From an uncultured Verrucomicrobiae bacterium (GTDB lineage Bacteria > Verrucomicrobiota > Verrucomicrobiia > Chthoniobacterales > JAFAMB01): a DNA stretch of 64,000 nt. Positions 1-64,000 of the stretch are shown one piece after another. The number at the start of each line of letters is the position of its first letter. The stretch's first letter is position 1. The notes beneath the pieces were generated by a model, which saw only the letters and a list, made by a program, of their open reading frames with translations, searched no databases and had not been told where the DNA came from. A program made the translations under genes and the position numbers. The DNA lies in the NCBI GenBank assembly GCA_963762565.1, contig CAVXLD010000003.1:896001-960000 (forward strand), written 5' to 3'.

Positions 1-170
1 GTAACCGGAGAAAATGGTCTCAATCGATCAGCACCGCGACCCAAGCCCAGAACCACATCTGCGTAAATCTGTGTTCATCTGCGGTTGAGGTTTTTTGTTC
101 GGGTTTATTTCGTGTCCTTTCGCGGTTTTTCTTTTTTTTTGCGCTCTTTGCGTTCTTTACCGCCACCTCC

Positions 171-309
171 GGTTACCTGGAGACGGATCGTCCTGAAAAA
201 TGTTGCTTTCTATCAACGGTTTGGTTTCGAACTGACGCATGAGATTCCGATACTCGGAACCCCGAACTTTTTGATGCGAAAGCCCGCTCGCACAGTAGCT
301 GCAATGTAG
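171..309 (+). pseudogene. C-terminal remnant of a GNAT acetyltransferase with a +1 frameshift
   Basis: Removing one A from the A-run near 196-200 gives GYLETDRPENVAFYQRFGFELTHEIPILG, a typical GNAT C-terminal motif. The sequence upstream is repeat DNA, not coding. Confidence 0.6.
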
Positions 310-333
310 AATCTACAAAAAATTTGGATCCGG

Positions 334-360
334 TGTCCAAATCCGCGGGTCCCGTTCGTC
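334..360 (+). promoter_or_regulatory. Putative ECF-sigma promoter (TGTCC-N14-CGTTCGTC, ECF41/42/56-like)
   Basis: Lies 58 nt before the VOC gene. The same motif with the same spacing occurs before doxX (56944-56970, minus). Confidence 0.55.
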
Positions 361-418
361 ATCTCATCGAAACCGCAACCTGGTTATCAACCCAACAACC
401 CAATACCAAAAGAAAACC

Positions 419-892
419 ATGACGACGAAAGTAAACCCGATCCCGGAAGGCTCCCACACGATCACGCCCCACCTTTGTGTGAAAGACGCGGCGCAGGCCA
501 TCGAATTCTATAAGAAGGCCTTTAGCGCGGAAGAGCTTTGCCGGGTTCCTTCACCGGATGGCAGCACTCTTATACATGCTGCAATCAAAATCGGTGATTC
601 AATTCTCTTCCTATACGATGAGGTCCCGCAGATGGGTGCTCTCGGCCCGAAGAGCATTGGTGGAAGCCCCGTCCGGATCCATCTCTATGTCGCAGACGTA
701 GATAGCCTGTACGATCAGGCAGTGAAAGCCGGCGCCGAAGTGGGGATGCCCCTAGAAAATCAACCGTGGGGCGACCGCTACGGAACGCTCACCGATCCGT
801 TCGGACATAGCTGGGGATTAGCGTCTCACGTCGAGGATGTATCCTTCGAGGAGATGCGCCAGCGCTTCGAAGCGGCCTGCGCGGCGCGCTAA
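419..892 (+). CDS. VOC/glyoxalase-bleomycin resistance family protein (PhnB-like)
   Basis: TPHLCVKDAAQAIEFYKKAF, HAAIKIGDS and PWGDRYGTLTDPFGHSW motifs. Confidence 0.93.
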   Translation: MTTKVNPIPEGSHTITPHLCVKDAAQAIEFYKKAFSAEELCRVPSPDGSTLIHAAIKIGDSILFLYDEVPQMGALGPKSIGGSPVRIHLYVADVDSLYDQAVKAGAEVGMPLENQPWGDRYGTLTDPFGHSWGLASHVEDVSFEEMRQRFEAACAAR

Positions 893-901
893 TACGGCGC
901 G

Positions 902-1313
902 CCAGGAGCTAGGAGCTAGATCTAGGAGCTAGGAGGGACGCAGCGGCGGGTATCGTCCTCGTTCTCGTCGTCGTCCTCGAAATCGGCTCTATCGCTTGTT
1001 TGGAACTGAGACCGCGCCATGCCCAATGGCGCGGTAGAGCTATTTCAAGGCAGTCCCGTTTATGCATCTCTGCGGGCTACGGCTTTCGCGACCCGCAACG
1101 GGGTAGCCGGCCCAGGGGACTCCATACCTTCAAAATCGAGGACAGCCTGTCCGACGAAGCCCACGCTCTATTTTGCCAACCGCTCGAAGTCGGCCTCGCA
1201 AGCGAGGCGCGCTCCACAACCAGGAACTTAGCGAAGTCGGAAGGACGACGACGAGAACGATTACGAAGTGCTAGCACGCGCTTACTAGCTCCTAGATTCT
1301 AAATTCTAGCTCC
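902..1313. repeat. Nested inverted-repeat cassette (CTAGGAG heptamers > TCGTCGTCCTC arms > REP)
   Basis: Heptamer arms at 902-934 and 1285-1313; tcgttctcgtcgtcgtcct at ~959-977 pairs with aggacgacgacgagaacga at ~1242-1260; a REP-A copy at 1190-1217. Confidence 0.75.
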
Positions 1314-1505
1314 CCTCTCAGCGACAAACGGTCGATCTTCCACCACACCCAGCCGCACGGACTCGAAAAACTGTCGCTGAAACTCACTCAGCGTCCTGTT
1401 CTTCCAACGTTTCCGGAGCACCAGATAAATGCAGATCTCGCGCAGCTTGGCGAACAATGGGATATGCCGGATGGCGTCGCCAAGATTGGATTCCTGTTGG
1501 TAGGC
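1299..1505 (-). pseudogene. C-terminal remnant of an APH/homoserine-kinase-II-like phosphotransferase
   Basis: Minus frame reads AYQQESNLGDAIRHIPLFAKLREICIYLVLRKRW...RLGVVEDRPFV. It has no start codon and its 5' end abuts a REP at 1507-1560. Confidence 0.5.
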
Positions 1506-1605
1506 CGTTCGGGAGCCCGCCTACGCCAAGCCTACGGCGCGGCAGGCCCTCGCCCCACCAAAGAGGCAGCGACGCTCGGGAGATTTGCTGTTTGCTATTT
1601 ATCTA

Positions 1606-1632
1606 CTAATACGTATCACTAATACGTATTAG
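1606..1632. promoter_or_regulatory. Tandem LacI-type operators
   Basis: Perfect palindrome CTAATACGTATTAG (1619-1632) with central CG, plus near-copy CTAATACGTATCAC (1606-1619), just upstream of a LacI-family gene. Confidence 0.75.
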
Positions 1633-1689
1633 CGCCGTTTTGGACTGATTACTGACCCACTGCTTACTGCTTACTGATCACTTCCCCCC

Positions 1690-2691
1690 GTGCGTCCTAC
1701 CCAGAAAGACATCGCTAAACTCGCTCAGGTCTCTCAAGCGACCGTTTCCCTCGTTCTCAACCGGGTCAGCGATGCGTCCGTACCACCCGTTACCCAACAA
1801 AAAGTCCTTCGCGCCGCGAAGAGGCTCGGCTATGTCCCCAACCGCGTCGCTCAAAGTTTGCGTACCCAGCGGACAAAGACCGTTGCTTGTATCGTCCCCG
1901 ATATCACCAACCCATTCTACCCGGCTCTCGAGCGCGGCGCCCAAAAGAGCGCTGAAACCAACGGGTATGACGTACTCATCTACAACACCGATGGGCTCCC
2001 GGCTAAGGAACACAAATGCCTCGACCGCCTGTTAGAAGGACGGGTTGACGGTGTGATTGGGGTTTTCTTTCATCTTACCGCCCGCGATCTGCGTCCGCTG
2101 CTCGACCGTAGAATCGCCCTGGTCAGGATCGAAGCGAACCCGAAAAAGATTGGGCCTTGGCCTCTGGATAATCTTTTTGTCGATAATGCAGCCGGCGCCA
2201 AAGCGGGCACCCAATACCTCATCAAAGGCGGCCATCGCCGGATCGCTATGATCGCGGGTAGCGGCGGACCGGAACGGAACCGGGTCAGCGGTTATCTACA
2301 AGCGCTGGATGAAGCCGGTCTAAAACCGCAGCTGGTCAGCCGTGGCGATTTCAATGAAGAGAGCGGCTACCGCTCCACCAAACAAATTCTTTCGGCCGCC
2401 ACCCGTCCGACGGCCATCTTTGCCGGGAACGATCTGATGGCTTTCGGCGCAATGGCCGCCATCCGGGAAGCGAAACTGACCATCCCAAAAGACATCGCCC
2501 TTCTGGGGTTCGACGATATTTTCACCGCTCGCTTTGTTACGCCTACTCTTTCGACCATTAGCCAGTTCCAATACGAACTGGGCCGGGTCGCCGCCGAAAT
2601 GGTGCTCGAACGAATCGATCAATTACCGCCCGGCACTCCCGGCCGCCAACGCGAGATGCCATTCGAAGTCGTAAAACGCCAATCCGCTTAA
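1690..2691 (+). CDS. LacI family transcriptional regulator
   Basis: HTH TQKDIAKLAQVSQATVSLVLN, hinge LGYVPNRVAQSL, and GFDD...PTLSTI. Confidence 0.96.
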   Translation: MRPTQKDIAKLAQVSQATVSLVLNRVSDASVPPVTQQKVLRAAKRLGYVPNRVAQSLRTQRTKTVACIVPDITNPFYPALERGAQKSAETNGYDVLIYNTDGLPAKEHKCLDRLLEGRVDGVIGVFFHLTARDLRPLLDRRIALVRIEANPKKIGPWPLDNLFVDNAAGAKAGTQYLIKGGHRRIAMIAGSGGPERNRVSGYLQALDEAGLKPQLVSRGDFNEESGYRSTKQILSAATRPTAIFAGNDLMAFGAMAAIREAKLTIPKDIALLGFDDIFTARFVTPTLSTISQFQYELGRVAAEMVLERIDQLPPGTPGRQREMPFEVVKRQSA

Positions 2692-2728
2692 CCAATTTCT
2701 CCCCAAGCCCCCAACCCAGAAAGCCCCG

Positions 2729-4246
2729 ATGAACAAAACGTCCTCTAACCAAGGCGCCCTAGAACCCGGAAATAATATCCGCAGATTACACAGATTACGC
2801 AGATTACGTTCAATGGCCGAACACTGCGCCCGAGAAAGCAATATCGTTCCCTCGGTTACCGGCTTCTTTACCCGTACACTTAGCCTCACCAAGAACCGAA
2901 ATCTGCGTAATCTGCGTAATCTGCGGATAATACCTAATCTGTGGTTCGTGGGCGGAGCGGTTGCCGCGATTACGCTGTCCACTGTCGCCAACGCCGATGG
3001 ACCCATCAGTCTGTGGTATCAACGCGGCGGAAACCCGGACCAACAACGGATCATGCAAAAGGATTTGGTTGCGCCGTTTAACGCGGCCCATCCAACGACT
3101 CCGCTTACCCTCGATGTTCTAGCCGGCGGAACTGGCGACAAAAAGATCAGGATGGCGGTGATCTCAGGTAAAGGGCCCGACATCATAATGACTCCCGGCC
3201 CGAGCACCACTCTAGCACTGGTACAGTCAGGGCATCTTTTACCGCTCGATGACTACATCAAGAAATACAATCTCGATAAACGGATACTGACTCCGGTGCT
3301 TCGGACGGGGGAATATCAAGGCCATAACTACGCCTTACCGCGCACGTTCGAGACCATGGTCCTCTACTATAATAAGACCTTGTTCGATAAGAACGGTTGG
3401 GCGCCGCCGAAAACCATAGCTGAGCTCAACACCATCGGAGAAGCGTTACTCGCAAAAGGGATTACGCCGTTCTCAGTCGGAAACGGCGATTGGCGGGCTG
3501 CTAACGAATGGCATGTGACGGTTGTGCTCAATCACTACGCTGGACCCGAGAACATCTATAAAGCGTTGAAGGGCGAGATTCCCTGGACAGATCCAGTGTT
3601 TGCCGGGGCGATCGATGTGCTCAAGGACTGGTACCAGAAAGGTTGGTTCGGCAAAAACTATTTCTCTCTTACGGGCGACCAACAAGCGTTGCTGCTGGCC
3701 AAGGGCGAAGCGGGTATGGCGCCGAACGGTACGTTCTCGTTCGATAATATGGTAGCCGCATTCAAGCAGACCGGCCAAGAACTTGGAGTTGCTCCCTTCC
3801 CCAGCCTGCGGGATGGGGTGCCCTATCCGCTGTACGCCATCGGTACCGGTAGTACCATGTCGATCAACAAAGACTCAGCTAACCCCGACGCCGCCGCTGC
3901 TTTTCTCGATTATCTTTATTCCGACGCTTTCTATGATCGGATCAGCAAAGATTGGCCGGGTGACTGGAATCTGCCTCTGACCTCGATCGACGAAGCCAAA
4001 CTGACAAAGAATGTTTCCCCGATTTTCGCCAAAACGTTCACGGCATTTTCCAAAGCCGTCGCCGAGGGCAACTACGGCTATACCACCTGGACTTTCTGGC
4101 CGCCGGCTACCGAGGATTACTTGATCCACGGAATCGAACAGGTCTGGCTAAACCAAGTCACAACCGCCGATTACTTGAAGAAGATGGAAGAGATATTCGC
4201 CAAGGAGTTAGCCGAGGGCAAGGTCCCGCCTCCTGCGCCAAGATGA
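2729..4246 (+). CDS. ABC transporter sugar-type substrate-binding protein (start uncertain; N-terminus contains a repeat element)
   Basis: GPDII, LLPLDDY and LYYNKTLFDK motifs; h-region FVGGAVAAITLSTVANA; followed by two permease genes. Confidence 0.9.
   Translation: MNKTSSNQGALEPGNNIRRLHRLRRLRSMAEHCARESNIVPSVTGFFTRTLSLTKNRNLRNLRNLRIIPNLWFVGGAVAAITLSTVANADGPISLWYQRGGNPDQQRIMQKDLVAPFNAAHPTTPLTLDVLAGGTGDKKIRMAVISGKGPDIIMTPGPSTTLALVQSGHLLPLDDYIKKYNLDKRILTPVLRTGEYQGHNYALPRTFETMVLYYNKTLFDKNGWAPPKTIAELNTIGEALLAKGITPFSVGNGDWRAANEWHVTVVLNHYAGPENIYKALKGEIPWTDPVFAGAIDVLKDWYQKGWFGKNYFSLTGDQQALLLAKGEAGMAPNGTFSFDNMVAAFKQTGQELGVAPFPSLRDGVPYPLYAIGTGSTMSINKDSANPDAAAAFLDYLYSDAFYDRISKDWPGDWNLPLTSIDEAKLTKNVSPIFAKTFTAFSKAVAEGNYGYTTWTFWPPATEDYLIHGIEQVWLNQVTTADYLKKMEEIFAKELAEGKVPPPAPR
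2776..2929. repeat. CAGATTACG nonamer inverted-repeat element inside the binding-protein 5' region
   Basis: ccgcagattacacagattacgcagatt ... aatctgcgtaatctgcgtaatctgcgg. Confidence 0.85.
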
Positions 4247-4530
4247 ACCGCAGATTACGCAGATGAAGGTGTGATCCGCAGATTACAGAAGGTTTAATAT
4301 CCGCAGATTACGCAGATTACGCAGATTACGGTTTAGGTACTGATGTCGTCAGCTAGATAAACAAATCAGGTGTCCGGGCGCGATCTTGCTGGTCCTTTGA
4401 GGACAGACACCGACTCGGAAAAACCCACGATTCATTTCGCTCATCGGTGTGGCCCGGCTACGACGCGTAAATCTGCGTAATCTGCGTAATCTGCGGATAT
4501 TAACTTCTCTGTATAATCTGTGGATCCATT
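4247..4530. repeat. CAGATTACG nonamer inverted-repeat element
   Basis: Left arms 4247-4330 and right arms 4471-4530. Related arms at 57-86 and 6695-6715. Confidence 0.85.
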
Positions 4531-4550
4531 TAGAATGTTAACCTGATCGT

Positions 4551-5468
4551 ATGGCCGTTGCTGTCTCCCGCGCTCAACCTATTCGTGTCAATTCGCGTCC
4601 ATTCGCGGTTCGGTTCTGCAATTCTGCGGTACCGTTCTTGTTACCGGCGCTCATTATTAACGCGGCGATCATTTTGATCCCGGGACTGCTGACGATCGCC
4701 ATGGCGTTTTGCGAATGGGACGGCGCAACCGCGCCGTCATTTGTGGGCCTGGATAATTTCCGCGCGATTTTCGCCGATCCGGTTTTCTTTTCCGCCCTGT
4801 CTAACAACATCAAATGGACGCTCATCTTTCTCACGATCCCGATCGTTATGGGGCTGGGCGCAGGCTCACTGTTATTAGTTGTAAAACGTGGGCGCAACTT
4901 TTTTCAGGTCGTTTATTTCCTACCGGTGATTATCGCCACGGTGGTGGTAGCGCGGGTCTGGCAAGGGATGATCTATAACCCGGAATCAGGGATAGTCGGG
5001 TGGTTAAAGGTTTACGGACTTAACCTAGCCGATCCGCTGACCCAACCGCCCACCGCTCTGTATGCCGTAGCCTCCGTCGATCTTTGGCATTGGTGGGGAT
5101 TCCTGGCCGTGATTTTCTTGGCCGCATTTCGTCAGGTCGATGCTGCCCAGATTGAAGCAGCAGTGATCGATGGAGCCGGCTTCTTTCAACTGCTTCGATT
5201 TGTCTTAATCCCCGCTATCCGGCCTACTATCACTTTAATGATGATCATGACCATCATCTGGTCATTCCTGGCATTCGACTTCGTCTATGTCTTAACTCAG
5301 GGTGGCCCGGCCTATGCCAGTGAAGTGCTTTCCACGCTCTCCTATCGATACGCATTTTATAATTACACCATGGGACCGGCCGCTGCGGTGGCGCTGGTCA
5401 TCAGTTTCTTCGGCTTGGTCGCCACGTTCTTCTACGTCCGCATCCAACAGAAGGAAGGACTGCAATGA
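4551..5468 (+). CDS. Carbohydrate ABC transporter permease (MalF/UgpA-type)
   Basis: FVGLDNF, EAA loop [20 protein letters not shown]; multiple TM segments. Confidence 0.95.
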   Translation: MAVAVSRAQPIRVNSRPFAVRFCNSAVPFLLPALIINAAIILIPGLLTIAMAFCEWDGATAPSFVGLDNFRAIFADPVFFSALSNNIKWTLIFLTIPIVMGLGAGSLLLVVKRGRNFFQVVYFLPVIIATVVVARVWQGMIYNPESGIVGWLKVYGLNLADPLTQPPTALYAVASVDLWHWWGFLAVIFLAAFRQVDAAQIEAAVIDGAGFFQLLRFVLIPAIRPTITLMMIMTIIWSFLAFDFVYVLTQGGPAYASEVLSTLSYRYAFYNYTMGPAAAVALVISFFGLVATFFYVRIQQKEGLQ

Positions 5469-5484
5469 ACGAAAAGGCAAAGTT

Positions 5485-5759
5485 TACCACAGAGACACAG
5501 AGTACACGGATCTTAGAAGGCAAAGGGTCCCTTAAATCATGGCCTCCAAGTTTTACGTCTCTTTGTAGTGCGCCAATACGAACGTTCTTACAGAAGATCA
5601 CAAAGGCCACAAAGAGAGGAACAGATCAGACTAGCCAACACCTTATCTGTCTTCGTGATCTTTGTGCGCTTCTGTTGGATATCCGTAAATCTCTGTTTTT
5701 TACTCTCTGTGTCTCTGTGGTGAATATTTTTTCAGTAAACTCTGTGTCTCTGTGGTGAA
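5485..5759. repeat. Nested ACCACAGAGACACAGAG / AAGATCACAAAG inverted-repeat element between the permeases
   Basis: accacagagacacagag at 5485 pairs with ctctgtgtctctgtggt at 5704 and 5740; an inner arm pair at ~5590 and ~5651. Confidence 0.8.
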
Positions 5760-6593
5760 ATGAATCAGCATCTTGGACGCGGCACATTGTTAGCCTCTTA
5801 TTTCATCTTAGCGGTTGCGGCCGTGATCGCCCTTTTCCCGCTCTCGCTAATGCTGATCAGTTCGCTAAAGAAGAGCACCGAAATTGTGGCAAATCCGCTC
5901 GCACTTCCTAACACGTTGCAATGGATAAACTTCACTCGTGCCTGGACCGATGCCCAACTGGGGCGATCCCTCTTAAATAGCGCAGAAACTACCGGCTTTG
6001 CTGTCCTTCTGATCTGTTCCACTTGCTCACTCGCCGCGTACGCGCTGGCCCGCCGCGTCGGACCCGGATTACGTTGGGTGAGCGCCTATTTTCTCGGAAC
6101 GACTACCCTACCCATCCAGCTCTATTTATTCCCCCTTTATTTCGGGTTCGCCCACCTCGGCCTTATCGACAACGTGTTCGCTCTTTCTTTTGTTTATACC
6201 GCTGTCTTTAGCCCCTTCGCTATCTTTCTCCTACGTACGTACTTTCTCGCCATCCCCAAGGAACTCGAAGAAGCCGCGGTTATCGACGGCGCTAACCGTT
6301 GGCAGGTGTTTACCCGGGTGTTGCTCCCCTTAGTTTCACCCGGCATCCTGACGGTCGCATTAATTTCCGGATTGAACATCTGGAACGAATTCCTGATTTC
6401 TTCAACCTTCCTGCAAAGCCATGATCAACAGACCGCTGTAGTCCGGTTCTATACTCTCGGTGGCCAATACAGCAGCGATTGGGGAGAGATTATGGCCGCT
6501 GCGATCATCATCGTTGCTCCAGCCGTCGCCTTCTTCCTTCTCTTGCAACGCCGCTTCATCCAAGGCATGGCCGCCGGCTCGGTCAAAGGCTAA
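5760..6593 (+). CDS. Carbohydrate ABC transporter permease (MalG/UgpE-type)
   Basis: [18 protein letters not shown] and [15 protein letters not shown] motifs. Confidence 0.95.
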
Positions 6594-6852
6594 CCGCGAA
6601 TGAATCCGACTTCGCCAAACCCTGACCTAACCACACTGTCGAGCGCATGCTTCGTCGGACAGGCTACGAATAGACGCGAAACCAAAAAAATCTAAACCGC
6701 AGATGTACGCAGATTTCTATGAAGACAAAATCCGCCACAGAAGATCACAAAGGTCATAAAGAAGGAATTAGGTTTAATCAGGCTCTGAAATCCTATCTTT
6801 GTGATCTTCTGTTGGTTCCACTCCCGAACTCCTGAACTCCTACCTTCTTCCG

Positions 6853-9201
6853 ATGTCTCCTTCTGATTATCTCGAACGCGTTTACGCCGGTGTACTCGGC
6901 AAGATCATTGGCGTTTATCTCGGACGGCCGTTTGAAGGGTGGAAGCACCAACGGATTTTGTCGGAGCTTGGGGAGATCTGGGATTACCAACATGAACGGT
7001 TGGGTGTGCCATTGGTAGTCGCTGATGACGATATTTCTGGCACATTTACTTTTTTGCGTGCGTTACCGGACCACGGTGGCAGCGCTGAGCTGACCGCCGC
7101 ACAGATCGGTCAAGCCTGGCTCAACTATATTGTCGAGAACCGGAGTATCCTCTGGTGGGGCGGTATGGGTAACTCGACGGAGCACACCGCTTTTCTGAGA
7201 TTAAAGGGCGGAATTTCGGCGCCGAAAAGCGGTGCGATTGCCACCAACGGTAAGACCGTGGCTGAACAGATTGGCGCCCAGATCTTTATTGATGGTTGGG
7301 CTTTAGTCGCTCCCGGCAACCCGCGCTTGGCCGCAGAGCTCGCTGGGAAAGCAGGTTCAGTGAGCCATGACGGTGAAGCGGTTTATGCAGCTCAGTTAGT
7401 GGCAGCGATGGAAGCACAAGCCTTCGTAGAACCCAGCATCGATCAGCTGATCGAGACCGGCCTAAAATATCTTCCGTCCAACTGTTTGATTGCCCAATTA
7501 GTAAACGATGTCCGTAATTGGCATCGGGAGGATGGTGATTGGAGAGTAACCCGGGGACGGATCGAACAAAAATACGGGTACGATAAGTTTCCCGGTAACT
7601 GTCACGTAGTTCCCAACCATGCGATCATCATCCTGAGTTTGCTTTATTCTGAGGATAATTTTGGTCGGGCCCTCATGATCGCGAACACATCTGGTTGGGA
7701 CACCGACTGTAACTCGGGTAACGTCGGCTGTCTGATCGGTATAAAGAACGGGTTAGCCGGGATCGACCCAAAACTGCGTGAAGCCGTTGCCGACCGTCTC
7801 TATCTGTCTACCGCCGATGGCGGCCGCTGTATTACGGATGCGGTTCGTGAGACGTATGAGATCTGCCGTATGGCAGATCGACTCGGCCAAGCGCCCTCCA
7901 TCCCGAGTCCCAAGAACGGCGCTCGTTTTCATTTCTCGCTCCCCGGTTCTGTTCAGGGCTTCCAATGTGGAGCGCGCCTCGCTTGCGAGGCCGACTCGGT
8001 CGGAACCGATTCCGTCGGGGCGGCAACCGCCCGCCTTGAGAACGTCGCGCTGACAGATACTGGTGTCTCTTCTATCGGCCTCGCAAGCGAGGCGCGCTCC
8101 ACGGGTGTCTCTTCTATCGGCCTCGCAAGCGAGGCGCGCTCCACGGGTGTCTCTTCTATCGGCCGCGCAAGCGAGGCACGCTCCACGGGTGTCTCTTCTA
8201 TCGGCCTCGCAAGCGAGGCACGCTCCACGGGTGTCTCTTCTATCGGCCTCGCAAGCGAGGCGCGCTCCACGGAGGCCGCTGCACGGGTGCTCGCCCTCGA
8301 TTTTAATCTTTCGCCGGGCGGTCCTCCAGCCACCATCGCGACTCCAACCTTCATCCCGCCTGATTCAAAAGATGCCAGTCACTATTGTTTGATGGCGTGC
8401 CCGACGCTTCACCCAGGAAACATTGTCACGGGTCGCGTGATCGCTGACCTTGCAAATTCGCGCCCGATCCGTGTCACTCCGTTCGTGACCTACTATGGAA
8501 ACAACGACGAGTTGAACGATCACCATGGTCCGTCGTTCACTCTCGACTTTGGCCGCACCCAAGATTTCCAATGGCAGATCGAAGACCTGGACGGTGCACC
8601 TATAGCCCAGTTCGGACTTGAGGTTAGCGCCGACGGCGCCGCTAAAGGCCGCTTATTCATCGATTACATCGACTGGTCAGGAACACCCACAACCACGTTT
8701 CGACGTCCAACGAGCAACAGCAAAATGTGGCTCCGTGCCTGGGTCAATGCCGTCGATCATGCCGGCACCCGCTGGGCATCAGCATTTCATCTCTCTCAAA
8801 ACAGCGGGACCGGCCTGCTCATTCAAGGCTCACGCGATTGGCAAAACTATGCCGTTCAATCCGCGATTATTTCGGACCCGGCCCAATCCTTTGGACTAGC
8901 CGCCCGGGTCCAAGGGTTATCTAGATACTACGCCCTCTTACTTGGCCCGAACCAGATATTGCGCCTAGTCCGGAATTACGATGGGATCGAGGTGTTAGCA
9001 GAGGTTCCGTATAGCTGGCGCTGGTCAGAGCGATATCAGTTCAATCTTGCGGTGAACGGAACTGAGATCGTAGGTTCCCTGAGTGGAACTCCATTAATTC
9101 GCTACAACGACACCGGTTCAGCCCTCCTCGATGGCGGAGTCGCCTTGGTGTGCGAAGAGGGCTTGATCATGACCGACGAAGTCACCGTTACCGGAGCTTA
9201 A
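6853..9201 (+). CDS. ADP-ribosylglycohydrolase family protein with C-terminal beta-domains and an in-frame repeat insertion
   Basis: YLERVYAGVLGKIIGVYLGRPFEG, ADDD and SGWDTDCNSGNVG acidic metal-binding motifs. Confidence 0.9.
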   Translation: MSPSDYLERVYAGVLGKIIGVYLGRPFEGWKHQRILSELGEIWDYQHERLGVPLVVADDDISGTFTFLRALPDHGGSAELTAAQIGQAWLNYIVENRSILWWGGMGNSTEHTAFLRLKGGISAPKSGAIATNGKTVAEQIGAQIFIDGWALVAPGNPRLAAELAGKAGSVSHDGEAVYAAQLVAAMEAQAFVEPSIDQLIETGLKYLPSNCLIAQLVNDVRNWHREDGDWRVTRGRIEQKYGYDKFPGNCHVVPNHAIIILSLLYSEDNFGRALMIANTSGWDTDCNSGNVGCLIGIKNGLAGIDPKLREAVADRLYLSTADGGRCITDAVRETYEICRMADRLGQAPSIPSPKNGARFHFSLPGSVQGFQCGARLACEADSVGTDSVGAATARLENVALTDTGVSSIGLASEARSTGVSSIGLASEARSTGVSSIGRASEARSTGVSSIGLASEARSTGVSSIGLASEARSTEAAARVLALDFNLSPGGPPATIATPTFIPPDSKDASHYCLMACPTLHPGNIVTGRVIADLANSRPIRVTPFVTYYGNNDELNDHHGPSFTLDFGRTQDFQWQIEDLDGAPIAQFGLEVSADGAAKGRLFIDYIDWSGTPTTTFRRPTSNSKMWLRAWVNAVDHAGTRWASAFHLSQNSGTGLLIQGSRDWQNYAVQSAIISDPAQSFGLAARVQGLSRYYALLLGPNQILRLVRNYDGIEVLAEVPYSWRWSERYQFNLAVNGTEIVGSLSGTPLIRYNDTGSALLDGGVALVCEEGLIMTDEVTVTGA
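7967..8271. repeat. REP-A element: one inverted copy plus 5x42-bp tandem array within the CDS
   Basis: gtggagcgcgcctcgcttgcgaggccga at 7967-7994; (ggtgtctcttctatcggcctcgcaagcgaggcgcgctccacg)x5 at 8062-8271. Confidence 0.95.
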
Positions 9202-9230
9202 GGATGTAGCTAATCAGGCGCTTCGGGCAC

Positions 9231-10271
9231 TTATTTCGGAGTGATATCTATGACCGAAACCGTTCCGCCTAGATAGTTTGCGACGTAAGCATACTTGCCA
9301 TCCGGAGCGATCGCCACAGACGTCGGGTCGATTCCCACAACGACCTGACCAGCTAGCTTGTTAGTCGCTGTTCTGATCATGGCAACCGTGTCGTCCCTCG
9401 GATAGTTTCTGCCGTTACCCAATGGCACATAGAGGAACTTCCCGTTTGGAGTGATCGCTGGTTGGCCAGGAAGAAGGCGAGTGCTCTTCCGCAGCACGAT
9501 GGTATCAGTGAATGTATTGGTAGCGGTATCGATGATCACGACTACCGGTTGTCCGGTCGAACTAATTCCGGTAAAATAAAGCTTCGTGCCATTCGGCGAA
9601 AACGCCAAACCGCCAAATGGATACGGCACATTCGAGTTAATAGTTCCGGACACCGTGTTAGTCGCGGTATCGATGATACTAATGTAGTAAGGTGGGAAGG
9701 TTTGATTCGCAACATACGCCTTGCTTCCATCCGGCGAAAAAATCACCGCAGTTGGGTTCCCACCGACTGATATGGGCGATAACAGGGTTCCGTTGGAAAT
9801 GACGGTGAGCGTACCATCGTTGTAATTTGAGATATAGACAAGGCTGCCGCCCGGGCTTATCGCCTGGGGGCCTGGGCTCGACCCGGTCGCGTAACTCTGT
9901 ACCAAATGGTGGGTGACCGTTGAGAACTCTAAATCAGCGTTAGAGCTAAGTAGCGTGCAGTAGATACCCTTACCGTCAGGCGTCAGCGCTAAATAGAAGG
10001 GCTGGCCGCTGACACTGATGGTGAAACCAACTTCATTTGTGGCGGTATCGATACCGGAAATCGAATTCGATACTTCGTTGCCGACATAGACCGTGCTACT
10101 ATCAGGGCCGACCGCCAAACTGAAAGGCAATGTCCCGACAGTAATGGTCGCAACCACGGTATTTTTCGGGGTATAAGCGAACCCGGAAATCGGACTTGAG
10201 CTTAGCAAGCCCAGCACAAAAAGGATCAGGCTCGGCTTAGGACAAAACCGCGGACTTATCATCGTTTTCAT
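9231..10271 (-). CDS. Secreted YncE/YVTN beta-propeller protein
   Basis: Signal peptide; repeated P..A.SPDG..YV.N....VSVID blades. Confidence 0.9.
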   Translation of the reverse strand: MKTMISPRFCPKPSLILFVLGLLSSSPISGFAYTPKNTVVATITVGTLPFSLAVGPDSSTVYVGNEVSNSISGIDTATNEVGFTISVSGQPFYLALTPDGKGIYCTLLSSNADLEFSTVTHHLVQSYATGSSPGPQAISPGGSLVYISNYNDGTLTVISNGTLLSPISVGGNPTAVIFSPDGSKAYVANQTFPPYYISIIDTATNTVSGTINSNVPYPFGGLAFSPNGTKLYFTGISSTGQPVVVIIDTATNTFTDTIVLRKSTRLLPGQPAITPNGKFLYVPLGNGRNYPRDDTVAMIRTATNKLAGQVVVGIDPTSVAIAPDGKYAYVANYLGGTVSVIDITPK

Positions 10272-10424
10272 AGGCAGCGCCTAGTTAACTGGCTCCCCGC
10301 TGCTAGAAGCAAGCCTGCTTTTGTTACGGAATGGGTGGAATCTGATGAGTTCCGACCCGCGAAGACGACAACGCTGCGGCACCAAAGCCGGCACGCCTCT
10401 AAAACTCCTCAGGCCAGAATCATG

Positions 10425-10695
10425 ACCCAACCTTCAGCCCGCCTGACTCAAAGAACGCCAGTCACTATTCGTTGCTTACCTGGTCCAAAACACTCGGCGA
10501 TCGTGGCTGACCCTGCTAAATCCTTTGGATTGGCCGCCAGAGTCCAAGGTTTTATCTCGCTAGCATGCTCTGATGCTCGGACCGAACCAAGTGTTACGCC
10601 TGGTCCGTAACTACGACGAAATCCAAGTGTTAGCCTAGGTTCCCTACACCTGGAGCTGGTCAAAACGCTACGAATTCAAACTCGAAGTAACCGGC
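10425..10695 (+). pseudogene. Degenerate partial paralog of the ADP-ribosylglycohydrolase C-terminal region
   Basis: Matches ~8341-8390 then ~8860-9060 (PTF.PPDSK.ASHY; DPA.SFGLAARVQG...LGPNQ.LRLVRNYD), with TAG stops at 10561 and 10636. Confidence 0.8.
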
Positions 10696-10714
10696 GCTAC
10701 GCGCGACTCCCCCG

Positions 10715-11134
10715 CCGGTACCACCCAACGAAACCGTCGGTCTCCAAAAGAATGGGTCCGTCGTGTTACCTGATTCACAGGTTATCGAGCCTGCCGGCCG
10801 TCAAATTACGGTCATCGGACGCCCCAGCGTGATTGCTATCCGGCCCGACCACAAAACCGCGGTCGTCATTAATGGCGATGGCAACACCGGCTTCTCTAGT
10901 GGACCGATTGTGATCTTCGATCTGACCAAAGGAACCGTGCTCCAACAATTGTTGCCTTACACCGGCGCCAAGCCTTCGTTAACGGGAGCGGTTTATTCCC
11001 CAAACGGCCAATATTTGTACGCATCTGATTACGGCAATAACGGCGTAATCGATGTTTACCAAGTGGCTACTGACGGTACGGTCGCCTACTCGACGTCGAT
11101 CGCCTTACCGAACCCCAACGGTAACGACGATTAG
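10715..11134 (+). pseudogene. Truncated N-terminal fragment of a YVTN/phosphoesterase-like protein
   Basis: PPNETVGLQKNGSVVLPDSQVIEPAG resembles PTYTVGPQADGSYVMSVNQTITPAG of 20541-23312. It lacks a signal peptide and stops after ~2 blades. Confidence 0.65.
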
Positions 11135-11181
11135 TAACGATTCGTATGCTCCGGATCGGGTCCGTTGGTGGACCCGATCCA

Positions 11182-11373
11182 CCGTGGAGCGCTGCCTCGC
11201 TTGCGAGGCCGTGGTAAGCACGGGTTAAATCGTGAAGTAAACCGATAGTTGCCTGCGCTCTATACCGTAGGGCTCCGCCTCCTCACGCTTGATAGAGCGC
11301 AGTCAGGCAAGGCGACGAGACCCGCCTCATCACTTTGCTCACCACGGCCTCGCAAGCGAGGCACGCTCCACGG
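11182..11373. repeat. REP-A inverted pair (REPIN)
   Basis: gtggagcgctgcctcgcttgcgaggccgtggt ... accacggcctcgcaagcgaggcacgctccac; preceded by a perfect hairpin at 11153-11180. Confidence 0.85.
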
Positions 11374-11475
11374 CCGTGCGCTCTTTCGGCGCGATCCGTC
11401 TCGATATCAGCTCAATTGATATCCAATCACAATAAACGATTGTGCTCAGCCCGGCGGCTCGCACCATTGTCCGGT

Positions 11476-11745
11476 ATGAAAACCGAGATTCAACCCTTCA
11501 GTAATGAGAACGCGAGCCAGTACTATCTGACGAAAACCGACCTGGTCGCCGACAAACGGGTCTTAGCAGAATTCGGTTTTGGTACCCTCGCCGGGGTCAT
11601 TTCATTCGTGGCCGCGGTCTTCACTACAGTGGTCGAAATACCCGGTTTTTGGCGATCCTTCTGGCTAATGATCTGTATCAGCAGCTTTGTCTGCGCCGTC
11701 GCATTAGTCACTGAAGGAACCAGGCATTTCGAGGGACGGTCGTGA
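11476..11745 (+). CDS. Small two-TM hypothetical membrane protein
   Basis: ATG after the repeat; two hydrophobic segments. Confidence 0.55.
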   Translation: MKTEIQPFSNENASQYYLTKTDLVADKRVLAEFGFGTLAGVISFVAAVFTTVVEIPGFWRSFWLMICISSFVCAVALVTEGTRHFEGRS

Positions 11746-11771
11746 CAAAAAGGAGTTCAAGGAGAGGCCCA

Positions 11772-11894
11772 GGGAGGGCGCGCGTCCCCGCGCGCCGCGA
11801 GGACATGCCACAACTCAAAGGGCGCATTTTGTTCCGCGGTTATCACATGTGCTCGGCTCCGTTAACAAAGGATCGCGGGGACGCGATCCCTCCC
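11772..11894 (+). repeat. ~122-bp GGGAGGG-terminated REPIN/MITE (family E), copy 1
   Basis: gggagggcgcgcgtccccgcgcgcc ... ggatcgcggggacgcgatccctccc, with a conserved interior shared with 20036, 34043 and 36650. Confidence 0.85.
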
Positions 11895-12033
11895 GGGCCT
11901 TGGGCCCCGCATCTCCTGACTCCTGGATTCTGGCTCCTGGCTCCTCTCCCTGAACTCCTTGAACTCCCGAACTCCTGAACTCCTCTTTTCAAGCTTCCCC
12001 GAAGTACCGGTTTAGGCCACCATCCAGGAGGCA

Positions 12034-13653
12034 ATGAGCACAACCTCTATTTGGACCGCGCTCCGCAACCCCGCGTTCCGTATTTTGTGGGTGGCCAGCG
12101 TTGTCTCAGGTTGCTGCGTTTCGGCTCACGATATGGCGGCCACGTGGGTCATGAACACGCTGTCGCCTTCGCCACTGATGATCTCTCTGATGTCCACAGC
12201 GGCGGCGCTGCCTTTTTTTGTTATGACTCTGCCGGCCGGTGCACTGGCGGACATGGTTGACCGAAAAAAGATTCTCATGGTGATGCATGTCTGGCTTGCT
12301 TTATCAGCTGCCGGACTTGCGGTACTAGGGTCGCTGAGATTGTTGAATCCTTATTTAATATTGATTGGAGTATTTTTGCTTGGGGTCGGCTTCGCGGCCA
12401 ACGGTCCCGCCTGGACGTCAGTAATTCCCGATGTGGTAACCAAGGACGAGCTTCCTTCAGCAGTGACCTTGAGCGGCGTGCAGATGAATATTTCGGGAGT
12501 TATCGGGCCCGCTCTTGGAGGACTCCTTCTTCCCTTGATCGGAGCGAACTCCGTTTTTGCTCTCAATGGGGCCGCTTTTCTCCTTGTGTTGCTGGCAGTC
12601 CTGCAATGGCGCAACCCGCACAAACGGTTTAGAGACTCGGCCGAGAGTATGCTCGAGTCGTTCATTGGCACGGTTCGTTACGTTCGATACACGCGCGGCG
12701 TACGAGTTGTTCTCATTCGCGCTTTCCTATTCTCGCTGCTGATCTCGGTAATCCCAGCCCTCCTTCCGGCCATTGGCCTCAAAGCGCTTAACCTAACCTC
12801 CTCGCATCTTGGGATCCTGTTTACGAGCATGGCCGTCGGAGGGTTGTTAGGTGCAGTCTATGTCGTACCGAGAGCCCGAGCCCGTTACAGCTCCAATCAG
12901 GTTACAATCGTAGCCAGTCTGCTGCTGATTGCGGTGTATGTTCTGATGGCCGCTGTTCGTGACCTTGGGATCTTCATGGTGGTTGCGGCTCTCGCCGGCG
13001 CTTGCTGGACTCTGGCAGGCTCGGAGATTTGGGTGGTCGCACAGCAAGCGATGCCAGGCTGGACCCGTGGTCGTTTGAACGCGGCTCAAATCATGGTTTC
13101 TCAAGGCGGCATCGCAGTCGGAGGCGTAGTCTGGGGCGTCCTGGCAGAATTCACCGGCTTTCAATATACGCTCCTGCTCGCCGCTTTGTTGGTCTGTTAC
13201 AACCTGAGTGTAACCGGTCCGTTGTCGCTCGATTTCGTTAGTTCGCTCGACATAGAGCCGGGTCTCCCGCCGCGGACCCCAGACTTTTCTGATCCTCCCG
13301 GACCCGACGACGGACCCATCGCGGTGGTTGCTGAGGTTACGGTCGACCAGGAAAAACGGAGTCAGTTCCTCGAGTTAGTACGGGAGCTTCGCCTGATTTA
13401 TCTACGAAACGGTGCGTCCAGTGTTCGACTTTACGAGAGTCTCGCCGATCGGTCGGTGTTTCGGCTAGAGGCAGTGGTTACAACTTGGCGCGAACACCTG
13501 CTCCTTAATCGCCGGTTGACCAAGACAGAGCGCGAACTTTTAGTTCGAGTCCTGCAATTTCATAACGGCGAAAAAGCTGCCGTTTATCATTACACTTTAG
13601 TAACCAGAGAAATTCTTGCTCGCCGGCCAGCAGAGGATCACGGCGGGGCGTAG
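12034..13653 (+). CDS. MFS transporter (MFS_3/DUF894-type with soluble C-terminal domain)
   Basis: LPAGALADMVDRKK motif A, about 12 TM segments, C-terminal ~120-aa domain (GPIAVVAEVTV...W.EHL). Confidence 0.92.
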   Translation: MSTTSIWTALRNPAFRILWVASVVSGCCVSAHDMAATWVMNTLSPSPLMISLMSTAAALPFFVMTLPAGALADMVDRKKILMVMHVWLALSAAGLAVLGSLRLLNPYLILIGVFLLGVGFAANGPAWTSVIPDVVTKDELPSAVTLSGVQMNISGVIGPALGGLLLPLIGANSVFALNGAAFLLVLLAVLQWRNPHKRFRDSAESMLESFIGTVRYVRYTRGVRVVLIRAFLFSLLISVIPALLPAIGLKALNLTSSHLGILFTSMAVGGLLGAVYVVPRARARYSSNQVTIVASLLLIAVYVLMAAVRDLGIFMVVAALAGACWTLAGSEIWVVAQQAMPGWTRGRLNAAQIMVSQGGIAVGGVVWGVLAEFTGFQYTLLLAALLVCYNLSVTGPLSLDFVSSLDIEPGLPPRTPDFSDPPGPDDGPIAVVAEVTVDQEKRSQFLELVRELRLIYLRNGASSVRLYESLADRSVFRLEAVVTTWREHLLLNRRLTKTERELLVRVLQFHNGEKAAVYHYTLVTREILARRPAEDHGGA

Positions 13654-13681
13654 TTGAAGGAGTTCAATGTCCTATGTGCCT

Positions 13682-13962
13682 GGAGGGGAGCCGCTTTGGA
13701 GTGTAACCAAGCGACCCCACGATATTCGTATCGGCGCGTGCATGATCACAAATCCTTTTAAACAGGCGGCTCCCGGGAACGTTCCAATGCGTGTTAGGTT
13801 TGTCGCTCCGTTGAGCAGTGAAGAATCTCCAAGCACAACGATGGACAAAACGCCGCGTGCGGTAATTCCCGGGAGCCGCCTGTTTAACACCCTATTTAGT
13901 CTGCCTCGCACTGGAAAGAATTTCGCGAGATCTTTGGGTCCGACCCAAAGCGGCTCCCCTCC
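13682..13962. repeat. ~280-bp doubly palindromic element (family F), copy 1
   Basis: Outer IR ggaggggagccgctttgg/ccaaagcggctcccctcc; inner IR ttaaacaggcggctcccgggaa/ttcccgggagccgcctgtttaa; a homologous copy at 27330-27620. Confidence 0.85.
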
Positions 13963-14014
13963 GGTTGGACGCTGCGCCTTTGTCAGATAAGCGGCAACGT
14001 GTAAGACTCTGCCG

Positions 14015-15919
14015 ATGGCGGATCCAATCTCGGTAATAAGCGCAAAGGAATTGACGGTGCGATACGGGCCGCAAACCGTGCTGGACGAAGCCAGCCTGAA
14101 TATCGATGAAGGAGAACGTCTCGGTTTGGTCGGACGCAACGGAACGGGCAAATCGACCTTTCTCCAGATCCTGGCCGGTCATGAGCTGCCCGATTCCGGA
14201 GAAGTCGTGCGCAGGCGCGAATTGATTGTTGGATACATGCCTCAGCAATTTCGGCTGGAGGACGCCGCCACGGTGCATGCTAATATTATGGCTGGCGCCC
14301 AAACCGTACTCGATTTGATCCAGCAATACGAGCAGGCTCCGGCCGCCTCTGACGGGAGCGCCCGTTTGCTGGATCGAATTGAACATCTTGGCGGCTGGAC
14401 GATCGAACATCGCATCAAGTCGTTAGTCGAACATCTGCATGCTCCGTCCCTCGACCGTACGGTACGAGATTTGTCAGGGGGCGAAAAACGGCGCGTTGCC
14501 CTCTGCCGTGCACTGGTTTCGCAGCCCGACCTCTTGCTTCTCGATGAGCCAACCAACCACCTCGATACCACCGCCATCGAATGGTTAGAGGATTTTCTTG
14601 CCCACTATCCTGGCACCTGCCTTTTCGTCACTCACGATCGTTATTTTTTGGATAAAATCGCCACCGGGATCGTTGAATTAGACCAAGGTAAATTCCTCCG
14701 ATACACCGGTAATTACACCGACTTCTTGCTGACTCGCGCCGCCCGAAAAGCAGCCTTGGAACAACAAGAACGTAAACGCCAAAAATTTCTGAAACGAGAA
14801 CTGGAATGGGTTCGGCGTAGTCCCAGTGCCCGCCGGACGAAGTCGATCGACCGGGTAGAAAAATTTTTCGAGATGGCCGCCCAGGAAGAGCCGGCTCCTG
14901 AAACCGAAGCGGAACTGATCATTCCGCCACCGCCGAAATTGGGTGAACGGGTAATCGAATTGAAAGAAATCACGCTAGACCGGAACGGAAGAAAACTGAT
15001 CGACGATCTAAACCTGGATCTTAGACCCGGTGAAAAGCTTGGCGTGATCGGCGCAAACGGTCTGGGCAAGACCAGCCTGATCAAAGTGATTCTAGGTCAG
15101 TTGCCGCCGACTAAAGGTGAGGTAGTGCTCGGCCCGCGCGTACAAATTAACTACGTCGATCAAGATCGAACATTACTTGATGATCAGAAAACGGTTTGGC
15201 AGGAGATCGGCGGAGGCAACGAGTCTATCAGGCTCGGCGAAGAAACGATTTCCTTACGCTCGTATCTCCGTCGATTTCTGTTCACTGAAGATCGCATTAA
15301 CACCAAGATAGAACTGCTCAGCGGTGGCGAAAGAAATCGGGTGGTACTGGCGAAAACGCTAAAACAAGGCGGCAACGTGTTGATTCTCGATGAACCCACC
15401 AACGATCTCGATCTGGGTACATTGCGTTTATTGGAGGAAGCCCTGATCGATTTTTTGGGAACAGTGATCGTGATCAGCCACGACCGCTATTTTCTCAACC
15501 GGGTGGCAACCGCAATTCTGGCGTTCGAAGGTGACGCCATCGTTCGATACGCAGTCGGTAACTACGATTACTATTTACAAAAAAAAGCCGAAGAGCAAAG
15601 CTTGCTCCCGCCAAAGCCGGCCGCACCAACGCCTGTTGCTAAAACCGTCGCTCCGGTAACTAACCGGCCCCGCAAACTCAAATGGAAAGAGGAACGTGAA
15701 CTGGAGACGATCGAAGCCACCATCCTGGAGGCCGAGGACAAGGTGATCGACCTGGAAAAAGTGTTTGCCGATCCCGACTTTTATAAAAAACACGGTAAAG
15801 ACTATGCGACGTTGGAAGCGGACCTAAAAACGGCCAGAGAACGAGTGACCGAGCTATATCGTCGCTGGGAAGAGCTGGAACAGATCAAGCAAGCGAGCAC
15901 TGTCTTCAAGGCGCCGTGA
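14015..15919 (+). CDS. uup: ABC-F family ATPase (Uup-like)
   Basis: Two ABC domains (GRNGTGKST, LSGGEKRR, LDEPTNHLD; GANGLGKTS, LSGGERNR), no TM segments, C-terminal KLKWKEERELE coiled coil. Confidence 0.88.
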   Translation: MADPISVISAKELTVRYGPQTVLDEASLNIDEGERLGLVGRNGTGKSTFLQILAGHELPDSGEVVRRRELIVGYMPQQFRLEDAATVHANIMAGAQTVLDLIQQYEQAPAASDGSARLLDRIEHLGGWTIEHRIKSLVEHLHAPSLDRTVRDLSGGEKRRVALCRALVSQPDLLLLDEPTNHLDTTAIEWLEDFLAHYPGTCLFVTHDRYFLDKIATGIVELDQGKFLRYTGNYTDFLLTRAARKAALEQQERKRQKFLKRELEWVRRSPSARRTKSIDRVEKFFEMAAQEEPAPETEAELIIPPPPKLGERVIELKEITLDRNGRKLIDDLNLDLRPGEKLGVIGANGLGKTSLIKVILGQLPPTKGEVVLGPRVQINYVDQDRTLLDDQKTVWQEIGGGNESIRLGEETISLRSYLRRFLFTEDRINTKIELLSGGERNRVVLAKTLKQGGNVLILDEPTNDLDLGTLRLLEEALIDFLGTVIVISHDRYFLNRVATAILAFEGDAIVRYAVGNYDYYLQKKAEEQSLLPPKPAAPTPVAKTVAPVTNRPRKLKWKEERELETIEATILEAEDKVIDLEKVFADPDFYKKHGKDYATLEADLKTARERVTELYRRWEELEQIKQASTVFKAP

Positions 15920-15954
15920 TCCGCCGAACCATGGGGTCCCGGCGGAAGAATTAA

Positions 15955-16170
15955 CTCACGCAAAGACGCAAAGGCGCAAAAGGTTAAGACCATGCGGGCT
16001 GAGCGTTTTCAACTTCGACGCGATGGATCGGATTGGCGGGCGAAGATAATCTAAGGCCGAGCCACGAAGAAACGGCCCCTTATGAATTAGTATCTCCCGA
16101 CGATGCCCTCGTACGTCTGCGTAGGGTTTGCAACTTTCTTAACCTTTGCGCCTTTGCGTCTTTGCGTGAG
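15955..16170. repeat. CTCACGCAAAGACGCAAAG inverted-repeat element (family D), copy 1
   Basis: Arms at 15955-15980 and 16144-16170; the interior is homologous to the reverse complement of 17961-18115. Confidence 0.85.
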
Positions 16171-16206
16171 ATTTTCTGCGCTCGGGTTGCGGCGATTTGT
16201 CTTTAT

Positions 16207-17185
16207 TTAGAACGATTCGCCGACCATCTCCTCGCTCTTCTTCCAGAGCGCGGCGGCGGTCTTGGAATCGAGCGCATACCCGCGCATACCTTCGCTGCCC
16301 GGGCCGAGGTCGACATCATCGGGTACGAGGTGGGCAACGTGGCAGTTCTCGCAATACTTGCCCCCGATCTCCTCAGCGCTGGCCACTACCCCAGCCCACA
16401 CGGAGGTTGCCGCTCCCTGCTGGACTGTCTTCCATTGCAAAGGTTCCTTACCTTCGGCGGCAAGCTGTTTCTCCATTTGCTCTAGCAAACCTTTCATATA
16501 TTCGGGATCCATGTAACGGGTCAATTCGGTGTGTATTATCCCTGGATGGACAGCTGCCGCCCGGACGCCATCGCTCCCGGTGCCGCTCGTCGAAGGCGAC
16601 CGCAAATTGAATATTTGCGGTTTTCGACCGCCCATAAGCCACAAACGGTTCGTAAGTGGCCCGTTCAAAGTTCGGATCGTCCAGGTCAACATTAGAGTAA
16701 CGGTGGCCCGCTGAAGACAAGTTGATCAGGCGAGATCCGGTTCTCATCAATGGCGCAACCCGATTAACCAGGACAAAGTGGCCAAGGTGATTAGTACCGA
16801 ACTGGGTTTCAAATCCGTCCGCGGTATGTCCGAAAGGTGTGGCCATCACCCCGGCATTCGCGATGACCAGGTCGAAGGGTTCACCCTTGGCTTTGAGCTC
16901 GTCCGCGCAGGCACGCACACTTTTGAGATTAGCGAGGTCGAGCTGGACCAATTCAAACTGTCCGCCATTCGCCGCAGCATCCTTTCGGATTTGAGCGGTG
17001 CTTGTTTCCGCTTTCTTCAAATCCCGGGCTGTACCCACAACCTGGGCGCCGCGCGCTGCTAAAGATCGCGCCGTTTCCACCCCGATCCCAGCCGAAACAC
17101 CGGTAACCAGGATGCGTTTGCCGTGAAGATCGACACCGGATAAGACCTCATCGGTGGTTGAAGCCGGGCCAAATAGATTTGCCAT
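16207..17185 (-). pseudogene. SDR oxidoreductase (retinol-DH/WWOX-like) split by one +1 indel near 16570
   Basis: TGVSAGIG, NAGVMA, NHLGHF and YGRSK in one frame; VHPG...QGAATSVWA...LWKKSE in the other. Deleting one base gives RHRERGVRAAAVHPG. May be a sequencing error. Confidence 0.85.
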
Positions 17186-17216
17186 TTCTTACTCCTATTG
17201 ATAAATGTTTAATAAA

Positions 17217-17260
17217 CGGAGAGAGTCTCCGCAATACATAAGTGGAGACTTTCTCCGCTT
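17217..17260. promoter_or_regulatory. Two TetR-type operators between the divergent SDR and TetR genes
   Basis: CGGAGAGAGTCTCCG (17217-17231) and AAGTGGAGACTTTCTCCGCTT (17240-17260). Confidence 0.7.
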
Positions 17261-17274
17261 GCAAGTGATTTTCT

Positions 17275-17940
17275 ATGCCGGCAAAGACCCGCACAAAAAC
17301 CCGCATCAAGTCTCCTACTCGCAAACCGCGTGCTGATGCACTGCGTAACCGCACGCGCATCTTGGAGATCGCCAAAGTGGCGTTCACCCGGTTCGGAGGG
17401 AACGTCAGTCTGGATGATGTGGCCCGCCGGGCGCGAATCGGCGCGGGGACACTGTACCGCCACTTCCCCACCCGGGACGCTCTATTAGAGGCCGTTTATC
17501 GCACGGAAGTAGAGAAACTGGCTGCAGCCGAACTCGAATTTGCCAAGTCCATGCCTCCGGCCCAAGCCTTGCGAGCATGGATGTTACTCTTCGTAGACTA
17601 CATCGCAACGAAACAACTGATCGCACCTGCGCTGAACAACATTGTGGGCGGACCGTCCAAGCTATTTGAATGGACTGGTAGTCAGATCAAGGGCGCGATC
17701 GACAATTTGGTGAACCGAGCGATCGAAAGCGGTGACATTCGGTCCGACCTCGACCCAGTTGACTTGCTGCGGGCTCTCATCGGCGTGTCGAACGTGGCGT
17801 CCAGCCCGGACTGGGCTCAAAGCGCGCGCAGGCTAGTGGACATTCTCCTTCTCGGCTCGCGTCCCGTGCCCGAAAGAGCTTCACCACCAAGAAACAGAAA
17901 ACGTGCACAGAAGATCACAAAGGACACAAAGACAGAATAA
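17275..17940 (+). CDS. TetR/AcrR family regulator
   Basis: RADALRNRTRIL ... SLDDVARRARIGAGTLYRHFPTRDALL. Confidence 0.95.
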   Translation: MPAKTRTKTRIKSPTRKPRADALRNRTRILEIAKVAFTRFGGNVSLDDVARRARIGAGTLYRHFPTRDALLEAVYRTEVEKLAAAELEFAKSMPPAQALRAWMLLFVDYIATKQLIAPALNNIVGGPSKLFEWTGSQIKGAIDNLVNRAIESGDIRSDLDPVDLLRALIGVSNVASSPDWAQSARRLVDILLLGSRPVPERASPPRNRKRAQKITKDTKTE

Positions 17941-17941
17941 A

Positions 17942-18142
17942 CTCACGCAAAGGCGCAAAGGTTAAGGCACAGGCACGTGCCGGGCAAAGCACGAGGAGAT
18001 CAGGGGACACAATAATTCTAAACCAACGCTTCTCTTGGGAGCTCGGCCTCTTTTCGCTAGCCGACCCGATCCATCGCTTCGAAATCGAAAACGCTCAGCC
18101 CTGCATGGTCTTAACCTTTGCGCCTTTGCTTCTTTGCGTGAG
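17942..18142. repeat. Family D element, copy 2
   Basis: ctcacgcaaaggcgcaaag ... ctttgcgcctttgcttctttgcgtgag. Confidence 0.85.
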
Positions 18143-18184
18143 ATTTTCTATGCTTGGGTTGTGGCTATTTCGGCTCTGGCCTTA

Positions 18185-18940
18185 TCACTGCGCGGTATAG
18201 CCGCCGTCGACTCTTAGCACCTGGCCGGTGATGTAGGAAGATTGATCCGAGGCCAGGAACAGCGCTGCCTGGGCTGTTTCGATCGGTTGCGCGGCCCGTC
18301 CCAGCGGGATGATATTGGTCGCCAAGTTCTGGATTGACTGGTCATCGCCTAGCCCCCGTCTAGCCATATCAGTGAGAGTAACCCCCGGACTGAGAACGTT
18401 GACTCGGATCCCGGCCTTAGCCAATTCCAGGGCTGCGCTGAAGGCTAGCGCATTCACGCCACCTTTACTGGCGGCATAAACAGCAGCTCCGGCAAAACCG
18501 ACTTCAGCGACAATACTTGAATTGAAGATGATGGAGCTACCCGGAGGCATCACTGCGGCTTCATATTTCAAGCTCAGAAAAGCTCCTTTGAGATTGATGC
18601 CGATGACTTCATCAAAGACAGCTCCTGTTTGTTCGGCCAGCGGCACACCAAACTTGCCTTCTATTCCTGCGTTGTTAAATGCGACATTGAGCGTGCCGAA
18701 CGTCGAAACGGTTTCGTTAATGAGTTGCTCAACCTGATCCGCTTTAGAGACGTCGGCCTGAATGAACTTAGCGGTTCCGCCCGCCTTACGAATCAAAGCG
18801 GCAACTTCTTCTCCTTCTTCTTTTCGCCGGCCGGCCACCACCACTTTTGCGCCTTCGCCAGCGAATAAAATGGCTGTTTCCCGACCGATTCCAGACGTTG
18901 CCCCGGTCACCAATGCTACTTTGTCTTTCAAAATATTCAT
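18185..18940 (-). CDS. Classical SDR oxidoreductase (FabG/glucose-1-dehydrogenase-like)
   Basis: TGATSGIG, NNAG, YAASK, IRVNVLSPG, YITGQVLRVDGG. Confidence 0.95.
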   Translation of the reverse strand: MNILKDKVALVTGATSGIGRETAILFAGEGAKVVVAGRRKEEGEEVAALIRKAGGTAKFIQADVSKADQVEQLINETVSTFGTLNVAFNNAGIEGKFGVPLAEQTGAVFDEVIGINLKGAFLSLKYEAAVMPPGSSIIFNSSIVAEVGFAGAAVYAASKGGVNALAFSAALELAKAGIRVNVLSPGVTLTDMARRGLGDDQSIQNLATNIIPLGRAAQPIETAQAALFLASDQSSYITGQVLRVDGGYTAQ

Positions 18941-19029
18941 TTAAGCAATCTAGTTGTATTTTTCAGTTCCATTTCTTTACCGGCTAGTATAGAATGCAGA
19001 AGAGTGGTTTCGTCAACTAATCTTTACTA

Positions 19030-19638
19030 ATGAGTACAGAAATCCATTCGTCCCCGGCTCGCGGCCGTCCCCGCTGTTTTGATCTGGAGGAGGCGCTGGA
19101 CCGGTCGCTGCTGCTTTTCTGGGAAAAGGGGTTCAAAAACACCTCCCTGGACGAAATCGCTGAAGCCGTTGGCGTTAAAAAACCTAGTCTCTACGCGGCC
19201 TTCGGAGACAAAGAGATGCTCTTCCGCAAAGTCCTCCGGAGATATTCCAGCAAACTCAGTGAACCGGTCCAGGCTTTGGATCGTTATGCTGATATTCGTG
19301 AAGCCGTCAATGCATTTATCGAGCTCGGAATTGCCGGCGGTTGCGGCAAGGGACATCCGCGTGGCTGTTTATTAGTGAGTGCTTTTGCCGATAGCGCCCT
19401 ACTCCCACCGAACCTGGCTAAGGAAATCAAAGGGCTCGTCAACCAAGCCGACCAAGCGGTTGCACAACGCTTAAAGAAAGCCGTTCGTGACAGGCAACTC
19501 CCCCCTGATTTCGATGCGAAAGGCACCGCCAGATTCCTCATTACTTTGATGCATGGCGTCGCCCTGCGCGTCCGAGCCGGTGAAAGCCGCGCCGATTTAC
19601 AAAGAATGAAAAAAGCCGCTCTCCGTTGCCTTGGCTAA
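19030..19638 (+). CDS. TetR/AcrR family regulator (ComR/NemR-like)
   Basis: RGRPRCFD...FWEKGF...PSLYAAFGDKE..RGCLL; a weak palindrome TACCGGCTAGTA upstream at ~18978. Confidence 0.93.
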   Translation: MSTEIHSSPARGRPRCFDLEEALDRSLLLFWEKGFKNTSLDEIAEAVGVKKPSLYAAFGDKEMLFRKVLRRYSSKLSEPVQALDRYADIREAVNAFIELGIAGGCGKGHPRGCLLVSAFADSALLPPNLAKEIKGLVNQADQAVAQRLKKAVRDRQLPPDFDAKGTARFLITLMHGVALRVRAGESRADLQRMKKAALRCLG

Positions 19639-19653
19639 TAAGAGAAAGAAAAT

Positions 19654-19941
19654 CTCACGCAAAGACGCAAAGGCGCAAAGTTTAAGAGGAGATGTGAAAG
19701 GTGATCGCTGAAAGATCTACCGAGAACGTTGCATTCCGAACGACGTTCGGCTGAGCTCACGTCGAAGCCTTCGTTATCTTCTATAGAAATATCTCTCTTT
19801 GTGTCCTTCTGTTGAAATGCTGCAACGCGACAAGGCCAATAGCCGGAATGCCATGCTCCCGCTGTGACCTTTCACCTCTCACTTTTCACCTTTCACGTTT
19901 GTCTCCGCTCTTCCCTTTGCGCCTTTGCGTCTTTGCGTGAG
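19654..19941. repeat. Family D element, copy 3, with nested TGAAAGG/TTTCACC heptamer arms
   Basis: Arms at 19654-19680 and 19915-19941. Confidence 0.8.
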
Positions 19942-20035
19942 ATTTAACTTTCTTTGGCCTTCAGCCCTGGGTCAGGCGTACGACCATCCACGCCCTGAAA
20001 GCACCTCCAACCCCGCTTTGGCGGGGTGCAATTCC

Positions 20036-20157
20036 GGGAGGGCGCGCGTCCCCGCGCGCCGCGACGACGTGCTACCACCCAGCGGCGTATTTTCTTCCGG
20101 GATCAAAACACGTCCCCGGTTTCGGTCACGACGGATCGCGAGGACGCGATCCCTCCC
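20036..20157 (+). repeat. Family E element, copy 2
   Basis: Same ends and related interior as 11772-11894. Confidence 0.8.
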
Positions 20158-20540
20158 GGCGATGGGCCCCCCACATTCTAAGAGCGAAGCGCCTCACGAG
20201 TGGCGCCCGACGCACCTTTCCGCACCAAAACCCAGGTTTGAAACCCTGGGATATGATCTATAGCCGCTTGGCGGCAAGTCCGATACCTAGGGTACACCTA
20301 TACAAAAATGACAATCCTGACAGGCTTTTCGCTTCTACTGTTTTCTAGTCTTGGCCTGTTGATAGCAATTCGTGACGATCAGCGACTACGCACAACGCGT
20401 TGGATACCGACTAATTACAACCTATTTAGAACGCTTTACCAATTTGTTATTAAGAGACGTTTCGCTGCGGTCGCCCGTGACGAATTTGTTACAGGGCTCC
20501 GCTTGTAGCGTTGTTACGCCAATGCAAGTAAGCGGCCTCT

Positions 20541-23312
20541 ATGTATCGTCCTTCTTTAACGAAAGGAATCGTTACTGCCCTCCTCCAGGGCGTCGTCGGC
20601 CCAGCGGCTTTCGTAGTCGCTGGACCGGCGTTAGCAACCCCTTCACTCCCGTACCCTACGTACACCGTGGGTCCGCAAGCGGACGGCTCATACGTGATGT
20701 CGGTCAATCAGACCATCACGCCTGCCGGCACGTTGGTGAAGTTGGGTACACCGACACGCGGTAAGGCGCTCGCGCTGAACCCGAACACCTCCACCAATAC
20801 GGCCGCCGTGCTGCAGATGGGCGCCTCCTCCTCTGTCCAGATCTTTGATCTCGTCAGCGGCCAGCTGCTGCAAGCCTTTTCGCCGACCGGCGATAGCAGC
20901 GGCTCATTTACCGGCATTGCCTATTCGGCCGACGGCACCAAGCTGTTGTTCAGCCAAGATAGCAGCAACGTCACCATCGCCAACGTTGATCCGACCACCG
21001 GATTGCTGAGCGGCGGAACGCAAGTCGCCCTGCCGAAGCCGACTTATCCCAATATGTACAGCCCAAACACGGCCTATCCAGCGGGTGTGGCGTTCTCGAC
21101 CGACGGCACCACCGCCTACGTTTTGCTGAATCAGAACAACACACTTGCCGTGATCGACTTGACCAAGGCGCAGCCAAAGTTAGTCAGACAAATCCGGGTT
21201 GGTAACGTTCCTAACAGCATTGTGGTGTCCGGCAATCGCGCTTATGTCAGCAACGAAGGCGGACGTGTCGCCAAGTCCGGTGATTTCACCGATCTTTCAT
21301 CTGGCGTGCCGATCGTTACAGATCCGACAACCGACAGTGCCAGCACCGGCACCGTCTCGGTGGTGAATCTCGAGACGCTAACGGTCGAGAATAACATCAG
21401 GGTCGGCTTGCATCCGGCCGGTCTGGCGTTGGCCAATGGTTTGCTCTATGTCGCCAATGCTTACAGTGATACTGTTTCCGTGGTCGACACCACCACCAAT
21501 AAGGTAGTGCACACTATCAATGTAGGCGTACCGCTGCCCAGCATTTCCGGGTTTACGCCCAACACGTTGGGGACCACCCCCAACGGCATCGCGGTCAACG
21601 GAAACACTCTGTATGTGACCCTGTTCACCGTCAACGCCGTTGCGGTGGTTGACCTGACTGATCCGAAAAACAATGCCGTGCTAGGCTACATTCCGACGGC
21701 GTCGACGCCGAGCACCGTCGCTTTCGACCAGGCCCATAATCAACTCGTGGTTTCCAACCACAAGGGCATCGGCACCGACAGTATCACGGTCACGAACGAG
21801 TATTCCGATACCGGTTACAATTCGCATCCGGATACCGGCACAGTCAATCTCATCCCGATCCCGACCGTTACTCAACTGGCGGACTATACCACGCAGGTTT
21901 GGCAGAATAATCACTGGGACCTGACGCAGAACGTTCAAGTGGGCAAGAAATACGTTAACCCGAATGCGACCCCGGTGGCTATCCCGGAACACATTGGCGA
22001 GCCTTCGCTGATCAAACACGTGTTCTTGATCATTAAAGAGAACCGCACCTACGATCAGGTGTTCGGCGATGTCGCGACCGCTAACGGTAATGCTTCGCTC
22101 GCGGTATTCGCGCCTTATACGCCCAACCAGCACGCGTTCCTGCAGCGTTTCGCGACGCTCGACAACGTCTACGCTCCTTCCCGGCAGTCAGCGGATGGAC
22201 ATCCCTGGATTGTAAGCGCGCTTGCGGCCTACGCCGACGAAAGCCAGTCCCCAGACTGGATTCGCAGTTATCCGGGCGGCAATGGGTATGACTCCATGGT
22301 TTACACCCCGCGCGGTTTCCTCTGGGACGCAGCGACGGCACAAGGTTTAACCGTCAAACTGTACGGCGAGTGGAGCGGCAGTCAGAGCATCAACGGCAAT
22401 TACAGCTGGTCCGATTGGTACGCCTATTCGCAGTACTTGGAAGGCAAGATCCCGACCAACCCGACCACCATCACACCGACCACTGACACCGAGAGCAGCA
22501 CGGTCCCGTCAGTAATCGCCGCTTTGGATCCGCACTACCCGAGCTTCAACACCGGCATTCCGGATCAATACCGGGTGGATTACTGGTTGCCGATCTTCAA
22601 CAATCAGGAAAGTACCGGCACGCTGCCTGCCCTCACTATTATCTGGTTGCCGGATGACCATACCTCTGGCTACTCGACGGGCTATCCGATCCCGACTGCC
22701 GCGCAGGCCGACAACGACCTGGGGCTGGGACGCATCGTTCAAGCCATCACCAACAGTAAAGACTGGGCTACTTCGGCAATCTTCGTTGAAGAAGATGACG
22801 CCCAGGATGGAGTTGACCACGTGGATGGCCACCGTCAACCGGTCCAGATCATCAGCCCGTACGCCATTCAGAGCAACGGCGTTGGTGATCATACTACCTA
22901 CACGTCGGCCAGCATTGACCGTACGATCGAACAAATCCTCGGCTTGACGCCGATGACGGAGTTCGATCTGGTCGCCTCGCCGATGCGCACCGCGTTTACC
23001 AACACGCCGGCTAACATTGCGCCGTTCACCGCATTGCCACCGACGATTTCGCTGAACACATTCCCGAGCCCGAGCGCAAAGAACGCGGCCAACACAAGCG
23101 CGGTCAGCAACCTCAAGGTCGCCTGGAACCGTGCTTCAAACGAAATGTTCAAAGGCAAATTCAACAAGTCCGATTCGGTCGACGAAACCTTCTTGAACCA
23201 TGCGATCTGGTATTCCGCCACGGACTTCACCCGCCCCTACCCGGGTGAGACCAAAGTGTTGATGCCTAGCGATCTGAAACTTGCTAACCGCAGCGTAGAG
23301 ATCGAGGACTAA
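20541..23312 (+). CDS. Secreted YVTN beta-propeller + phosphoesterase (alkaline-phosphatase/phospholipase C superfamily)
   Basis: Signal peptide, YVTN blades, IKHVFLIIKENRTYDQVFGD, SADGHPW, PDDHT and EEDDAQDGVDHVDGHR. Confidence 0.92.
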   Translation: MYRPSLTKGIVTALLQGVVGPAAFVVAGPALATPSLPYPTYTVGPQADGSYVMSVNQTITPAGTLVKLGTPTRGKALALNPNTSTNTAAVLQMGASSSVQIFDLVSGQLLQAFSPTGDSSGSFTGIAYSADGTKLLFSQDSSNVTIANVDPTTGLLSGGTQVALPKPTYPNMYSPNTAYPAGVAFSTDGTTAYVLLNQNNTLAVIDLTKAQPKLVRQIRVGNVPNSIVVSGNRAYVSNEGGRVAKSGDFTDLSSGVPIVTDPTTDSASTGTVSVVNLETLTVENNIRVGLHPAGLALANGLLYVANAYSDTVSVVDTTTNKVVHTINVGVPLPSISGFTPNTLGTTPNGIAVNGNTLYVTLFTVNAVAVVDLTDPKNNAVLGYIPTASTPSTVAFDQAHNQLVVSNHKGIGTDSITVTNEYSDTGYNSHPDTGTVNLIPIPTVTQLADYTTQVWQNNHWDLTQNVQVGKKYVNPNATPVAIPEHIGEPSLIKHVFLIIKENRTYDQVFGDVATANGNASLAVFAPYTPNQHAFLQRFATLDNVYAPSRQSADGHPWIVSALAAYADESQSPDWIRSYPGGNGYDSMVYTPRGFLWDAATAQGLTVKLYGEWSGSQSINGNYSWSDWYAYSQYLEGKIPTNPTTITPTTDTESSTVPSVIAALDPHYPSFNTGIPDQYRVDYWLPIFNNQESTGTLPALTIIWLPDDHTSGYSTGYPIPTAAQADNDLGLGRIVQAITNSKDWATSAIFVEEDDAQDGVDHVDGHRQPVQIISPYAIQSNGVGDHTTYTSASIDRTIEQILGLTPMTEFDLVASPMRTAFTNTPANIAPFTALPPTISLNTFPSPSAKNAANTSAVSNLKVAWNRASNEMFKGKFNKSDSVDETFLNHAIWYSATDFTRPYPGETKVLMPSDLKLANRSVEIED

Positions 23313-23330
23313 AATCGATCGATTAGATTA

Positions 23331-23379
23331 TCCTCCCCCGGTTAGGGCATCAGCGGGCAACCGGGGGAGGAGTCTTTTT
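23331..23379 (+). terminator. Probable intrinsic terminator
   Basis: 13-bp stem tcctcccccggtt/aaccgggggagga followed by gtcttttt. Confidence 0.65.
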
Positions 23380-23493
23380 AGGCTGGTACGTCGTACACCT
23401 TTTTCAGTTTTTCTTGAGTCCAAGTATTCGGAATCTGGGCCTGTACACCAGTCGTTAGTCCGGCCAAGACTAAAAGACAGAGAAAGGAAGTTC

Positions 23494-24588
23494 TCATCGG
23501 TGTGACTGAGGTGAAGGTGAAGGTAACACGACAGTTTCTATCCCGCCTTTCGCATCGGCGACAACATCGGTTACCTTACTATCTGGAGCCGTGACGTCGA
23601 CAACCCACGTGACAACTGGCCCGCCTTGTCCGCCAGCATTCAATTTTGTCAAGATCAACCCGGTAACCTGGGAATTCGGTATGGCGACTTTGGCTAGCGC
23701 GTCCGACTCCAGCTTTGCGATGATGGTCCAATCGACATCGGCAATGTTGAAGGAGGGCTTCTCCGGAGTTTGCGTCGTTAGGGTTCGGCCGAGACGCTGG
23801 TCCGCGGCGTAGCGAATGCGTTGCACCAACCCATCCAGGCCCCATTCGAAACCAAAAGTTGCTTCGGCGCCTAACTGTTTTTTAAGCTCCGCCGTCGAGA
23901 TATTGGTTTCAAAGCCGACACTGCGCGCTTCGACCCAGACCTGGGTCAGGACGGGACCGGTGCCAACCATGTCACGGAAGGCGGCTGCGGCCTCTGCAAT
24001 CAGGTCAGGTTCTTTGAACAGGTTAAAAGTCTTGGCATGCTCAGTTTCACTGAACTCGCCGCCCAGAATCACGCATTGAGCGTTCGCGTTTACATCGGCA
24101 CGTTCCCGAGCGCCCTCGATATGCAACGACACAAAGATGTCGCCCGCTACTGCCTTCGATAACACCGGTATCGCGCGTACGATCGCGATCAGCGTGACCG
24201 CCCCATCCGCGATCGCGGCACGTTTGATCGCCGATTTCTCCAATTTCGACATCTCTGAAAATGCGACCGCGTCGAGATCGAAGAGCTTCGCCCCTAAATC
24301 AGGATCGCGCTGATAATCAGCGTGCTCAGGTCCGAACACCCAAGGGAGAATCCCTGCGATACGAACGAAACGCCATCGATTCAAATGCCCAAGATTGTCT
24401 GGATCCTGTACTTCGACGTTGACTTCGCCAGGTTGGATCCACATCTCGCGCACACGTGCCTGTTTACCCATCGCAGAACGCAGCTGTGAGACGGCCAAAT
24501 TCAAATCGCTCTGATCATCTACATAGCTCGCCTCCGCGCGGCCGGACGCCACCATGATCAAAGCGATTACAGTCCGGAGAGCCTTCAT
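23494..24588 (-). CDS. Secreted hypothetical protein with two-fold internal repeat
   Basis: Signal peptide; the halves share F.L..V.(F/W)....KLE..A...A.I....VT.I. Confidence 0.75.
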   Translation of the reverse strand: MKALRTVIALIMVASGRAEASYVDDQSDLNLAVSQLRSAMGKQARVREMWIQPGEVNVEVQDPDNLGHLNRWRFVRIAGILPWVFGPEHADYQRDPDLGAKLFDLDAVAFSEMSKLEKSAIKRAAIADGAVTLIAIVRAIPVLSKAVAGDIFVSLHIEGARERADVNANAQCVILGGEFSETEHAKTFNLFKEPDLIAEAAAAFRDMVGTGPVLTQVWVEARSVGFETNISTAELKKQLGAEATFGFEWGLDGLVQRIRYAADQRLGRTLTTQTPEKPSFNIADVDWTIIAKLESDALAKVAIPNSQVTGLILTKLNAGGQGGPVVTWVVDVTAPDSKVTDVVADAKGGIETVVLPSPSPQSHR

Positions 24589-24936
24589 ATGTAAATGATT
24601 GCGGTCGAAAAACTTATCAGAGAAAGCCGGGAATGGGCCAGCAAAGAATTAACAGAAGAAAACGAAGAACAGAAAATCCCACACAAGGGCACAAAGACAC
24701 TAAGAAACGGAAACTTTAACAAGAGGGCCGCAAAGGTAGCAAAGACCGAGTTTTAGCAGACTCTGATGTGAGGTTAGCCATTCAAAAGCTAGTCCACCCG
24801 TCGCGCCTATTGTGGAAGCCTAACGTGCGAATCCCAAATCACCAATCGTTCATTTCTTTGCGGCCTTTGTGGCCTTCCTGTTAAATTTTCTGTCTCTTAG
24901 TGTCTTTGTGCTTTTGTGTGAGATACGGCAGTTAAA

Positions 24937-25278
24937 ATGAAAACCATCCCAATTTTCCTCGCTTTTATGTCTTTGTTCGTTGCAGGCGCCAAGGCTGGCG
25001 CCCAGGAACGTCTGGCAGCGTGCCGTCAGCAAATTGATTCGATTGATCAGCGCTTAGTGGACCTAATCCAGGAACGCGCTCGCGTAGTCCAGGAGGTTGG
25101 CGCCATTAAACAAGAAGCACACCTTCAGGTAACCGATACCAGCCGGGAACAAGCCGTGATCCAGAACGCGGAAGCCCTAGCAAAAGATGGCCCGCTACCA
25201 GCCGAAGCCGTTGGCCGTATCTATCAAAAACTCGTTGAAGAGATGCGCAATTGGGAAGCGGGCCTGACTAAGAAGTAA
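24937..25278 (+). CDS. Chorismate mutase (AroQ/CM_2) with signal peptide
   Basis: LAACRQQIDSIDQRLVDLIQERARVVQEVGAIK...D.SREQAV, preceded by MKTIPIFLAFMSLFVAGAKAGA. Confidence 0.88.
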   Translation: MKTIPIFLAFMSLFVAGAKAGAQERLAACRQQIDSIDQRLVDLIQERARVVQEVGAIKQEAHLQVTDTSREQAVIQNAEALAKDGPLPAEAVGRIYQKLVEEMRNWEAGLTKK

Positions 25279-25287
25279 TGGAGTAGT

Positions 25288-25497
25288 TGGTAGGGCGAGG
25301 CTCCGGAAAGAGCCACGACGGTCGCAGGGTCGAGTGACGCCTCGTCGGTATATTAGGTTCAACTTCTACGCGCGGCCGAGCCGTGGGTTACGCGGGCCCC
25401 CGGCTCGGCAGCGTTCAGGTGTTGCATCCCATATTTTGGCGAAACGCTATCTCGCTCTGCGACTTCTTTCCGACCATTCTGGAGCCTCGCCCTACCA
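25288..25497. repeat. GTAG-type REP inverted pair
   Basis: tggtagggcgaggctcc ... ggagcctcgccctacca. Confidence 0.75.
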
Positions 25498-25526
25498 CTC
25501 CTTGAACTCCTTGATTATATTTCCAC

Positions 25527-26000
25527 ATGAGCACTACCTCCGTTTCACCTCGCATGGAGCAACCGAAAGTGAACCAGCTGCTGGGCCCGGCATTGAAGAG
25601 CCTCTACGATATCGAAGGGCATCTGCGAAAATCGACGCTCGAGCCTGAGCTGCGGGAATTGATAAAATTGCGAGTCTCCCAGATCAATGGATGTGCTTAC
25701 TGCATCATTTATCATCGCCGCGACGCGCTGAAGCTGGGGGTCGCTGAACGAAGAATCCATCTGCTTAATGCCTGGAGGGAAGCATCCGATTCCGAATATT
25801 CGGAGCGAGAACGCGCCGCCTTAGCCTGGGCGGAAGCGGTGACGTTAATCTCTCTGCATCATTTGCCCGATGAAGTCTACGCTGAAGCCGCCCGCGTTTT
25901 CTCCGAACAGGAACTGGTTGATCTTAACCTGGCCGTGATGAGTATCAATGCGTGGAACCGTCTTTCCATCGCGTTCCGATACGAGCCCGACCGCGACTAG
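25527..26000 (+). CDS. Carboxymuconolactone decarboxylase/AhpD family protein
   Basis: LRVSQINGCAYCIIYH (CxxC), ERERAALAWAEAVT, INAWNRL. Confidence 0.93.
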   Translation: MSTTSVSPRMEQPKVNQLLGPALKSLYDIEGHLRKSTLEPELRELIKLRVSQINGCAYCIIYHRRDALKLGVAERRIHLLNAWREASDSEYSERERAALAWAEAVTLISLHHLPDEVYAEAARVFSEQELVDLNLAVMSINAWNRLSIAFRYEPDRD

Positions 26001-26389
26001 GATCCACCACAGAGACACAGAGGGATATTCACCACAAAGGCACAAAGGACACAAAGACAGAAAATTTGACAGGAAGGCCGCAAAGGCCACCAAGACGGAT
26101 CCTTATTCAGAAGCAAAGGGAGACAACCAAGGGGAAAAGTGTCAGCGGAGCGTCAAGATTGCTTTTCTTAAACCTTAGTTGCCTTCTCCTCAAAGAAATC
26201 TGGCTTTGCGGCCTTTGTGCCCTTCCTGTGACATTTTCTGTCTTCGCGTGCTTTGTGTCTTTGTGGTGAAATTTGCCTTTTGCGCCGAGGGACAAACTCG
26301 GCGAAATTCGGGAGTATCCCCCAGTCCGTTTCCCCTGCTTTGCTCGACCTAAATGGGCTGAAGGAAAGTAACGTTCACCTGGAGGTAAT

Positions 26390-27223
26390 ATGAGCCAGAA
26401 TCTCACCCTGCTCCGGCAGAATTACTGCCGGTCCGTCGTGGTGGATGGTCCACCCGATTTCTTTCCGCTGGAAAGAGAATCCGAACAAGGAAAAGCAGTC
26501 TTGGCGAAAAAGCCGACTAAAGTTCAGCAATGGCAAAGGTTTAATCCACACGGGCTTTTGCAAATTTATCGAGACCAGCAAAGCGGCGCTGAACTTCCTG
26601 TGTTTGCGGTATTCAACCTGGGAGGCACTAACCGTCTGACCGCCGAAGTCACCATGACTTCCGTCTCTGCAGACAGTGAGCCTGGGGACCTAACCAGTTT
26701 TCTTCCATTCGGCAGAAGCCAGGAATTTGTGAAGAGAATCAATGCGGCCAGAATGCGGGCTGAACGGATTGCGTTTAAGGTATCCGCGCTGATTGGAATC
26801 GCCGGCTTGCTAGCCTTTTTTTTGTCGCATAATCCAGGCGTTAAACCAGCCGCGCTACCGTTCCTAGTGATAGGAGTATGGAGCCTGGGCACATTTCTCT
26901 CTTATCTAATCGCCGAGTTTCTGCTTAACCGATTTTATCCTTGGAAGAAATTGATCTTAACTGCCGAGTTCGATGGCATTCTACCGAGCTCGACCCGCGA
27001 GATTGCGCTGGCCGCAAAACACCGGTTCAATAACCTCTACCTGATTGTAGATCAGCAGAAGCGTTGGCAGAGCACACTTCTACGGGATCCCGTACCACGC
27101 GCCCTCGATCCTCTGCTAATTGGAGAACTTAAGCATGGCAGCCGACGCCGCTTTTTCTTGTTAGATCAATTTGATCTGACCGCAGCCGAACAGTATCTGG
27201 CGGACGAATTTGCGACCAAATAG
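26390..27223 (+). CDS. Hypothetical membrane protein (two TM segments)
   Basis: GGAGG RBS at ~26381; 277-aa ORF with two hydrophobic helices. Confidence 0.75.
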   Translation: MSQNLTLLRQNYCRSVVVDGPPDFFPLERESEQGKAVLAKKPTKVQQWQRFNPHGLLQIYRDQQSGAELPVFAVFNLGGTNRLTAEVTMTSVSADSEPGDLTSFLPFGRSQEFVKRINAARMRAERIAFKVSALIGIAGLLAFFLSHNPGVKPAALPFLVIGVWSLGTFLSYLIAEFLLNRFYPWKKLILTAEFDGILPSSTREIALAAKHRFNNLYLIVDQQKRWQSTLLRDPVPRALDPLLIGELKHGSRRRFFLLDQFDLTAAEQYLADEFATK

Positions 27224-27298
27224 CCGCGAAAACTTGTCGCGCCGTAGCTTGCGAAGGCGGACGGCACAAAAAGCGCAAAAAAAGGAAGTCGGAATAGC

Positions 27299-27749
27299 CT
27301 AGCAGACTGTTGAAAAACGCATGTCTTCTGGCCTGGAGGGGAGCCGCTTTGGCACGTAACAGAAGATCCCGCGATGTTTGCCTGGACGCGTGCATGACCG
27401 GAAATCTCCTTAAACAGGCGGCTCCCGGGAACGTTTCAACGCGTGTTAGGTTTGTTGGCACGACGCCCGGATGAACAATCTCCGAACGGAACTATGGACG
27501 AAACATTGCGTGCGGTAATTCCCGGGAGCCGCCTGTTTAACACCCTATTTGGCTTTCCTCGCAATGGATAGAATATCACGAGATCTTTAGGCTCGTTCCA
27601 AAGCGGCTCCCCTCCAGGCCAGGCTGCTATTACCTTGTCCCTCCGGGACAGCCAACCGGCGTCTTTTAACAGTTTGCTAGGCTATCATGAGCCGCCGCTT
27701 CGCGGCTAATCTGCGGCTCATTGAAATCGGTTTTTCAACAGTCTGCTAG
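27299..27749. mobile_element. MITE-like element with 16-bp TIR CAGACTGTTGAAAAAC flanked by CTAG, carrying a nested family F copy
   Basis: ctag-cagactgttgaaaaac ... gtttttcaacagtctg-ctag; no transposase ORF. Confidence 0.75.
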
Positions 27750-28041
27750 TGTCCTGTCCCATAAGTAACGTGGCTTTCGTTGCGATCAAAATGGGCCGTC
27801 GGCAAGGCGGTCCGAGCCGGACTGGCGGTAGAGGGCGCATATCTAGATCGATACGTAACCGACGAGCAACGCAGCCGCCGGCCCATTTTCATCGCAACCC
27901 TCCGGGCCGTGGCCAGTTGGCTGTTTTTCTGCGTTGCTCGCTCGACCCGTATGAACCAGATATGGGCGCTTCGCTCGCGCCTTGAAAAACAGCCAACTGA
28001 CCGACGGCGAAAGCCACGTTATTTATGGGACAGGACACTAG
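27746..28041. mobile_element. MITE-like element with ~30-bp TIR flanked by CTAG
   Basis: ctag-tgtcctgtcccataagtaacgtggctttcg ... cgaaagccacgttatttatgggacaggaca-ctag; internal hairpin at ~27911-28001. Confidence 0.8.
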
Positions 28042-28178
28042 TTGTCGACGACCCTCTGTTTCCTCTGTTACCTCCTGTTTAAAAATCTGTCTTTGTGTCC
28101 TTCGCGACCTTCCTGTTAAATTTTCCATTTTCTTAGTGTCTTTGTGCCTTTGTGTGAGAATCGCTTTCCTTGTTACCC

Positions 28179-29318
28179 CTACCCTTTATCTACCGTGGTG
28201 GTGAGTGCTTGGGTTTGGCCAGTTGAACTGGCGCGGTATGCGGCTTCGATAATGTCGATCACATGTGTCGCGTGTTCAGGGGTGACTAAAGACGGTTTTC
28301 CTTCTGTGACCCAGTCGATTAGCTGCATCACATCTTCGAACACATGCTGCTCGGGAAGGTCACGATGGAATTCGTTGATGTGCGGCAGCAGCCATTGATT
28401 TCCAAGGCTCTGGTCTCCAGACGCGCCGGCAGCTTGGCGAGCGATGTCGGCGCCGGGGTACTGCAGCGGTTCCCCATTGAGTGTCAGTCCAACGATCGAT
28501 CCGCGGGTCCCGAAATAATTTCCGCTAAACCCCTGAGTCACCCTTCCACTGGCGGTACCGTATACAAAAGCAAAAAGGTTCTCCCCAAAGTCTAAGAGCA
28601 TCACCGTGTTATCGTCCGCGTCGCAGGCAACCATCTTGCCGCGGAACTCGCGCTCCTTGATCCGGGTACCGGATAGGGCCGTGACCCGTAACACCGAACC
28701 TAGGATTCCGGTTAAAGCGGTCAGCGAATACACCGTCATATCGTAGAGCGGACCGCCTCCGGGTTTACGAAAATACCAAGACGGATCGATATTCGAGAGA
28801 ACATCGGTACCCTGCCTTTCATGTTCGTCCTCGTGATAAGTCCCAAAGGCTGCGCCACACACTGCCCAGCAAAGCGAGCCGATATCCCCGCGGCCGATCA
28901 TTTCTTTGATCTGCTGATTATGGGGTCGAAGCATCTCTCCCGGTGAAGGCAAAAGGCGGAGATTCCGCTCCCGAGCCAGTCGCGTAAGTTCTTTGGCCTC
29001 AGCTGCGGTAATGGCCATGGTCTTGTTGCAATGAACGTGTTTGGAAGCCGATAGCGCCTGACGAACCTGGTCGAAATGGAAATGGATTGGCGAAGCAATC
29101 GTGACCGCGTCCACCTCGTCACAGGCCAGTAGCTCCTGGTAATCACTGAACCAACGAGCAATCCCAAATTTCTCGGCTGCTGCTCGGGCCCGGTCAGCAA
29201 CCGGATCACAAATCGCCGCTAACGACACCCGCTCAGCCACATCCGGTTGTACCAAGTGGCGCAGCACCCGCAGTGCAATGGTCCCGCCCCCAACGATTCC
29301 TAATCCAATTTTACTCAT
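28179..29318 (-). CDS. Gfo/Idh/MocA family oxidoreductase
   Basis: IGLGIVGGGTIA, KHVHCNKTMA (variant of CEKP), GGGPLYDMTVY. Confidence 0.93.
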   Translation of the reverse strand: MSKIGLGIVGGGTIALRVLRHLVQPDVAERVSLAAICDPVADRARAAAEKFGIARWFSDYQELLACDEVDAVTIASPIHFHFDQVRQALSASKHVHCNKTMAITAAEAKELTRLARERNLRLLPSPGEMLRPHNQQIKEMIGRGDIGSLCWAVCGAAFGTYHEDEHERQGTDVLSNIDPSWYFRKPGGGPLYDMTVYSLTALTGILGSVLRVTALSGTRIKEREFRGKMVACDADDNTVMLLDFGENLFAFVYGTASGRVTQGFSGNYFGTRGSIVGLTLNGEPLQYPGADIARQAAGASGDQSLGNQWLLPHINEFHRDLPEQHVFEDVMQLIDWVTEGKPSLVTPEHATHVIDIIEAAYRASSTGQTQALTTTVDKG

Positions 29319-29917
29319 GTTGTCGGATTACTTAGACGGATTTTTGAGCACAAACGAACGAAGGAAACGAAGAGCGGATCTGGTTTAGTTCTTCGAAAGA
29401 AGCAGAATCATCTTACAGTTCCCGCGATAGCAATGAAAACCTTTGGCACGCCCAACCAGTTAACCGGCTAGGGAACGTCGGCAACAACACCCCTGAACTC
29501 GATCAGCTCGCAGTTCTGGCGCAACCACCCCCGGATTGTTCCAGGAATGATAGGCCAGCAATCAGACTGACCACTTTCTTTATTCAGCCAGTCTTTTTTC
29601 GCGCCGTCATCCGAATGCCACTCTTCCGGTGAGAACTCCGATGGCTGAACCGTCCCGGTGAATCCATCTAAAGGCAAAAAACATAGGACTGCGCTTGTTT
29701 CAAAGCCTGCTCTTGAACAGGATTCGGGCCCAAACTAACGCCTTAGCTCAGGAGTTAGATGCCGCCCCTTGATGTCAATGAACGCCCCCCAAACCTCCTA
29801 TAACCCCGGGAAAAAGCATACAAACGTGGAATCAGCTTGTATTCTTATAGCTTTGAGAGCTATGACATTTCTAGAGAGTCCGGAAACTCGCGTCGTTTTG
29901 GCGGTTAAATCTCGACG

Positions 29918-30100
29918 ATGGCCCAGATAATCACACCCCAAGAGTTTGAAAGACGGCTCGCCACTGGCGAGAGCTTCTTCGATAGCGTTAGCGCCAAATA
30001 TATTCTCAGGATGCCGGGGAGCAGAGTACATCACCCAGGGAAGATGAGAAGCCGCCTCAAGACGAGAGCGATTCGGCGCCGGTCGAAGAAGCAGCTCTAG
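29918..30100 (+). CDS. Small basic hypothetical protein
   Basis: 60-aa ATG ORF with plausible composition; no recognised motif. Confidence 0.3.
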   Translation: MAQIITPQEFERRLATGESFFDSVSAKYILRMPGSRVHHPGKMRSRLKTRAIRRRSKKQL

Positions 30101-30515
30101 AATGCTTTTAGCATTGCTAAGCATTTGCCTTCAAATTCGGGGCCTGACTGCTAACGCCTTTGATCTCAACGGCGAGCACTCACAATCATTGCGGCTTCAT
30201 CGGGCATCGCGTCCGCCGGAGTAGACCGTACGGTCGGGCCCGCTGCGGATATGTATCCTGCGGCGGCGATCACCAAGTTATATTCCAATGGTTTGAATCA
30301 ATCCGATCCGAATCTTCATAGTTTCTAAGGGAGCGCAGCAGCAACTAGAGCACCAAGAACTTTGATTTCGCCGTCACTGCAGATCGGCCTTGAAAGAGGC
30401 TTCGGTTGGCCGTTAAGGGATGCCGCTAGCGGCGCGTAGTCTCAGCGCGAAGATCGACTCGGTGATCTCGGAGTGTAGTGGTTTTGCCCGACCACAACCA
30501 GGCAAAAGTTAAACA

Positions 30516-31334
30516 ATGCAAGTTCTTAAGAACAAAACTCCAAAAGTTTTAGCCTCACCGGTCTTTAGTAGATTGAACGGGGCCATGAAACCATCCCAGG
30601 CACCGTCTTCGGACTCCTACCCCGTCGAAGAAGATTCCTTCGAAAAACATTGGGCTCAGAACCGCGGTTCCCCTGGTTGGTATTGCCTGCGTTCAGCACG
30701 AAAACAGGAGTTCATAGCAGCGGCCCATTTGAAGGCTTTACCAAATGTACAAGTCTTCTGCCCGAGAATTCAATTCCGGCGGCGCTCGAACGTCTCTGGG
30801 AAAAGTATGCTGTTCGCCGAGGCGTTATTCCCTGGACATTTTTTTGCACGCTTTCCTACAACCGAAATATTGGCGGCAGTTGAGCAGCTATCTGGTGTTC
30901 GGGGTGTCGTGTGCTTCACTGGAAAGCATGCAGTGATGGAGGAAAAGGTGATCGCGGCGCTGCGTGTAGAAACGAAGGCAATCATGAACGGGCTTGCCGC
31001 AGGGGACCGCTTGCGTTTAACCAACTGCGGAGTCTCCAGGCTCGAGGCCGTCATAACACACATATTATCGGCTGACGAACGGGTGCAGACCCTTTTGGAT
31101 TTCCTCCAGTCCGAAACGAGTACGCAAGAGTCCTTAAAAAATGCGTCGATGAGCCGGCCGGGACTGACCATCCTTCGCTTTTCGACTCGATTCAGGTTGA
31201 TTAGCTCAAATGGTGCTTTCAATCCGTCCGCGTCTAAACTAGCGGAACTCGCAGAACCCAATTTGCCGGCAAACGACCGCGATCTATCAAAAGGCTTGCC
31301 ATTCTCGACCTCGTATCGGCAGGCAATCGCCTAG
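30516..31334 (+). CDS. NusG/RfaH-family transcription antiterminator paralog (start may be 30585)
   Basis: WYCLRSARKQEFIAAAHL...VFCPRI...EALFPGHFFARF...GVRGVVCF NGN domain; degenerate KOW (GDRLRL...ERVQTLLDFL). Confidence 0.75.
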   Translation: MQVLKNKTPKVLASPVFSRLNGAMKPSQAPSSDSYPVEEDSFEKHWAQNRGSPGWYCLRSARKQEFIAAAHLKALPNVQVFCPRIQFRRRSNVSGKSMLFAEALFPGHFFARFPTTEILAAVEQLSGVRGVVCFTGKHAVMEEKVIAALRVETKAIMNGLAAGDRLRLTNCGVSRLEAVITHILSADERVQTLLDFLQSETSTQESLKNASMSRPGLTILRFSTRFRLISSNGAFNPSASKLAELAEPNLPANDRDLSKGLPFSTSYRQAIA

Positions 31335-31489
31335 CCATCCCCAACGCGTGTCCGTGCTTCCGTGGGGGTTAGCAAGCCGGTAGGTTCCGCAACGATTCCT
31401 AGTCCGATTTTACTCATGTTACGCCCAAAGGCAGAATTATTTCACCACAAAGACACAAAGGACACGAAGACAGATTTCGTGTTTTTCTG

Positions 31490-32566
31490 TTAAATTTCCG
31501 GTTCCCGTTGTGAGCTTGTGCAAACCATCTCGAGCCTCTCGGTAATCATCCTTGAGATCCGGCCTGCCGCCGGAGGATCGAGGTTTGCTAGTACGACGAC
31601 CAGATAGCCGATATCCGGAAACATCTCGAAGATACCATTCATCCCAATCGCGCCACCGCTGTGACCGACACCCCGCAGACCGTTCACCGTTCGAGTTTCA
31701 AAGCCGTATCCATAGTGACTACCATGGTCCGTCTCGACCCTTCCAGCCGTGACCAATTCGGTGTAGTGAGCATTCAGCAGTCTCTTGGCCTGTAAAGCGA
31801 TGGCGAAACTCAAAAGGTCATGAACCGTTGAATAACCGCAGCCTGCTGAACTGCCGCGAAAGGGCAAGCTAGTGGTATTCGGACGCGGGTACGGCAAGGG
31901 AACTATATTAGAGCTCACCATCGTCCCAGCTGCACAGGTGTAACCGACGCTGCGATCAGGCACGAACTGATCTTCCGGCTCGGAACCGCTAGACCGCATC
32001 TCCGCAGGGACATAGATATGGTCGCGGACATAGTCGTAGTAACTCTGACCGCTAACTCGCTCGATCACCACGCCCAGTAGTATGTATCCGTAGTTACTAT
32101 ATTCCCAGCGGCTACCCGGCTCGAATCTCAATTTCCTGTCTGCATAAAGCATCACAAAGAAATCCTGCAGAGTGCGTAGCTCCAATCGATGAGCCTCGTA
32201 TTCTGGGCCGAACAGATCACCGGTGCCTCCCGTGTGACTTAGTAATTGCTCAATTGTTACTTTCGACGCTGTCTCCTTATCCGGATAATCGGTTAAGTAG
32301 GCTCCTAAAGAAGCCACCAGCTGAAGTTTCCCGGCTTGCACGAGCTGTACGACCGCAACTCCGGTAAACATCTTATTGATGGAACCAACTCGCAACCGGG
32401 TCTGAAGCGTATTCGGGATTCCCCGTTCACGATCAGCCAACCCATAAGCTTGGGCGAAAATGGGTTGTCCTCGCCTGGCAATTAATACCGCGCCAGAAAA
32501 GCGATCCTCAGCGCTCTCCTGGTCCAGCTTACAATGGAGGTCCGAAACCATTTCGTTCTCAGTCAT
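31490..32566 (-). CDS. Serine hydrolase, beta-lactamase family
   Basis: FSGAVLIAR, GSINKMFT (SxxK), LLSHTGG, YSNYGY, GHSGG; start chosen after the repeat. Confidence 0.92.
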   Translation of the reverse strand: MTENEMVSDLHCKLDQESAEDRFSGAVLIARRGQPIFAQAYGLADRERGIPNTLQTRLRVGSINKMFTGVAVVQLVQAGKLQLVASLGAYLTDYPDKETASKVTIEQLLSHTGGTGDLFGPEYEAHRLELRTLQDFFVMLYADRKLRFEPGSRWEYSNYGYILLGVVIERVSGQSYYDYVRDHIYVPAEMRSSGSEPEDQFVPDRSVGYTCAAGTMVSSNIVPLPYPRPNTTSLPFRGSSAGCGYSTVHDLLSFAIALQAKRLLNAHYTELVTAGRVETDHGSHYGYGFETRTVNGLRGVGHSGGAIGMNGIFEMFPDIGYLVVVLANLDPPAAGRISRMITERLEMVCTSSQREPEI

Positions 32567-32868
32567 ACATTCGGCAGAAACAAATAGCCCTGAAAAGGCA
32601 CAAAAGGCGCGGAAAAAGCGGACAAGAATTTCAACAGAAGAACACAAAGGTCACAAAGATAAAAGATCACGCCAAGGGATTCTTACCGAAGGTAGCGAAG
32701 GCCTGAGGCTCAAGATTTCTAGCTTTCTTTAGAAGATCCTTCCTTCGTTACCTTCGTTTGCTTCTGTAAGAAATCTGTCTTCCGTTTTTTTTGCGCTTTT
32801 TGCGCCTCGTCGCGGCTATCGCCTCTTACACGGTCTTGAACTCGGTACCTGGTCATGCTTGTTCCAGC

Positions 32869-34038
32869 ATGGTTCGTCGTACAAAGAGTATCGTTAGGGG
32901 AAACGTCCTTCTGGCCACCTGGCTATCCTCCGTGCTTAGCGCCGCGGCTGATAATCGACCGGATCCGATCAAGAGCATTGTGGATCGGGCAGTTCAACCT
33001 GTAATGCTGAACTACAGCATCGCGGGAATGGCGGTCGGTCTTACCGTTGCGGGCAAACAATACATCTTTAACTATGGCGTCGCATCGAGGACGACTCGAA
33101 AACCGGTCACAAATGATACGCTGTTCGAGCTCGGATCGATCAGCAAAACATTCACCGCGACGTTAGCATCTTACGCCCAGGTCAGCGGATGCCTTTCCTT
33201 GGCAGATACTGCCAGCAAATATTTGCCCGATCTCCAAGGCTCTAAATTCGGGGACGTAACACTCCTCTATCTCGGCACGCACACGCCGGGAGGTTTTCCG
33301 TTGCAACTCCCGGAGAGCATACGAACAGAGGATGAATTGATGAGTTACTTGCGGGCATGGCAGCCCCGCTACGCGCCAGGGACCTATAGAACGTATGCCA
33401 ATCCTAGTATTGGTATGCTCGGCTTCATCACAGCGAAAAGCCTGGCTGGGGATTTTGCCGAATTGCTGCAACAAAACGTGTTTTCCCCTTTAGGAATGAA
33501 CAGCACGTATATTGACGTTCCTAAAACGAAGATGGCCGATTACGCGGTCGGCTATACCGAGGAAGGTGGTCCCACCAGGGAAGGAACGGACTTTCTATCG
33601 CGTGAAACCTATGGTGTTAGGACCACCGCCGCCGATATGCTTCGGTTTATCGATGCGAATATGGATTCGAGCAAGCCGGACGACAAACTGCAACGCGCAA
33701 TCATCGATACCCACACTGCGTACTTCACCGCCGGAGTCATGACTCAAGACCTGATCTGGGAACAGTATGCATATCCGGTCGACCTCAAGACTCTGTTGGA
33801 TGGCAACTCGCCCACGATGATCTTCAAAGCGGCGCCGGCTACGCAATTAGCACCGCCACAGGAACCTCGGGAAGATGTGTGGGTGAACAAAACCGGTTCG
33901 ACCAACGGTTTCGGAGCGTACGTGGCATTCATCCCCGCAAAACGGTTGGGAATCATCATCCTAGCCAACAAGAGTTATCCTATCGATCAACGAGTTACCA
34001 TTGCGTATCAGATCCTGGAACAGCTGGCCGGTAAGTGA
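32869..34038 (+). CDS. ampC: Class C beta-lactamase
   Basis: TLFELGSISKTFT (SxxK), YAN, QDLIWE and NKTGSTNGFGAYVAFIP...LANKSYP; signal peptide. Confidence 0.92.
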   Translation: MVRRTKSIVRGNVLLATWLSSVLSAAADNRPDPIKSIVDRAVQPVMLNYSIAGMAVGLTVAGKQYIFNYGVASRTTRKPVTNDTLFELGSISKTFTATLASYAQVSGCLSLADTASKYLPDLQGSKFGDVTLLYLGTHTPGGFPLQLPESIRTEDELMSYLRAWQPRYAPGTYRTYANPSIGMLGFITAKSLAGDFAELLQQNVFSPLGMNSTYIDVPKTKMADYAVGYTEEGGPTREGTDFLSRETYGVRTTAADMLRFIDANMDSSKPDDKLQRAIIDTHTAYFTAGVMTQDLIWEQYAYPVDLKTLLDGNSPTMIFKAAPATQLAPPQEPREDVWVNKTGSTNGFGAYVAFIPAKRLGIIILANKSYPIDQRVTIAYQILEQLAGK

Positions 34039-34042
34039 ATTC

Positions 34043-34164
34043 GGGAGGGATCGCTGCCTCGCGATCCTTTATTAGCGAAGCCGGGCAGGCATGATAATCG
34101 CGGAACAAAATACGCCTTTCCGTCGTGGCCCGTCCTCGCGGCGCGCGGGGACGCGCGCCCTCCC
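34043..34164 (-). repeat. Family E element, copy 3
   Basis: Reverse-orientation copy of 11772-11894. Confidence 0.8.
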
Positions 34165-34216
34165 CGGCTTGGCGCCTCTCCTGGATTCTGGCTCCTGGCT
34201 CCTCTATTTTGCCCCC

Positions 34217-36604
34217 ATGGCCTACCCCTACCAGGACAGAGCGAAAACAGTCTCCGAGCGCGTGAAGGATCTTTTGGCTCGAATGACCATCGAGGAAAAG
34301 ATCGCTCAAATGCATGCCTTCTGGCTGATTCTTTCAGAAGACGGCAATCATCGACCTCGCGCCAACGATGAATTCACTCGGAGTAGTGATCCGGACCGGA
34401 TACAGCGGTTGTTGAGTGATGGACTCGGCCAGATCACGCGTCCATTGGGGAGCCATGGGGTTGATGCTCGACAAGGAGTTCGAGCACTCAACCGGCTACA
34501 ACAATTTCTTTGCCAAGAAACGCGTCTCGGTATCCCGGCCATTTCGCATGAGGAATGTCTGAACGGTCTGATGGCGCGCGGATCAACTCTGTTTCCCTCT
34601 GCACTGGCTTATTCATCGACTTGGAACCCGGAGCTGATTCAGAGAATAGGAGAAATCATCGGACGGGAAGCGCGCAGTGTCGGGTGTCACCAGGGGTTAG
34701 CACCGGTGCTAGATGTTTCCCGGGATGTCCGTTGGGGTCGCACCGAGGAGACCTTCGGCGAAGACCCATATCTCGTCGGCGTGCTGGCCACTCGTTATGT
34801 GCGCGGATTACAAGGTCAGAGCCGCGATTTTCTGGCCACCTTGAAACATTTCGCCGGGCATTCGTTCAGCGAAGGCGCCCGAAATCATGCACCAGTCCAT
34901 TTGGGGTGGCGGGCACTTAACGATATTTTTCTGCTGCCATTCGAGATGGCAGTTAAACAGGCCAATGCCGGATCGGTTATGCCAGCCTATCACGATATCG
35001 ACAATGAACCGTGCCATGGCTCCCGCCGTTTGCTGACCGAAGTGCTGCGCGACCAATGGGGTTTTGATGGGCTAGTGGTGGCGGACTATGTCGGGATCAG
35101 CTTGCTCTATCGCGATCACAAAATCGCGGCTGATTCGGCAGAAGCGGCCGCTCTCGCCTTCAATGCAGGGCTCGATATCGAATTGCCCGGCGAAGATTGC
35201 GCGGTCAATCTTAAGACCGCTCTGGATCGCGGACAGATCAAGCTCGAAAGAATCGATGAGATCGTAGCGCGGGTGCTAACCGAAAAATTTCGTCTCGGTT
35301 TGTTTGAACATCCCTATACAGATGAAGAGCAAATTGCCCTGCGCACCCCGGAGGCGCTCGAGGTCGCCCGCGAGGTTGCTCGGGAGTCAGTCGTCATTCT
35401 CGAAAACAATGGGATTCTTCCGCTTGGACCGAGCAAAATAAAACGGATCGCACTGATCGGCCCGACTGCAGCCGATCCGATGGCGTTGTTAAGCGGGTAC
35501 AGTTTCCCGGTGCATCTCATCATTAATGATATGACGGAAGACGCCGGCGACATCGTAACCCCGCTTGTCGCATTCCAGGCGGAGTTCGGCACTGCGAATG
35601 TTCGTTACACTCAAGGCTGTCCCATCCTGGGAGAACGGCGGGGGGGCGCCCCGGTTTTTCCGGGCGATGTTACCGGTGATAACATCCTCGATCGTACCCC
35701 TCCCATTTGGCAACGGCTCGATATGATACCGATTGCGGCCGCAAACGCTAAAAGCGCGGACGTGGCGATCGTGTGCGTGGGCGACCTGGCTGGCCTTTTC
35801 CAGACCGGCACCGTCGGTGAAGGCTCCGATACCGATTCCCTCACCCTACCCGGGGTTCAGCAACAACTAGTCGAGGCAGTGGTCGCCACGGGTACGCCAA
35901 CTATTGTGGTAATCACGGGCGGCCGTCCTTACAATCTCGGTGGGTTAGAGTCACGCGTTGCCGCTCTGGTGATGGCGTTTTCTGGGGGCCAAAGAGGTGG
36001 GCAGGGATTAGTGGATGTGCTTACCGGCCGGGTTGAGCCCACCGGACGATTAACGGTTTCAGTCCCGAAAAGCGCCGGTGCGATGCCTTACTTTTACAAC
36101 CATAAACTGAAAAGCGCCGGCACGCCGATCGCCTTGCATTTTGGAAGCCGTTACCCGTTCGGTTACGGCCTTTCCTATACCCAGTTCGAATACCGCGACC
36201 TCAAAGTGGCCCAAAATCCGGTGGATATTGAGACCGGCGAAATCGTTCTTTCATTCACTTTGATCAACATCGGCGAACGGGCCGGAATTGAAGTCCCACA
36301 GCTTTACGTTCGCGATTGCCTGGCCTCTGTCGTACGCCCGGTAAAAGAGCTCCGCGCTTTCGGTCGGATTAGGTTGAGACCCGGGCAAACCGCGGAAGTA
36401 ACATTTCGCGTCCCAGTGGATATGCTGAACTTCACCGGCATGGCCGGCCAGCGGATTATCGAGCCCGGCGTTTTCGAACTACAGATCGGCGCTTCCAGCG
36501 CCGATATCCGGCTACGGACGGAACTGACAATGACCGGTCAAACCCGCATACTAGGACGAGACTGGCGCATGGAAAGCTCGTGTGAAATTGAGCAGAGAGG
36601 ATAG
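34217..36604 (+). CDS. GH3 glycoside hydrolase (beta-glucosidase/xylosidase) with Fn3-like C-terminus
   Basis: TRLGIP, DVRWGRTEETFGEDP, LKHFAGH, WGFDGLVVADY, YPFGYGLSYTQF, RPVKELRAF. Confidence 0.95.
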   Translation: MAYPYQDRAKTVSERVKDLLARMTIEEKIAQMHAFWLILSEDGNHRPRANDEFTRSSDPDRIQRLLSDGLGQITRPLGSHGVDARQGVRALNRLQQFLCQETRLGIPAISHEECLNGLMARGSTLFPSALAYSSTWNPELIQRIGEIIGREARSVGCHQGLAPVLDVSRDVRWGRTEETFGEDPYLVGVLATRYVRGLQGQSRDFLATLKHFAGHSFSEGARNHAPVHLGWRALNDIFLLPFEMAVKQANAGSVMPAYHDIDNEPCHGSRRLLTEVLRDQWGFDGLVVADYVGISLLYRDHKIAADSAEAAALAFNAGLDIELPGEDCAVNLKTALDRGQIKLERIDEIVARVLTEKFRLGLFEHPYTDEEQIALRTPEALEVAREVARESVVILENNGILPLGPSKIKRIALIGPTAADPMALLSGYSFPVHLIINDMTEDAGDIVTPLVAFQAEFGTANVRYTQGCPILGERRGGAPVFPGDVTGDNILDRTPPIWQRLDMIPIAAANAKSADVAIVCVGDLAGLFQTGTVGEGSDTDSLTLPGVQQQLVEAVVATGTPTIVVITGGRPYNLGGLESRVAALVMAFSGGQRGGQGLVDVLTGRVEPTGRLTVSVPKSAGAMPYFYNHKLKSAGTPIALHFGSRYPFGYGLSYTQFEYRDLKVAQNPVDIETGEIVLSFTLINIGERAGIEVPQLYVRDCLASVVRPVKELRAFGRIRLRPGQTAEVTFRVPVDMLNFTGMAGQRIIEPGVFELQIGASSADIRLRTELTMTGQTRILGRDWRMESSCEIEQRG

Positions 36605-36649
36605 CCGCAGAGATAGGAGAAGGAGCCAGGATGGGGCGGGCCTTGGCCC

Positions 36650-36769
36650 GGGAGGGATCGCGTCCCCCGCGATCCTTTGTTAACGAAGTCGCGCACGTGT
36701 TGTTGTGGACGAAAATACACCTTCGGGTTGTGGCACGTCCTCGCGGCGCGCGGGGGCGCGCGCCCTCCC
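36650..36769 (-). repeat. Family E element, copy 4
   Basis: Same orientation as copy 3. Confidence 0.8.
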
Positions 36770-36884
36770 GGCTCCCCTCCTCGAACTCCTGAACTCCTCT
36801 CCGCTTGGGCGTTGCTGTAACGCCCAACCGGTGCTCGGCTCCCTCGCAAAGCAGAGCGTCGAATCCAAGCAGCTTATGGCCGCA

Positions 36885-39800
36885 TCAAATGTTCCACGAG
36901 TTCATGCCGACTAAGTTGCCATTGCTGTCGTAGATCGGTGACCAACCGCTGTAAGGGTCGCTGCCGTTCGGCACCAGGCCTGGCCAATAGGGCGTACCAT
37001 TGCTTCCTGGGCCGCCATCGGTAGGATTATTATTATTAGGGTTATTGTTAGTGATTGTCTGTTATTGTTATTGTCGCTACCGCCCGTACCACTACCGCCG
37101 TTGTTATTAGGATCCCCGTCGTTGTTGGGGCAGGACCCGCCGCCATTCTGACCGCCATTCTGACCACCGCCCTGATCTCCTTGACCACCACCCTGATCTC
37201 CTTGACCGCCGCTCTGTTGATTGCCACTGGGAATGTTGCTCTGCCAGGGACCTTGACCGATTTGGATTGCGCTGCCAGGGACATTGACCGTTTGTATTGG
37301 TTCCCAAGTTACCACCACTCCCGGTATTGGTTCCCCAGTTACCACCACTGCCGTTATTGGTTCCCCAGTTACCACCGCTGCCGGTATTGGTTCCCCAGTT
37401 ACCACCACTGCCGGTATTGGTTCCCCAGTTGCCACCGCTGCCGGTATTGGTTCCCCAGTTGCCACCGCTGCCGGTATTCGTTCCCCAGTTGCCGCCGCTC
37501 CTGAAGTCGTTCCGTTGTAGTCGAGCCCGCTCCGGTCTATTCCGAACGTAGGTCTACCTCCGACGTACGCATACAGATTGATCCCGCCTACTTCTCTAAT
37601 TGGATCGCGATTTAACCAGCGCTTGAGCCCGTTATCGTAGGCGCGAGCAAGAGCAAAATGCAGTCCGCTCCGTTGATGATAGAACAGTCCTGCATACCCG
37701 ATATCCGGATGAATCGTTCCATTAAATTCCGTCAATTCTCCATACAAGCCGTAATCAATCTGCGTCTGGATCGTGCCAGTTATATCCGTCAAGTTACGGG
37801 TGCTACCCAGATGATCTTTCCCATAGAAATAGTCTGTCGCACCTTGCTTAAATCCTTGTGGAAAATATTCTTTTGTGATCGTACCTTTCGTGGTGCGTTG
37901 TTCCGCAAGGTTTCTACCCATCCAGACATACAGAGCGTTGCTGGAGGTCTTACTGTTGGTCGTCTCTGTCAGCTGTACTAACCGCCCAACGCCGTCATAG
38001 GTAAACGCCGTCGAGTTGCCGGTCCCTGCGTAGGCAATTCCGATCAGCCGGTTTGCGCCATCCCAGGTGTAGGTTAACGCCCCGGTCACCGTCTTCGGAT
38101 TCGCAGAAACAGCGGCGATACCATTCAACGCATTCCCGTTGGCGTCGTAACCGATCGTGGTGCTACCCGAGCTTCCTGGAGTGATCGAGGTCACCTGATT
38201 CAGGCCATTAACCTGGTAGACGGCGCCTTGGAACGCTCCTAAGGTGCTGCTACTTATGACCTGTTTGAGGTTAATACCTGGGTCATAAGTATAGTTGCCC
38301 TGCCCCAAAGCCAGCCCGGTACCCGCCGTCGCCGTGGCGCTGAACGTCGACAGCTCGTTGTCAGCATCATAGGTCAAGTTCCAGGTTCCAGTACCATCTG
38401 CCGGGTTCGTCTGTTGCCAGCTCAGCATGTTGCCCATGGCGTCATACGTGTATTGATGGCTCAGCGTATTACTGCCAGTTACCTGCTGCATCTCTTGCAA
38501 CCAGAAATTTCCCGTCGCGCCATAGTACTGAAAACCGAACGTCTGTTTGTTCGGCTCGGTCAGCGTCTGCAGCATTGGAGTGGTACCCACATATTTATAC
38601 GTCGACGTTCCTAGACCATTCGCCTGCTGCGTGACTCGCCCAATGGCATCGTAGGTGTAGCTTCGTTTATCCAGGGTACCCGCTGTATCGTAGATCAGAT
38701 CCTCTACCACACGGCCTAATTGATCGTAGTTATGGTAAATTGTTCCATAACCAGCCGGCCTCACCTCCGCGTCGAGCTGCAGAGCTCCCAGCTGTCCAAC
38801 GTTCCAATAACTGTAGGTCGTTGTCCCCGTTCCGTCCGTCATCGAAGCTAAACGCCGGAAGGCATCGTAGGTGAATGCCACCCCGGGAGTGGGCGCAGCA
38901 TAAGTGACCTCACGAAGCAAATTATCAACCCCGCGGGTATAGGTGGTAGTTTGATTCTTGGCATCAACCACAGAACTTAATCGACCGCCCAAGTCGTAAT
39001 TGCAGTTCACCGTGGAGTTGTCGGGATAAATCTTTTGGATCAACCGTTCTTCCACGTCTCGCACAAAGGTAGTCGTGTTCCCATCTCCATCCGTGATCGC
39101 ATCGAGCGAGCCGCATCCGCAGTAACTGAACTGAGTATCCCGCCCCAGAGGATCAATCACTTCGATCATCTGTTGCAGTGAATTGTATTTGTAGTGCGTA
39201 ACGTTGTTCAGTCGATTGGTCCATTGAATCAGGCTCATCGCCTGGTATTGATAACTGTCGCTGGTGCCGTCCGGGTAACTGATCTTCGTGATGCGGTTCA
39301 GGTTGTCATAGCCATAGGTCTTGGTGAACCCGTCCGCGTCCGTATAGGTCAGGACTCTTCCGAAGGTGTCGTAAGTAAAACTTGCTTGGGTTCCGCTCAA
39401 AGCATTGACCACGTTCTGAAGTAGCCGTGCGTGTCGTAATTGTAGGTGGTCACCTCATGTTTGGCATCGGTGATCTTGGTGACCTCGCCAAAACTATTGT
39501 ACTTGAAGTCCGTTATCTGGCCCGCTGCATCGGTGATTTGGGTGGGGCGATGCTGGGTGTTATACACCGCGGACATGGTAGTTTGATAGGTCGATCCATC
39601 CCATTGCTGGGTCTGGATTATATCGATCCCGTTCGGCGCGTAGGTGTACTGCGTGCTCCGTCCTGCCGGGTCTACAACCGCGGTAACGTTGGCCAGAGAA
39701 TTATAACTGTATTGCGCGAGCTGCGTGGTCCCGCTTGCATCCAGCACTCTGCCAACCAGGGACGGTTTTCCAATGTAGACCCCGTTCTGGAACGCGGATT

Positions 39801-42079
39801 GGCCTTGCCCTGGGTAATTCCTCCAGACTCGGGATTCGAGCGCCTTACAGGTAGCTTCTAAAAGGCGCGAAGTCGATGCCCCATCAGGCGTATGCTGGAA
39901 ATGGTAGACCATCGCCTCGGTGTAGACATAGGGCGCTACTGCCATCGCGTGCTGATCCCAGAAGAATGTATCCCGGTAATTGAGGTACTCGTTAAAGAGG
40001 TCCATCCCCGACGGAACCAGAGAATCGCTAAATGGGTAATTGACATCCTGATTATACTCCACCCGGCTATGTCCGCCCGCGGGATCATAGATATCCACTG
40101 AGCGTCCCGTTCCGATGTCACCAAAGTTCTCAGCGAAATAGAATTGGGTTTTACCGTATGGCGTCGTCAGTTGATGAACAAGTCCGCCGTCGTACTCGAA
40201 CTTCGATTGGATACCGACCACGTCCTTCGTACTAGACAACATTAGTGTCCCGTTAACGCTCGTATAAGTTAAATAAGCCGTGCGCCCGAAGGGGTCTGTC
40301 ACTGACGTTATTTTGTAGTGGATCTGTTTTCAGCGCGTAATGTAGCTTTGTCACCTGCCCAATCGCGTCTTTCACACCTACTAACCGGTACTGGCTGTCG
40401 TAGGTGAATGTCAGCTTGTTTCCTTGGGGGTCTACGAGCTCGGTCAGGAAGACCTGCCGGCCGGGACCGTTGACGCCGTTCGGTTGCGCGTAAATCTCGG
40501 CCGAGCCGTCCGGAAAGAATCGTTCATAACTAGTGGCGGAGGTCAGCACCAGCGTGGTGTTGCTGACGACATCCATGGCGTAAGTTTGGTTTGTCGTATT
40601 GTAGCCGCTAAAGGTGAGATAACCGCCACGTGGTGGAAACAGGTTCACATCGGCCCCGGGATTCGTTGGATCATCCACTACGTAAGCCATCCAATCATGA
40701 ACCCAGTTAGGCCCTAGATTCGAAAAGCTGAAGGTAGCAGGCTGGCCGTCCGCGCGTTGTTCATAACGCACCGTAAACATCGAAGCAGGACCAACCGGCG
40801 GACTATATCCCTCCGGGGTATCGAACACGGTGAGACTAACTGCTTGTAATTTTACGTCGTAGTGAGCCATGCCCAAGCCGCCACCGCAGCCACAGCCTGG
40901 ATCATCGCCCCCTTCGCCACCGGGCGCATTGTTGTTCGTCTGGCCGCAGCCCCACACACTGGCGACCTGATCAGCCGCGAGGGAATGCCAACCGGCAGGC
41001 AATGGTCCTGACGGTACAAGAAAATAGCCGCTGGCTTCTGCATCCAGCGCTTTAGGTGTGACCCAGATATTGTTGTTGAAGGTGAGATCCTTAGAGAGGT
41101 ACTTGCCGTTCTTCTCGGTAACCAAGGCCGCGTAGTGCCCCACTTTCCAGTGAATGACCGCCGGTGTAATCACCGGTGCGCCGGGGTCGCGTTTGGCAAT
41201 CTGGTATTTCATACCCGCGGCCAGGGCTAGGTTCTCAACCTGGACTAAGGAACACCCTTTGCTGGTCGATTCCTCCGCTGCGATCTTCTGGTCACCAGGG
41301 CCGGAGAGATGCTCGGTCGAACGAATCTCCGCCAGGGCTAACGGCCCGCAGCGGAAAGAGTGGGCCGGGTCATGTTTCATCAGAGCGAGTGCATCCTTCA
41401 GATTGGTTACCTGCGCAGCGGCGCCACCTAGGAAATGACGCGAGGAAATCTCGCCCAACAGTTCTTCCAGTTGGCTGACCCTGCCTAAACGGGCGTACAT
41501 TCGGCCTAGCTCGGTCACAGTCTGATTAACTAAGGCAACTGCCTCCGGGCCAGTTGCCGTTTTGCCTCCATCCCACGCTTGTTCCCAAGCCACCAGGACT
41601 TTGGAATAATAACCCTGGAAATAGTAGATCTGGCCTAAGTTATACAGCAGCCCCACTCCCCACCGCGATTCCGGGTAACGTTCGCAGAAACTCGTCAGCG
41701 CCGATACATCGTCGGGATTGGTCCGGCTGGCATATTGGTGCAAAGCAACCGACAATTCCTTGTTCTCCTCCTTCGCTAAGGAGTCGGACAGCTTAGTCAT
41801 CGGTACTAACGGCTCGCTAAATAAGCTGCATCGGATGACCTCGTCGTCGGTCGGGGTATCCGAAAGCTTAAATCCAGACGGCGCCTCAACCTGTGGTACG
41901 GTTCGATTCACCGTCACGGTAGACGCCGGCGAGTTGTCGGTATTTATAGCGACCGATTTTGCTTGTGAATTTGCAGAATAACTATCCGCCGCTAACGCGT
42001 ACAGCGGCCAGCCAAACAACGGCTGCGTAAGCATCAGAACAGTCGCTAAACCTCGCAGCGACCAAGAACTATTTTTCAT
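36885..42079 (-). pseudogene. Secreted TPR/C39-peptidase-like + YD/RHS repeat protein (~1730 aa) interrupted by ~5 single-base indels
   Basis: Signal peptide; FRCGPLAL and HWKVGHYAALV; many YD repeats; RHS core RAYD...RWLNRDPI...INLYAYVGGRPTFGIDRSGL. ORF-track pieces are 40253-42079, 39397-40302 and 36911-39412. May be intact in vivo. Confidence 0.85.
37291..37500 (-). repeat. 7x30-bp coding tandem repeat (GSGGNWGTNT)
   Basis: Seven 30-nt units; variable columns are mostly synonymous in the GSGGNWGTNT frame. Confidence 0.92.
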
Positions 42080-42262
42080 AGAAAGACAGGGTTGACTTGA
42101 AAATTCAGGCAGGGTTCAACGCCTTTATCCAAATAGAAGGAGGAACGGCGTCGCATATACTGGCGAAAATGACAAATAACAGATGACAGATGACAAATTT
42201 GGCTGACAATCGCGGGTCCGACTCGCCTACGGCAAACCGCTAACCGTTAGCCGCCAACCCGG

Positions 42263-43318
42263 CTAACCTCCGGTGATTTTGACAATCGCGACGGTCCAAT
42301 TGTACATCTGGACGATATACGCGTACTTGCCGTTCGGGGTGATTGCCACAACACCGGGCGTTTGGCCGAGCGTGATAGGGCTCCCTACGATCGCATTGGT
42401 CGCAGTGCTGACCATCACAACGCTTTGAGCATTCTGATTAGGCACATAGAGATAAAGACCGTCCGGGGTAAGAGCGCTTTTTAACCAATAGTTGCCGAGT
42501 GTGCTCGTCGTGATTTGCACGGTCGCGGTAACCGTGTTGGTGGCGGTACTGATCACCGAAACCGCACCACTCCAGCACGTCACATACAGTTTTGTGCCGT
42601 CAGGCGAAAGCTTGATATCAGTTGGACCTGAAGCGACCGGTATCGGATCGCCGACGATTAGTTGAGTGGCGACATCGATCTTGTCTACTGTGTTATCGGC
42701 GTAGTTAACTACGTAGGTGTACTTTCCCTTGTCTGCAAATACGAGACCGGACGGTTGGTCACCCGTCTGGACCGGCTGCGGTAACACCGTGTTGTTCTTG
42801 AGGTCAATGACGACGCACTGGGCTTGGAAAAGGTCGCTTACCCAAGCCAAGGTGCTGGAAGGATTGATTCCGATATCATAGGGGTATAGCCCCATCCCCG
42901 AGAAGGTTCGGCCCAGGCTGGGGGTCGCGGTTGAAGCACCAACAATCTGGGAAACGTTTCCGGGCAAGGTCCAAACCCCGCCATTATAGTTGCCAGGGTC
43001 GGCCACCAACACCTGTTCTCCGTTCCGGGAGATAGCCAGATACTGTGGATTGCCGTCGAGTGCAATCGTATTAGGTGCCACGGTATTCGTTGCTGTATCG
43101 ATGACGTAAAGGGCATTATACGCGTTCGACGCGACATAGACGTATTTACCGTCCGGGGTTACGGCCATCCCCGCTGGCAGCGGGATTTCTACTGTTCCAA
43201 TAACCGTATTGGTGGGTTGTGCGCTCACGGAAGGGATTACGGCTGCCAAGCATGCGGCGGCCGCCAGGGGCAAAACACTGCGCAGGATGCTGCGCCATCG
43301 ACCATCTTGTCTTTTCAT
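42263..43318 (-). CDS. Secreted YncE/YVTN beta-propeller protein
   Basis: Signal peptide; TPDGKYVYV..N...YVIDTATNTV blades. Confidence 0.9.
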   Translation of the reverse strand: MKRQDGRWRSILRSVLPLAAAACLAAVIPSVSAQPTNTVIGTVEIPLPAGMAVTPDGKYVYVASNAYNALYVIDTATNTVAPNTIALDGNPQYLAISRNGEQVLVADPGNYNGGVWTLPGNVSQIVGASTATPSLGRTFSGMGLYPYDIGINPSSTLAWVSDLFQAQCVVIDLKNNTVLPQPVQTGDQPSGLVFADKGKYTYVVNYADNTVDKIDVATQLIVGDPIPVASGPTDIKLSPDGTKLYVTCWSGAVSVISTATNTVTATVQITTSTLGNYWLKSALTPDGLYLYVPNQNAQSVVMVSTATNAIVGSPITLGQTPGVVAITPNGKYAYIVQMYNWTVAIVKITGG

Positions 43319-43894
43319 AGAAAGGCTGATCTGAGACCACCGCAGAATTCAGGAATTCTGCGGCTACCCGAAAGAGATAGAGAAACCTCGGCGGATATAC
43401 TTTGAGAAACGCGATCAGGCGCAACGGCCTCTCAAAAGGGCCGCATCGCAGCAGATGGCGCGTGCATCACCCATTGCGGAGGGGAGCCGCATTAGAGATC
43501 TGCCGACGTAGGATCGAGAAACGGTCTGTTGGGCGCCTCGCTGAAAGGCAGGGGCGACGGCGGCTCCCTATGGGCGTGGCCACTGCCGACCAGCCTTCGC
43601 CAACTAACGTGTCGAGTAGGCGTTGAGCCCCGGGGCGTCGCGTTTATCCAAACCCGGAAACTGCGAACATTTTAGGCGTCGAGACCCGCCCCCAACTGCC
43701 ACCCGGAATGCGACGCCCCTCCGTTCCACACGCCGATTGCGGGCCTTTCATTTATGACCCTAAAGACAGAAGCGAGGCCGCCCCTAGGCATGCCTCGCTT
43801 CGCACAACGACCGATCACTTCTCTCAGTCTTTAGCAACCCGGTGGCCACGACGGCCTCGGCCCGCGGGCGCGTGACGGCGCCGCCCCAGCGCCT

Positions 43895-44887
43895 TCAGTT
43901 GATCTGGATTACCGACACGGTTCCATCGTACTCGTTCGATATGTAGGCGTACCTACCGCTGGGCGTAATTGCTGCCATGATCGGGACGTTACCGACCGTG
44001 ATAGGTGATCCCATGAGTTTCCCGGTAACGGTATTCAGCACCACAACCGTATTACCTTCAATTAAGTTGCCATTGGATAGCTGCCCAGCGTCCGGCACAT
44101 AAAGGAATTTCCCGTTTGGAGTCACCGCTGGATAGACCAACAGGTTAGTCCCGTTAGGGCTCGTTACCGAGATACTTTTGGTGACGGTATTGCTAGAGGT
44201 CGCGATCTCATAGATGGCGTCATTCGCGGCGATGTACACGTTGGCGCCATCCGGTGAAATCGCTATACCCGTGGCCACCGTAGCGATGGGGATGGTTGTG
44301 GACACCGTGTTGTTAGCGGTATCGATAACCGAGACGACGTTGCCATTCACCAGGTAAGCCTCGGTGCCGTCCGAGGTAAACACTACTTCAGTTGGAGTTC
44401 CTCCGACCGAGATCGGATTAAGCACAGTCCCGTTAGAAATCACGGTGACCGTGCCGTCCGAGGCATTAGGAACATAGATCAGCGTCCCATTCGGGCTCAC
44501 CGCTAAGTCATTGGGAATATTCCCGGTCGGATAAGTTGTCGTAATTTTCTTCCTCGACATCGAAATTACATCGACAACATTGCCATCATTTGTCGAATAG
44601 AGTGTCTTCTCGTCAGGCGAAAACGCCAATCCGTTAGCTCCCGAAGGGTTCTCAACATTCGTGGGGAATGTAAACGAAACCGTGTTGGTGCTCACGTCGA
44701 TGGCCGAAATATTGGCGCCGTTTGCGACATAGACATATTTACCACTTGGCCTGGCAATAATTGCCGAGGACTGGCTGCCAACAGCGATTGTGGCGATAAC
44801 AATGTTTTTTAAGTCAACGGTCTCCCTGGCGACAAGGGAGGATAAGCTTGCGCTCGTAATGATAAGAATAGATAGAATGGCTTTCAT
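43895..44887 (-). CDS. Secreted YncE/YVTN beta-propeller protein
   Basis: MKAILSILIITSASLSSLVA signal; YVTN blades. Confidence 0.9.
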   Translation of the reverse strand: MKAILSILIITSASLSSLVARETVDLKNIVIATIAVGSQSSAIIARPSGKYVYVANGANISAIDVSTNTVSFTFPTNVENPSGANGLAFSPDEKTLYSTNDGNVVDVISMSRKKITTTYPTGNIPNDLAVSPNGTLIYVPNASDGTVTVISNGTVLNPISVGGTPTEVVFTSDGTEAYLVNGNVVSVIDTANNTVSTTIPIATVATGIAISPDGANVYIAANDAIYEIATSSNTVTKSISVTSPNGTNLLVYPAVTPNGKFLYVPDAGQLSNGNLIEGNTVVVLNTVTGKLMGSPITVGNVPIMAAITPSGRYAYISNEYDGTVSVIQIN

Positions 44888-44928
44888 AGTTGTTGATTCG
44901 CCTGATTCAGAAATGAGGACCAAATCAA

Positions 44929-44968
44929 GCGTCAGGCCATACAACGGAGAAAAACGAGCCGGGTTTCA
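44929..44968 (-). promoter_or_regulatory. Putative ECF promoter TGAAAC-N16-CGTTGTA + GGCCTGACGC
   Basis: Same motif, spacing and downstream 10-mer as at 46233-46272. Confidence 0.65.
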
Positions 44969-45097
44969 CAAAAGATAACAGCCCCTTATCATGTGGCCCT
45001 GCGGTGGTTTGGTATCCCGAGGGGACTAGCGCCAGAAGCGAGGCACGCTCCCCGCTGCGTGCCTCGCTTTTCACTAACCAAACGCTAATGCTCTAGC

Positions 45098-46189
45098 TCA
45101 CTGAGCTGGCTTGATCTGGATGACCGAGACGGTGTCACCTCCGAAGTTGCTGCAATAAGCCAGGTTACCTGTCTTGGACATAGCAATCCAGGCCGGCCCA
45201 GTTCCGACGGTAATAGCACTTCCGACTTGTTTATAAGTGCCCGTACTAACGACAATGACCGTATTCCCGTAAGTAGTCCCGCTGGTATAATACTGGGGTA
45301 CATACAAGTAGGCGCCGTTCGGTGTTATCGCCGGCACACTCGGAACTTCACCGGGCTCAAACGTCTTAACTATGCTGTCACCCTTTATGACTGAAATCGT
45401 GGCCAGTTTGAAATTTGTGCAGTACACCAAGGCGTTTTTTGGATTCATCACGCAATACAATGGGTCGCCGATGGTGGAAATGCTGTGCTCCACCTTTGAG
45501 GTAGCAGTATCGATCACATAAACGAATCCACTTCCGTCTTCGCAGGCATAGGCTAGGTCGCCATTCTTCGAAAACGTCGCCGAGGCGGCATGTTCGCCGA
45601 TGGTGATTGCAGTCTTCACCGTCTCTGTGCTCGTCTCGATGACTGAGATAGTCCCGGACCCTTCATTGGCAACGTATACCAATTTACCATTCGGGCTGAT
45701 CGACACATACCGCGGGTTAGTACCGACGGTTATTGTTTTTTCGAGGGCCCCGGTGCTCGCGTTTAGGACGCTGATTGTCCCGGCGGAAACGTCATTGGAT
45801 ACATACAATTTTGTCCCATCCGGGGTAATCGCCATGCCGTCCGGGCTAGCGCCAACACTGGTAAAGGTGGTCGTCACCTTGTTCGTGGTGGTATCTATGA
45901 CCGATATCGAGTTACCCAAATAGTTACCCACGTAAGCAAGATCGGCCGTCGGACTGAGAACAATCACGTGCGGCCCCGAACCGACATTGACGGTCGCCAC
46001 GACCTTATTGGTAGGTGCGGTCTCTGTCGTGATTCCATCGGTCGTTTCTTCCGCGATCGCCCGACCGACCGGGCAGGCGACGAAGAGAACGGCAAGAGTC
46101 GGAAAGAGGAATTGTCTAATAAGTTTCAGCCGGATTGATCCGGTTCCCCTTTGTTGAGGCTCCGGAGAACGTATGTCATGCCTTTTCAT
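45098..46189 (-). CDS. Secreted YncE/YVTN beta-propeller protein
   Basis: Start MKRHDIRS chosen downstream of the promoter motif; signal h-region; YVTN blades. Confidence 0.9.
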   Translation of the reverse strand: MKRHDIRSPEPQQRGTGSIRLKLIRQFLFPTLAVLFVACPVGRAIAEETTDGITTETAPTNKVVATVNVGSGPHVIVLSPTADLAYVGNYLGNSISVIDTTTNKVTTTFTSVGASPDGMAITPDGTKLYVSNDVSAGTISVLNASTGALEKTITVGTNPRYVSISPNGKLVYVANEGSGTISVIETSTETVKTAITIGEHAASATFSKNGDLAYACEDGSGFVYVIDTATSKVEHSISTIGDPLYCVMNPKNALVYCTNFKLATISVIKGDSIVKTFEPGEVPSVPAITPNGAYLYVPQYYTSGTTYGNTVIVVSTGTYKQVGSAITVGTGPAWIAMSKTGNLAYCSNFGGDTVSVIQIKPAQ

Positions 46190-46232
46190 AATCTTTTTGG
46201 TGACGCCATCCGGAAATAAACGACCGAATCGG

Positions 46233-46272
46233 GCGTCAGGCCGTACAACGGAAAAAAGGGGACCGTGTTTCA
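46233..46272 (-). promoter_or_regulatory. Putative ECF promoter TGAAAC-N16-CGTTGTA + GGCCTGACGC
   Basis: Paired with 44929-44968; both end ~42 nt before the ATG. Confidence 0.65.
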
Positions 46273-46508
46273 GAGAAAAAAGATGGGGGGCGAGGCTCCG
46301 GCGCTTCCTCAAGGGCCACGCAAGGCGATTGTTGTTCCGAAACCCCGTAACGGACAGCGCCGCAGGGCTGCCGAGCCGGACCCAGCGCATGCCATCGTCG
46401 ATTGGCGCCCATTGATTAACTACCTGCCGGAACTGAGTCCTCGCGGCGCGCGGGGACGCGCGCCCTCCCCGATTTGCACCCTGCGGAGAGCAAAGTCCGG
46501 CTTCGCGC

Positions 46509-49500
46509 CTAGCTCGGTTTCAGCTCCTCAACCAGCCTCTCACATTTCTTGGTGAACGGATGATCTTGACCCAAGATCTTGCGTGCACCCTGTGCTGCCC
46601 TTTGGGCTAACTCATTTGCCTCTTGAGTCTTGTTCTGAGCCCGCACGCATTGCGCCAGATTGAAACAGGTCTGGAGTGTGTCCGGGTGTTCAACACCGAG
46701 TACTTTCTCTCTCAGTTTGAGCGCCTGGCGATACTCCACCTCGGCTTCATCATGTTTACCTTGGTGCTCGAGGGCGGTGGCCAGATTATCGCGCGTATGC
46801 AGGGTGCTCGGTTCTTCAGGCCCGGCTACCTTCTCCTGCAGCTGGAGCACGGCGCCGTCTTCCGTTTCTGCCTCTACGGATTTGCCTTCTTCATCCAGCA
46901 CAAAGGCAAGCTGGCTACGCGTTACCAACGTATCCGGGTGCTCAGGGCCGAGCACTTTTTCTCGAAGTTGGAGCACGGCGCGGTCTTCGGCTTCGGCTTC
47001 GGTCTGTTTGCCTTCGTCATCCAATACCACGGCAAGATCGGTTCGCGCCAAAAGCGTGTAGGGATGTTCGCGACCAAACACTTTGTCGTCGAGCGCGATC
47101 ACCGCACGAGCTTCGGCTTCGGCCTCAGCGTACTTGCCTTCGAAGCCCAGCACTTCAGCCAGGCTGGTGCGGACTAACAAGGTGCCCGGATGCTCAGGAC
47201 CATACACCTTCTCTTTCAGCTTAATTAAAGTACGGTCCTCCGCTTCAGCCTCGGCGTATTTGCCCTCGTCAGCCAGCCCCGCTGCCAGATTACTCCGGCC
47301 CATCAGCGTGTCAGGATGTTCAGGACCAAGGACTCGTTCCCGAAGTCTCAATACCTCGCGATCCTCGGCCTCGGCTTCTGCCCGCTTATTTTGCTCATGC
47401 AACATAACGGCCAGATCTCCGCGGGTAACCAATGTGTCCGGGTGCTCAGGGCCTAGCACTTTCTCCTGTAATTTGAGCACCGCGCGACACTCGGCTTCAG
47501 CCTCTGGCCATTTGCCCTGGTAATTGAACGCGAGGGCCAGATCCATCCGCATTTTCAAGGTGTCAGGATCATCAGGTCCCAGCACCTTTTCGCTGATCTT
47601 CAGCGCTGCGCGACACTCGGCCTCGGCCTCTGCATACTTGCCCTGATCCAGAAGCGCAGCCACCAGGTTTTTTCGGGTTTTCAGGGTTTCAGGACTCTCG
47701 GCGCCGAGAACCTTTTCTTGCAGACTGATGACCGCTCTGTCCTCATTTTCGGCCTCAGCGTTCTTGCCTTGAACCCAGAGAACGACTGCCAGCCAGTAGC
47801 AAGCTTTCAACGTATCGGGATTCTCCGGACCCAGTACGTGTTCTCGCTCCGCTATCACTTCACGAAGCAGTTGTTCGGCGTCGGAATACTTTCCTTGATC
47901 ATTCAGGACGACGCCAATCGCGAATTGCACCCGGGCCCACTCTACCGGGTCGCGGCTGCGGTCGGTGAGTTTCTCGGCAGAATCCAGTCGCAGCAACGCC
48001 TCGGCATAGTCAATGCGGTTCTCGGCCGCCAACGCAGCCAGCTCAAAAGCCTTAATCGCTTCCGTCTTCTTTGGCGGGGTCGCGCCCTGAGCTTCATCAG
48101 CGGCAACCAAGGCGAGGCGTTCGGCTTCGTTGTAGTCCTTGGCAACATAAGCAGCACTGGCTCGTTCGTAGGTTGTTGAACCGGGCGCGCGTTTTAGCTG
48201 TTCGGCAAACCGCGGCAGTTGCTTCTCCACCAGGGCCGCATCTAATCCATATTGTTTTGCTAATTCCTCAATGACCCGGGTCCGGGCTGCGTCCGGATCT
48301 AGTTTTGTTTGGGCTTGCCGCTGATCAGCTTCCTTTTGTGGAAATTGGGTGATCATCTGGCCCATCGCTTCGCGGATCTCGGCCAATTGACGGCTTTGTT
48401 CATTCTGCCGCCCCATGATCCAAAGCACCAGACCTCCCCCTATCGCCAGCGCCACTAGCAAACCAGCACCAACCAGCCACTTTGAAATTGGTTTACGACG
48501 CCGAGGCCACCAGAATGGCGACCATTTTCCGCCGGCCCGCTTCACCGGCGCCAGCCACTCGACGGTTGAATGCAAATTGGCCTTGCTCAGATGCCTCCCC
48601 GATTCCACCGCCTGGTTGACGATCTTGATCGCCTTGATTAGCTCGGCTGGTCTCTGAAATCGAGCCGCCGGATTTTTCTCGAGCATTACCTCAAGCAATG
48701 CTTCGACGGGTTGCGGAACTTTCGACAAAGCCGCCAGCGGCAAGTCCCCATGCTGGTGTTGGTAGACCAATTCGGAGCCGGAACCCTTAAAGGGCAGTTC
48801 ACCGGTCAGCATTTCCCAAAGCGTAATCCCCAGCGAGTACAGATCCGAACGGATGTCTACACCGACGCCGGAGAACTGTTCTGGGCTAGCGTATGCCGGG
48901 GTTCCGGCGAATGAACCCGGTATCGATAGTCCCCTGGATTCTGTTTCATCGAGCGATTTCGCTAATCCGAGGTCGATAATTTTGACACTCTCGATCTCGC
49001 CTCCTTCGCGATTCACCATGATGTTACTCGGTTTAAGGTCGCGATGAACCAGGTGATTCTTCTGGATCGCGCTCAGGCCATTCGCCACTTGCGACACGAT
49101 CTCCAATGCCTCCGGAACGCTCAAATGGGCCGGTTGGCTCAGGATCCGTTCCAGGGTTTCGCCTGAAACAAATTCCATGGCGTAAAAGTAATTCTCGCCA
49201 GTTTTTCCAAGATGAAACACGCTGGCGACATTGGAATTTCGTACTGCGGCGGCCGCTCTGGCTTCCCGGACAAAACGGGCGCGAGCGGAGTCGTCCTGAA
49301 CATAGCGAGAACTGATTACCTTTAAGGTGACGGGGCAGTGAAGTTCGACATCGATGGCTTTGTAAGTAACCCCCATGGCGCCGCTCCCCAATTCCATCGG
49401 TTTGCCATCGTCGCCTACCATGATTTCGTAGTGCCCAAACCGCAGGTCGCCCGGCCGGTTCGCTGCGTCTTCGGCCGGCAAAGCGGGCTTTTCCGGCTCC

Positions 49501-49616
49501 TCTGCTTTTGCCTCGGCATCACCGGGCTCTAAAGCCGCGCGCAAAACGCAGACCGGACAATACACGCGGTCGTCGTCGAGCAGCTTTCCGCAGGTTGGAC
49601 AAGCTTTCGTAGTCAC
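46509..49616 (-). CDS. Hanks-type Ser/Thr kinase with N-terminal Zn-ribbon, one TM and 42-aa kinesin-light-chain-like TPRs
   Basis: CPTC...CPVC; LGSGAMG, HRDLKPSN, DLG, GTPAYASPE; TM WLVGAGLL...LWIM; repeated LGPEHPDTL units. Confidence 0.95.
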   Translation of the reverse strand: MTTKACPTCGKLLDDDRVYCPVCVLRAALEPGDAEAKAEEPEKPALPAEDAANRPGDLRFGHYEIMVGDDGKPMELGSGAMGVTYKAIDVELHCPVTLKVISSRYVQDDSARARFVREARAAAAVRNSNVASVFHLGKTGENYFYAMEFVSGETLERILSQPAHLSVPEALEIVSQVANGLSAIQKNHLVHRDLKPSNIMVNREGGEIESVKIIDLGLAKSLDETESRGLSIPGSFAGTPAYASPEQFSGVGVDIRSDLYSLGITLWEMLTGELPFKGSGSELVYQHQHGDLPLAALSKVPQPVEALLEVMLEKNPAARFQRPAELIKAIKIVNQAVESGRHLSKANLHSTVEWLAPVKRAGGKWSPFWWPRRRKPISKWLVGAGLLVALAIGGGLVLWIMGRQNEQSRQLAEIREAMGQMITQFPQKEADQRQAQTKLDPDAARTRVIEELAKQYGLDAALVEKQLPRFAEQLKRAPGSTTYERASAAYVAKDYNEAERLALVAADEAQGATPPKKTEAIKAFELAALAAENRIDYAEALLRLDSAEKLTDRSRDPVEWARVQFAIGVVLNDQGKYSDAEQLLREVIAEREHVLGPENPDTLKACYWLAVVLWVQGKNAEAENEDRAVISLQEKVLGAESPETLKTRKNLVAALLDQGKYAEAEAECRAALKISEKVLGPDDPDTLKMRMDLALAFNYQGKWPEAEAECRAVLKLQEKVLGPEHPDTLVTRGDLAVMLHEQNKRAEAEAEDREVLRLRERVLGPEHPDTLMGRSNLAAGLADEGKYAEAEAEDRTLIKLKEKVYGPEHPGTLLVRTSLAEVLGFEGKYAEAEAEARAVIALDDKVFGREHPYTLLARTDLAVVLDDEGKQTEAEAEDRAVLQLREKVLGPEHPDTLVTRSQLAFVLDEEGKSVEAETEDGAVLQLQEKVAGPEEPSTLHTRDNLATALEHQGKHDEAEVEYRQALKLREKVLGVEHPDTLQTCFNLAQCVRAQNKTQEANELAQRAAQGARKILGQDHPFTKKCERLVEELKPS

Positions 49617-50380
49617 TCCAACTGGCCGTCCGAAGCGATTAGTGCGTCACAGAGAGCATGAATTTCTTCATCTACGGTTGCGGGATCGCTGACCGTCCGT
49701 GAGACTTCCTCCCGCAAAATTTCGCTGTGTCTCTTTCGAAAACGATGAATGAGGGTTTTCGCGCCGCCGAGGGTACCTTGGAGTTGCCTGGCAACTTCCT
49801 CGTAAGAAGGTAACTCTTTACTATTCTTGGGATCTAGAAATGGTTGTAGCGTGTCGAACAGTGATTTCTTACCCTGTGAGGTATACTCGACCCGGAGGCG
49901 GTCGATTACATGGGTTAACAGAGTCAGTGCCCAGCGCGCATCAAACGCGCTTTCGGCATTCAGTGGGTTAGCGGTCTCTCCAAGATAACGTTCTTCGCCG
50001 CTTTCCAGGTCAATGCCAACAAACTCGATGTGCCCACCGCGCTTAACACTGTTTGTCCGATCAAACGCGTCGTTCAGGTAGTTTTTCAATGACACCAAAA
50101 GGAACGAACGGAACTTTCCTTTTTCGGGGCTGACCTTTCTCAACGATTTCCGTTCAAGGAGACTCAGGAAGAACCCTTGGGTCGAATCTTCAGCGTCCTG
50201 AGCGCTATACCCTCGGCGTCGCACGAAAGCGTAGAGCGGATACCAATAAAGACGACAAAGATCTGCGAGGGCCGATTGCGAACCCGGAAGCTGACTTTGT
50301 GCGGACAACAAAACAGCGCTCCAGTTCGTTGTTCGGAACTCACCTGCTTGCACACCAGCCAGGCTCTCGGTTCGGCTCAT
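49613..50380 (-). CDS. ECF sigma-70 factor (kinase-associated PVC type)
   Basis: FRTTNWSAVL, LCRLYWYPLYAFVRR, AEDSTQGFF, GKFRSFLL; 4-nt overlap with the kinase gene. Confidence 0.92.
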   Translation of the reverse strand: MSRTESLAGVQAGEFRTTNWSAVLLSAQSQLPGSQSALADLCRLYWYPLYAFVRRRGYSAQDAEDSTQGFFLSLLERKSLRKVSPEKGKFRSFLLVSLKNYLNDAFDRTNSVKRGGHIEFVGIDLESGEERYLGETANPLNAESAFDARWALTLLTHVIDRLRVEYTSQGKKSLFDTLQPFLDPKNSKELPSYEEVARQLQGTLGGAKTLIHRFRKRHSEILREEVSRTVSDPATVDEEIHALCDALIASDGQLE

Positions 50381-50624
50381 TAGTCACCCTTCTCTTCTTT
50401 GCCTTTTTACACGGAAATAAGCGGGGTGGGAAGGAGGAAGAGGGGGAGTGAGAAGTGAGAAGTGATTGGTGATTGGTGATTGGTGATTGGTGGGGAAGCG
50501 GCCCTCGTCCGGTGAAAGGTGAAAGGCACCCGCTCGGGAGGGAGTTGCATTCTGGGTCGGAAAAAGCGCGAGGCGCTGCGACCCTTTCCATGAGATGCTT
50601 GCACCGCCTCTCACCTTTCACTTC

Positions 50625-51983
50625 TCACTTCTCACTTTTCACCTTCCCCTCGCCTGGCGCGTTCAATGAAACCCGCATGATAAGGGCTGCCGAGGGATGC
50701 GCGCCGGGCTTCAGGTTGCCGTGATAATCAATCACGTCCCAGCCAGAATTGGCAATGTAGTAAAAATCGTCACCTACGACGACGCCGTGCGTTGGGTCGC
50801 CCAGGCTGTCGGTTGAACGTTCGATTATCGTCTCAGCTATAATTTTCGTGAGAGCTGAGTCCAGTTGAAAAACAACAACGCGTTCGGGGGATGTGCCGTT
50901 TTGGACCGCGAGCAACTTCTGACCGTCTAGATACAGGCCATCAATACCATTGAGAGCAAAACGATCTTCAGTACTCAACCAGCGGACCTGTTTAGTACTA
51001 ACTTCCAGGACACCGATCCCGCGTAAATAATCAGGCACGAAAATTTTCTTTCCGTCCTCATAAGAGGCCGGCGTTTGGGGCGAAATAAAATCGCCCGCGT
51101 CCAGGCGTTCTAATCCCTCGTTGCTTTCCTTTACTCGGTAGACGCCGCCCCCGTCACCATCGCTGATGATCACGTCCCCGTCAGGCGCCAGCGTCATATC
51201 ACCTAGAGCGCTGCCGCGCGGTCCTTCAATCCGGTGCAAGAGCTTACCGGTTGTCAGGTCATAACAAAGCACTGCGGATCTACCCCAATCCGATTCCGAC
51301 ACGAACACAAAGCCCCGTAGCGCCACCTCAGTAGCCCATATGAGGTTTCGCTTGGGATCGATCTTGATGGCTAGTAGCGGCCAATCATCGGGCGCCTTGG
51401 CAAACTCGTTAATGGCGCCGTCGAAATCTGCCGAGATTATCTTCTTCCCGCGAACCGTCGTAATGAAGAACCGCTTTGTGTTCGCGTCGTAGTCTAAATC
51501 CTCTGGCAGCAAGGCCGGTTCCGACAAATGTAACGCGGTTCTACCCAGCGAAATCGCGACCCGGTTCTTTGCCATGCCATCCTGGACCTTTGCGAATTCG
51601 GGTTGTTTGCGAAGCAGAGCAAATTCGGATGACTCAGTCAGCAGATCTGTGGATTGGCCCATCTGAACAAACTTTTCCAGGTCGGAAAAGGCGCCAGCAA
51701 AGTCGCCGGTGTGTACTTTGGCTCGAACGAGCTCAAGGATTGAGTCCGGCGCTCCGTTCAGCAGTTCCACTAAATTCTTGGCGCCGGCCACGCTGCCAGA
51801 CCAATCGTGATTCTTGCGAGCGGTCTGCAATTTCCCCTGAATCGATCGAAAATCAGCAATCGCGGTGTCCGCGCGGGATGAGAGTGAAGACGTGATCAGG
51901 CAGAGGAAGAGCGCGTTCCGAAAATAGCAAATAAAGGAGTTCAAGGGGAATTGGGGCAACGGAGTGTTGAAGTATTGCAGCAA
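50625..51983 (-). CDS. Secreted SMP-30/gluconolactonase-like beta-propeller protein (start uncertain)
   Basis: PEDLDYD, ISPQTP, VPDYLRGI, GIDGL and VQNGTSPERV blades; signal-like segment near the N-terminus. Confidence 0.75.
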   Translation of the reverse strand: MLQYFNTPLPQFPLNSFICYFRNALFLCLITSSLSSRADTAIADFRSIQGKLQTARKNHDWSGSVAGAKNLVELLNGAPDSILELVRAKVHTGDFAGAFSDLEKFVQMGQSTDLLTESSEFALLRKQPEFAKVQDGMAKNRVAISLGRTALHLSEPALLPEDLDYDANTKRFFITTVRGKKIISADFDGAINEFAKAPDDWPLLAIKIDPKRNLIWATEVALRGFVFVSESDWGRSAVLCYDLTTGKLLHRIEGPRGSALGDMTLAPDGDVIISDGDGGGVYRVKESNEGLERLDAGDFISPQTPASYEDGKKIFVPDYLRGIGVLEVSTKQVRWLSTEDRFALNGIDGLYLDGQKLLAVQNGTSPERVVVFQLDSALTKIIAETIIERSTDSLGDPTHGVVVGDDFYYIANSGWDVIDYHGNLKPGAHPSAALIMRVSLNAPGEGKVKSEK

Positions 51984-52066
51984 TGCGGATCGAGCGTTCT
52001 ACGTGGTTACTCCGTTCTGTCTTACTGCTTACCGCTTACTGCTTACTGCTTACTGCCTCTCACCTT

Positions 52067-53053
52067 TCACCTTTCACTTTTCACCGTTCCGCCCCGCGCT
52101 CCCGCGCCGCCCTCCCGCGCAATTCTTCTTAACGCTTGCGGCGGATGGCCATAGGTTCGGACAACGGCCCGTCGCATACGCTCCGGATCACTGAACCCGA
52201 CTCTCTGAGCGATCGTTTCGATTGGTTCGTCGCTGTTCTCGATCCGGGTTTTAGCCGCTTCAGCTCGCAACCTTTCGATCGCTTTGCTCGGGGTTTGCCC
52301 GGTCTCCGCCAGGAACACTCGTCCGAACTGGCGCGGACTCAGCCCGGCCGCTTTCGCCAGTTGCTCAACCGAAGTCACCTTGGAAAGATGAGCGCGAACA
52401 TAACTCAACGCACGCTGAATCCGCTCGGAGCGTGCTTCCAGCTCGAGCAAGACTGAGAACTGCGATTGGCCGCCGGGCCGGCGATAATAGACCACGAGGT
52501 CTTGAGCAACGGTTTTTGCCATTTCTTGACCAAAATCTTCTTCGATCAACGCCAATGCCAGATCGATGCCGGCAGTCACACCTGCCGAAGTCCAGATCGA
52601 ACCTTGTTTCACAAAGATCCGGTCGCCCTCGACGCGAATGCCCGGATATTTTCTTTGTAAAAGAGCGGCCACCCGCCAGTGGGTTGTGACTCGCAGCCCG
52701 CTTAACAACCCTGCTGCTGCCAGGATAAATGTTCCTGAACAAACACTGGTCACGCGCCTACAGTTCTTCGCCGCGTTCTGTACAAATCTTTTTAGTCCCG
52801 GTGAGCGCCCTGCCTCACGGGTTCCTAGTCCCCCGACCGTAATCAGAGTATCAAACCGCCATGAACCGATCTTTTCGGTAGCGACCACTAATCCCGATGA
52901 GCTTTTCACGGGTCCGCCTGACTCGGATAGCACATGAAGTTGATATGGCTTCGGCGTCACCCGTCGGCCCGGCATTTCGAATGCCGCTAACGGCCCGGTC
53001 AGATCCAGGATTTGAAACTCCGGGAACACCAAAAAACCAACTTTGCGGGTCAT
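52067..53053 (-). CDS. GlxA-family AraC regulator with DJ-1/PfpI domain
   Basis: FQILDLTGP, SVCSG, TTHW, TSAGVTAGIDL, RRPGGQSQFS and an AraC HTH. Confidence 0.95.
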   Translation of the reverse strand: MTRKVGFLVFPEFQILDLTGPLAAFEMPGRRVTPKPYQLHVLSESGGPVKSSSGLVVATEKIGSWRFDTLITVGGLGTREAGRSPGLKRFVQNAAKNCRRVTSVCSGTFILAAAGLLSGLRVTTHWRVAALLQRKYPGIRVEGDRIFVKQGSIWTSAGVTAGIDLALALIEEDFGQEMAKTVAQDLVVYYRRPGGQSQFSVLLELEARSERIQRALSYVRAHLSKVTSVEQLAKAAGLSPRQFGRVFLAETGQTPSKAIERLRAEAAKTRIENSDEPIETIAQRVGFSDPERMRRAVVRTYGHPPQALRRIAREGGAGARGGTVKSER

Positions 53054-53112
53054 GACGTTAAATGAGGGATCTATGTCCTTTCAGACAAACTACTCTTTGC
53101 CTTGTTAGAGCG

Positions 53113-53811
53113 ATGTCAAATTTTAGTCCGTTAACCATTGTATTCCCCATTTACCCCGGTGTTACCCAACTCGATTTCACCGGTCCACATCAGTTCTTTT
53201 CCCGATTACCGGGTGTAAAGCCGGTAGTGGCTTCGATCGAAGGTAAATCGATCGTCGGCGATGGCCTGACCTTTTCCGACCTAGTCTCGCTGGAACAGAT
53301 TGATCGGTGTGATGTGCTATGCGTTCCCGGCGGGTTCGGTTGCACGGATGCGATCCAGGACCCGCGATATCTATCCGCTATCCAGTTGTTGGCAGAGAAC
53401 GCCCGCTACATCACCTCAGTTTGCACCGGTTCCTTGATACTCGGCGCCGCCGGTCTATTGGAAGGAAAACGGGCAGCGTGCCATTGGGCTTGGCGCGAAT
53501 TTTTGCCTCTCTTCGGCGCTATCCCTGACCTTGGCCGGGTAGTTCGGGACGATAACACCATCACCGGCGGCGGAGTCACCGCCGGGATCGATTTCGCTTT
53601 AACCGTAGCCGCCGAGCTCACCGATCCCACTATTGCTCAATCCGTACAGTTAGGACTGGAGTACGCACCTGCCCCACCCTTTGACGCTGGTACTCCCGAT
53701 GGCGCCCCGGCCGATGTCCTGGCTCGAGTTCGCAGCCTCATGGGAAAAGCCGCGGTCAAACGCCGGGCAGCTCTTGAGCAAGTCGCGGAACGCTTCGCGA
53801 ATAGCCAATAG
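53113..53811 (+). CDS. DJ-1/PfpI family protein (isonitrile hydratase-like)
   Basis: TQLDFTGP, VPGG, TSVCTG, GGGVTAGIDF, LEYAPAPPF; divergent from the GlxA regulator. Confidence 0.93.
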   Translation: MSNFSPLTIVFPIYPGVTQLDFTGPHQFFSRLPGVKPVVASIEGKSIVGDGLTFSDLVSLEQIDRCDVLCVPGGFGCTDAIQDPRYLSAIQLLAENARYITSVCTGSLILGAAGLLEGKRAACHWAWREFLPLFGAIPDLGRVVRDDNTITGGGVTAGIDFALTVAAELTDPTIAQSVQLGLEYAPAPPFDAGTPDGAPADVLARVRSLMGKAAVKRRAALEQVAERFANSQ

Positions 53812-54067
53812 CCAATAGCCAATAGCCAAAACGCGAAGCGAATGATCCGGCGGCGGCCGGAACAGATAACAAATGACAAATGGGCGGTTGGAAGAAGGGC
53901 GAAGCGCTGCAGCAGCGAAGCGGCGTCGGCAGGGAGGGCGCGCGTCCCGGCGCGCTGTCCGTCGGATTTTGCCGCGAAGCGGCTATACAGAACAGCGCGA
54001 AGCGCGTCCTCAAGGCACCAATTTGCCCTCGATTAATTAATCGTGGTTTGAGAGGATTCCGCCTAGT

Positions 54068-54373
54068 ATGCGAATGCTCCTCAATGTCACCATCCCCCAC
54101 GAACCATTTAATTCATTTGTAAGAGACGGCACCGCCGGACAGAAAATCGGTCGCGTTCTCGACGAGATCAAACCGGAGGCAACTTATTTTACGGAGCAAG
54201 GTGGCCGCCGCGGCGCCATTGTAATCGTAGACCTGCCGGATCCATCCAAGGTTCCCAGCCTAGCCGAACCTTTTTTCCTGACTTTCAACGCTGATGTCGA
54301 GTTCAGGGTCGTTATGAGTCCGGCCGACCTTCAGAACGCCGGTCTCGACGAAATGGGAAAGAAATGGAGCTGA
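54068..54373 (+). CDS. Conserved small hypothetical protein (ferredoxin-like fold suspected)
   Basis: KPEATYFTEQGGRRG...LAEPFFLTFNADVEFRVVMSP; clean ORF between repeats. Confidence 0.8.
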   Translation: MRMLLNVTIPHEPFNSFVRDGTAGQKIGRVLDEIKPEATYFTEQGGRRGAIVIVDLPDPSKVPSLAEPFFLTFNADVEFRVVMSPADLQNAGLDEMGKKWS

Positions 54374-54598
54374 CGCTTCGCGTATAGCCAATAGCCGATA
54401 GCCAAAGCGCGAAGCGAATGACAGATTACAGATAGCAAATTAGGGACGGTCGCACCTCTCACAGGGCGGGTGGCGGCGGCCTTTCCACGACTCACCCGTT
54501 CGACGCGCTTGCAGCTTGCCTGTGTCGAGCTTGCTAGACGCTCAGGGCGGGCCTTCTCACTTCTCACTTCTCACTTCTCACCTCTCACGCGAATCAAG

Positions 54599-55492
54599 CT
54601 AGTCCACCCAGAACCGATTCGTGTGGAAGTCGAGCGTTACGCTTCGACCGTTAAAGAGCGCCTGGCCGACGGTGCCATCGAACATCCCGTCCGGTTGATG
54701 TACTTTTTCGGTCGCGAAATAGAGCGGCGCGTCACTCATGAGGTCCTTGTTCGCAAAAGATTCTCCCTTGGCTTTGCCTTCGACCATGTCGACACCGCCG
54801 TCGGTAAAGGGAAACTTTTGGATTTTGGTCGAACCTGCTTCGGTTTTGAGGCCGAGTTTGTCGACCGAAGTGGAGTAAATCAACATAGTCCCGGTGAACA
54901 GGGTATCGATTTGTATCGTGACAGGTTGCCCGTTCACTAGAAATCCGGTGGCGGTAACGATGGCCGGACCTCGATGTCCGAAGGTAGGAAAGCTTAATGT
55001 GCCGGCAGTCTCAGGCGGAGTAACTTCGGCTCCGGCCTCAGAAAGCTGAAGCTTGTGATGGAGGTAATCGATTGTGACGACGCGATCTTTAAGAGCAGTA
55101 TAACAAATGGTGCCTGCCGCTGCCGGGAAGGTTCCCTGATCGATCGCTTTTTGGAGATCAACGACCAGAAAGGTCAGATGCGTAAGCCCTAAGGCGCCCA
55201 GTGCGGCATTCTCAACAGTGGTCGTGAAATAGTCTGGGATCACCTTGCCGTCCCGGGTCTTGTAAGGCTCGACGCTTAACCCCAAACTCTTCGCATCGTT
55301 CAAATTCAAGATCGATACCGCGTTGCCGGTATCAAGAAGAAGCTTTACCGGCTTGCTGGTCCCGATTTGGACGGTTACGCCCGGTAGACCGGAACAATCG
55401 ATCAGATCGACTTGGGTTGCGGCGCCGGCGGCGGTAGACCCCAGAGCTATCGCTGCCAAACCAAGCGCAATTCTAGTTAGTCTTTCTCGCAT
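54599..55492 (-). CDS. Secreted two-lobe retropepsin-like aspartyl protease family protein
   Basis: LLLDTG and IQIDTL motifs, AGTI and DGTVG, TLDF; signal peptide. Confidence 0.75.
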   Translation of the reverse strand: MRERLTRIALGLAAIALGSTAAGAATQVDLIDCSGLPGVTVQIGTSKPVKLLLDTGNAVSILNLNDAKSLGLSVEPYKTRDGKVIPDYFTTTVENAALGALGLTHLTFLVVDLQKAIDQGTFPAAAGTICYTALKDRVVTIDYLHHKLQLSEAGAEVTPPETAGTLSFPTFGHRGPAIVTATGFLVNGQPVTIQIDTLFTGTMLIYSTSVDKLGLKTEAGSTKIQKFPFTDGGVDMVEGKAKGESFANKDLMSDAPLYFATEKVHQPDGMFDGTVGQALFNGRSVTLDFHTNRFWVD

Positions 55493-55800
55493 GCGGCCCT
55501 TACTAAAGCAGGGGATAAGAAAGTTCAATAGAGAGAAGGAGCTGGGAGGCGCGTGTGGGCGTGTCGGCGTGCTTTTTCGTGCTTCCGCCTTCGCAAAGCC
55601 TACGGCGCGACAGGCCGTGCTCGAAGTTTGTTATGAGTCGGAGTAAATAGGCTCCGCGTACCATGGTCGACCGATTCAACAAATGCACATCAGCGGCCTG
55701 AGGACGGGCTTTCAAAGAAGATTCGGTCGTTGTGGCCTTCGTGTTAATTTTCTGTTCTCTTTCGATGAAACTTTCAAACCAGCAGTCGGGATAGCTTGAT

Positions 55801-56418
55801 ATGCACGCGATGTTATCGTGGACGAACAATGAGCCGGGTCTCTCGAATCGGCTGAAGAGAAAGTTTCTATTACCGCTTCTTTTGGCGACGACTGTTGTCC
55901 TTCCCAGCCTGGCCAGATGCGAGCAAACGGACGACGAACTCATTGTTCCTGGTAAACGGATCGGCGAGTGGCGCCTGGGCGCGAATGCCCAAAATCCGGA
56001 GCCGACCCTGGCTCTGCCGGACTGGTCGATTTACATCCGCTTCAAACATAGACCCGGCGTACGAGCCAGGCTTCGTCCAACCACAATCGCAGTACATAAA
56101 GTGAGCAACCGTTCCCTTGGAGTTGAACCAGCGGACGGATTTACCGTGGATCTGATCTACGTTGATGGCGGCGCTTATCATACTGCCAACGGCTACACCA
56201 TCTATTCTGACCAGGAACTTGGGCGCTTGTATCCGCAAGCAACGCCGTCATCAGAGAACCCAAAAATCTATGACGATAAGAAGCAAGGCATCGCGTTCGA
56301 GTTTGGCGCTGATGCCTTCGCTAAATCTTGTGTTGGGATAATGGTGCATCTCCCCGGAAAACCGGCTTTTGCGACTCTGGATCAAGTGATGGAATTCCGT
56401 AAGAAGGCCGGGTATTAG
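55801..56418 (+). CDS. Secreted hypothetical protein
   Basis: h-region FLLPLLLATTVVLPSLA, then LIVPGKRIG...YDDKKQGIAFEF. Confidence 0.65.
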   Translation: MHAMLSWTNNEPGLSNRLKRKFLLPLLLATTVVLPSLARCEQTDDELIVPGKRIGEWRLGANAQNPEPTLALPDWSIYIRFKHRPGVRARLRPTTIAVHKVSNRSLGVEPADGFTVDLIYVDGGAYHTANGYTIYSDQELGRLYPQATPSSENPKIYDDKKQGIAFEFGADAFAKSCVGIMVHLPGKPAFATLDQVMEFRKKAGY

Positions 56419-56473
56419 GGTTCGCAGTTCGCGGTTTGCGGTTCGCCGTTCAGCGGAGTCGAAGCGGTTCGCG

Positions 56474-56908
56474 CTACTTTCGTAGCGGAACCAGCGCGGA
56501 AAGTCTCGGTTCACGCAGGTAAAGTCCCACCCAGAGCAGCATCGCAAAGTAGACCGGGGACAGGACATGGGAGAAGAATGGGTCGCCATGCCGTAAGTGT
56601 GAGGCGACGGCCCCTCCCAGGTACCCGGTCAATAATATCGCTCCGAATACAGACGTCTGTGGGATGATATATAGAATGACACAAATCAATACGACGATCC
56701 CAAGGCCGAAAATAACATCTTCCGGATAACCGAGCTCAACCGTCGCTTTCACCACAAAGTCCGGTTTCATTATTTTCATGATACCGTCCATGAGCAGAAA
56801 GAGCGCAGGTAACGCGCTGAGAATTCTACCAGTCCAAAGTCTTCCTTTGGAGACAGAGCGTGGAGATGTTGGATCTTTAACTAACAAACTATCATTTGCT
56901 GAATTCAT
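56474..56908 (-). CDS. DoxX family membrane protein
   Basis: WTGRILS...LFLLMDGIMK...LGYP...GAILLTGYLGGAVASH. Confidence 0.92.
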   Translation of the reverse strand: MNSANDSLLVKDPTSPRSVSKGRLWTGRILSALPALFLLMDGIMKIMKPDFVVKATVELGYPEDVIFGLGIVVLICVILYIIPQTSVFGAILLTGYLGGAVASHLRHGDPFFSHVLSPVYFAMLLWVGLYLREPRLSALVPLRK

Positions 56909-56943
56909 TGTTCTAGTTGGCGTGTGATGATTTTCACACATAC

Positions 56944-56970
56944 AACGAACGAAACAGGCCGTTGAGGACA
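56944..56970 (-). promoter_or_regulatory. Putative ECF-sigma promoter (TGTCC-N14-CGTTCGTT)
   Basis: Matches 334-360. Confidence 0.55.
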
Positions 56971-57163
56971 GCGTTTGCTTGTCTTCGAGTTTGATTTTTT
57001 TACTAGCCCTGGTTCACCATTCCCGGCGGGGAACTTGCCAGGCTCGATTGCGACCACCTCAGAATAGAAGAAAGAATGCTCCTTAAGTACCTTTAACCTG
57101 CTACGCGAGTGCTTTTTCGGACTTGGGGCAGTACTCCAAAACTCCCGCACTCCATTACTCTGA

Positions 57164-57470
57164 CGTGGCTTCGAAAATGTGGACAGGTATCGGATCCGGT
57201 TTTGTCCCGAAGGGACTTTACGATGGTAGCCAGGCATGAAATGCCTGGGAACGCATCCCAGGCGACCCGTCCCGGAGGGTACGGTATGATCGCTCGGCGA
57301 GGCTCTACTATTGTCTTAGCCGTGGACAAAACCTGCCCCTCGGATCATACCGTTCCCTTCGGGACGGACCTGTTTGCCGATTACCCAGGCATTTCATGCC
57401 TGGCTACCTTCATTTAGTCCCTCCGGGCCAATAACCTGACACCTGTCCACGTTTTTGACTCCACATCGCT
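57164..57470. repeat. Long multi-arm palindromic element (GTCCCGGAGGGAC / CCAGGCATGAAATGCCTGG type) within an outer IR pair
   Basis: gtagccaggcatgaaatgcctggg pairs with cccaggcatttcatgcctggctac; cggtatgatc/gatcataccg; outer gtggacaggt/acctgtccac. Confidence 0.8.
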
Positions 57471-57637
57471 TCGCGTGGCCGGATTCGACGACAGCGACTC
57501 GACTGAGCTCGCCGAAGTCCTGTCCGACGAAGCCTATGCTCTATGTTGCCAACCGCTCGAAGTCGGCCTCGCAAGCGAGGCGCGCTCCACAACTAGGGAG
57601 CTGGCGAAGTAGGAAGGACGAGAACGAAGCTCCTGTC

Positions 57638-59239
57638 TTATTCAACTGCAAAGATACCAAACGAGACAGGGGCCATCTCTAAGCGGCCATTATGGAGAAC
57701 CGTGCGCTCGGTCAGCAATGGACGCAGCGTACCAAGTTCAATCTTTTCTTCCAAATCAGCCGCACAAGCTCGTGCTGCTGGATTAATCGCGACCACTATG
57801 CGCTCGTCGGTCCCCTCACGCAGGTAAACAAATGGGTACCGATTTTCCTCCCCATACAGGGCCCGAAAGGGCGCCGGGTTGGCAAGCGCAGGATGCTCAC
57901 GACGCAGTTTCAGCAATGCGCGGGTAAAATTCAGCAGGGATCCGGGATCGTTTTCCTGAGTTGCAGCATCCGGCCGAGAGTCGGATGGATCGATCGGCAG
58001 ATAAAGCTTTTCCGCGGGTGCAGTTGAAAAGCCGGCGTTCCTTTCCTTAGACCACTGCATCGGGGTCCGTGAACCGCAACGCTGGATATTATCGAGTAAA
58101 CCCCCTTCTTTGTTTGGCGAATCAGGCAAAAACTTCATGCCAATCTCGTCGCCGTAGTAGATGCAAGGTACGCCGGGCATGGTTAGCAACATGGCAAAGA
58201 TAGTGCGCACTTGCTGTGTATCTCGTCCCCAGGTTGCTCGCGGCATATCGTGATTGCCCGTCGGAAGTGAAATATAACCGTGAGATTTACTCGCGATGTA
58301 ATGCTTAAGATAATTACCCAGAAAGGCCTGAATGTTGCCTCCCCCAGCCCGTTCGAAAAAAGCCGCCGGCTTGCGTCCGTCTCCTTCCACCTGCGATTTG
58401 GGGCCAAGGAGGAACGCATAAGCGGGCTCGCCAAACTGCAGCAGAAAGTCGATATGAAACCCGGCTGGAACCGAAATGGCAGGATTACTCCATTCAGAAA
58501 TTAGGACCGCTTCCGGATGCTCCTGGTCGAGCCAACCGCGATAATAATTCCAAAGTGCGGTGATTGCCTGATGGTCCGGGTCGTTGCGAATCAGCGAGGC
58601 TGCCAGATCGACTCGAAAACCGTCGGCGCCCGCATCCAACCAGAATTTCATGATGTTTTTGAGCTCCTCGCGCACACTGATACAGGCAGGATCTGTAGTG
58701 GAAAGTTGCCAAGGCGCCTTTGGATTGGCGTACCCGTAGTTGAGCGCCGGTTGGAAATGAAAAAAATTCGGTAGATACCGCTCGGGCCGGCGATCTTGCC
58801 CGGGATAGGGTTGGGAGCCGGTAACATTCTCCCCAGGCGGCGTCCAGATATACCAGTTTGAGTATCGATTAGGCCAGTCGAGCGCAGACTCTTGGAACCA
58901 ATGACTCAGCACGGAGGTATGGCCGGCGACCAAGTCGAGACAGACCCGAAGGCCGCGCTGATGAGCCTCGGCACAAAGCTTCTTGAAATCCTCGTTTGTG
59001 CCATATCGGGGAGCGACCCTGTAAAAATCGGCAATATCATAGCCGGCATCACCAAACGGGGACTCGAAGATCGGGTTCAACCAAACGGTGTTACAACCGA
59101 TAGAACGGATGTAATCGAGCTTTTGGGTGATACCGGGCAAATCGCCGATGCCGTCGCCATTAGAATCGTAAAAGCTTTGAGGATAGACTTGATAGAATAC
59201 AGCGGTTTGAAGCCAGCTTGGTCCGGGTGGAACTGCCAT
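57638..59239 (-). CDS. GH13 alpha-amylase family hydrolase (alpha-glucosidase/trehalose synthase-like)
   Basis: FYQVYPQSFYDSNGDGIGD, GFRVDLA, ISEW, NHD, YYGDEIGM, RTPMQW. Confidence 0.95.
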   Translation of the reverse strand: MAVPPGPSWLQTAVFYQVYPQSFYDSNGDGIGDLPGITQKLDYIRSIGCNTVWLNPIFESPFGDAGYDIADFYRVAPRYGTNEDFKKLCAEAHQRGLRVCLDLVAGHTSVLSHWFQESALDWPNRYSNWYIWTPPGENVTGSQPYPGQDRRPERYLPNFFHFQPALNYGYANPKAPWQLSTTDPACISVREELKNIMKFWLDAGADGFRVDLAASLIRNDPDHQAITALWNYYRGWLDQEHPEAVLISEWSNPAISVPAGFHIDFLLQFGEPAYAFLLGPKSQVEGDGRKPAAFFERAGGGNIQAFLGNYLKHYIASKSHGYISLPTGNHDMPRATWGRDTQQVRTIFAMLLTMPGVPCIYYGDEIGMKFLPDSPNKEGGLLDNIQRCGSRTPMQWSKERNAGFSTAPAEKLYLPIDPSDSRPDAATQENDPGSLLNFTRALLKLRREHPALANPAPFRALYGEENRYPFVYLREGTDERIVVAINPAARACAADLEEKIELGTLRPLLTERTVLHNGRLEMAPVSFGIFAVE

Positions 59240-59513
59240 AAAAGTCGGTAAATCTCACGCAAAGACCCAATGCCCGCAACGCTTCGCGTAGCGATGCGGG
59301 CGCGGCGCCAAGACGCAAAGATCGGAAATTGAACAGAACAACACAGCGCGGCATAGACCACACCGAACACAAGGAATTTCCACGAGAGACAGCAAAGGAA
59401 AATTTCACAGCAAAGGTCGCAAAGACGGATTTTCAGGCTCACATCTCGTGCGGGATCCGCGATCGGCTATTGGCTATTGGCTATTCGCGAACGAGCTTCA
59501 GGCGAGTTCGCGC

Positions 59514-60086
59514 ATGCCGTCCTACACAACAACCCGCGTCATTGAAGGTGTCCGTAGTCATTCTCCGGTGCCTGACTCGACCGCGGGGCTGAAGCCGGCG
59601 GCGGTAATCGTCCCGATTCAAGATGTAGGTGGAGAGCATTATCTAACCCTGATTGAGCGTGCGGCAACGCCTGGCCCTCATGCCGGAGAGATCGCATTTC
59701 CGGGCGGAAACATAAAGGGTGAAGATCAAGACGCTTTAGACGCGGCTTTGCGAGAACTCGAAGAGGAGATTGGAGTTGGTCGCGAAAACGTACAGATCAT
59801 TGGGCAACTCGACCAAGTCGTCGTCGCGTTCCGATACCTGGTCACACCGTTTGTTGGGATGTTGATGTCCCCTGTCAAGTTCAGGCCTAACGTAAAAGAA
59901 GTCAGCGCGGTTCTTTCCGTACCGGTATCAGCTCTGCTCGAGCATGATTGTTTCACCGCTGTGCCCAGAACAGACGGAAAGCAGGGTTTTATCTATCATT
60001 ATCGTTATCAATCCTTCGATATCTGGGGGGCCACTGCGAGAATTCTTAAGCAGCTACTGGAGCTGGGGTACGGCCAGCGCTATTAG
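59514..60086 (+). CDS. Nudix CoA pyrophosphatase (NudL-like)
   Basis: HAGEIAFPGG...ALRELEEEIG, VTPFVG, IWGATARIL. Confidence 0.9.
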   Translation: MPSYTTTRVIEGVRSHSPVPDSTAGLKPAAVIVPIQDVGGEHYLTLIERAATPGPHAGEIAFPGGNIKGEDQDALDAALRELEEEIGVGRENVQIIGQLDQVVVAFRYLVTPFVGMLMSPVKFRPNVKEVSAVLSVPVSALLEHDCFTAVPRTDGKQGFIYHYRYQSFDIWGATARILKQLLELGYGQRY

Positions 60087-60342
60087 CGCGCCGGCCGATT
60101 AACTGATAGCAAGGGAATGACAGATGACAAATGACAGATTACAAAAGGCCGCGCGCTCCCGTCTCCCGCCTCTCACCTCTCACTTCTCACGTCTCACCTC
60201 CCAGTGAGTCCCAGAATGAGAAAGGCGAATATCAATTTGAGACGATAATTTACGTCGGTCCCCGGTTTCCCCTGCGAAAACCGCGGCAAGATAGAGTTCA
60301 ACTGCCTTTGGCATAATTTGTGCACCTCGGACCACGAGTTCC

Positions 60343-62772
60343 ATGAACCTATTCCAAGATTTACGATTCGCTTTCAGACAGCTACGCCATGCTCCCGGCT
60401 TTACGTTTACGGCGGTCGTGATTCTGGCGTTGGGGATCGCCGCTAACGTGATCGTTTTTGGCGCTCTGCAGGGATTAATTCTACGACCGTTAAACGTGCC
60501 GCATCCGGATCAGGTGATGCAGCTGGCCCGAGAGACTAACGCCTATCCGATTTTCAGTTATCCGGAAGTACGCGATGTCCGTGACAATAACACGGTGTTT
60601 TCCGGGGTCGGCGCGGTTTCTATCTACAACGTAGGCCTGGAAGTGGATGGTGTCTCTCGACCGGTCTGGACCTATGAGGTGAGCGGGCAATACTTCGAAG
60701 TCACCGGCATCAACCCGTTCCTAGGCCGTCTACTGCAACCCGCTGATGATGTCCATCCCGGCGCTTCTGATGCGGTCGTGCTGAGCTGGCCGGCATGGAA
60801 AAGCTATTTCGGCGCTGATCCTAACATCATCGGTAAGAAGGTTCGTATTAACAAGCGATCTTATACCGTGGTTGGAGTTGCTCCCGAGGGTTTCTACGGG
60901 ACGGAGAAATTTTTTCAGCCTGATATTTTCTTGCCCCTGGCCAACAAAGGATCAACCGAGGGTGCCGATACGCTTGAAGATCGCCGCGTACGGAGCGAGA
61001 CAGCGATCGTACGTATCAAAGACGGCGCCGGCCTGCCGCAAGCGGAAGCCGAACTGAAGACGATCGTCGATCGGATAAAGCGGCAGTACCCGGCTGAGGA
61101 AGATGCTCTGGTACTGCGATTGGTTCGTCCTGGATTCGCCGGTGAGTTTCTGGGGGGACCAATAAACGGTTTTTTGACCGGGATGATGGTGCTAGCCGGG
61201 ATCGTGTTGTTAGCCGCCTGCGCGAATCTTGGCGGTTTATTCGCGTTGCGGACACTTGACCGCACCCGCGAGATTGCGATTCGTATCGCCATCGGATCTA
61301 GCCGGTGGCGCATTTTTCGGCAACTTTTGGTGGAGGCTTTGTTGATTTCAATCATCGCGGGCGCCTGCGCTTGCTTGCTGGCGTGGCTGGCGTTAACCGG
61401 GTTGGCTAACTGGCACCCGCCTACTCCATTTCCTTTCATGTTTCTGGTAGTACCCCAGCCGTCTTTGATAGCGGCGGCATTGCTGATTTCGATCGTGGCC
61501 GCGGTTCTATTCGGGCTCATGCCCTTGCGACAGATCTTCAAGACCGATCCGAATGAAGCGATTAAGACTACCGGTAGCCGAGCTTCTACCCGCCGGGGTT
61601 GGACGCGGGACCTGTTGTTAACGGCTCAAATCGCTCTTTGTTGTATCACAGTGACGGCTGCCTTTGTCTCGCTGCGCGGGCTGTCTAGAGCAATGAACAT
61701 GGACGTCGGATTCAATCCAGCTAACACCGTTAGGACCGAATTCGATTTGGGTTGGGCCGCTTACAATGGCGATGCGGCAGCACATTTCCAACGAGAATTG
61801 CTCGACCGCGTTTCTCGCCTTCCAGGCGTGCAAGCAGCCGGCTACACAAATGCTACCCCGCTGTCGCTCGAGGTGAACACGACCGCTATCTACTCGGATA
61901 CGACAACCGAGTTCAAGGACTCCAACATGATTGACAACGCCTTCATGTATAGTCTTTCACCCGGCTATTTGAGCGCCGCCGGAACAGCCTTGCTGGCCGG
62001 ACGTGACCTGAGCTTTCTCGACACTCCACAGACGTCGCCAGTTGCGGTTGTAAACCGCCAGTTCGCGCGCGAAGTGTTCCACTCCGAAGATGTTATCGGC
62101 CGCTATTTCAAACGCGCCGACGGTAAACCAATCCAGATCGTTGGCTTGGTAGCTGATGGAAGATATCTGACACTCAGCGAAGATCCGGCGGCAGCGGTGT
62201 TCTTGCCGATCTCGCAACAACCGCAAACCAGCACAGTTCTGATTGTGCGAACCCAGCCCGCCGATGCGAACACCGAAATGGCCGCCACGATTCGCAAAGT
62301 GATCCGGGAGCTCGACCCGGCTGTACCGATCCTTGTTTCCGGCTCGTGGACTAACCAACTGGGCCTTTCAATGTTTCCGTCTCAAATCGCGACCGTCGCC
62401 CTCAGTCTGTTTGGTGTTTTCGGTTTGCTGTTGTCGGTCACCGGAACTTTTAGTGTTGCTTCCTATACTGTCGGTAGACGGTTACGTGAGCTCAGCATTC
62501 GGGTTGCCCTCGGTGCACGCGGCAGACAAATTCTATGGGCTGCACTCGGCCGTATGCTGACGTTGCTGGCGTGCGGATCGGTCGTCGGGATTCTACTAGG
62601 GGTGGCCGGCAGCCAAATCCTCTCAGCCATTGTTTACCAAGCGTCGGCCCAAGACCCATTCGTGCTTTTAGCTGTGGCCGCAACGGTGCTCGTCACCGGA
62701 ATCTTGTCGGTCGCTAGCCCGGTGCGCCGAGCGCTGTATGTCGATCCAGCACGGTTACTCCGCGAGGAGTAG
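60343..62772 (+). CDS. Duplicated MacB/FtsX ABC permease (ADOP-like)
   Basis: QDLRFAFRQLRHAPGFT, LLAACANL, REIAIRIAIGS and RELSIRVALGA, VDP..LLREE. Confidence 0.93.
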   Translation: MNLFQDLRFAFRQLRHAPGFTFTAVVILALGIAANVIVFGALQGLILRPLNVPHPDQVMQLARETNAYPIFSYPEVRDVRDNNTVFSGVGAVSIYNVGLEVDGVSRPVWTYEVSGQYFEVTGINPFLGRLLQPADDVHPGASDAVVLSWPAWKSYFGADPNIIGKKVRINKRSYTVVGVAPEGFYGTEKFFQPDIFLPLANKGSTEGADTLEDRRVRSETAIVRIKDGAGLPQAEAELKTIVDRIKRQYPAEEDALVLRLVRPGFAGEFLGGPINGFLTGMMVLAGIVLLAACANLGGLFALRTLDRTREIAIRIAIGSSRWRIFRQLLVEALLISIIAGACACLLAWLALTGLANWHPPTPFPFMFLVVPQPSLIAAALLISIVAAVLFGLMPLRQIFKTDPNEAIKTTGSRASTRRGWTRDLLLTAQIALCCITVTAAFVSLRGLSRAMNMDVGFNPANTVRTEFDLGWAAYNGDAAAHFQRELLDRVSRLPGVQAAGYTNATPLSLEVNTTAIYSDTTTEFKDSNMIDNAFMYSLSPGYLSAAGTALLAGRDLSFLDTPQTSPVAVVNRQFAREVFHSEDVIGRYFKRADGKPIQIVGLVADGRYLTLSEDPAAAVFLPISQQPQTSTVLIVRTQPADANTEMAATIRKVIRELDPAVPILVSGSWTNQLGLSMFPSQIATVALSLFGVFGLLLSVTGTFSVASYTVGRRLRELSIRVALGARGRQILWAALGRMLTLLACGSVVGILLGVAGSQILSAIVYQASAQDPFVLLAVAATVLVTGILSVASPVRRALYVDPARLLREE

Positions 62773-62786
62773 GGTGGAGCGACACC

Positions 62787-63224
62787 GTGGAGCGTGCCTC
62801 GCTTGCGAGGCCGATGGAGAGCAGGGCGAATGGCGCGAAACATCCGAGACCCATCTGCGCTCTACCTCATATGATCTCGAACGCCGTTTCGGCGCGGGGG
62901 TGGCGTTCGCGTCCGTCAGATTTCAGGCCCAGCCATAGAGCACAGACGTCACCTCAAAAGTACCTCGCAATTTCTCTTTGTTCACCGTCGGCCTCGCGAG
63001 CGAGGCACGCTCCAGGGGTGGCGACCCCGTCGGCCTCGCAAGCGAGGCACGCTCCACGGGTGGCGACCCCGTCGGCCTCGCAAGCGAGGCACGCTCCACG
63101 GGTGGCGACCCCATCGGCCTCGCAAGCGAGGCACGCTCCACGGGTGGCGACCCCGTCGGCCTCGCAAGCGAGGCACGCTCCACGGGTGGCGACCCCGTCG
63201 GCCTCGCAAGCGAGGCAGCGCTCC
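62787..63224. repeat. REP-A element: one inverted copy plus 6x42-bp tandem array
   Basis: Inverted copy at 62787-62814; units start at 62987, 63029, 63071, 63113, 63155 and 63197 (last partial). Confidence 0.95.
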
Positions 63225-63361
63225 TCCGTAAGAGCCAGAGGCTTGTTCGCGCAACGTTTGCGGCCATTGAGACGCAAACCGGCGTTGTTGCCCGATTCTG
63301 TCGTTCATTGCGCTCCGACGACAAAACCAATCACAAGGATTTTGAGGGAGGAAAAGTAGAA

Positions 63362-63619
63362 ATGGACCCGATGAATAGCATTTGGTACTACACAGAGTTT
63401 CAACGGCAATTGGGGGAGCGATCATCGCCCCAAGACTTCGGAGAGACTCCGTCGAGCTCAGTTGAGCCACTCAGTCGAGGTGCTCTTGCCAAGCCGGATG
63501 TCCGGCCTGGCGGATCCCAAAGAGACTGGCTTATCGATCTCGGCCTGCCCGTCCTCGTATTTGTTGCAGTGATTTGCTTTGGCCTGCTTTGCTTTTTGTT
63601 TCCAACGTTTCTGAATTAG
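63362..63619 (+). CDS. Small hypothetical protein with C-terminal TM helix
   Basis: GGAGG upstream; in frame with the 42-bp array ORF 62978-63619. Confidence 0.5.
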   Translation: MDPMNSIWYYTEFQRQLGERSSPQDFGETPSSSVEPLSRGALAKPDVRPGGSQRDWLIDLGLPVLVFVAVICFGLLCFLFPTFLN

Positions 63620-63689
63620 GGTTTGACCCTTGTTCTGTTCGAGTGTTTGGGCAATCGGTACCGGGCATTTCCAGCTACCCACTACACCT

Positions 63690-64000
63690 ATGAATCTTCG
63701 TTTGACGCATTGCTTGATATTATTGAGTGCAACTCTCTGGCCAGGTCCCTGTGCGGTAATGGCGAAAGAGCCGCAGGTTGCGGTAGAGCAACTATTGCAA
63801 TCGACGAAATCCTGGGACGGAACGGTCTATAAAGGTTATCCGACTGGACAGCCTCAAGTGACGGTACTGCGGATCAAGATTCCGCCACACACATCGTTAC
63901 ATTGGCATTATCACCCAGTTATCAGCGTTGGCTACATTCTTTCCGGCCAACTCACCGTGGAAAAGAGGGAGACCGGTGAACACATAACGGTCCGGACTGG
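63690..64000 (+). CDS. Secreted cupin-domain protein (runs off the window end; absent from the ORF track)
   Basis: MNLRLTHCLILLSA...SWDGTVYKGYPTGQPQVTVLRIKIPPHTSLHWHYHPVISVGYILSGQLTV. Confidence 0.85.
   Translation, partial: MNLRLTHCLILLSATLWPGPCAVMAKEPQVAVEQLLQSTKSWDGTVYKGYPTGQPQVTVLRIKIPPHTSLHWHYHPVISVGYILSGQLTVEKRETGEHITVRT

Follow-up and report, generated by a model that had tools for sequence, protein, structure and literature searches.

A C39-RHS gene of an uncultured Verrucomicrobiae bacterium with a low-complexity tryptophan-repeat cargo, possibly a caged sticker-spacer polymer

Until now, RHS cages have been regarded as containers for toxins, each paired with an immunity gene. According to the BiTLP report (PDB 9IFO/9PT5; PMC13018210), RHS/TLP cargos are usually toxins with an immunity gene alongside, which almost all TLPs have. 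BiTLP combines a YD shell with an R/D/D autoprotease (R2103/D2116/D2140), a further cut ahead of the shell and a small, polymorphic caged cargo; part of the family is exported by a signal peptide. The cage fold and an aspartyl autoprotease motif are also found in the Rhs effectors of type VI secretion systems (T6SS; Tse5, Tse15, RhsA, RhsP, Tre23) and in the BC cages of Tc toxins. In Bdellovibrio, Bd0108/Bd0109 associate a Sec-exported RHS protein with an intrinsically disordered chain, which the authors propose to be encapsulated, with no toxin role (PMC4267844).

The locus described here lies in the window, the 64,000-nucleotide stretch of DNA that was analysed. It consists of a single gene on the minus strand (42079-36885), fragmented in the window through assembly indels, with the following features:

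36885..42079, minus strand: complete C39-RHS gene (the intact allele P0008 encodes 1730 aa); indels near 40316, 39418, 37494, 37260 and 37056-37061
41990..42079, minus strand: likely Sec signal peptide, spanning roughly residues 1-30, from a hydropathy peak, an Ala-x-Ala end and a helix at 6-18
41372..41863, minus strand: TPR-like helical domain, residues 73-236, by fold prediction and match
41003..41362, minus strand: C39-type (double-glycine) cysteine peptidase, C244/H315/D331, by fold match and triad
40871..40954, minus strand: W-G-[K/R/C]-G motif, where self-cleavage is likely, and a flexible linker containing the conserved Cys398
37523..40870, minus strand: plug and YD-repeat shell, by Pfam/NCBIfam, structure model and fold matches
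39113-39121, minus strand: invariant C987-x-C989 in the shell
37645, 37606 and 37537, minus strand: RHS autoprotease R1479/D1492/D1515, ahead of the DxxGL cut site
36888..37522, minus strand: cargo of 211 aa (20.6 kDa) in P0008; 30% Gly, 22% Asn, no Lys, Arg, His or Glu, net charge -9
37232..37502, minus strand: seven GSGGNWGTNT-type and two NGQGPWQSN(T/I) units, with a Trp strictly every 10 residues, nine in all
37130..37132, minus strand: single Cys of the cargo, kept in all alleles, a likely tether
36888..37013, minus strand: conserved last 42 cargo residues, 88-90% identical between alleles
36645..36770, no strand assigned: high-copy interspersed repeat (about 150-240 genome copies) where an immunity gene would sit
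42263..43318, minus strand: YVTN-type β-propeller gene (profile matches), directly upstream, a likely partner
43895-44944 and 45098-46390: two further propeller genes

The gene has the features listed above in common with BiTLP, export, both cuts and encapsulation being predicted; its R/D/D residues are the counterpart of the BiTLP site. It differs in that a fused C39 peptidase would make the front cut, the propeller is a separate gene, the cargo is of low complexity, and no immunity gene accompanies it. Pfam/NCBIfam gave no propeller family in the RHS pieces, and fused FN-plug, NHL or adhesin domains were not detected; the N-terminal model comprises TPR and C39 domains, and residues 430-690 lie outside the parts that were modelled. 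Unlike the T6SS effectors and Tc toxins, the gene has no PAAR, VgrG or TcB, and its cargo is neither an enzyme nor a pore former. A Pfam scan found no PAAR, VgrG or DUF6531 N-terminus, and no VipB sheath gene turned up in the genome (93.7% complete). With other C39 peptidases (the PCAT/AMS domains 6MPZ and ComA, and the StbD toxin) it has in common the fold, the triad and, just behind the domain, a helix with a Gly motif after it. However, its C39 domain is neither ABC-fused nor a cargo, is followed by W-G-[K/R/C]-G instead of Gly-Gly, and is predicted to act in cis outside the cytoplasm. The Bdellovibrio chain is separate and its RHS protein lacks the protease core (PMC4267844), whereas here one polypeptide holds both proteases and the chain.

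It had been proposed in the preliminary description that the 30-bp repeat (6.9 copies at 37294-37499) is translated as GSGGNWGTNT in a hidden frame, rather than as AVVTGEPIPA, the ORF given by the window's own letters. This frame was confirmed. At 37494 the window is one letter short compared with four of four sequencing runs, which carry the extra letter. It is also one letter short at 39418 (4/4 runs) and has one letter too many at 40316 according to two of the three runs with cover there. All four runs belong to one study, which may include the source of the window. The intact database alleles P0008, P0004 and P0011 (the last two 89% identical) keep the GSGGNWGTNT frame throughout, as do altogether six database proteins whose tails are complete; the homologues, which could have spoken for a TGEPIP frame, use the other one. 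Codon usage agrees, with a log RSCU of +0.11 for the GSGGNWGTNT frame vs -0.32 for the AVVTGEPIPA frame. These observations contradict the reading of the gene as a pseudogene or as a true AVVTGEPIPA frame, which retains practically no probability.

Three indels had been placed in the tail. The one near 37500 is the missing letter at 37494; those given at 37259 and about 37055 also stand, at 37260 and 37056-37061, on the basis of shorter run contigs and database alleles rather than letter-by-letter reads. One X1 contig spanning 36740-37259 is two letters shorter with zero mismatches, and an X3 contig is eight letters shorter than the window. Alleles P0001, P0008 and P0013 run uninterrupted through both breaks and end in identical last residues. 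A unit formerly read as NGQCPWQRNP had to be corrected: in these three alleles it is a second NGQGPWQSN(T/I) unit, so that the cargo has one Cys and not two. In the genome, neither a second RHS copy nor an orphan cargo turned up. A putative RHS-less allele, from a 36798-42183 joint, was seen in one X2 contig with a 22-letter side, too weak to be claimed.

The YD shell matches known cages with Foldseek E-values of 1e-44 to 1e-24 and profile E-values down to 1e-71. The C39 domain superimposes onto 6MPZ with Z 13.0 and an r.m.s.d. of 2.8 over 118 residues (Foldseek E 7.7e-5). It falls below Pfam detection in the window, PF03412 being present in many relatives. The Cys-His-Asp triad is unchanged in 119 of 119 aligned sequences. 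Around the W-G-[K/R/C]-G linker, G377, G379 and C398 are invariant alignment columns, and at least one Cys is present in 152/152 parsed linkers behind the C39 domain. Of 111 parsed family members, 109 have the autoprotease R/D/D, the window gene among them. Both protease sites are intact in their residues; cleavage itself is predicted.

The cargo is of unusual composition. Cys makes up 0.5%, and the joint absence of Lys, Arg, His and Glu is found only in alleles of the window gene among 111 family cargos, and in 0/88 control cargos. A sequence is regarded as prion-like when Asn and Gln number at least 30 in 80 residues; the count is 34 in P0008, 30 in P0004 and 25 in P0011, and the low-complexity, prion-like character given in the earlier account holds for P0008. 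As also noted there, six of the eight variable columns of the repeat are synonymous in the GSGGNWGTNT frame, while all eight change residues in the AVVTGEPIPA frame. The probability of at least six of eight being synonymous is 0.003, given that 23% of the single-base changes of the unit are synonymous, a figure that treats the units as independent, which they are not. Both non-synonymous columns look like errors, as they disagree with P0008 and one, at 37306, also with 4/4 runs. In P0011 the repeat is GSGGFGTSNV, with Trp changed to Phe and the period kept: aromatic residues are spaced by 10 in P0008 and P0004 and by 9-11 in P0011, with only 32/70 repeat residues shared. Judging from the synonymous columns and the maintained period, the repeat peptide is probably under selection. 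The high repeat identity among alleles may reflect recent recombination, as alleles are mosaic; by eye, P0011 has an N-terminus of P0008 type and a shell of P0004 type. The Gly/Gln- and Asn-rich spacers are 54-58% identical between alleles vs 88-90% for the last 42 residues, which are as conserved as the shell.

A phmmer search with the 80-aa repeat against 1.84 billion representatives returned P0002 and 26 weak look-alikes with a 10-mer period, of which nine were inspected and none was a credible homologue. A metagenome scan with P0001 gave zero relatives among 579 pattern matches, and a scan with the tail-end pattern gave one chance match, in an unrelated gene. By eye, the last cargo residues contain a YD-like hairpin, which scores nothing against the RHS repeat model.

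Only 281 bp separate the cargo stop from a convergent glycoside hydrolase gene. The sole ORF of at least 80 aa downstream overlaps the interspersed repeat and this next gene, and has a codon score of -0.19 (three real genes: +0.10 to +0.17), in agreement with the initial claim that no immunity gene adjoins the cargo. This lack is not special to the window cargo, since it is common across the C39-RHS family. The preliminary description had overlooked the N-terminal C39 peptidase and signal peptide, the single-cysteine rule and the neighbouring propeller gene. On the upstream side, the three best propeller matches in G004, a genome of the same genus, each sit immediately upstream of a C39-RHS gene. 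YVTN-type propellers form a large paralogous family (18 matches in genome G000), and the nearest paralogue has no RHS gene next to it. Complex prediction with propeller residues 34-351 and RHS residues 57-700 scored 0.00, which speaks neither for nor against a contact. The downstream Ig/TSP3 partner of the family has no homologue in the genome.

The best reading of the cargo, to which a probability of about 40% is given, is a caged, non-enzymatic sticker-spacer polymer, in line with the adhesive or structural role put forward in the preliminary description. By analogy with known families, the carrier would be exported via Sec, its C39 domain would cut at W-G-x-G, and the autoprotease would cut after DxxGL, the cargo being then encapsulated. 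The two self-cuts would leave the cargo held inside the cage, where, going by cysteine statistics, its single Cys might clasp it through a disulfide or through a zinc site with C398 and C987/C989. The upstream propeller is guessed to aim or anchor the cage. Freed chains would self-associate into a condensate or an adhesive gel at the cell surface, the glue function being a guess. An immunity protein would not be needed, because the cage would keep the sticky chain single and soluble until release.

The cargo has in common with prion-like domains and Gly-rich adhesives aromatic stickers evenly set in Gly/Ser/Asn/Gln/Thr spacers. Self-assembly of prion-like domains is driven by such stickers in polar spacers (PMC8638251), and a Gly-rich disordered protein of tick cement with periodic aromatics gels and adheres (PMC11794139). 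Unlike these, the window cargo is non-homologous and sits in a bacterial RHS cage, and its behaviour is predicted. The absence of Arg, which helps to drive the tick protein, the net negative charge and the lack of any AlphaFold2 fold for the tail speak against a glue. A shared glue function fails for the near clade of the gene, as its other 11 cargos are unrelated to the window cargo and to each other.

A broader version of the polymer reading is doubtful. In this version, soil Verrucomicrobia would use a former toxin cage as a single-chain packager of thiol-clasped, prion-like glue that forms gel or fibrils upon contact or redox change; Trp and Phe alleles would give strain-specific assembly, hence a kin tag; and the locus would belong to an undescribed, widespread two-gene family (C39-RHS carrier and adhesin partner), often without immunity genes. 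A cage with a cargo that lacks catalytic residues and an immunity gene and is selected as a periodic aromatic polymer would widen the role of RHS cages to the packaging of adhesive or phase-separating chains.

An odd number of Cys is found in 95 of 113 family cargo clusters, two having zero, while odd counts for Trp, His, Met, Phe and Tyr range from 45 to 59 of the 113. In the near clade, all 12 cargos have an odd count. However, a control set of RHS proteins without C39 domain is equally biased (39/47 clusters; Fisher P = 1.0 vs the family), as is a second control count (35/41) with looser tail boundaries, some starting inside the core. The bias was therefore rejected as a C39-RHS-specific feature and is no proof of a family-specific disulfide. 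The odd parity suggests a thiol tether. BiTLP provides a precedent, with a disulfide joining cargo and N-terminal fragment (PMC13018210). Neither DsbB nor VKOR turned up in the genome, which is 93.7% complete. This one-spare-cysteine rule holds in both RHS sets and may reflect a clasp for cargos in general, of which one structure has given the demonstration to date.

Among the alternatives, the one that survives best, while unlikely, is that the cargo is an inert placeholder: the clade would have lost toxins and immunity genes, the cage or the peptidase would do the work, and the tail would be slippage filler supplying one Cys. Near-clade cargos are indeed short (43-211 aa), mutually unrelated and mostly of low complexity, with a median Gly/Pro/Ser/Asn/Gln/Thr fraction of 0.57 in the 12 cargos vs 0.37 in 94 other family cargos. 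The 11 besides that of the window are Pro-rich, made of GSQK repeats, lipoprotein-signal-like or, in one case, ordinary-looking. A FastTree phylogeny of 117 rows, which included roughly one third of the far P-proteins above P0045, recovers the near clade as monophyletic (SH-like 100) and joins it to a proteobacterial clade having toxin-immunity-like pairs, with Tox-REase-7 in L069. A mere filler is at odds with the synonymous bias of the repeat, the survival of its period through sequence turnover, the conservation of the last 42 residues and the intact protease sites. Close shells do exchange cargos: P0021 and P0024, neighbours in the tree, have unrelated tails.

Distinctly unlikely is an effector against eukaryotes (protists or fungi), with the propeller binding the target, the clasp opening on uptake and the chain disturbing low-complexity assemblies, so that bacteria need no immunity. 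Sec-type export without a T6SS marker would fit, and so would the partner genes of the family, which are of lectin, Ig and propeller type. An adhesin-type gene takes the place of the immunity gene right after the cargo in 20 of 49 loci, and none of 13 complete partner genes is followed by an immunity gene recognisable by eye. The Phe-Gly units of P0011 resemble FG-nucleoporin motifs. Against this, the cargo has no membrane-crossing segment and a hydrophobic fraction of 0.04.

An amyloid cargo had also been considered, and a true cross-β amyloid or β-solenoid formed by the released repeat is improbable. The strict period, the absence of Pro from the seven main units and the Asn/Gln content would favour it. 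However, the unit is 40% Gly, and AlphaFold2 with a shallow alignment gave the tail a pLDDT of about 20-31 and no secondary structure. Pfam yielded no amyloid-repeat match, curli-type or other (the best being the PrP octapeptide, E 0.42), and the genome, 93.7% complete, gave no CsgG, the curli-type channel. An even spacing of aromatics has been argued to favour liquid-like condensates over aggregates (PMC8638251).

It is very improbable that the cargo is an antibacterial toxin with immunity encoded elsewhere or not needed. Apart from the toxin cargos usual in RHS/TLP systems, small ORFs adjacent to the cargo in 18/49 family loci, some probably spurious, are in its favour. The window cargo has no adjacent gene of this kind, no catalytic residues and no amphipathic or cationic stretch, and a toxin domain was found neither by Pfam nor as a usable ESM Atlas hit. 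A multi-copy precursor, cut by its own C39 domain at each Gly-Gly into identical 10-mers, is hardly credible: C39 peptidases cleave after Gly-Gly/Ala/Ser (10.64898/2026.05.07.723447), and Gly-Gly occurs in every unit, but it is expected of any Gly-rich chain, the units lack the helical leader found before the W-G-x-G site, and a caged cargo would be shielded.

The open-access literature yielded neither a description of the C39-RHS family nor any low-complexity RHS cargo; the supplements of PMC13018210 and PMC3482391 may list members. Across the family, one of 49 cargos matches a named toxin family. The family comprises at least 1,660 protein clusters and occurs in 23 of 401 genomes of the order, and cultured Rhizobium, Bradyrhizobium and Mangrovitalea carry members.

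The RHS gene (minus strand, 42079-36885) contains a 30-bp tandem array of 6.9 copies (minus strand, 37294-37499), which is read as AVVTGEPIPA by the long ORF 39412-36911 and as GSGGNWGTNT by a neighbouring frame. The preliminary description proposed the latter, hidden frame, and this frame is real. Read as GSGGNWGTNT, six of the eight variable columns are synonymous; the ORF frame has no synonymous column (P = 0.003 against an expected 23%, the units not being independent). The repeat is shared by several alleles. The frame is settled because contigs of four public sequencing runs, compared over 36500-42300, correct the letters of the window. All four carry one additional letter at 37494 and at 39418, and two of the three runs with cover at 40316 have one letter fewer. 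The runs belong to one study and may include the source of the window; they serve as an error check, not as independent occurrences. Indels had been proposed near 37500, 37259 and about 37055. The first is borne out at 37494, while the later two are supported by a contig of run X1, which over 36740-37259 is two letters shorter than the window with zero mismatches, matching what the frame requires. These two breaks, near 37260 and at 37056-37061, are thus supported by length rather than letter by letter. An extra Cys reported in the repeat region is absent from every complete allele and was dropped.

A homology search with the last 56 residues returned two longer proteins, the clusters of which contained further alleles. 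The intact P0008 (1730 residues) is at least 99% identical to both N-terminal pieces of the window gene. In the repeat region the window departs from it at five more residues, and at one of these all four runs contradict the window. P0001 and P0013 have the same tail as P0008. P0004 and P0002 have an unchanged repeat and a shell (the YD-repeat cage) 89% identical, and in P0011 the repeat is changed to GSGGFGTSNV. A second allele, about 87-89% identical, was observed in run X2 at window positions 36776-36924, 39311-39784, 39972-40407 and 40499-40597; its last cargo codons show two synonymous and two conservative changes, matching P0011.

Judged by hydropathy alone, a signal peptide is likely at residues 1-30; among 93 full-length relatives, 72 are hydrophobic over a stretch close to the N-terminus. 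The AlphaFold2 model of residues 1-432 (mean pLDDT 81) contains the following domains.

Residues 73-236: TPR-like domain (AlphaFold2 model)
Residues 240-359: C39 double-glycine peptidase-like domain (best match 6MPZ, Z 13.0, rmsd 2.8 over 118 residues; Foldseek E 7.7e-5)

C244, H315, D331, G377, G379 and C398 are invariant in 119 aligned sequences. The C39 domain is followed by a helix and then W-G-[K/R/C]-G, resembling a double-glycine leader. C39 domains are described as cutting after Gly-Gly/Ala/Ser and as able to cut themselves (10.64898/2026.05.07.723447). From this self-cutting and the leader likeness, we infer that the domain cuts in cis at or beside G377-G379. The shell model has a confident fold that matches Rhs, TLP and Tc cages. 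R1479, D1492 and D1515, which 109 of the 111 relatives parsed share, correspond to the autoprotease site described for BiTLP, a bacterial teneurin-like protein with a solved cage structure (PMC13018210). On this anatomy and the known families, it is quite probable that Sec would export the protein, that the C39 domain would make the front cut and the RHS core the rear cut, and that the cargo would end up encapsulated.

The cargo behind DRSGL has 211 residues (20.6 kDa, 30% Gly, 22% Asn, net charge -9), with one Cys and no Lys, Arg, His or Glu. This composition excludes an enzyme or pore former of the ordinary sort. For its tail, no Pfam match, no credible homologue in sequence search and no Atlas hit was found; the AlphaFold2 model has a pLDDT of about 20-31 and no secondary structure, and is weak owing to the few aligned tails. 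Outside the alleles, the best look-alike is a 10-residue YGTNTY repeat in P0136, a protein that is unrelated and either secreted or anchored in the membrane. The nine Trp are spaced 10 residues apart; in P0011, Phe stands for Trp and aromatics remain spaced by 9-11, though just 32 of 70 repeat residues match. Aromatics set in polar spacers are described as traits of sticker-spacer polymers (PMC8638251), and a Gly-rich protein of tick cement, in which aromatics recur periodically, is described as gelling and adhering (PMC11794139). The cargo is read as such a polymer because the features under selection in it are an aromatic every ten residues and G/S/N/T spacers between them. The reading ranked first, tentatively and with a probability of about 0.4, is a caged, non-enzymatic cargo that would be released at the cell surface and self-associate there. 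Between alleles, identity is 54-58% in the spacers, 88-90% in the last 42 cargo residues and 89-90% in the shell; that the cargo is inert filler is unlikely, and an anti-eukaryote effector is slightly less likely than that. A cross-beta amyloid is improbable. In the window's genome (93.7% complete), which has two secretins, no VipB, CsgG, DsbB or VKOR was found. The source names of the alleles and of the nearest relatives point to a Chthoniobacterales-type verrucomicrobium.

The single Cys was examined in 152 family proteins that could be parsed, out of 181; their cargos form 113 clusters. The Cys count is odd in 95 clusters and zero in two; for W, H, M, F and Y, 45-59 clusters have an odd count. 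Where the Cys is single, its position is scattered along the cargo. At least one Cys is present in every linker (between C39 domain and shell) of the 152, and C987/C989 are invariant in a 40-sequence alignment. In BiTLP, a disulfide is reported to join the cargo to the N-terminal fragment (PMC13018210). When the Cys of linker, shell and cargo are added up, the total follows no even-number rule (70/152). An odd-Cys rule special to the C39-RHS family was rejected because a DUF6531-type control RHS set is biased in the same way (39 of 47 clusters, derived from 88 parsed proteins out of 120; 35 of 41 in a second count), mostly due to a Cys just behind the cut. These counts argue that one spare cargo thiol is under selection, which may form a disulfide or bind a metal. 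Across two RHS sets (the control set P0162-P0281, and P0017-P0135), the number of Cys is odd in about 83-85% of cargo clusters and almost never zero; the odd Cys is possibly a general RHS cargo clasp.

The earlier statement that no immunity gene lies downstream held. The RHS stop is followed by 281 bp, nearly half of which is a repeat of about 150-240 genomic copies, and then by a convergent GH3 gene; the single ORF in this gap scores non-coding. Two different high-copy interspersed repeats flank the RHS gene, at 36645-36770 (about 150-240 copies) and 42170-42200 (about 60). Three YVTN-type propeller genes lie directly upstream of the RHS gene. Each of the three C39-RHS genes in G004, a genome of the same genus, is likewise preceded by such a propeller, and no propellers match the window's better than these three. 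Counter to such a pairing, the window's genome has 18 propeller matches, of which the closest paralogue has no RHS gene next to it. Just upstream of the propeller cluster and on the same strand (46509-50380), an ECF sigma factor is followed by a Ser/Thr kinase-TPR gene that may regulate the cluster.

The C39-plus-shell region was matched by 1,660 of 7,992 scored clusters and found in 559 of 598 scanned genome stretches; within the order, 23 out of 401 genomes matched it. Among 80 loci examined, 49 have a complete cargo, directly followed by a large secreted Ig/TSP3/lectin-type gene in 20 (19 by Pfam, one by eye), by a small ORF in 18 (some real-looking, some probably spurious) and by nothing clear in 11. 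No recognisable immunity gene was seen by eye behind the 13 complete partners, and one of the 49 cargos matched a named toxin family (Tox-REase-7, L069). The Ig/TSP3 partner, in the immunity-gene position, is conserved and secreted; it begins with one YD-like strand, and Ig, TSP3 and Flg_new_2 domains follow, together with lectin modules that vary (loci L037, L040, L043, L044, L049, L066, L072, L082, L084, L086, L090, L095, L097, L099, L100, L102, L103, L104, L106, L107). Completing the shell and aiming the cage are possible roles for it. Other loci have an RCC1-propeller or laminin-G partner upstream (30 of 40 upstream ORFs scanned); the RCC1-propeller partner mostly has TSP3 repeats (L054, L057, L077, L081, L085, L087, L094, L111).

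The window gene's own clade, defined by shell similarity, has an SH-like support of 100. A GPSNQT fraction of at least 0.55 is found in 8 of its 12 cargos, against 3 of 94 in the rest of the family and 0 of 88 control RHS, kin not being independent; P0025 is an exception to this low-complexity trend. No small adjacent gene was seen in the three loci of the clade with downstream DNA (window, L034, L115). Loss of immunity genes in the clade is suggested because it groups with a proteobacterial clade having toxin-immunity-like pairs (support 96, FastTree; midpoint root only).

The protein works like an RHS/TLP cage but lacks two features of a polymorphic toxin: neither a toxin domain in the cargo nor an immunity gene was found. 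An antibacterial toxin is very improbable, and a peptide precursor is scarcely credible. BiTLP, a nearest precedent, has two cuts and a Cys tether, but its cargos are described as toxins with immunity (PMC13018210). The other, Bdellovibrio Bd0108/Bd0109, is a disordered chain with an RHS partner, for which encapsulation is proposed only (PMC4267844). C39 is listed as a toxin domain in one passage (PMC3482391), and another places C39 domains near signal peptides in giant Omnitrophota proteins (10.1101/2023.11.21.568195); the C39-RHS architecture is in neither passage. In the open-access literature searched, neither the C39-RHS family nor an RHS cargo of low complexity was found described.

The cargos of P0021, P0028, P0029 and L020:216-842 start with a Cys followed by hydrophobic residues, which looks as though a lipoprotein signal lay inside the cage; in P0028 and P0029 this stretch ends in a lipobox-like motif. 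A large group of small cargos (P0046, P0047, P0054, P0056, P0064, P0074 and many others) has 7-11 Cys and Pro-rich ends, with no Pfam match in the loci scanned. In an alphaproteobacterial branch including a cultured Rhizobium (L053, L055, L058, L060, L065, L067, L069, L070, L071, L073, L089, L098), the shell CxC is absent and the linker ends in CxxC or C-x(4)-C. Elsewhere in the window's genome, several hundred consecutive G (G000:C1, about 44470-44840) are probably an assembly artefact. The window itself contains two tandem arrays, at 8062-8272 and 62985-63224, each with 5-6 copies of a 42-bp unit and related to one another.
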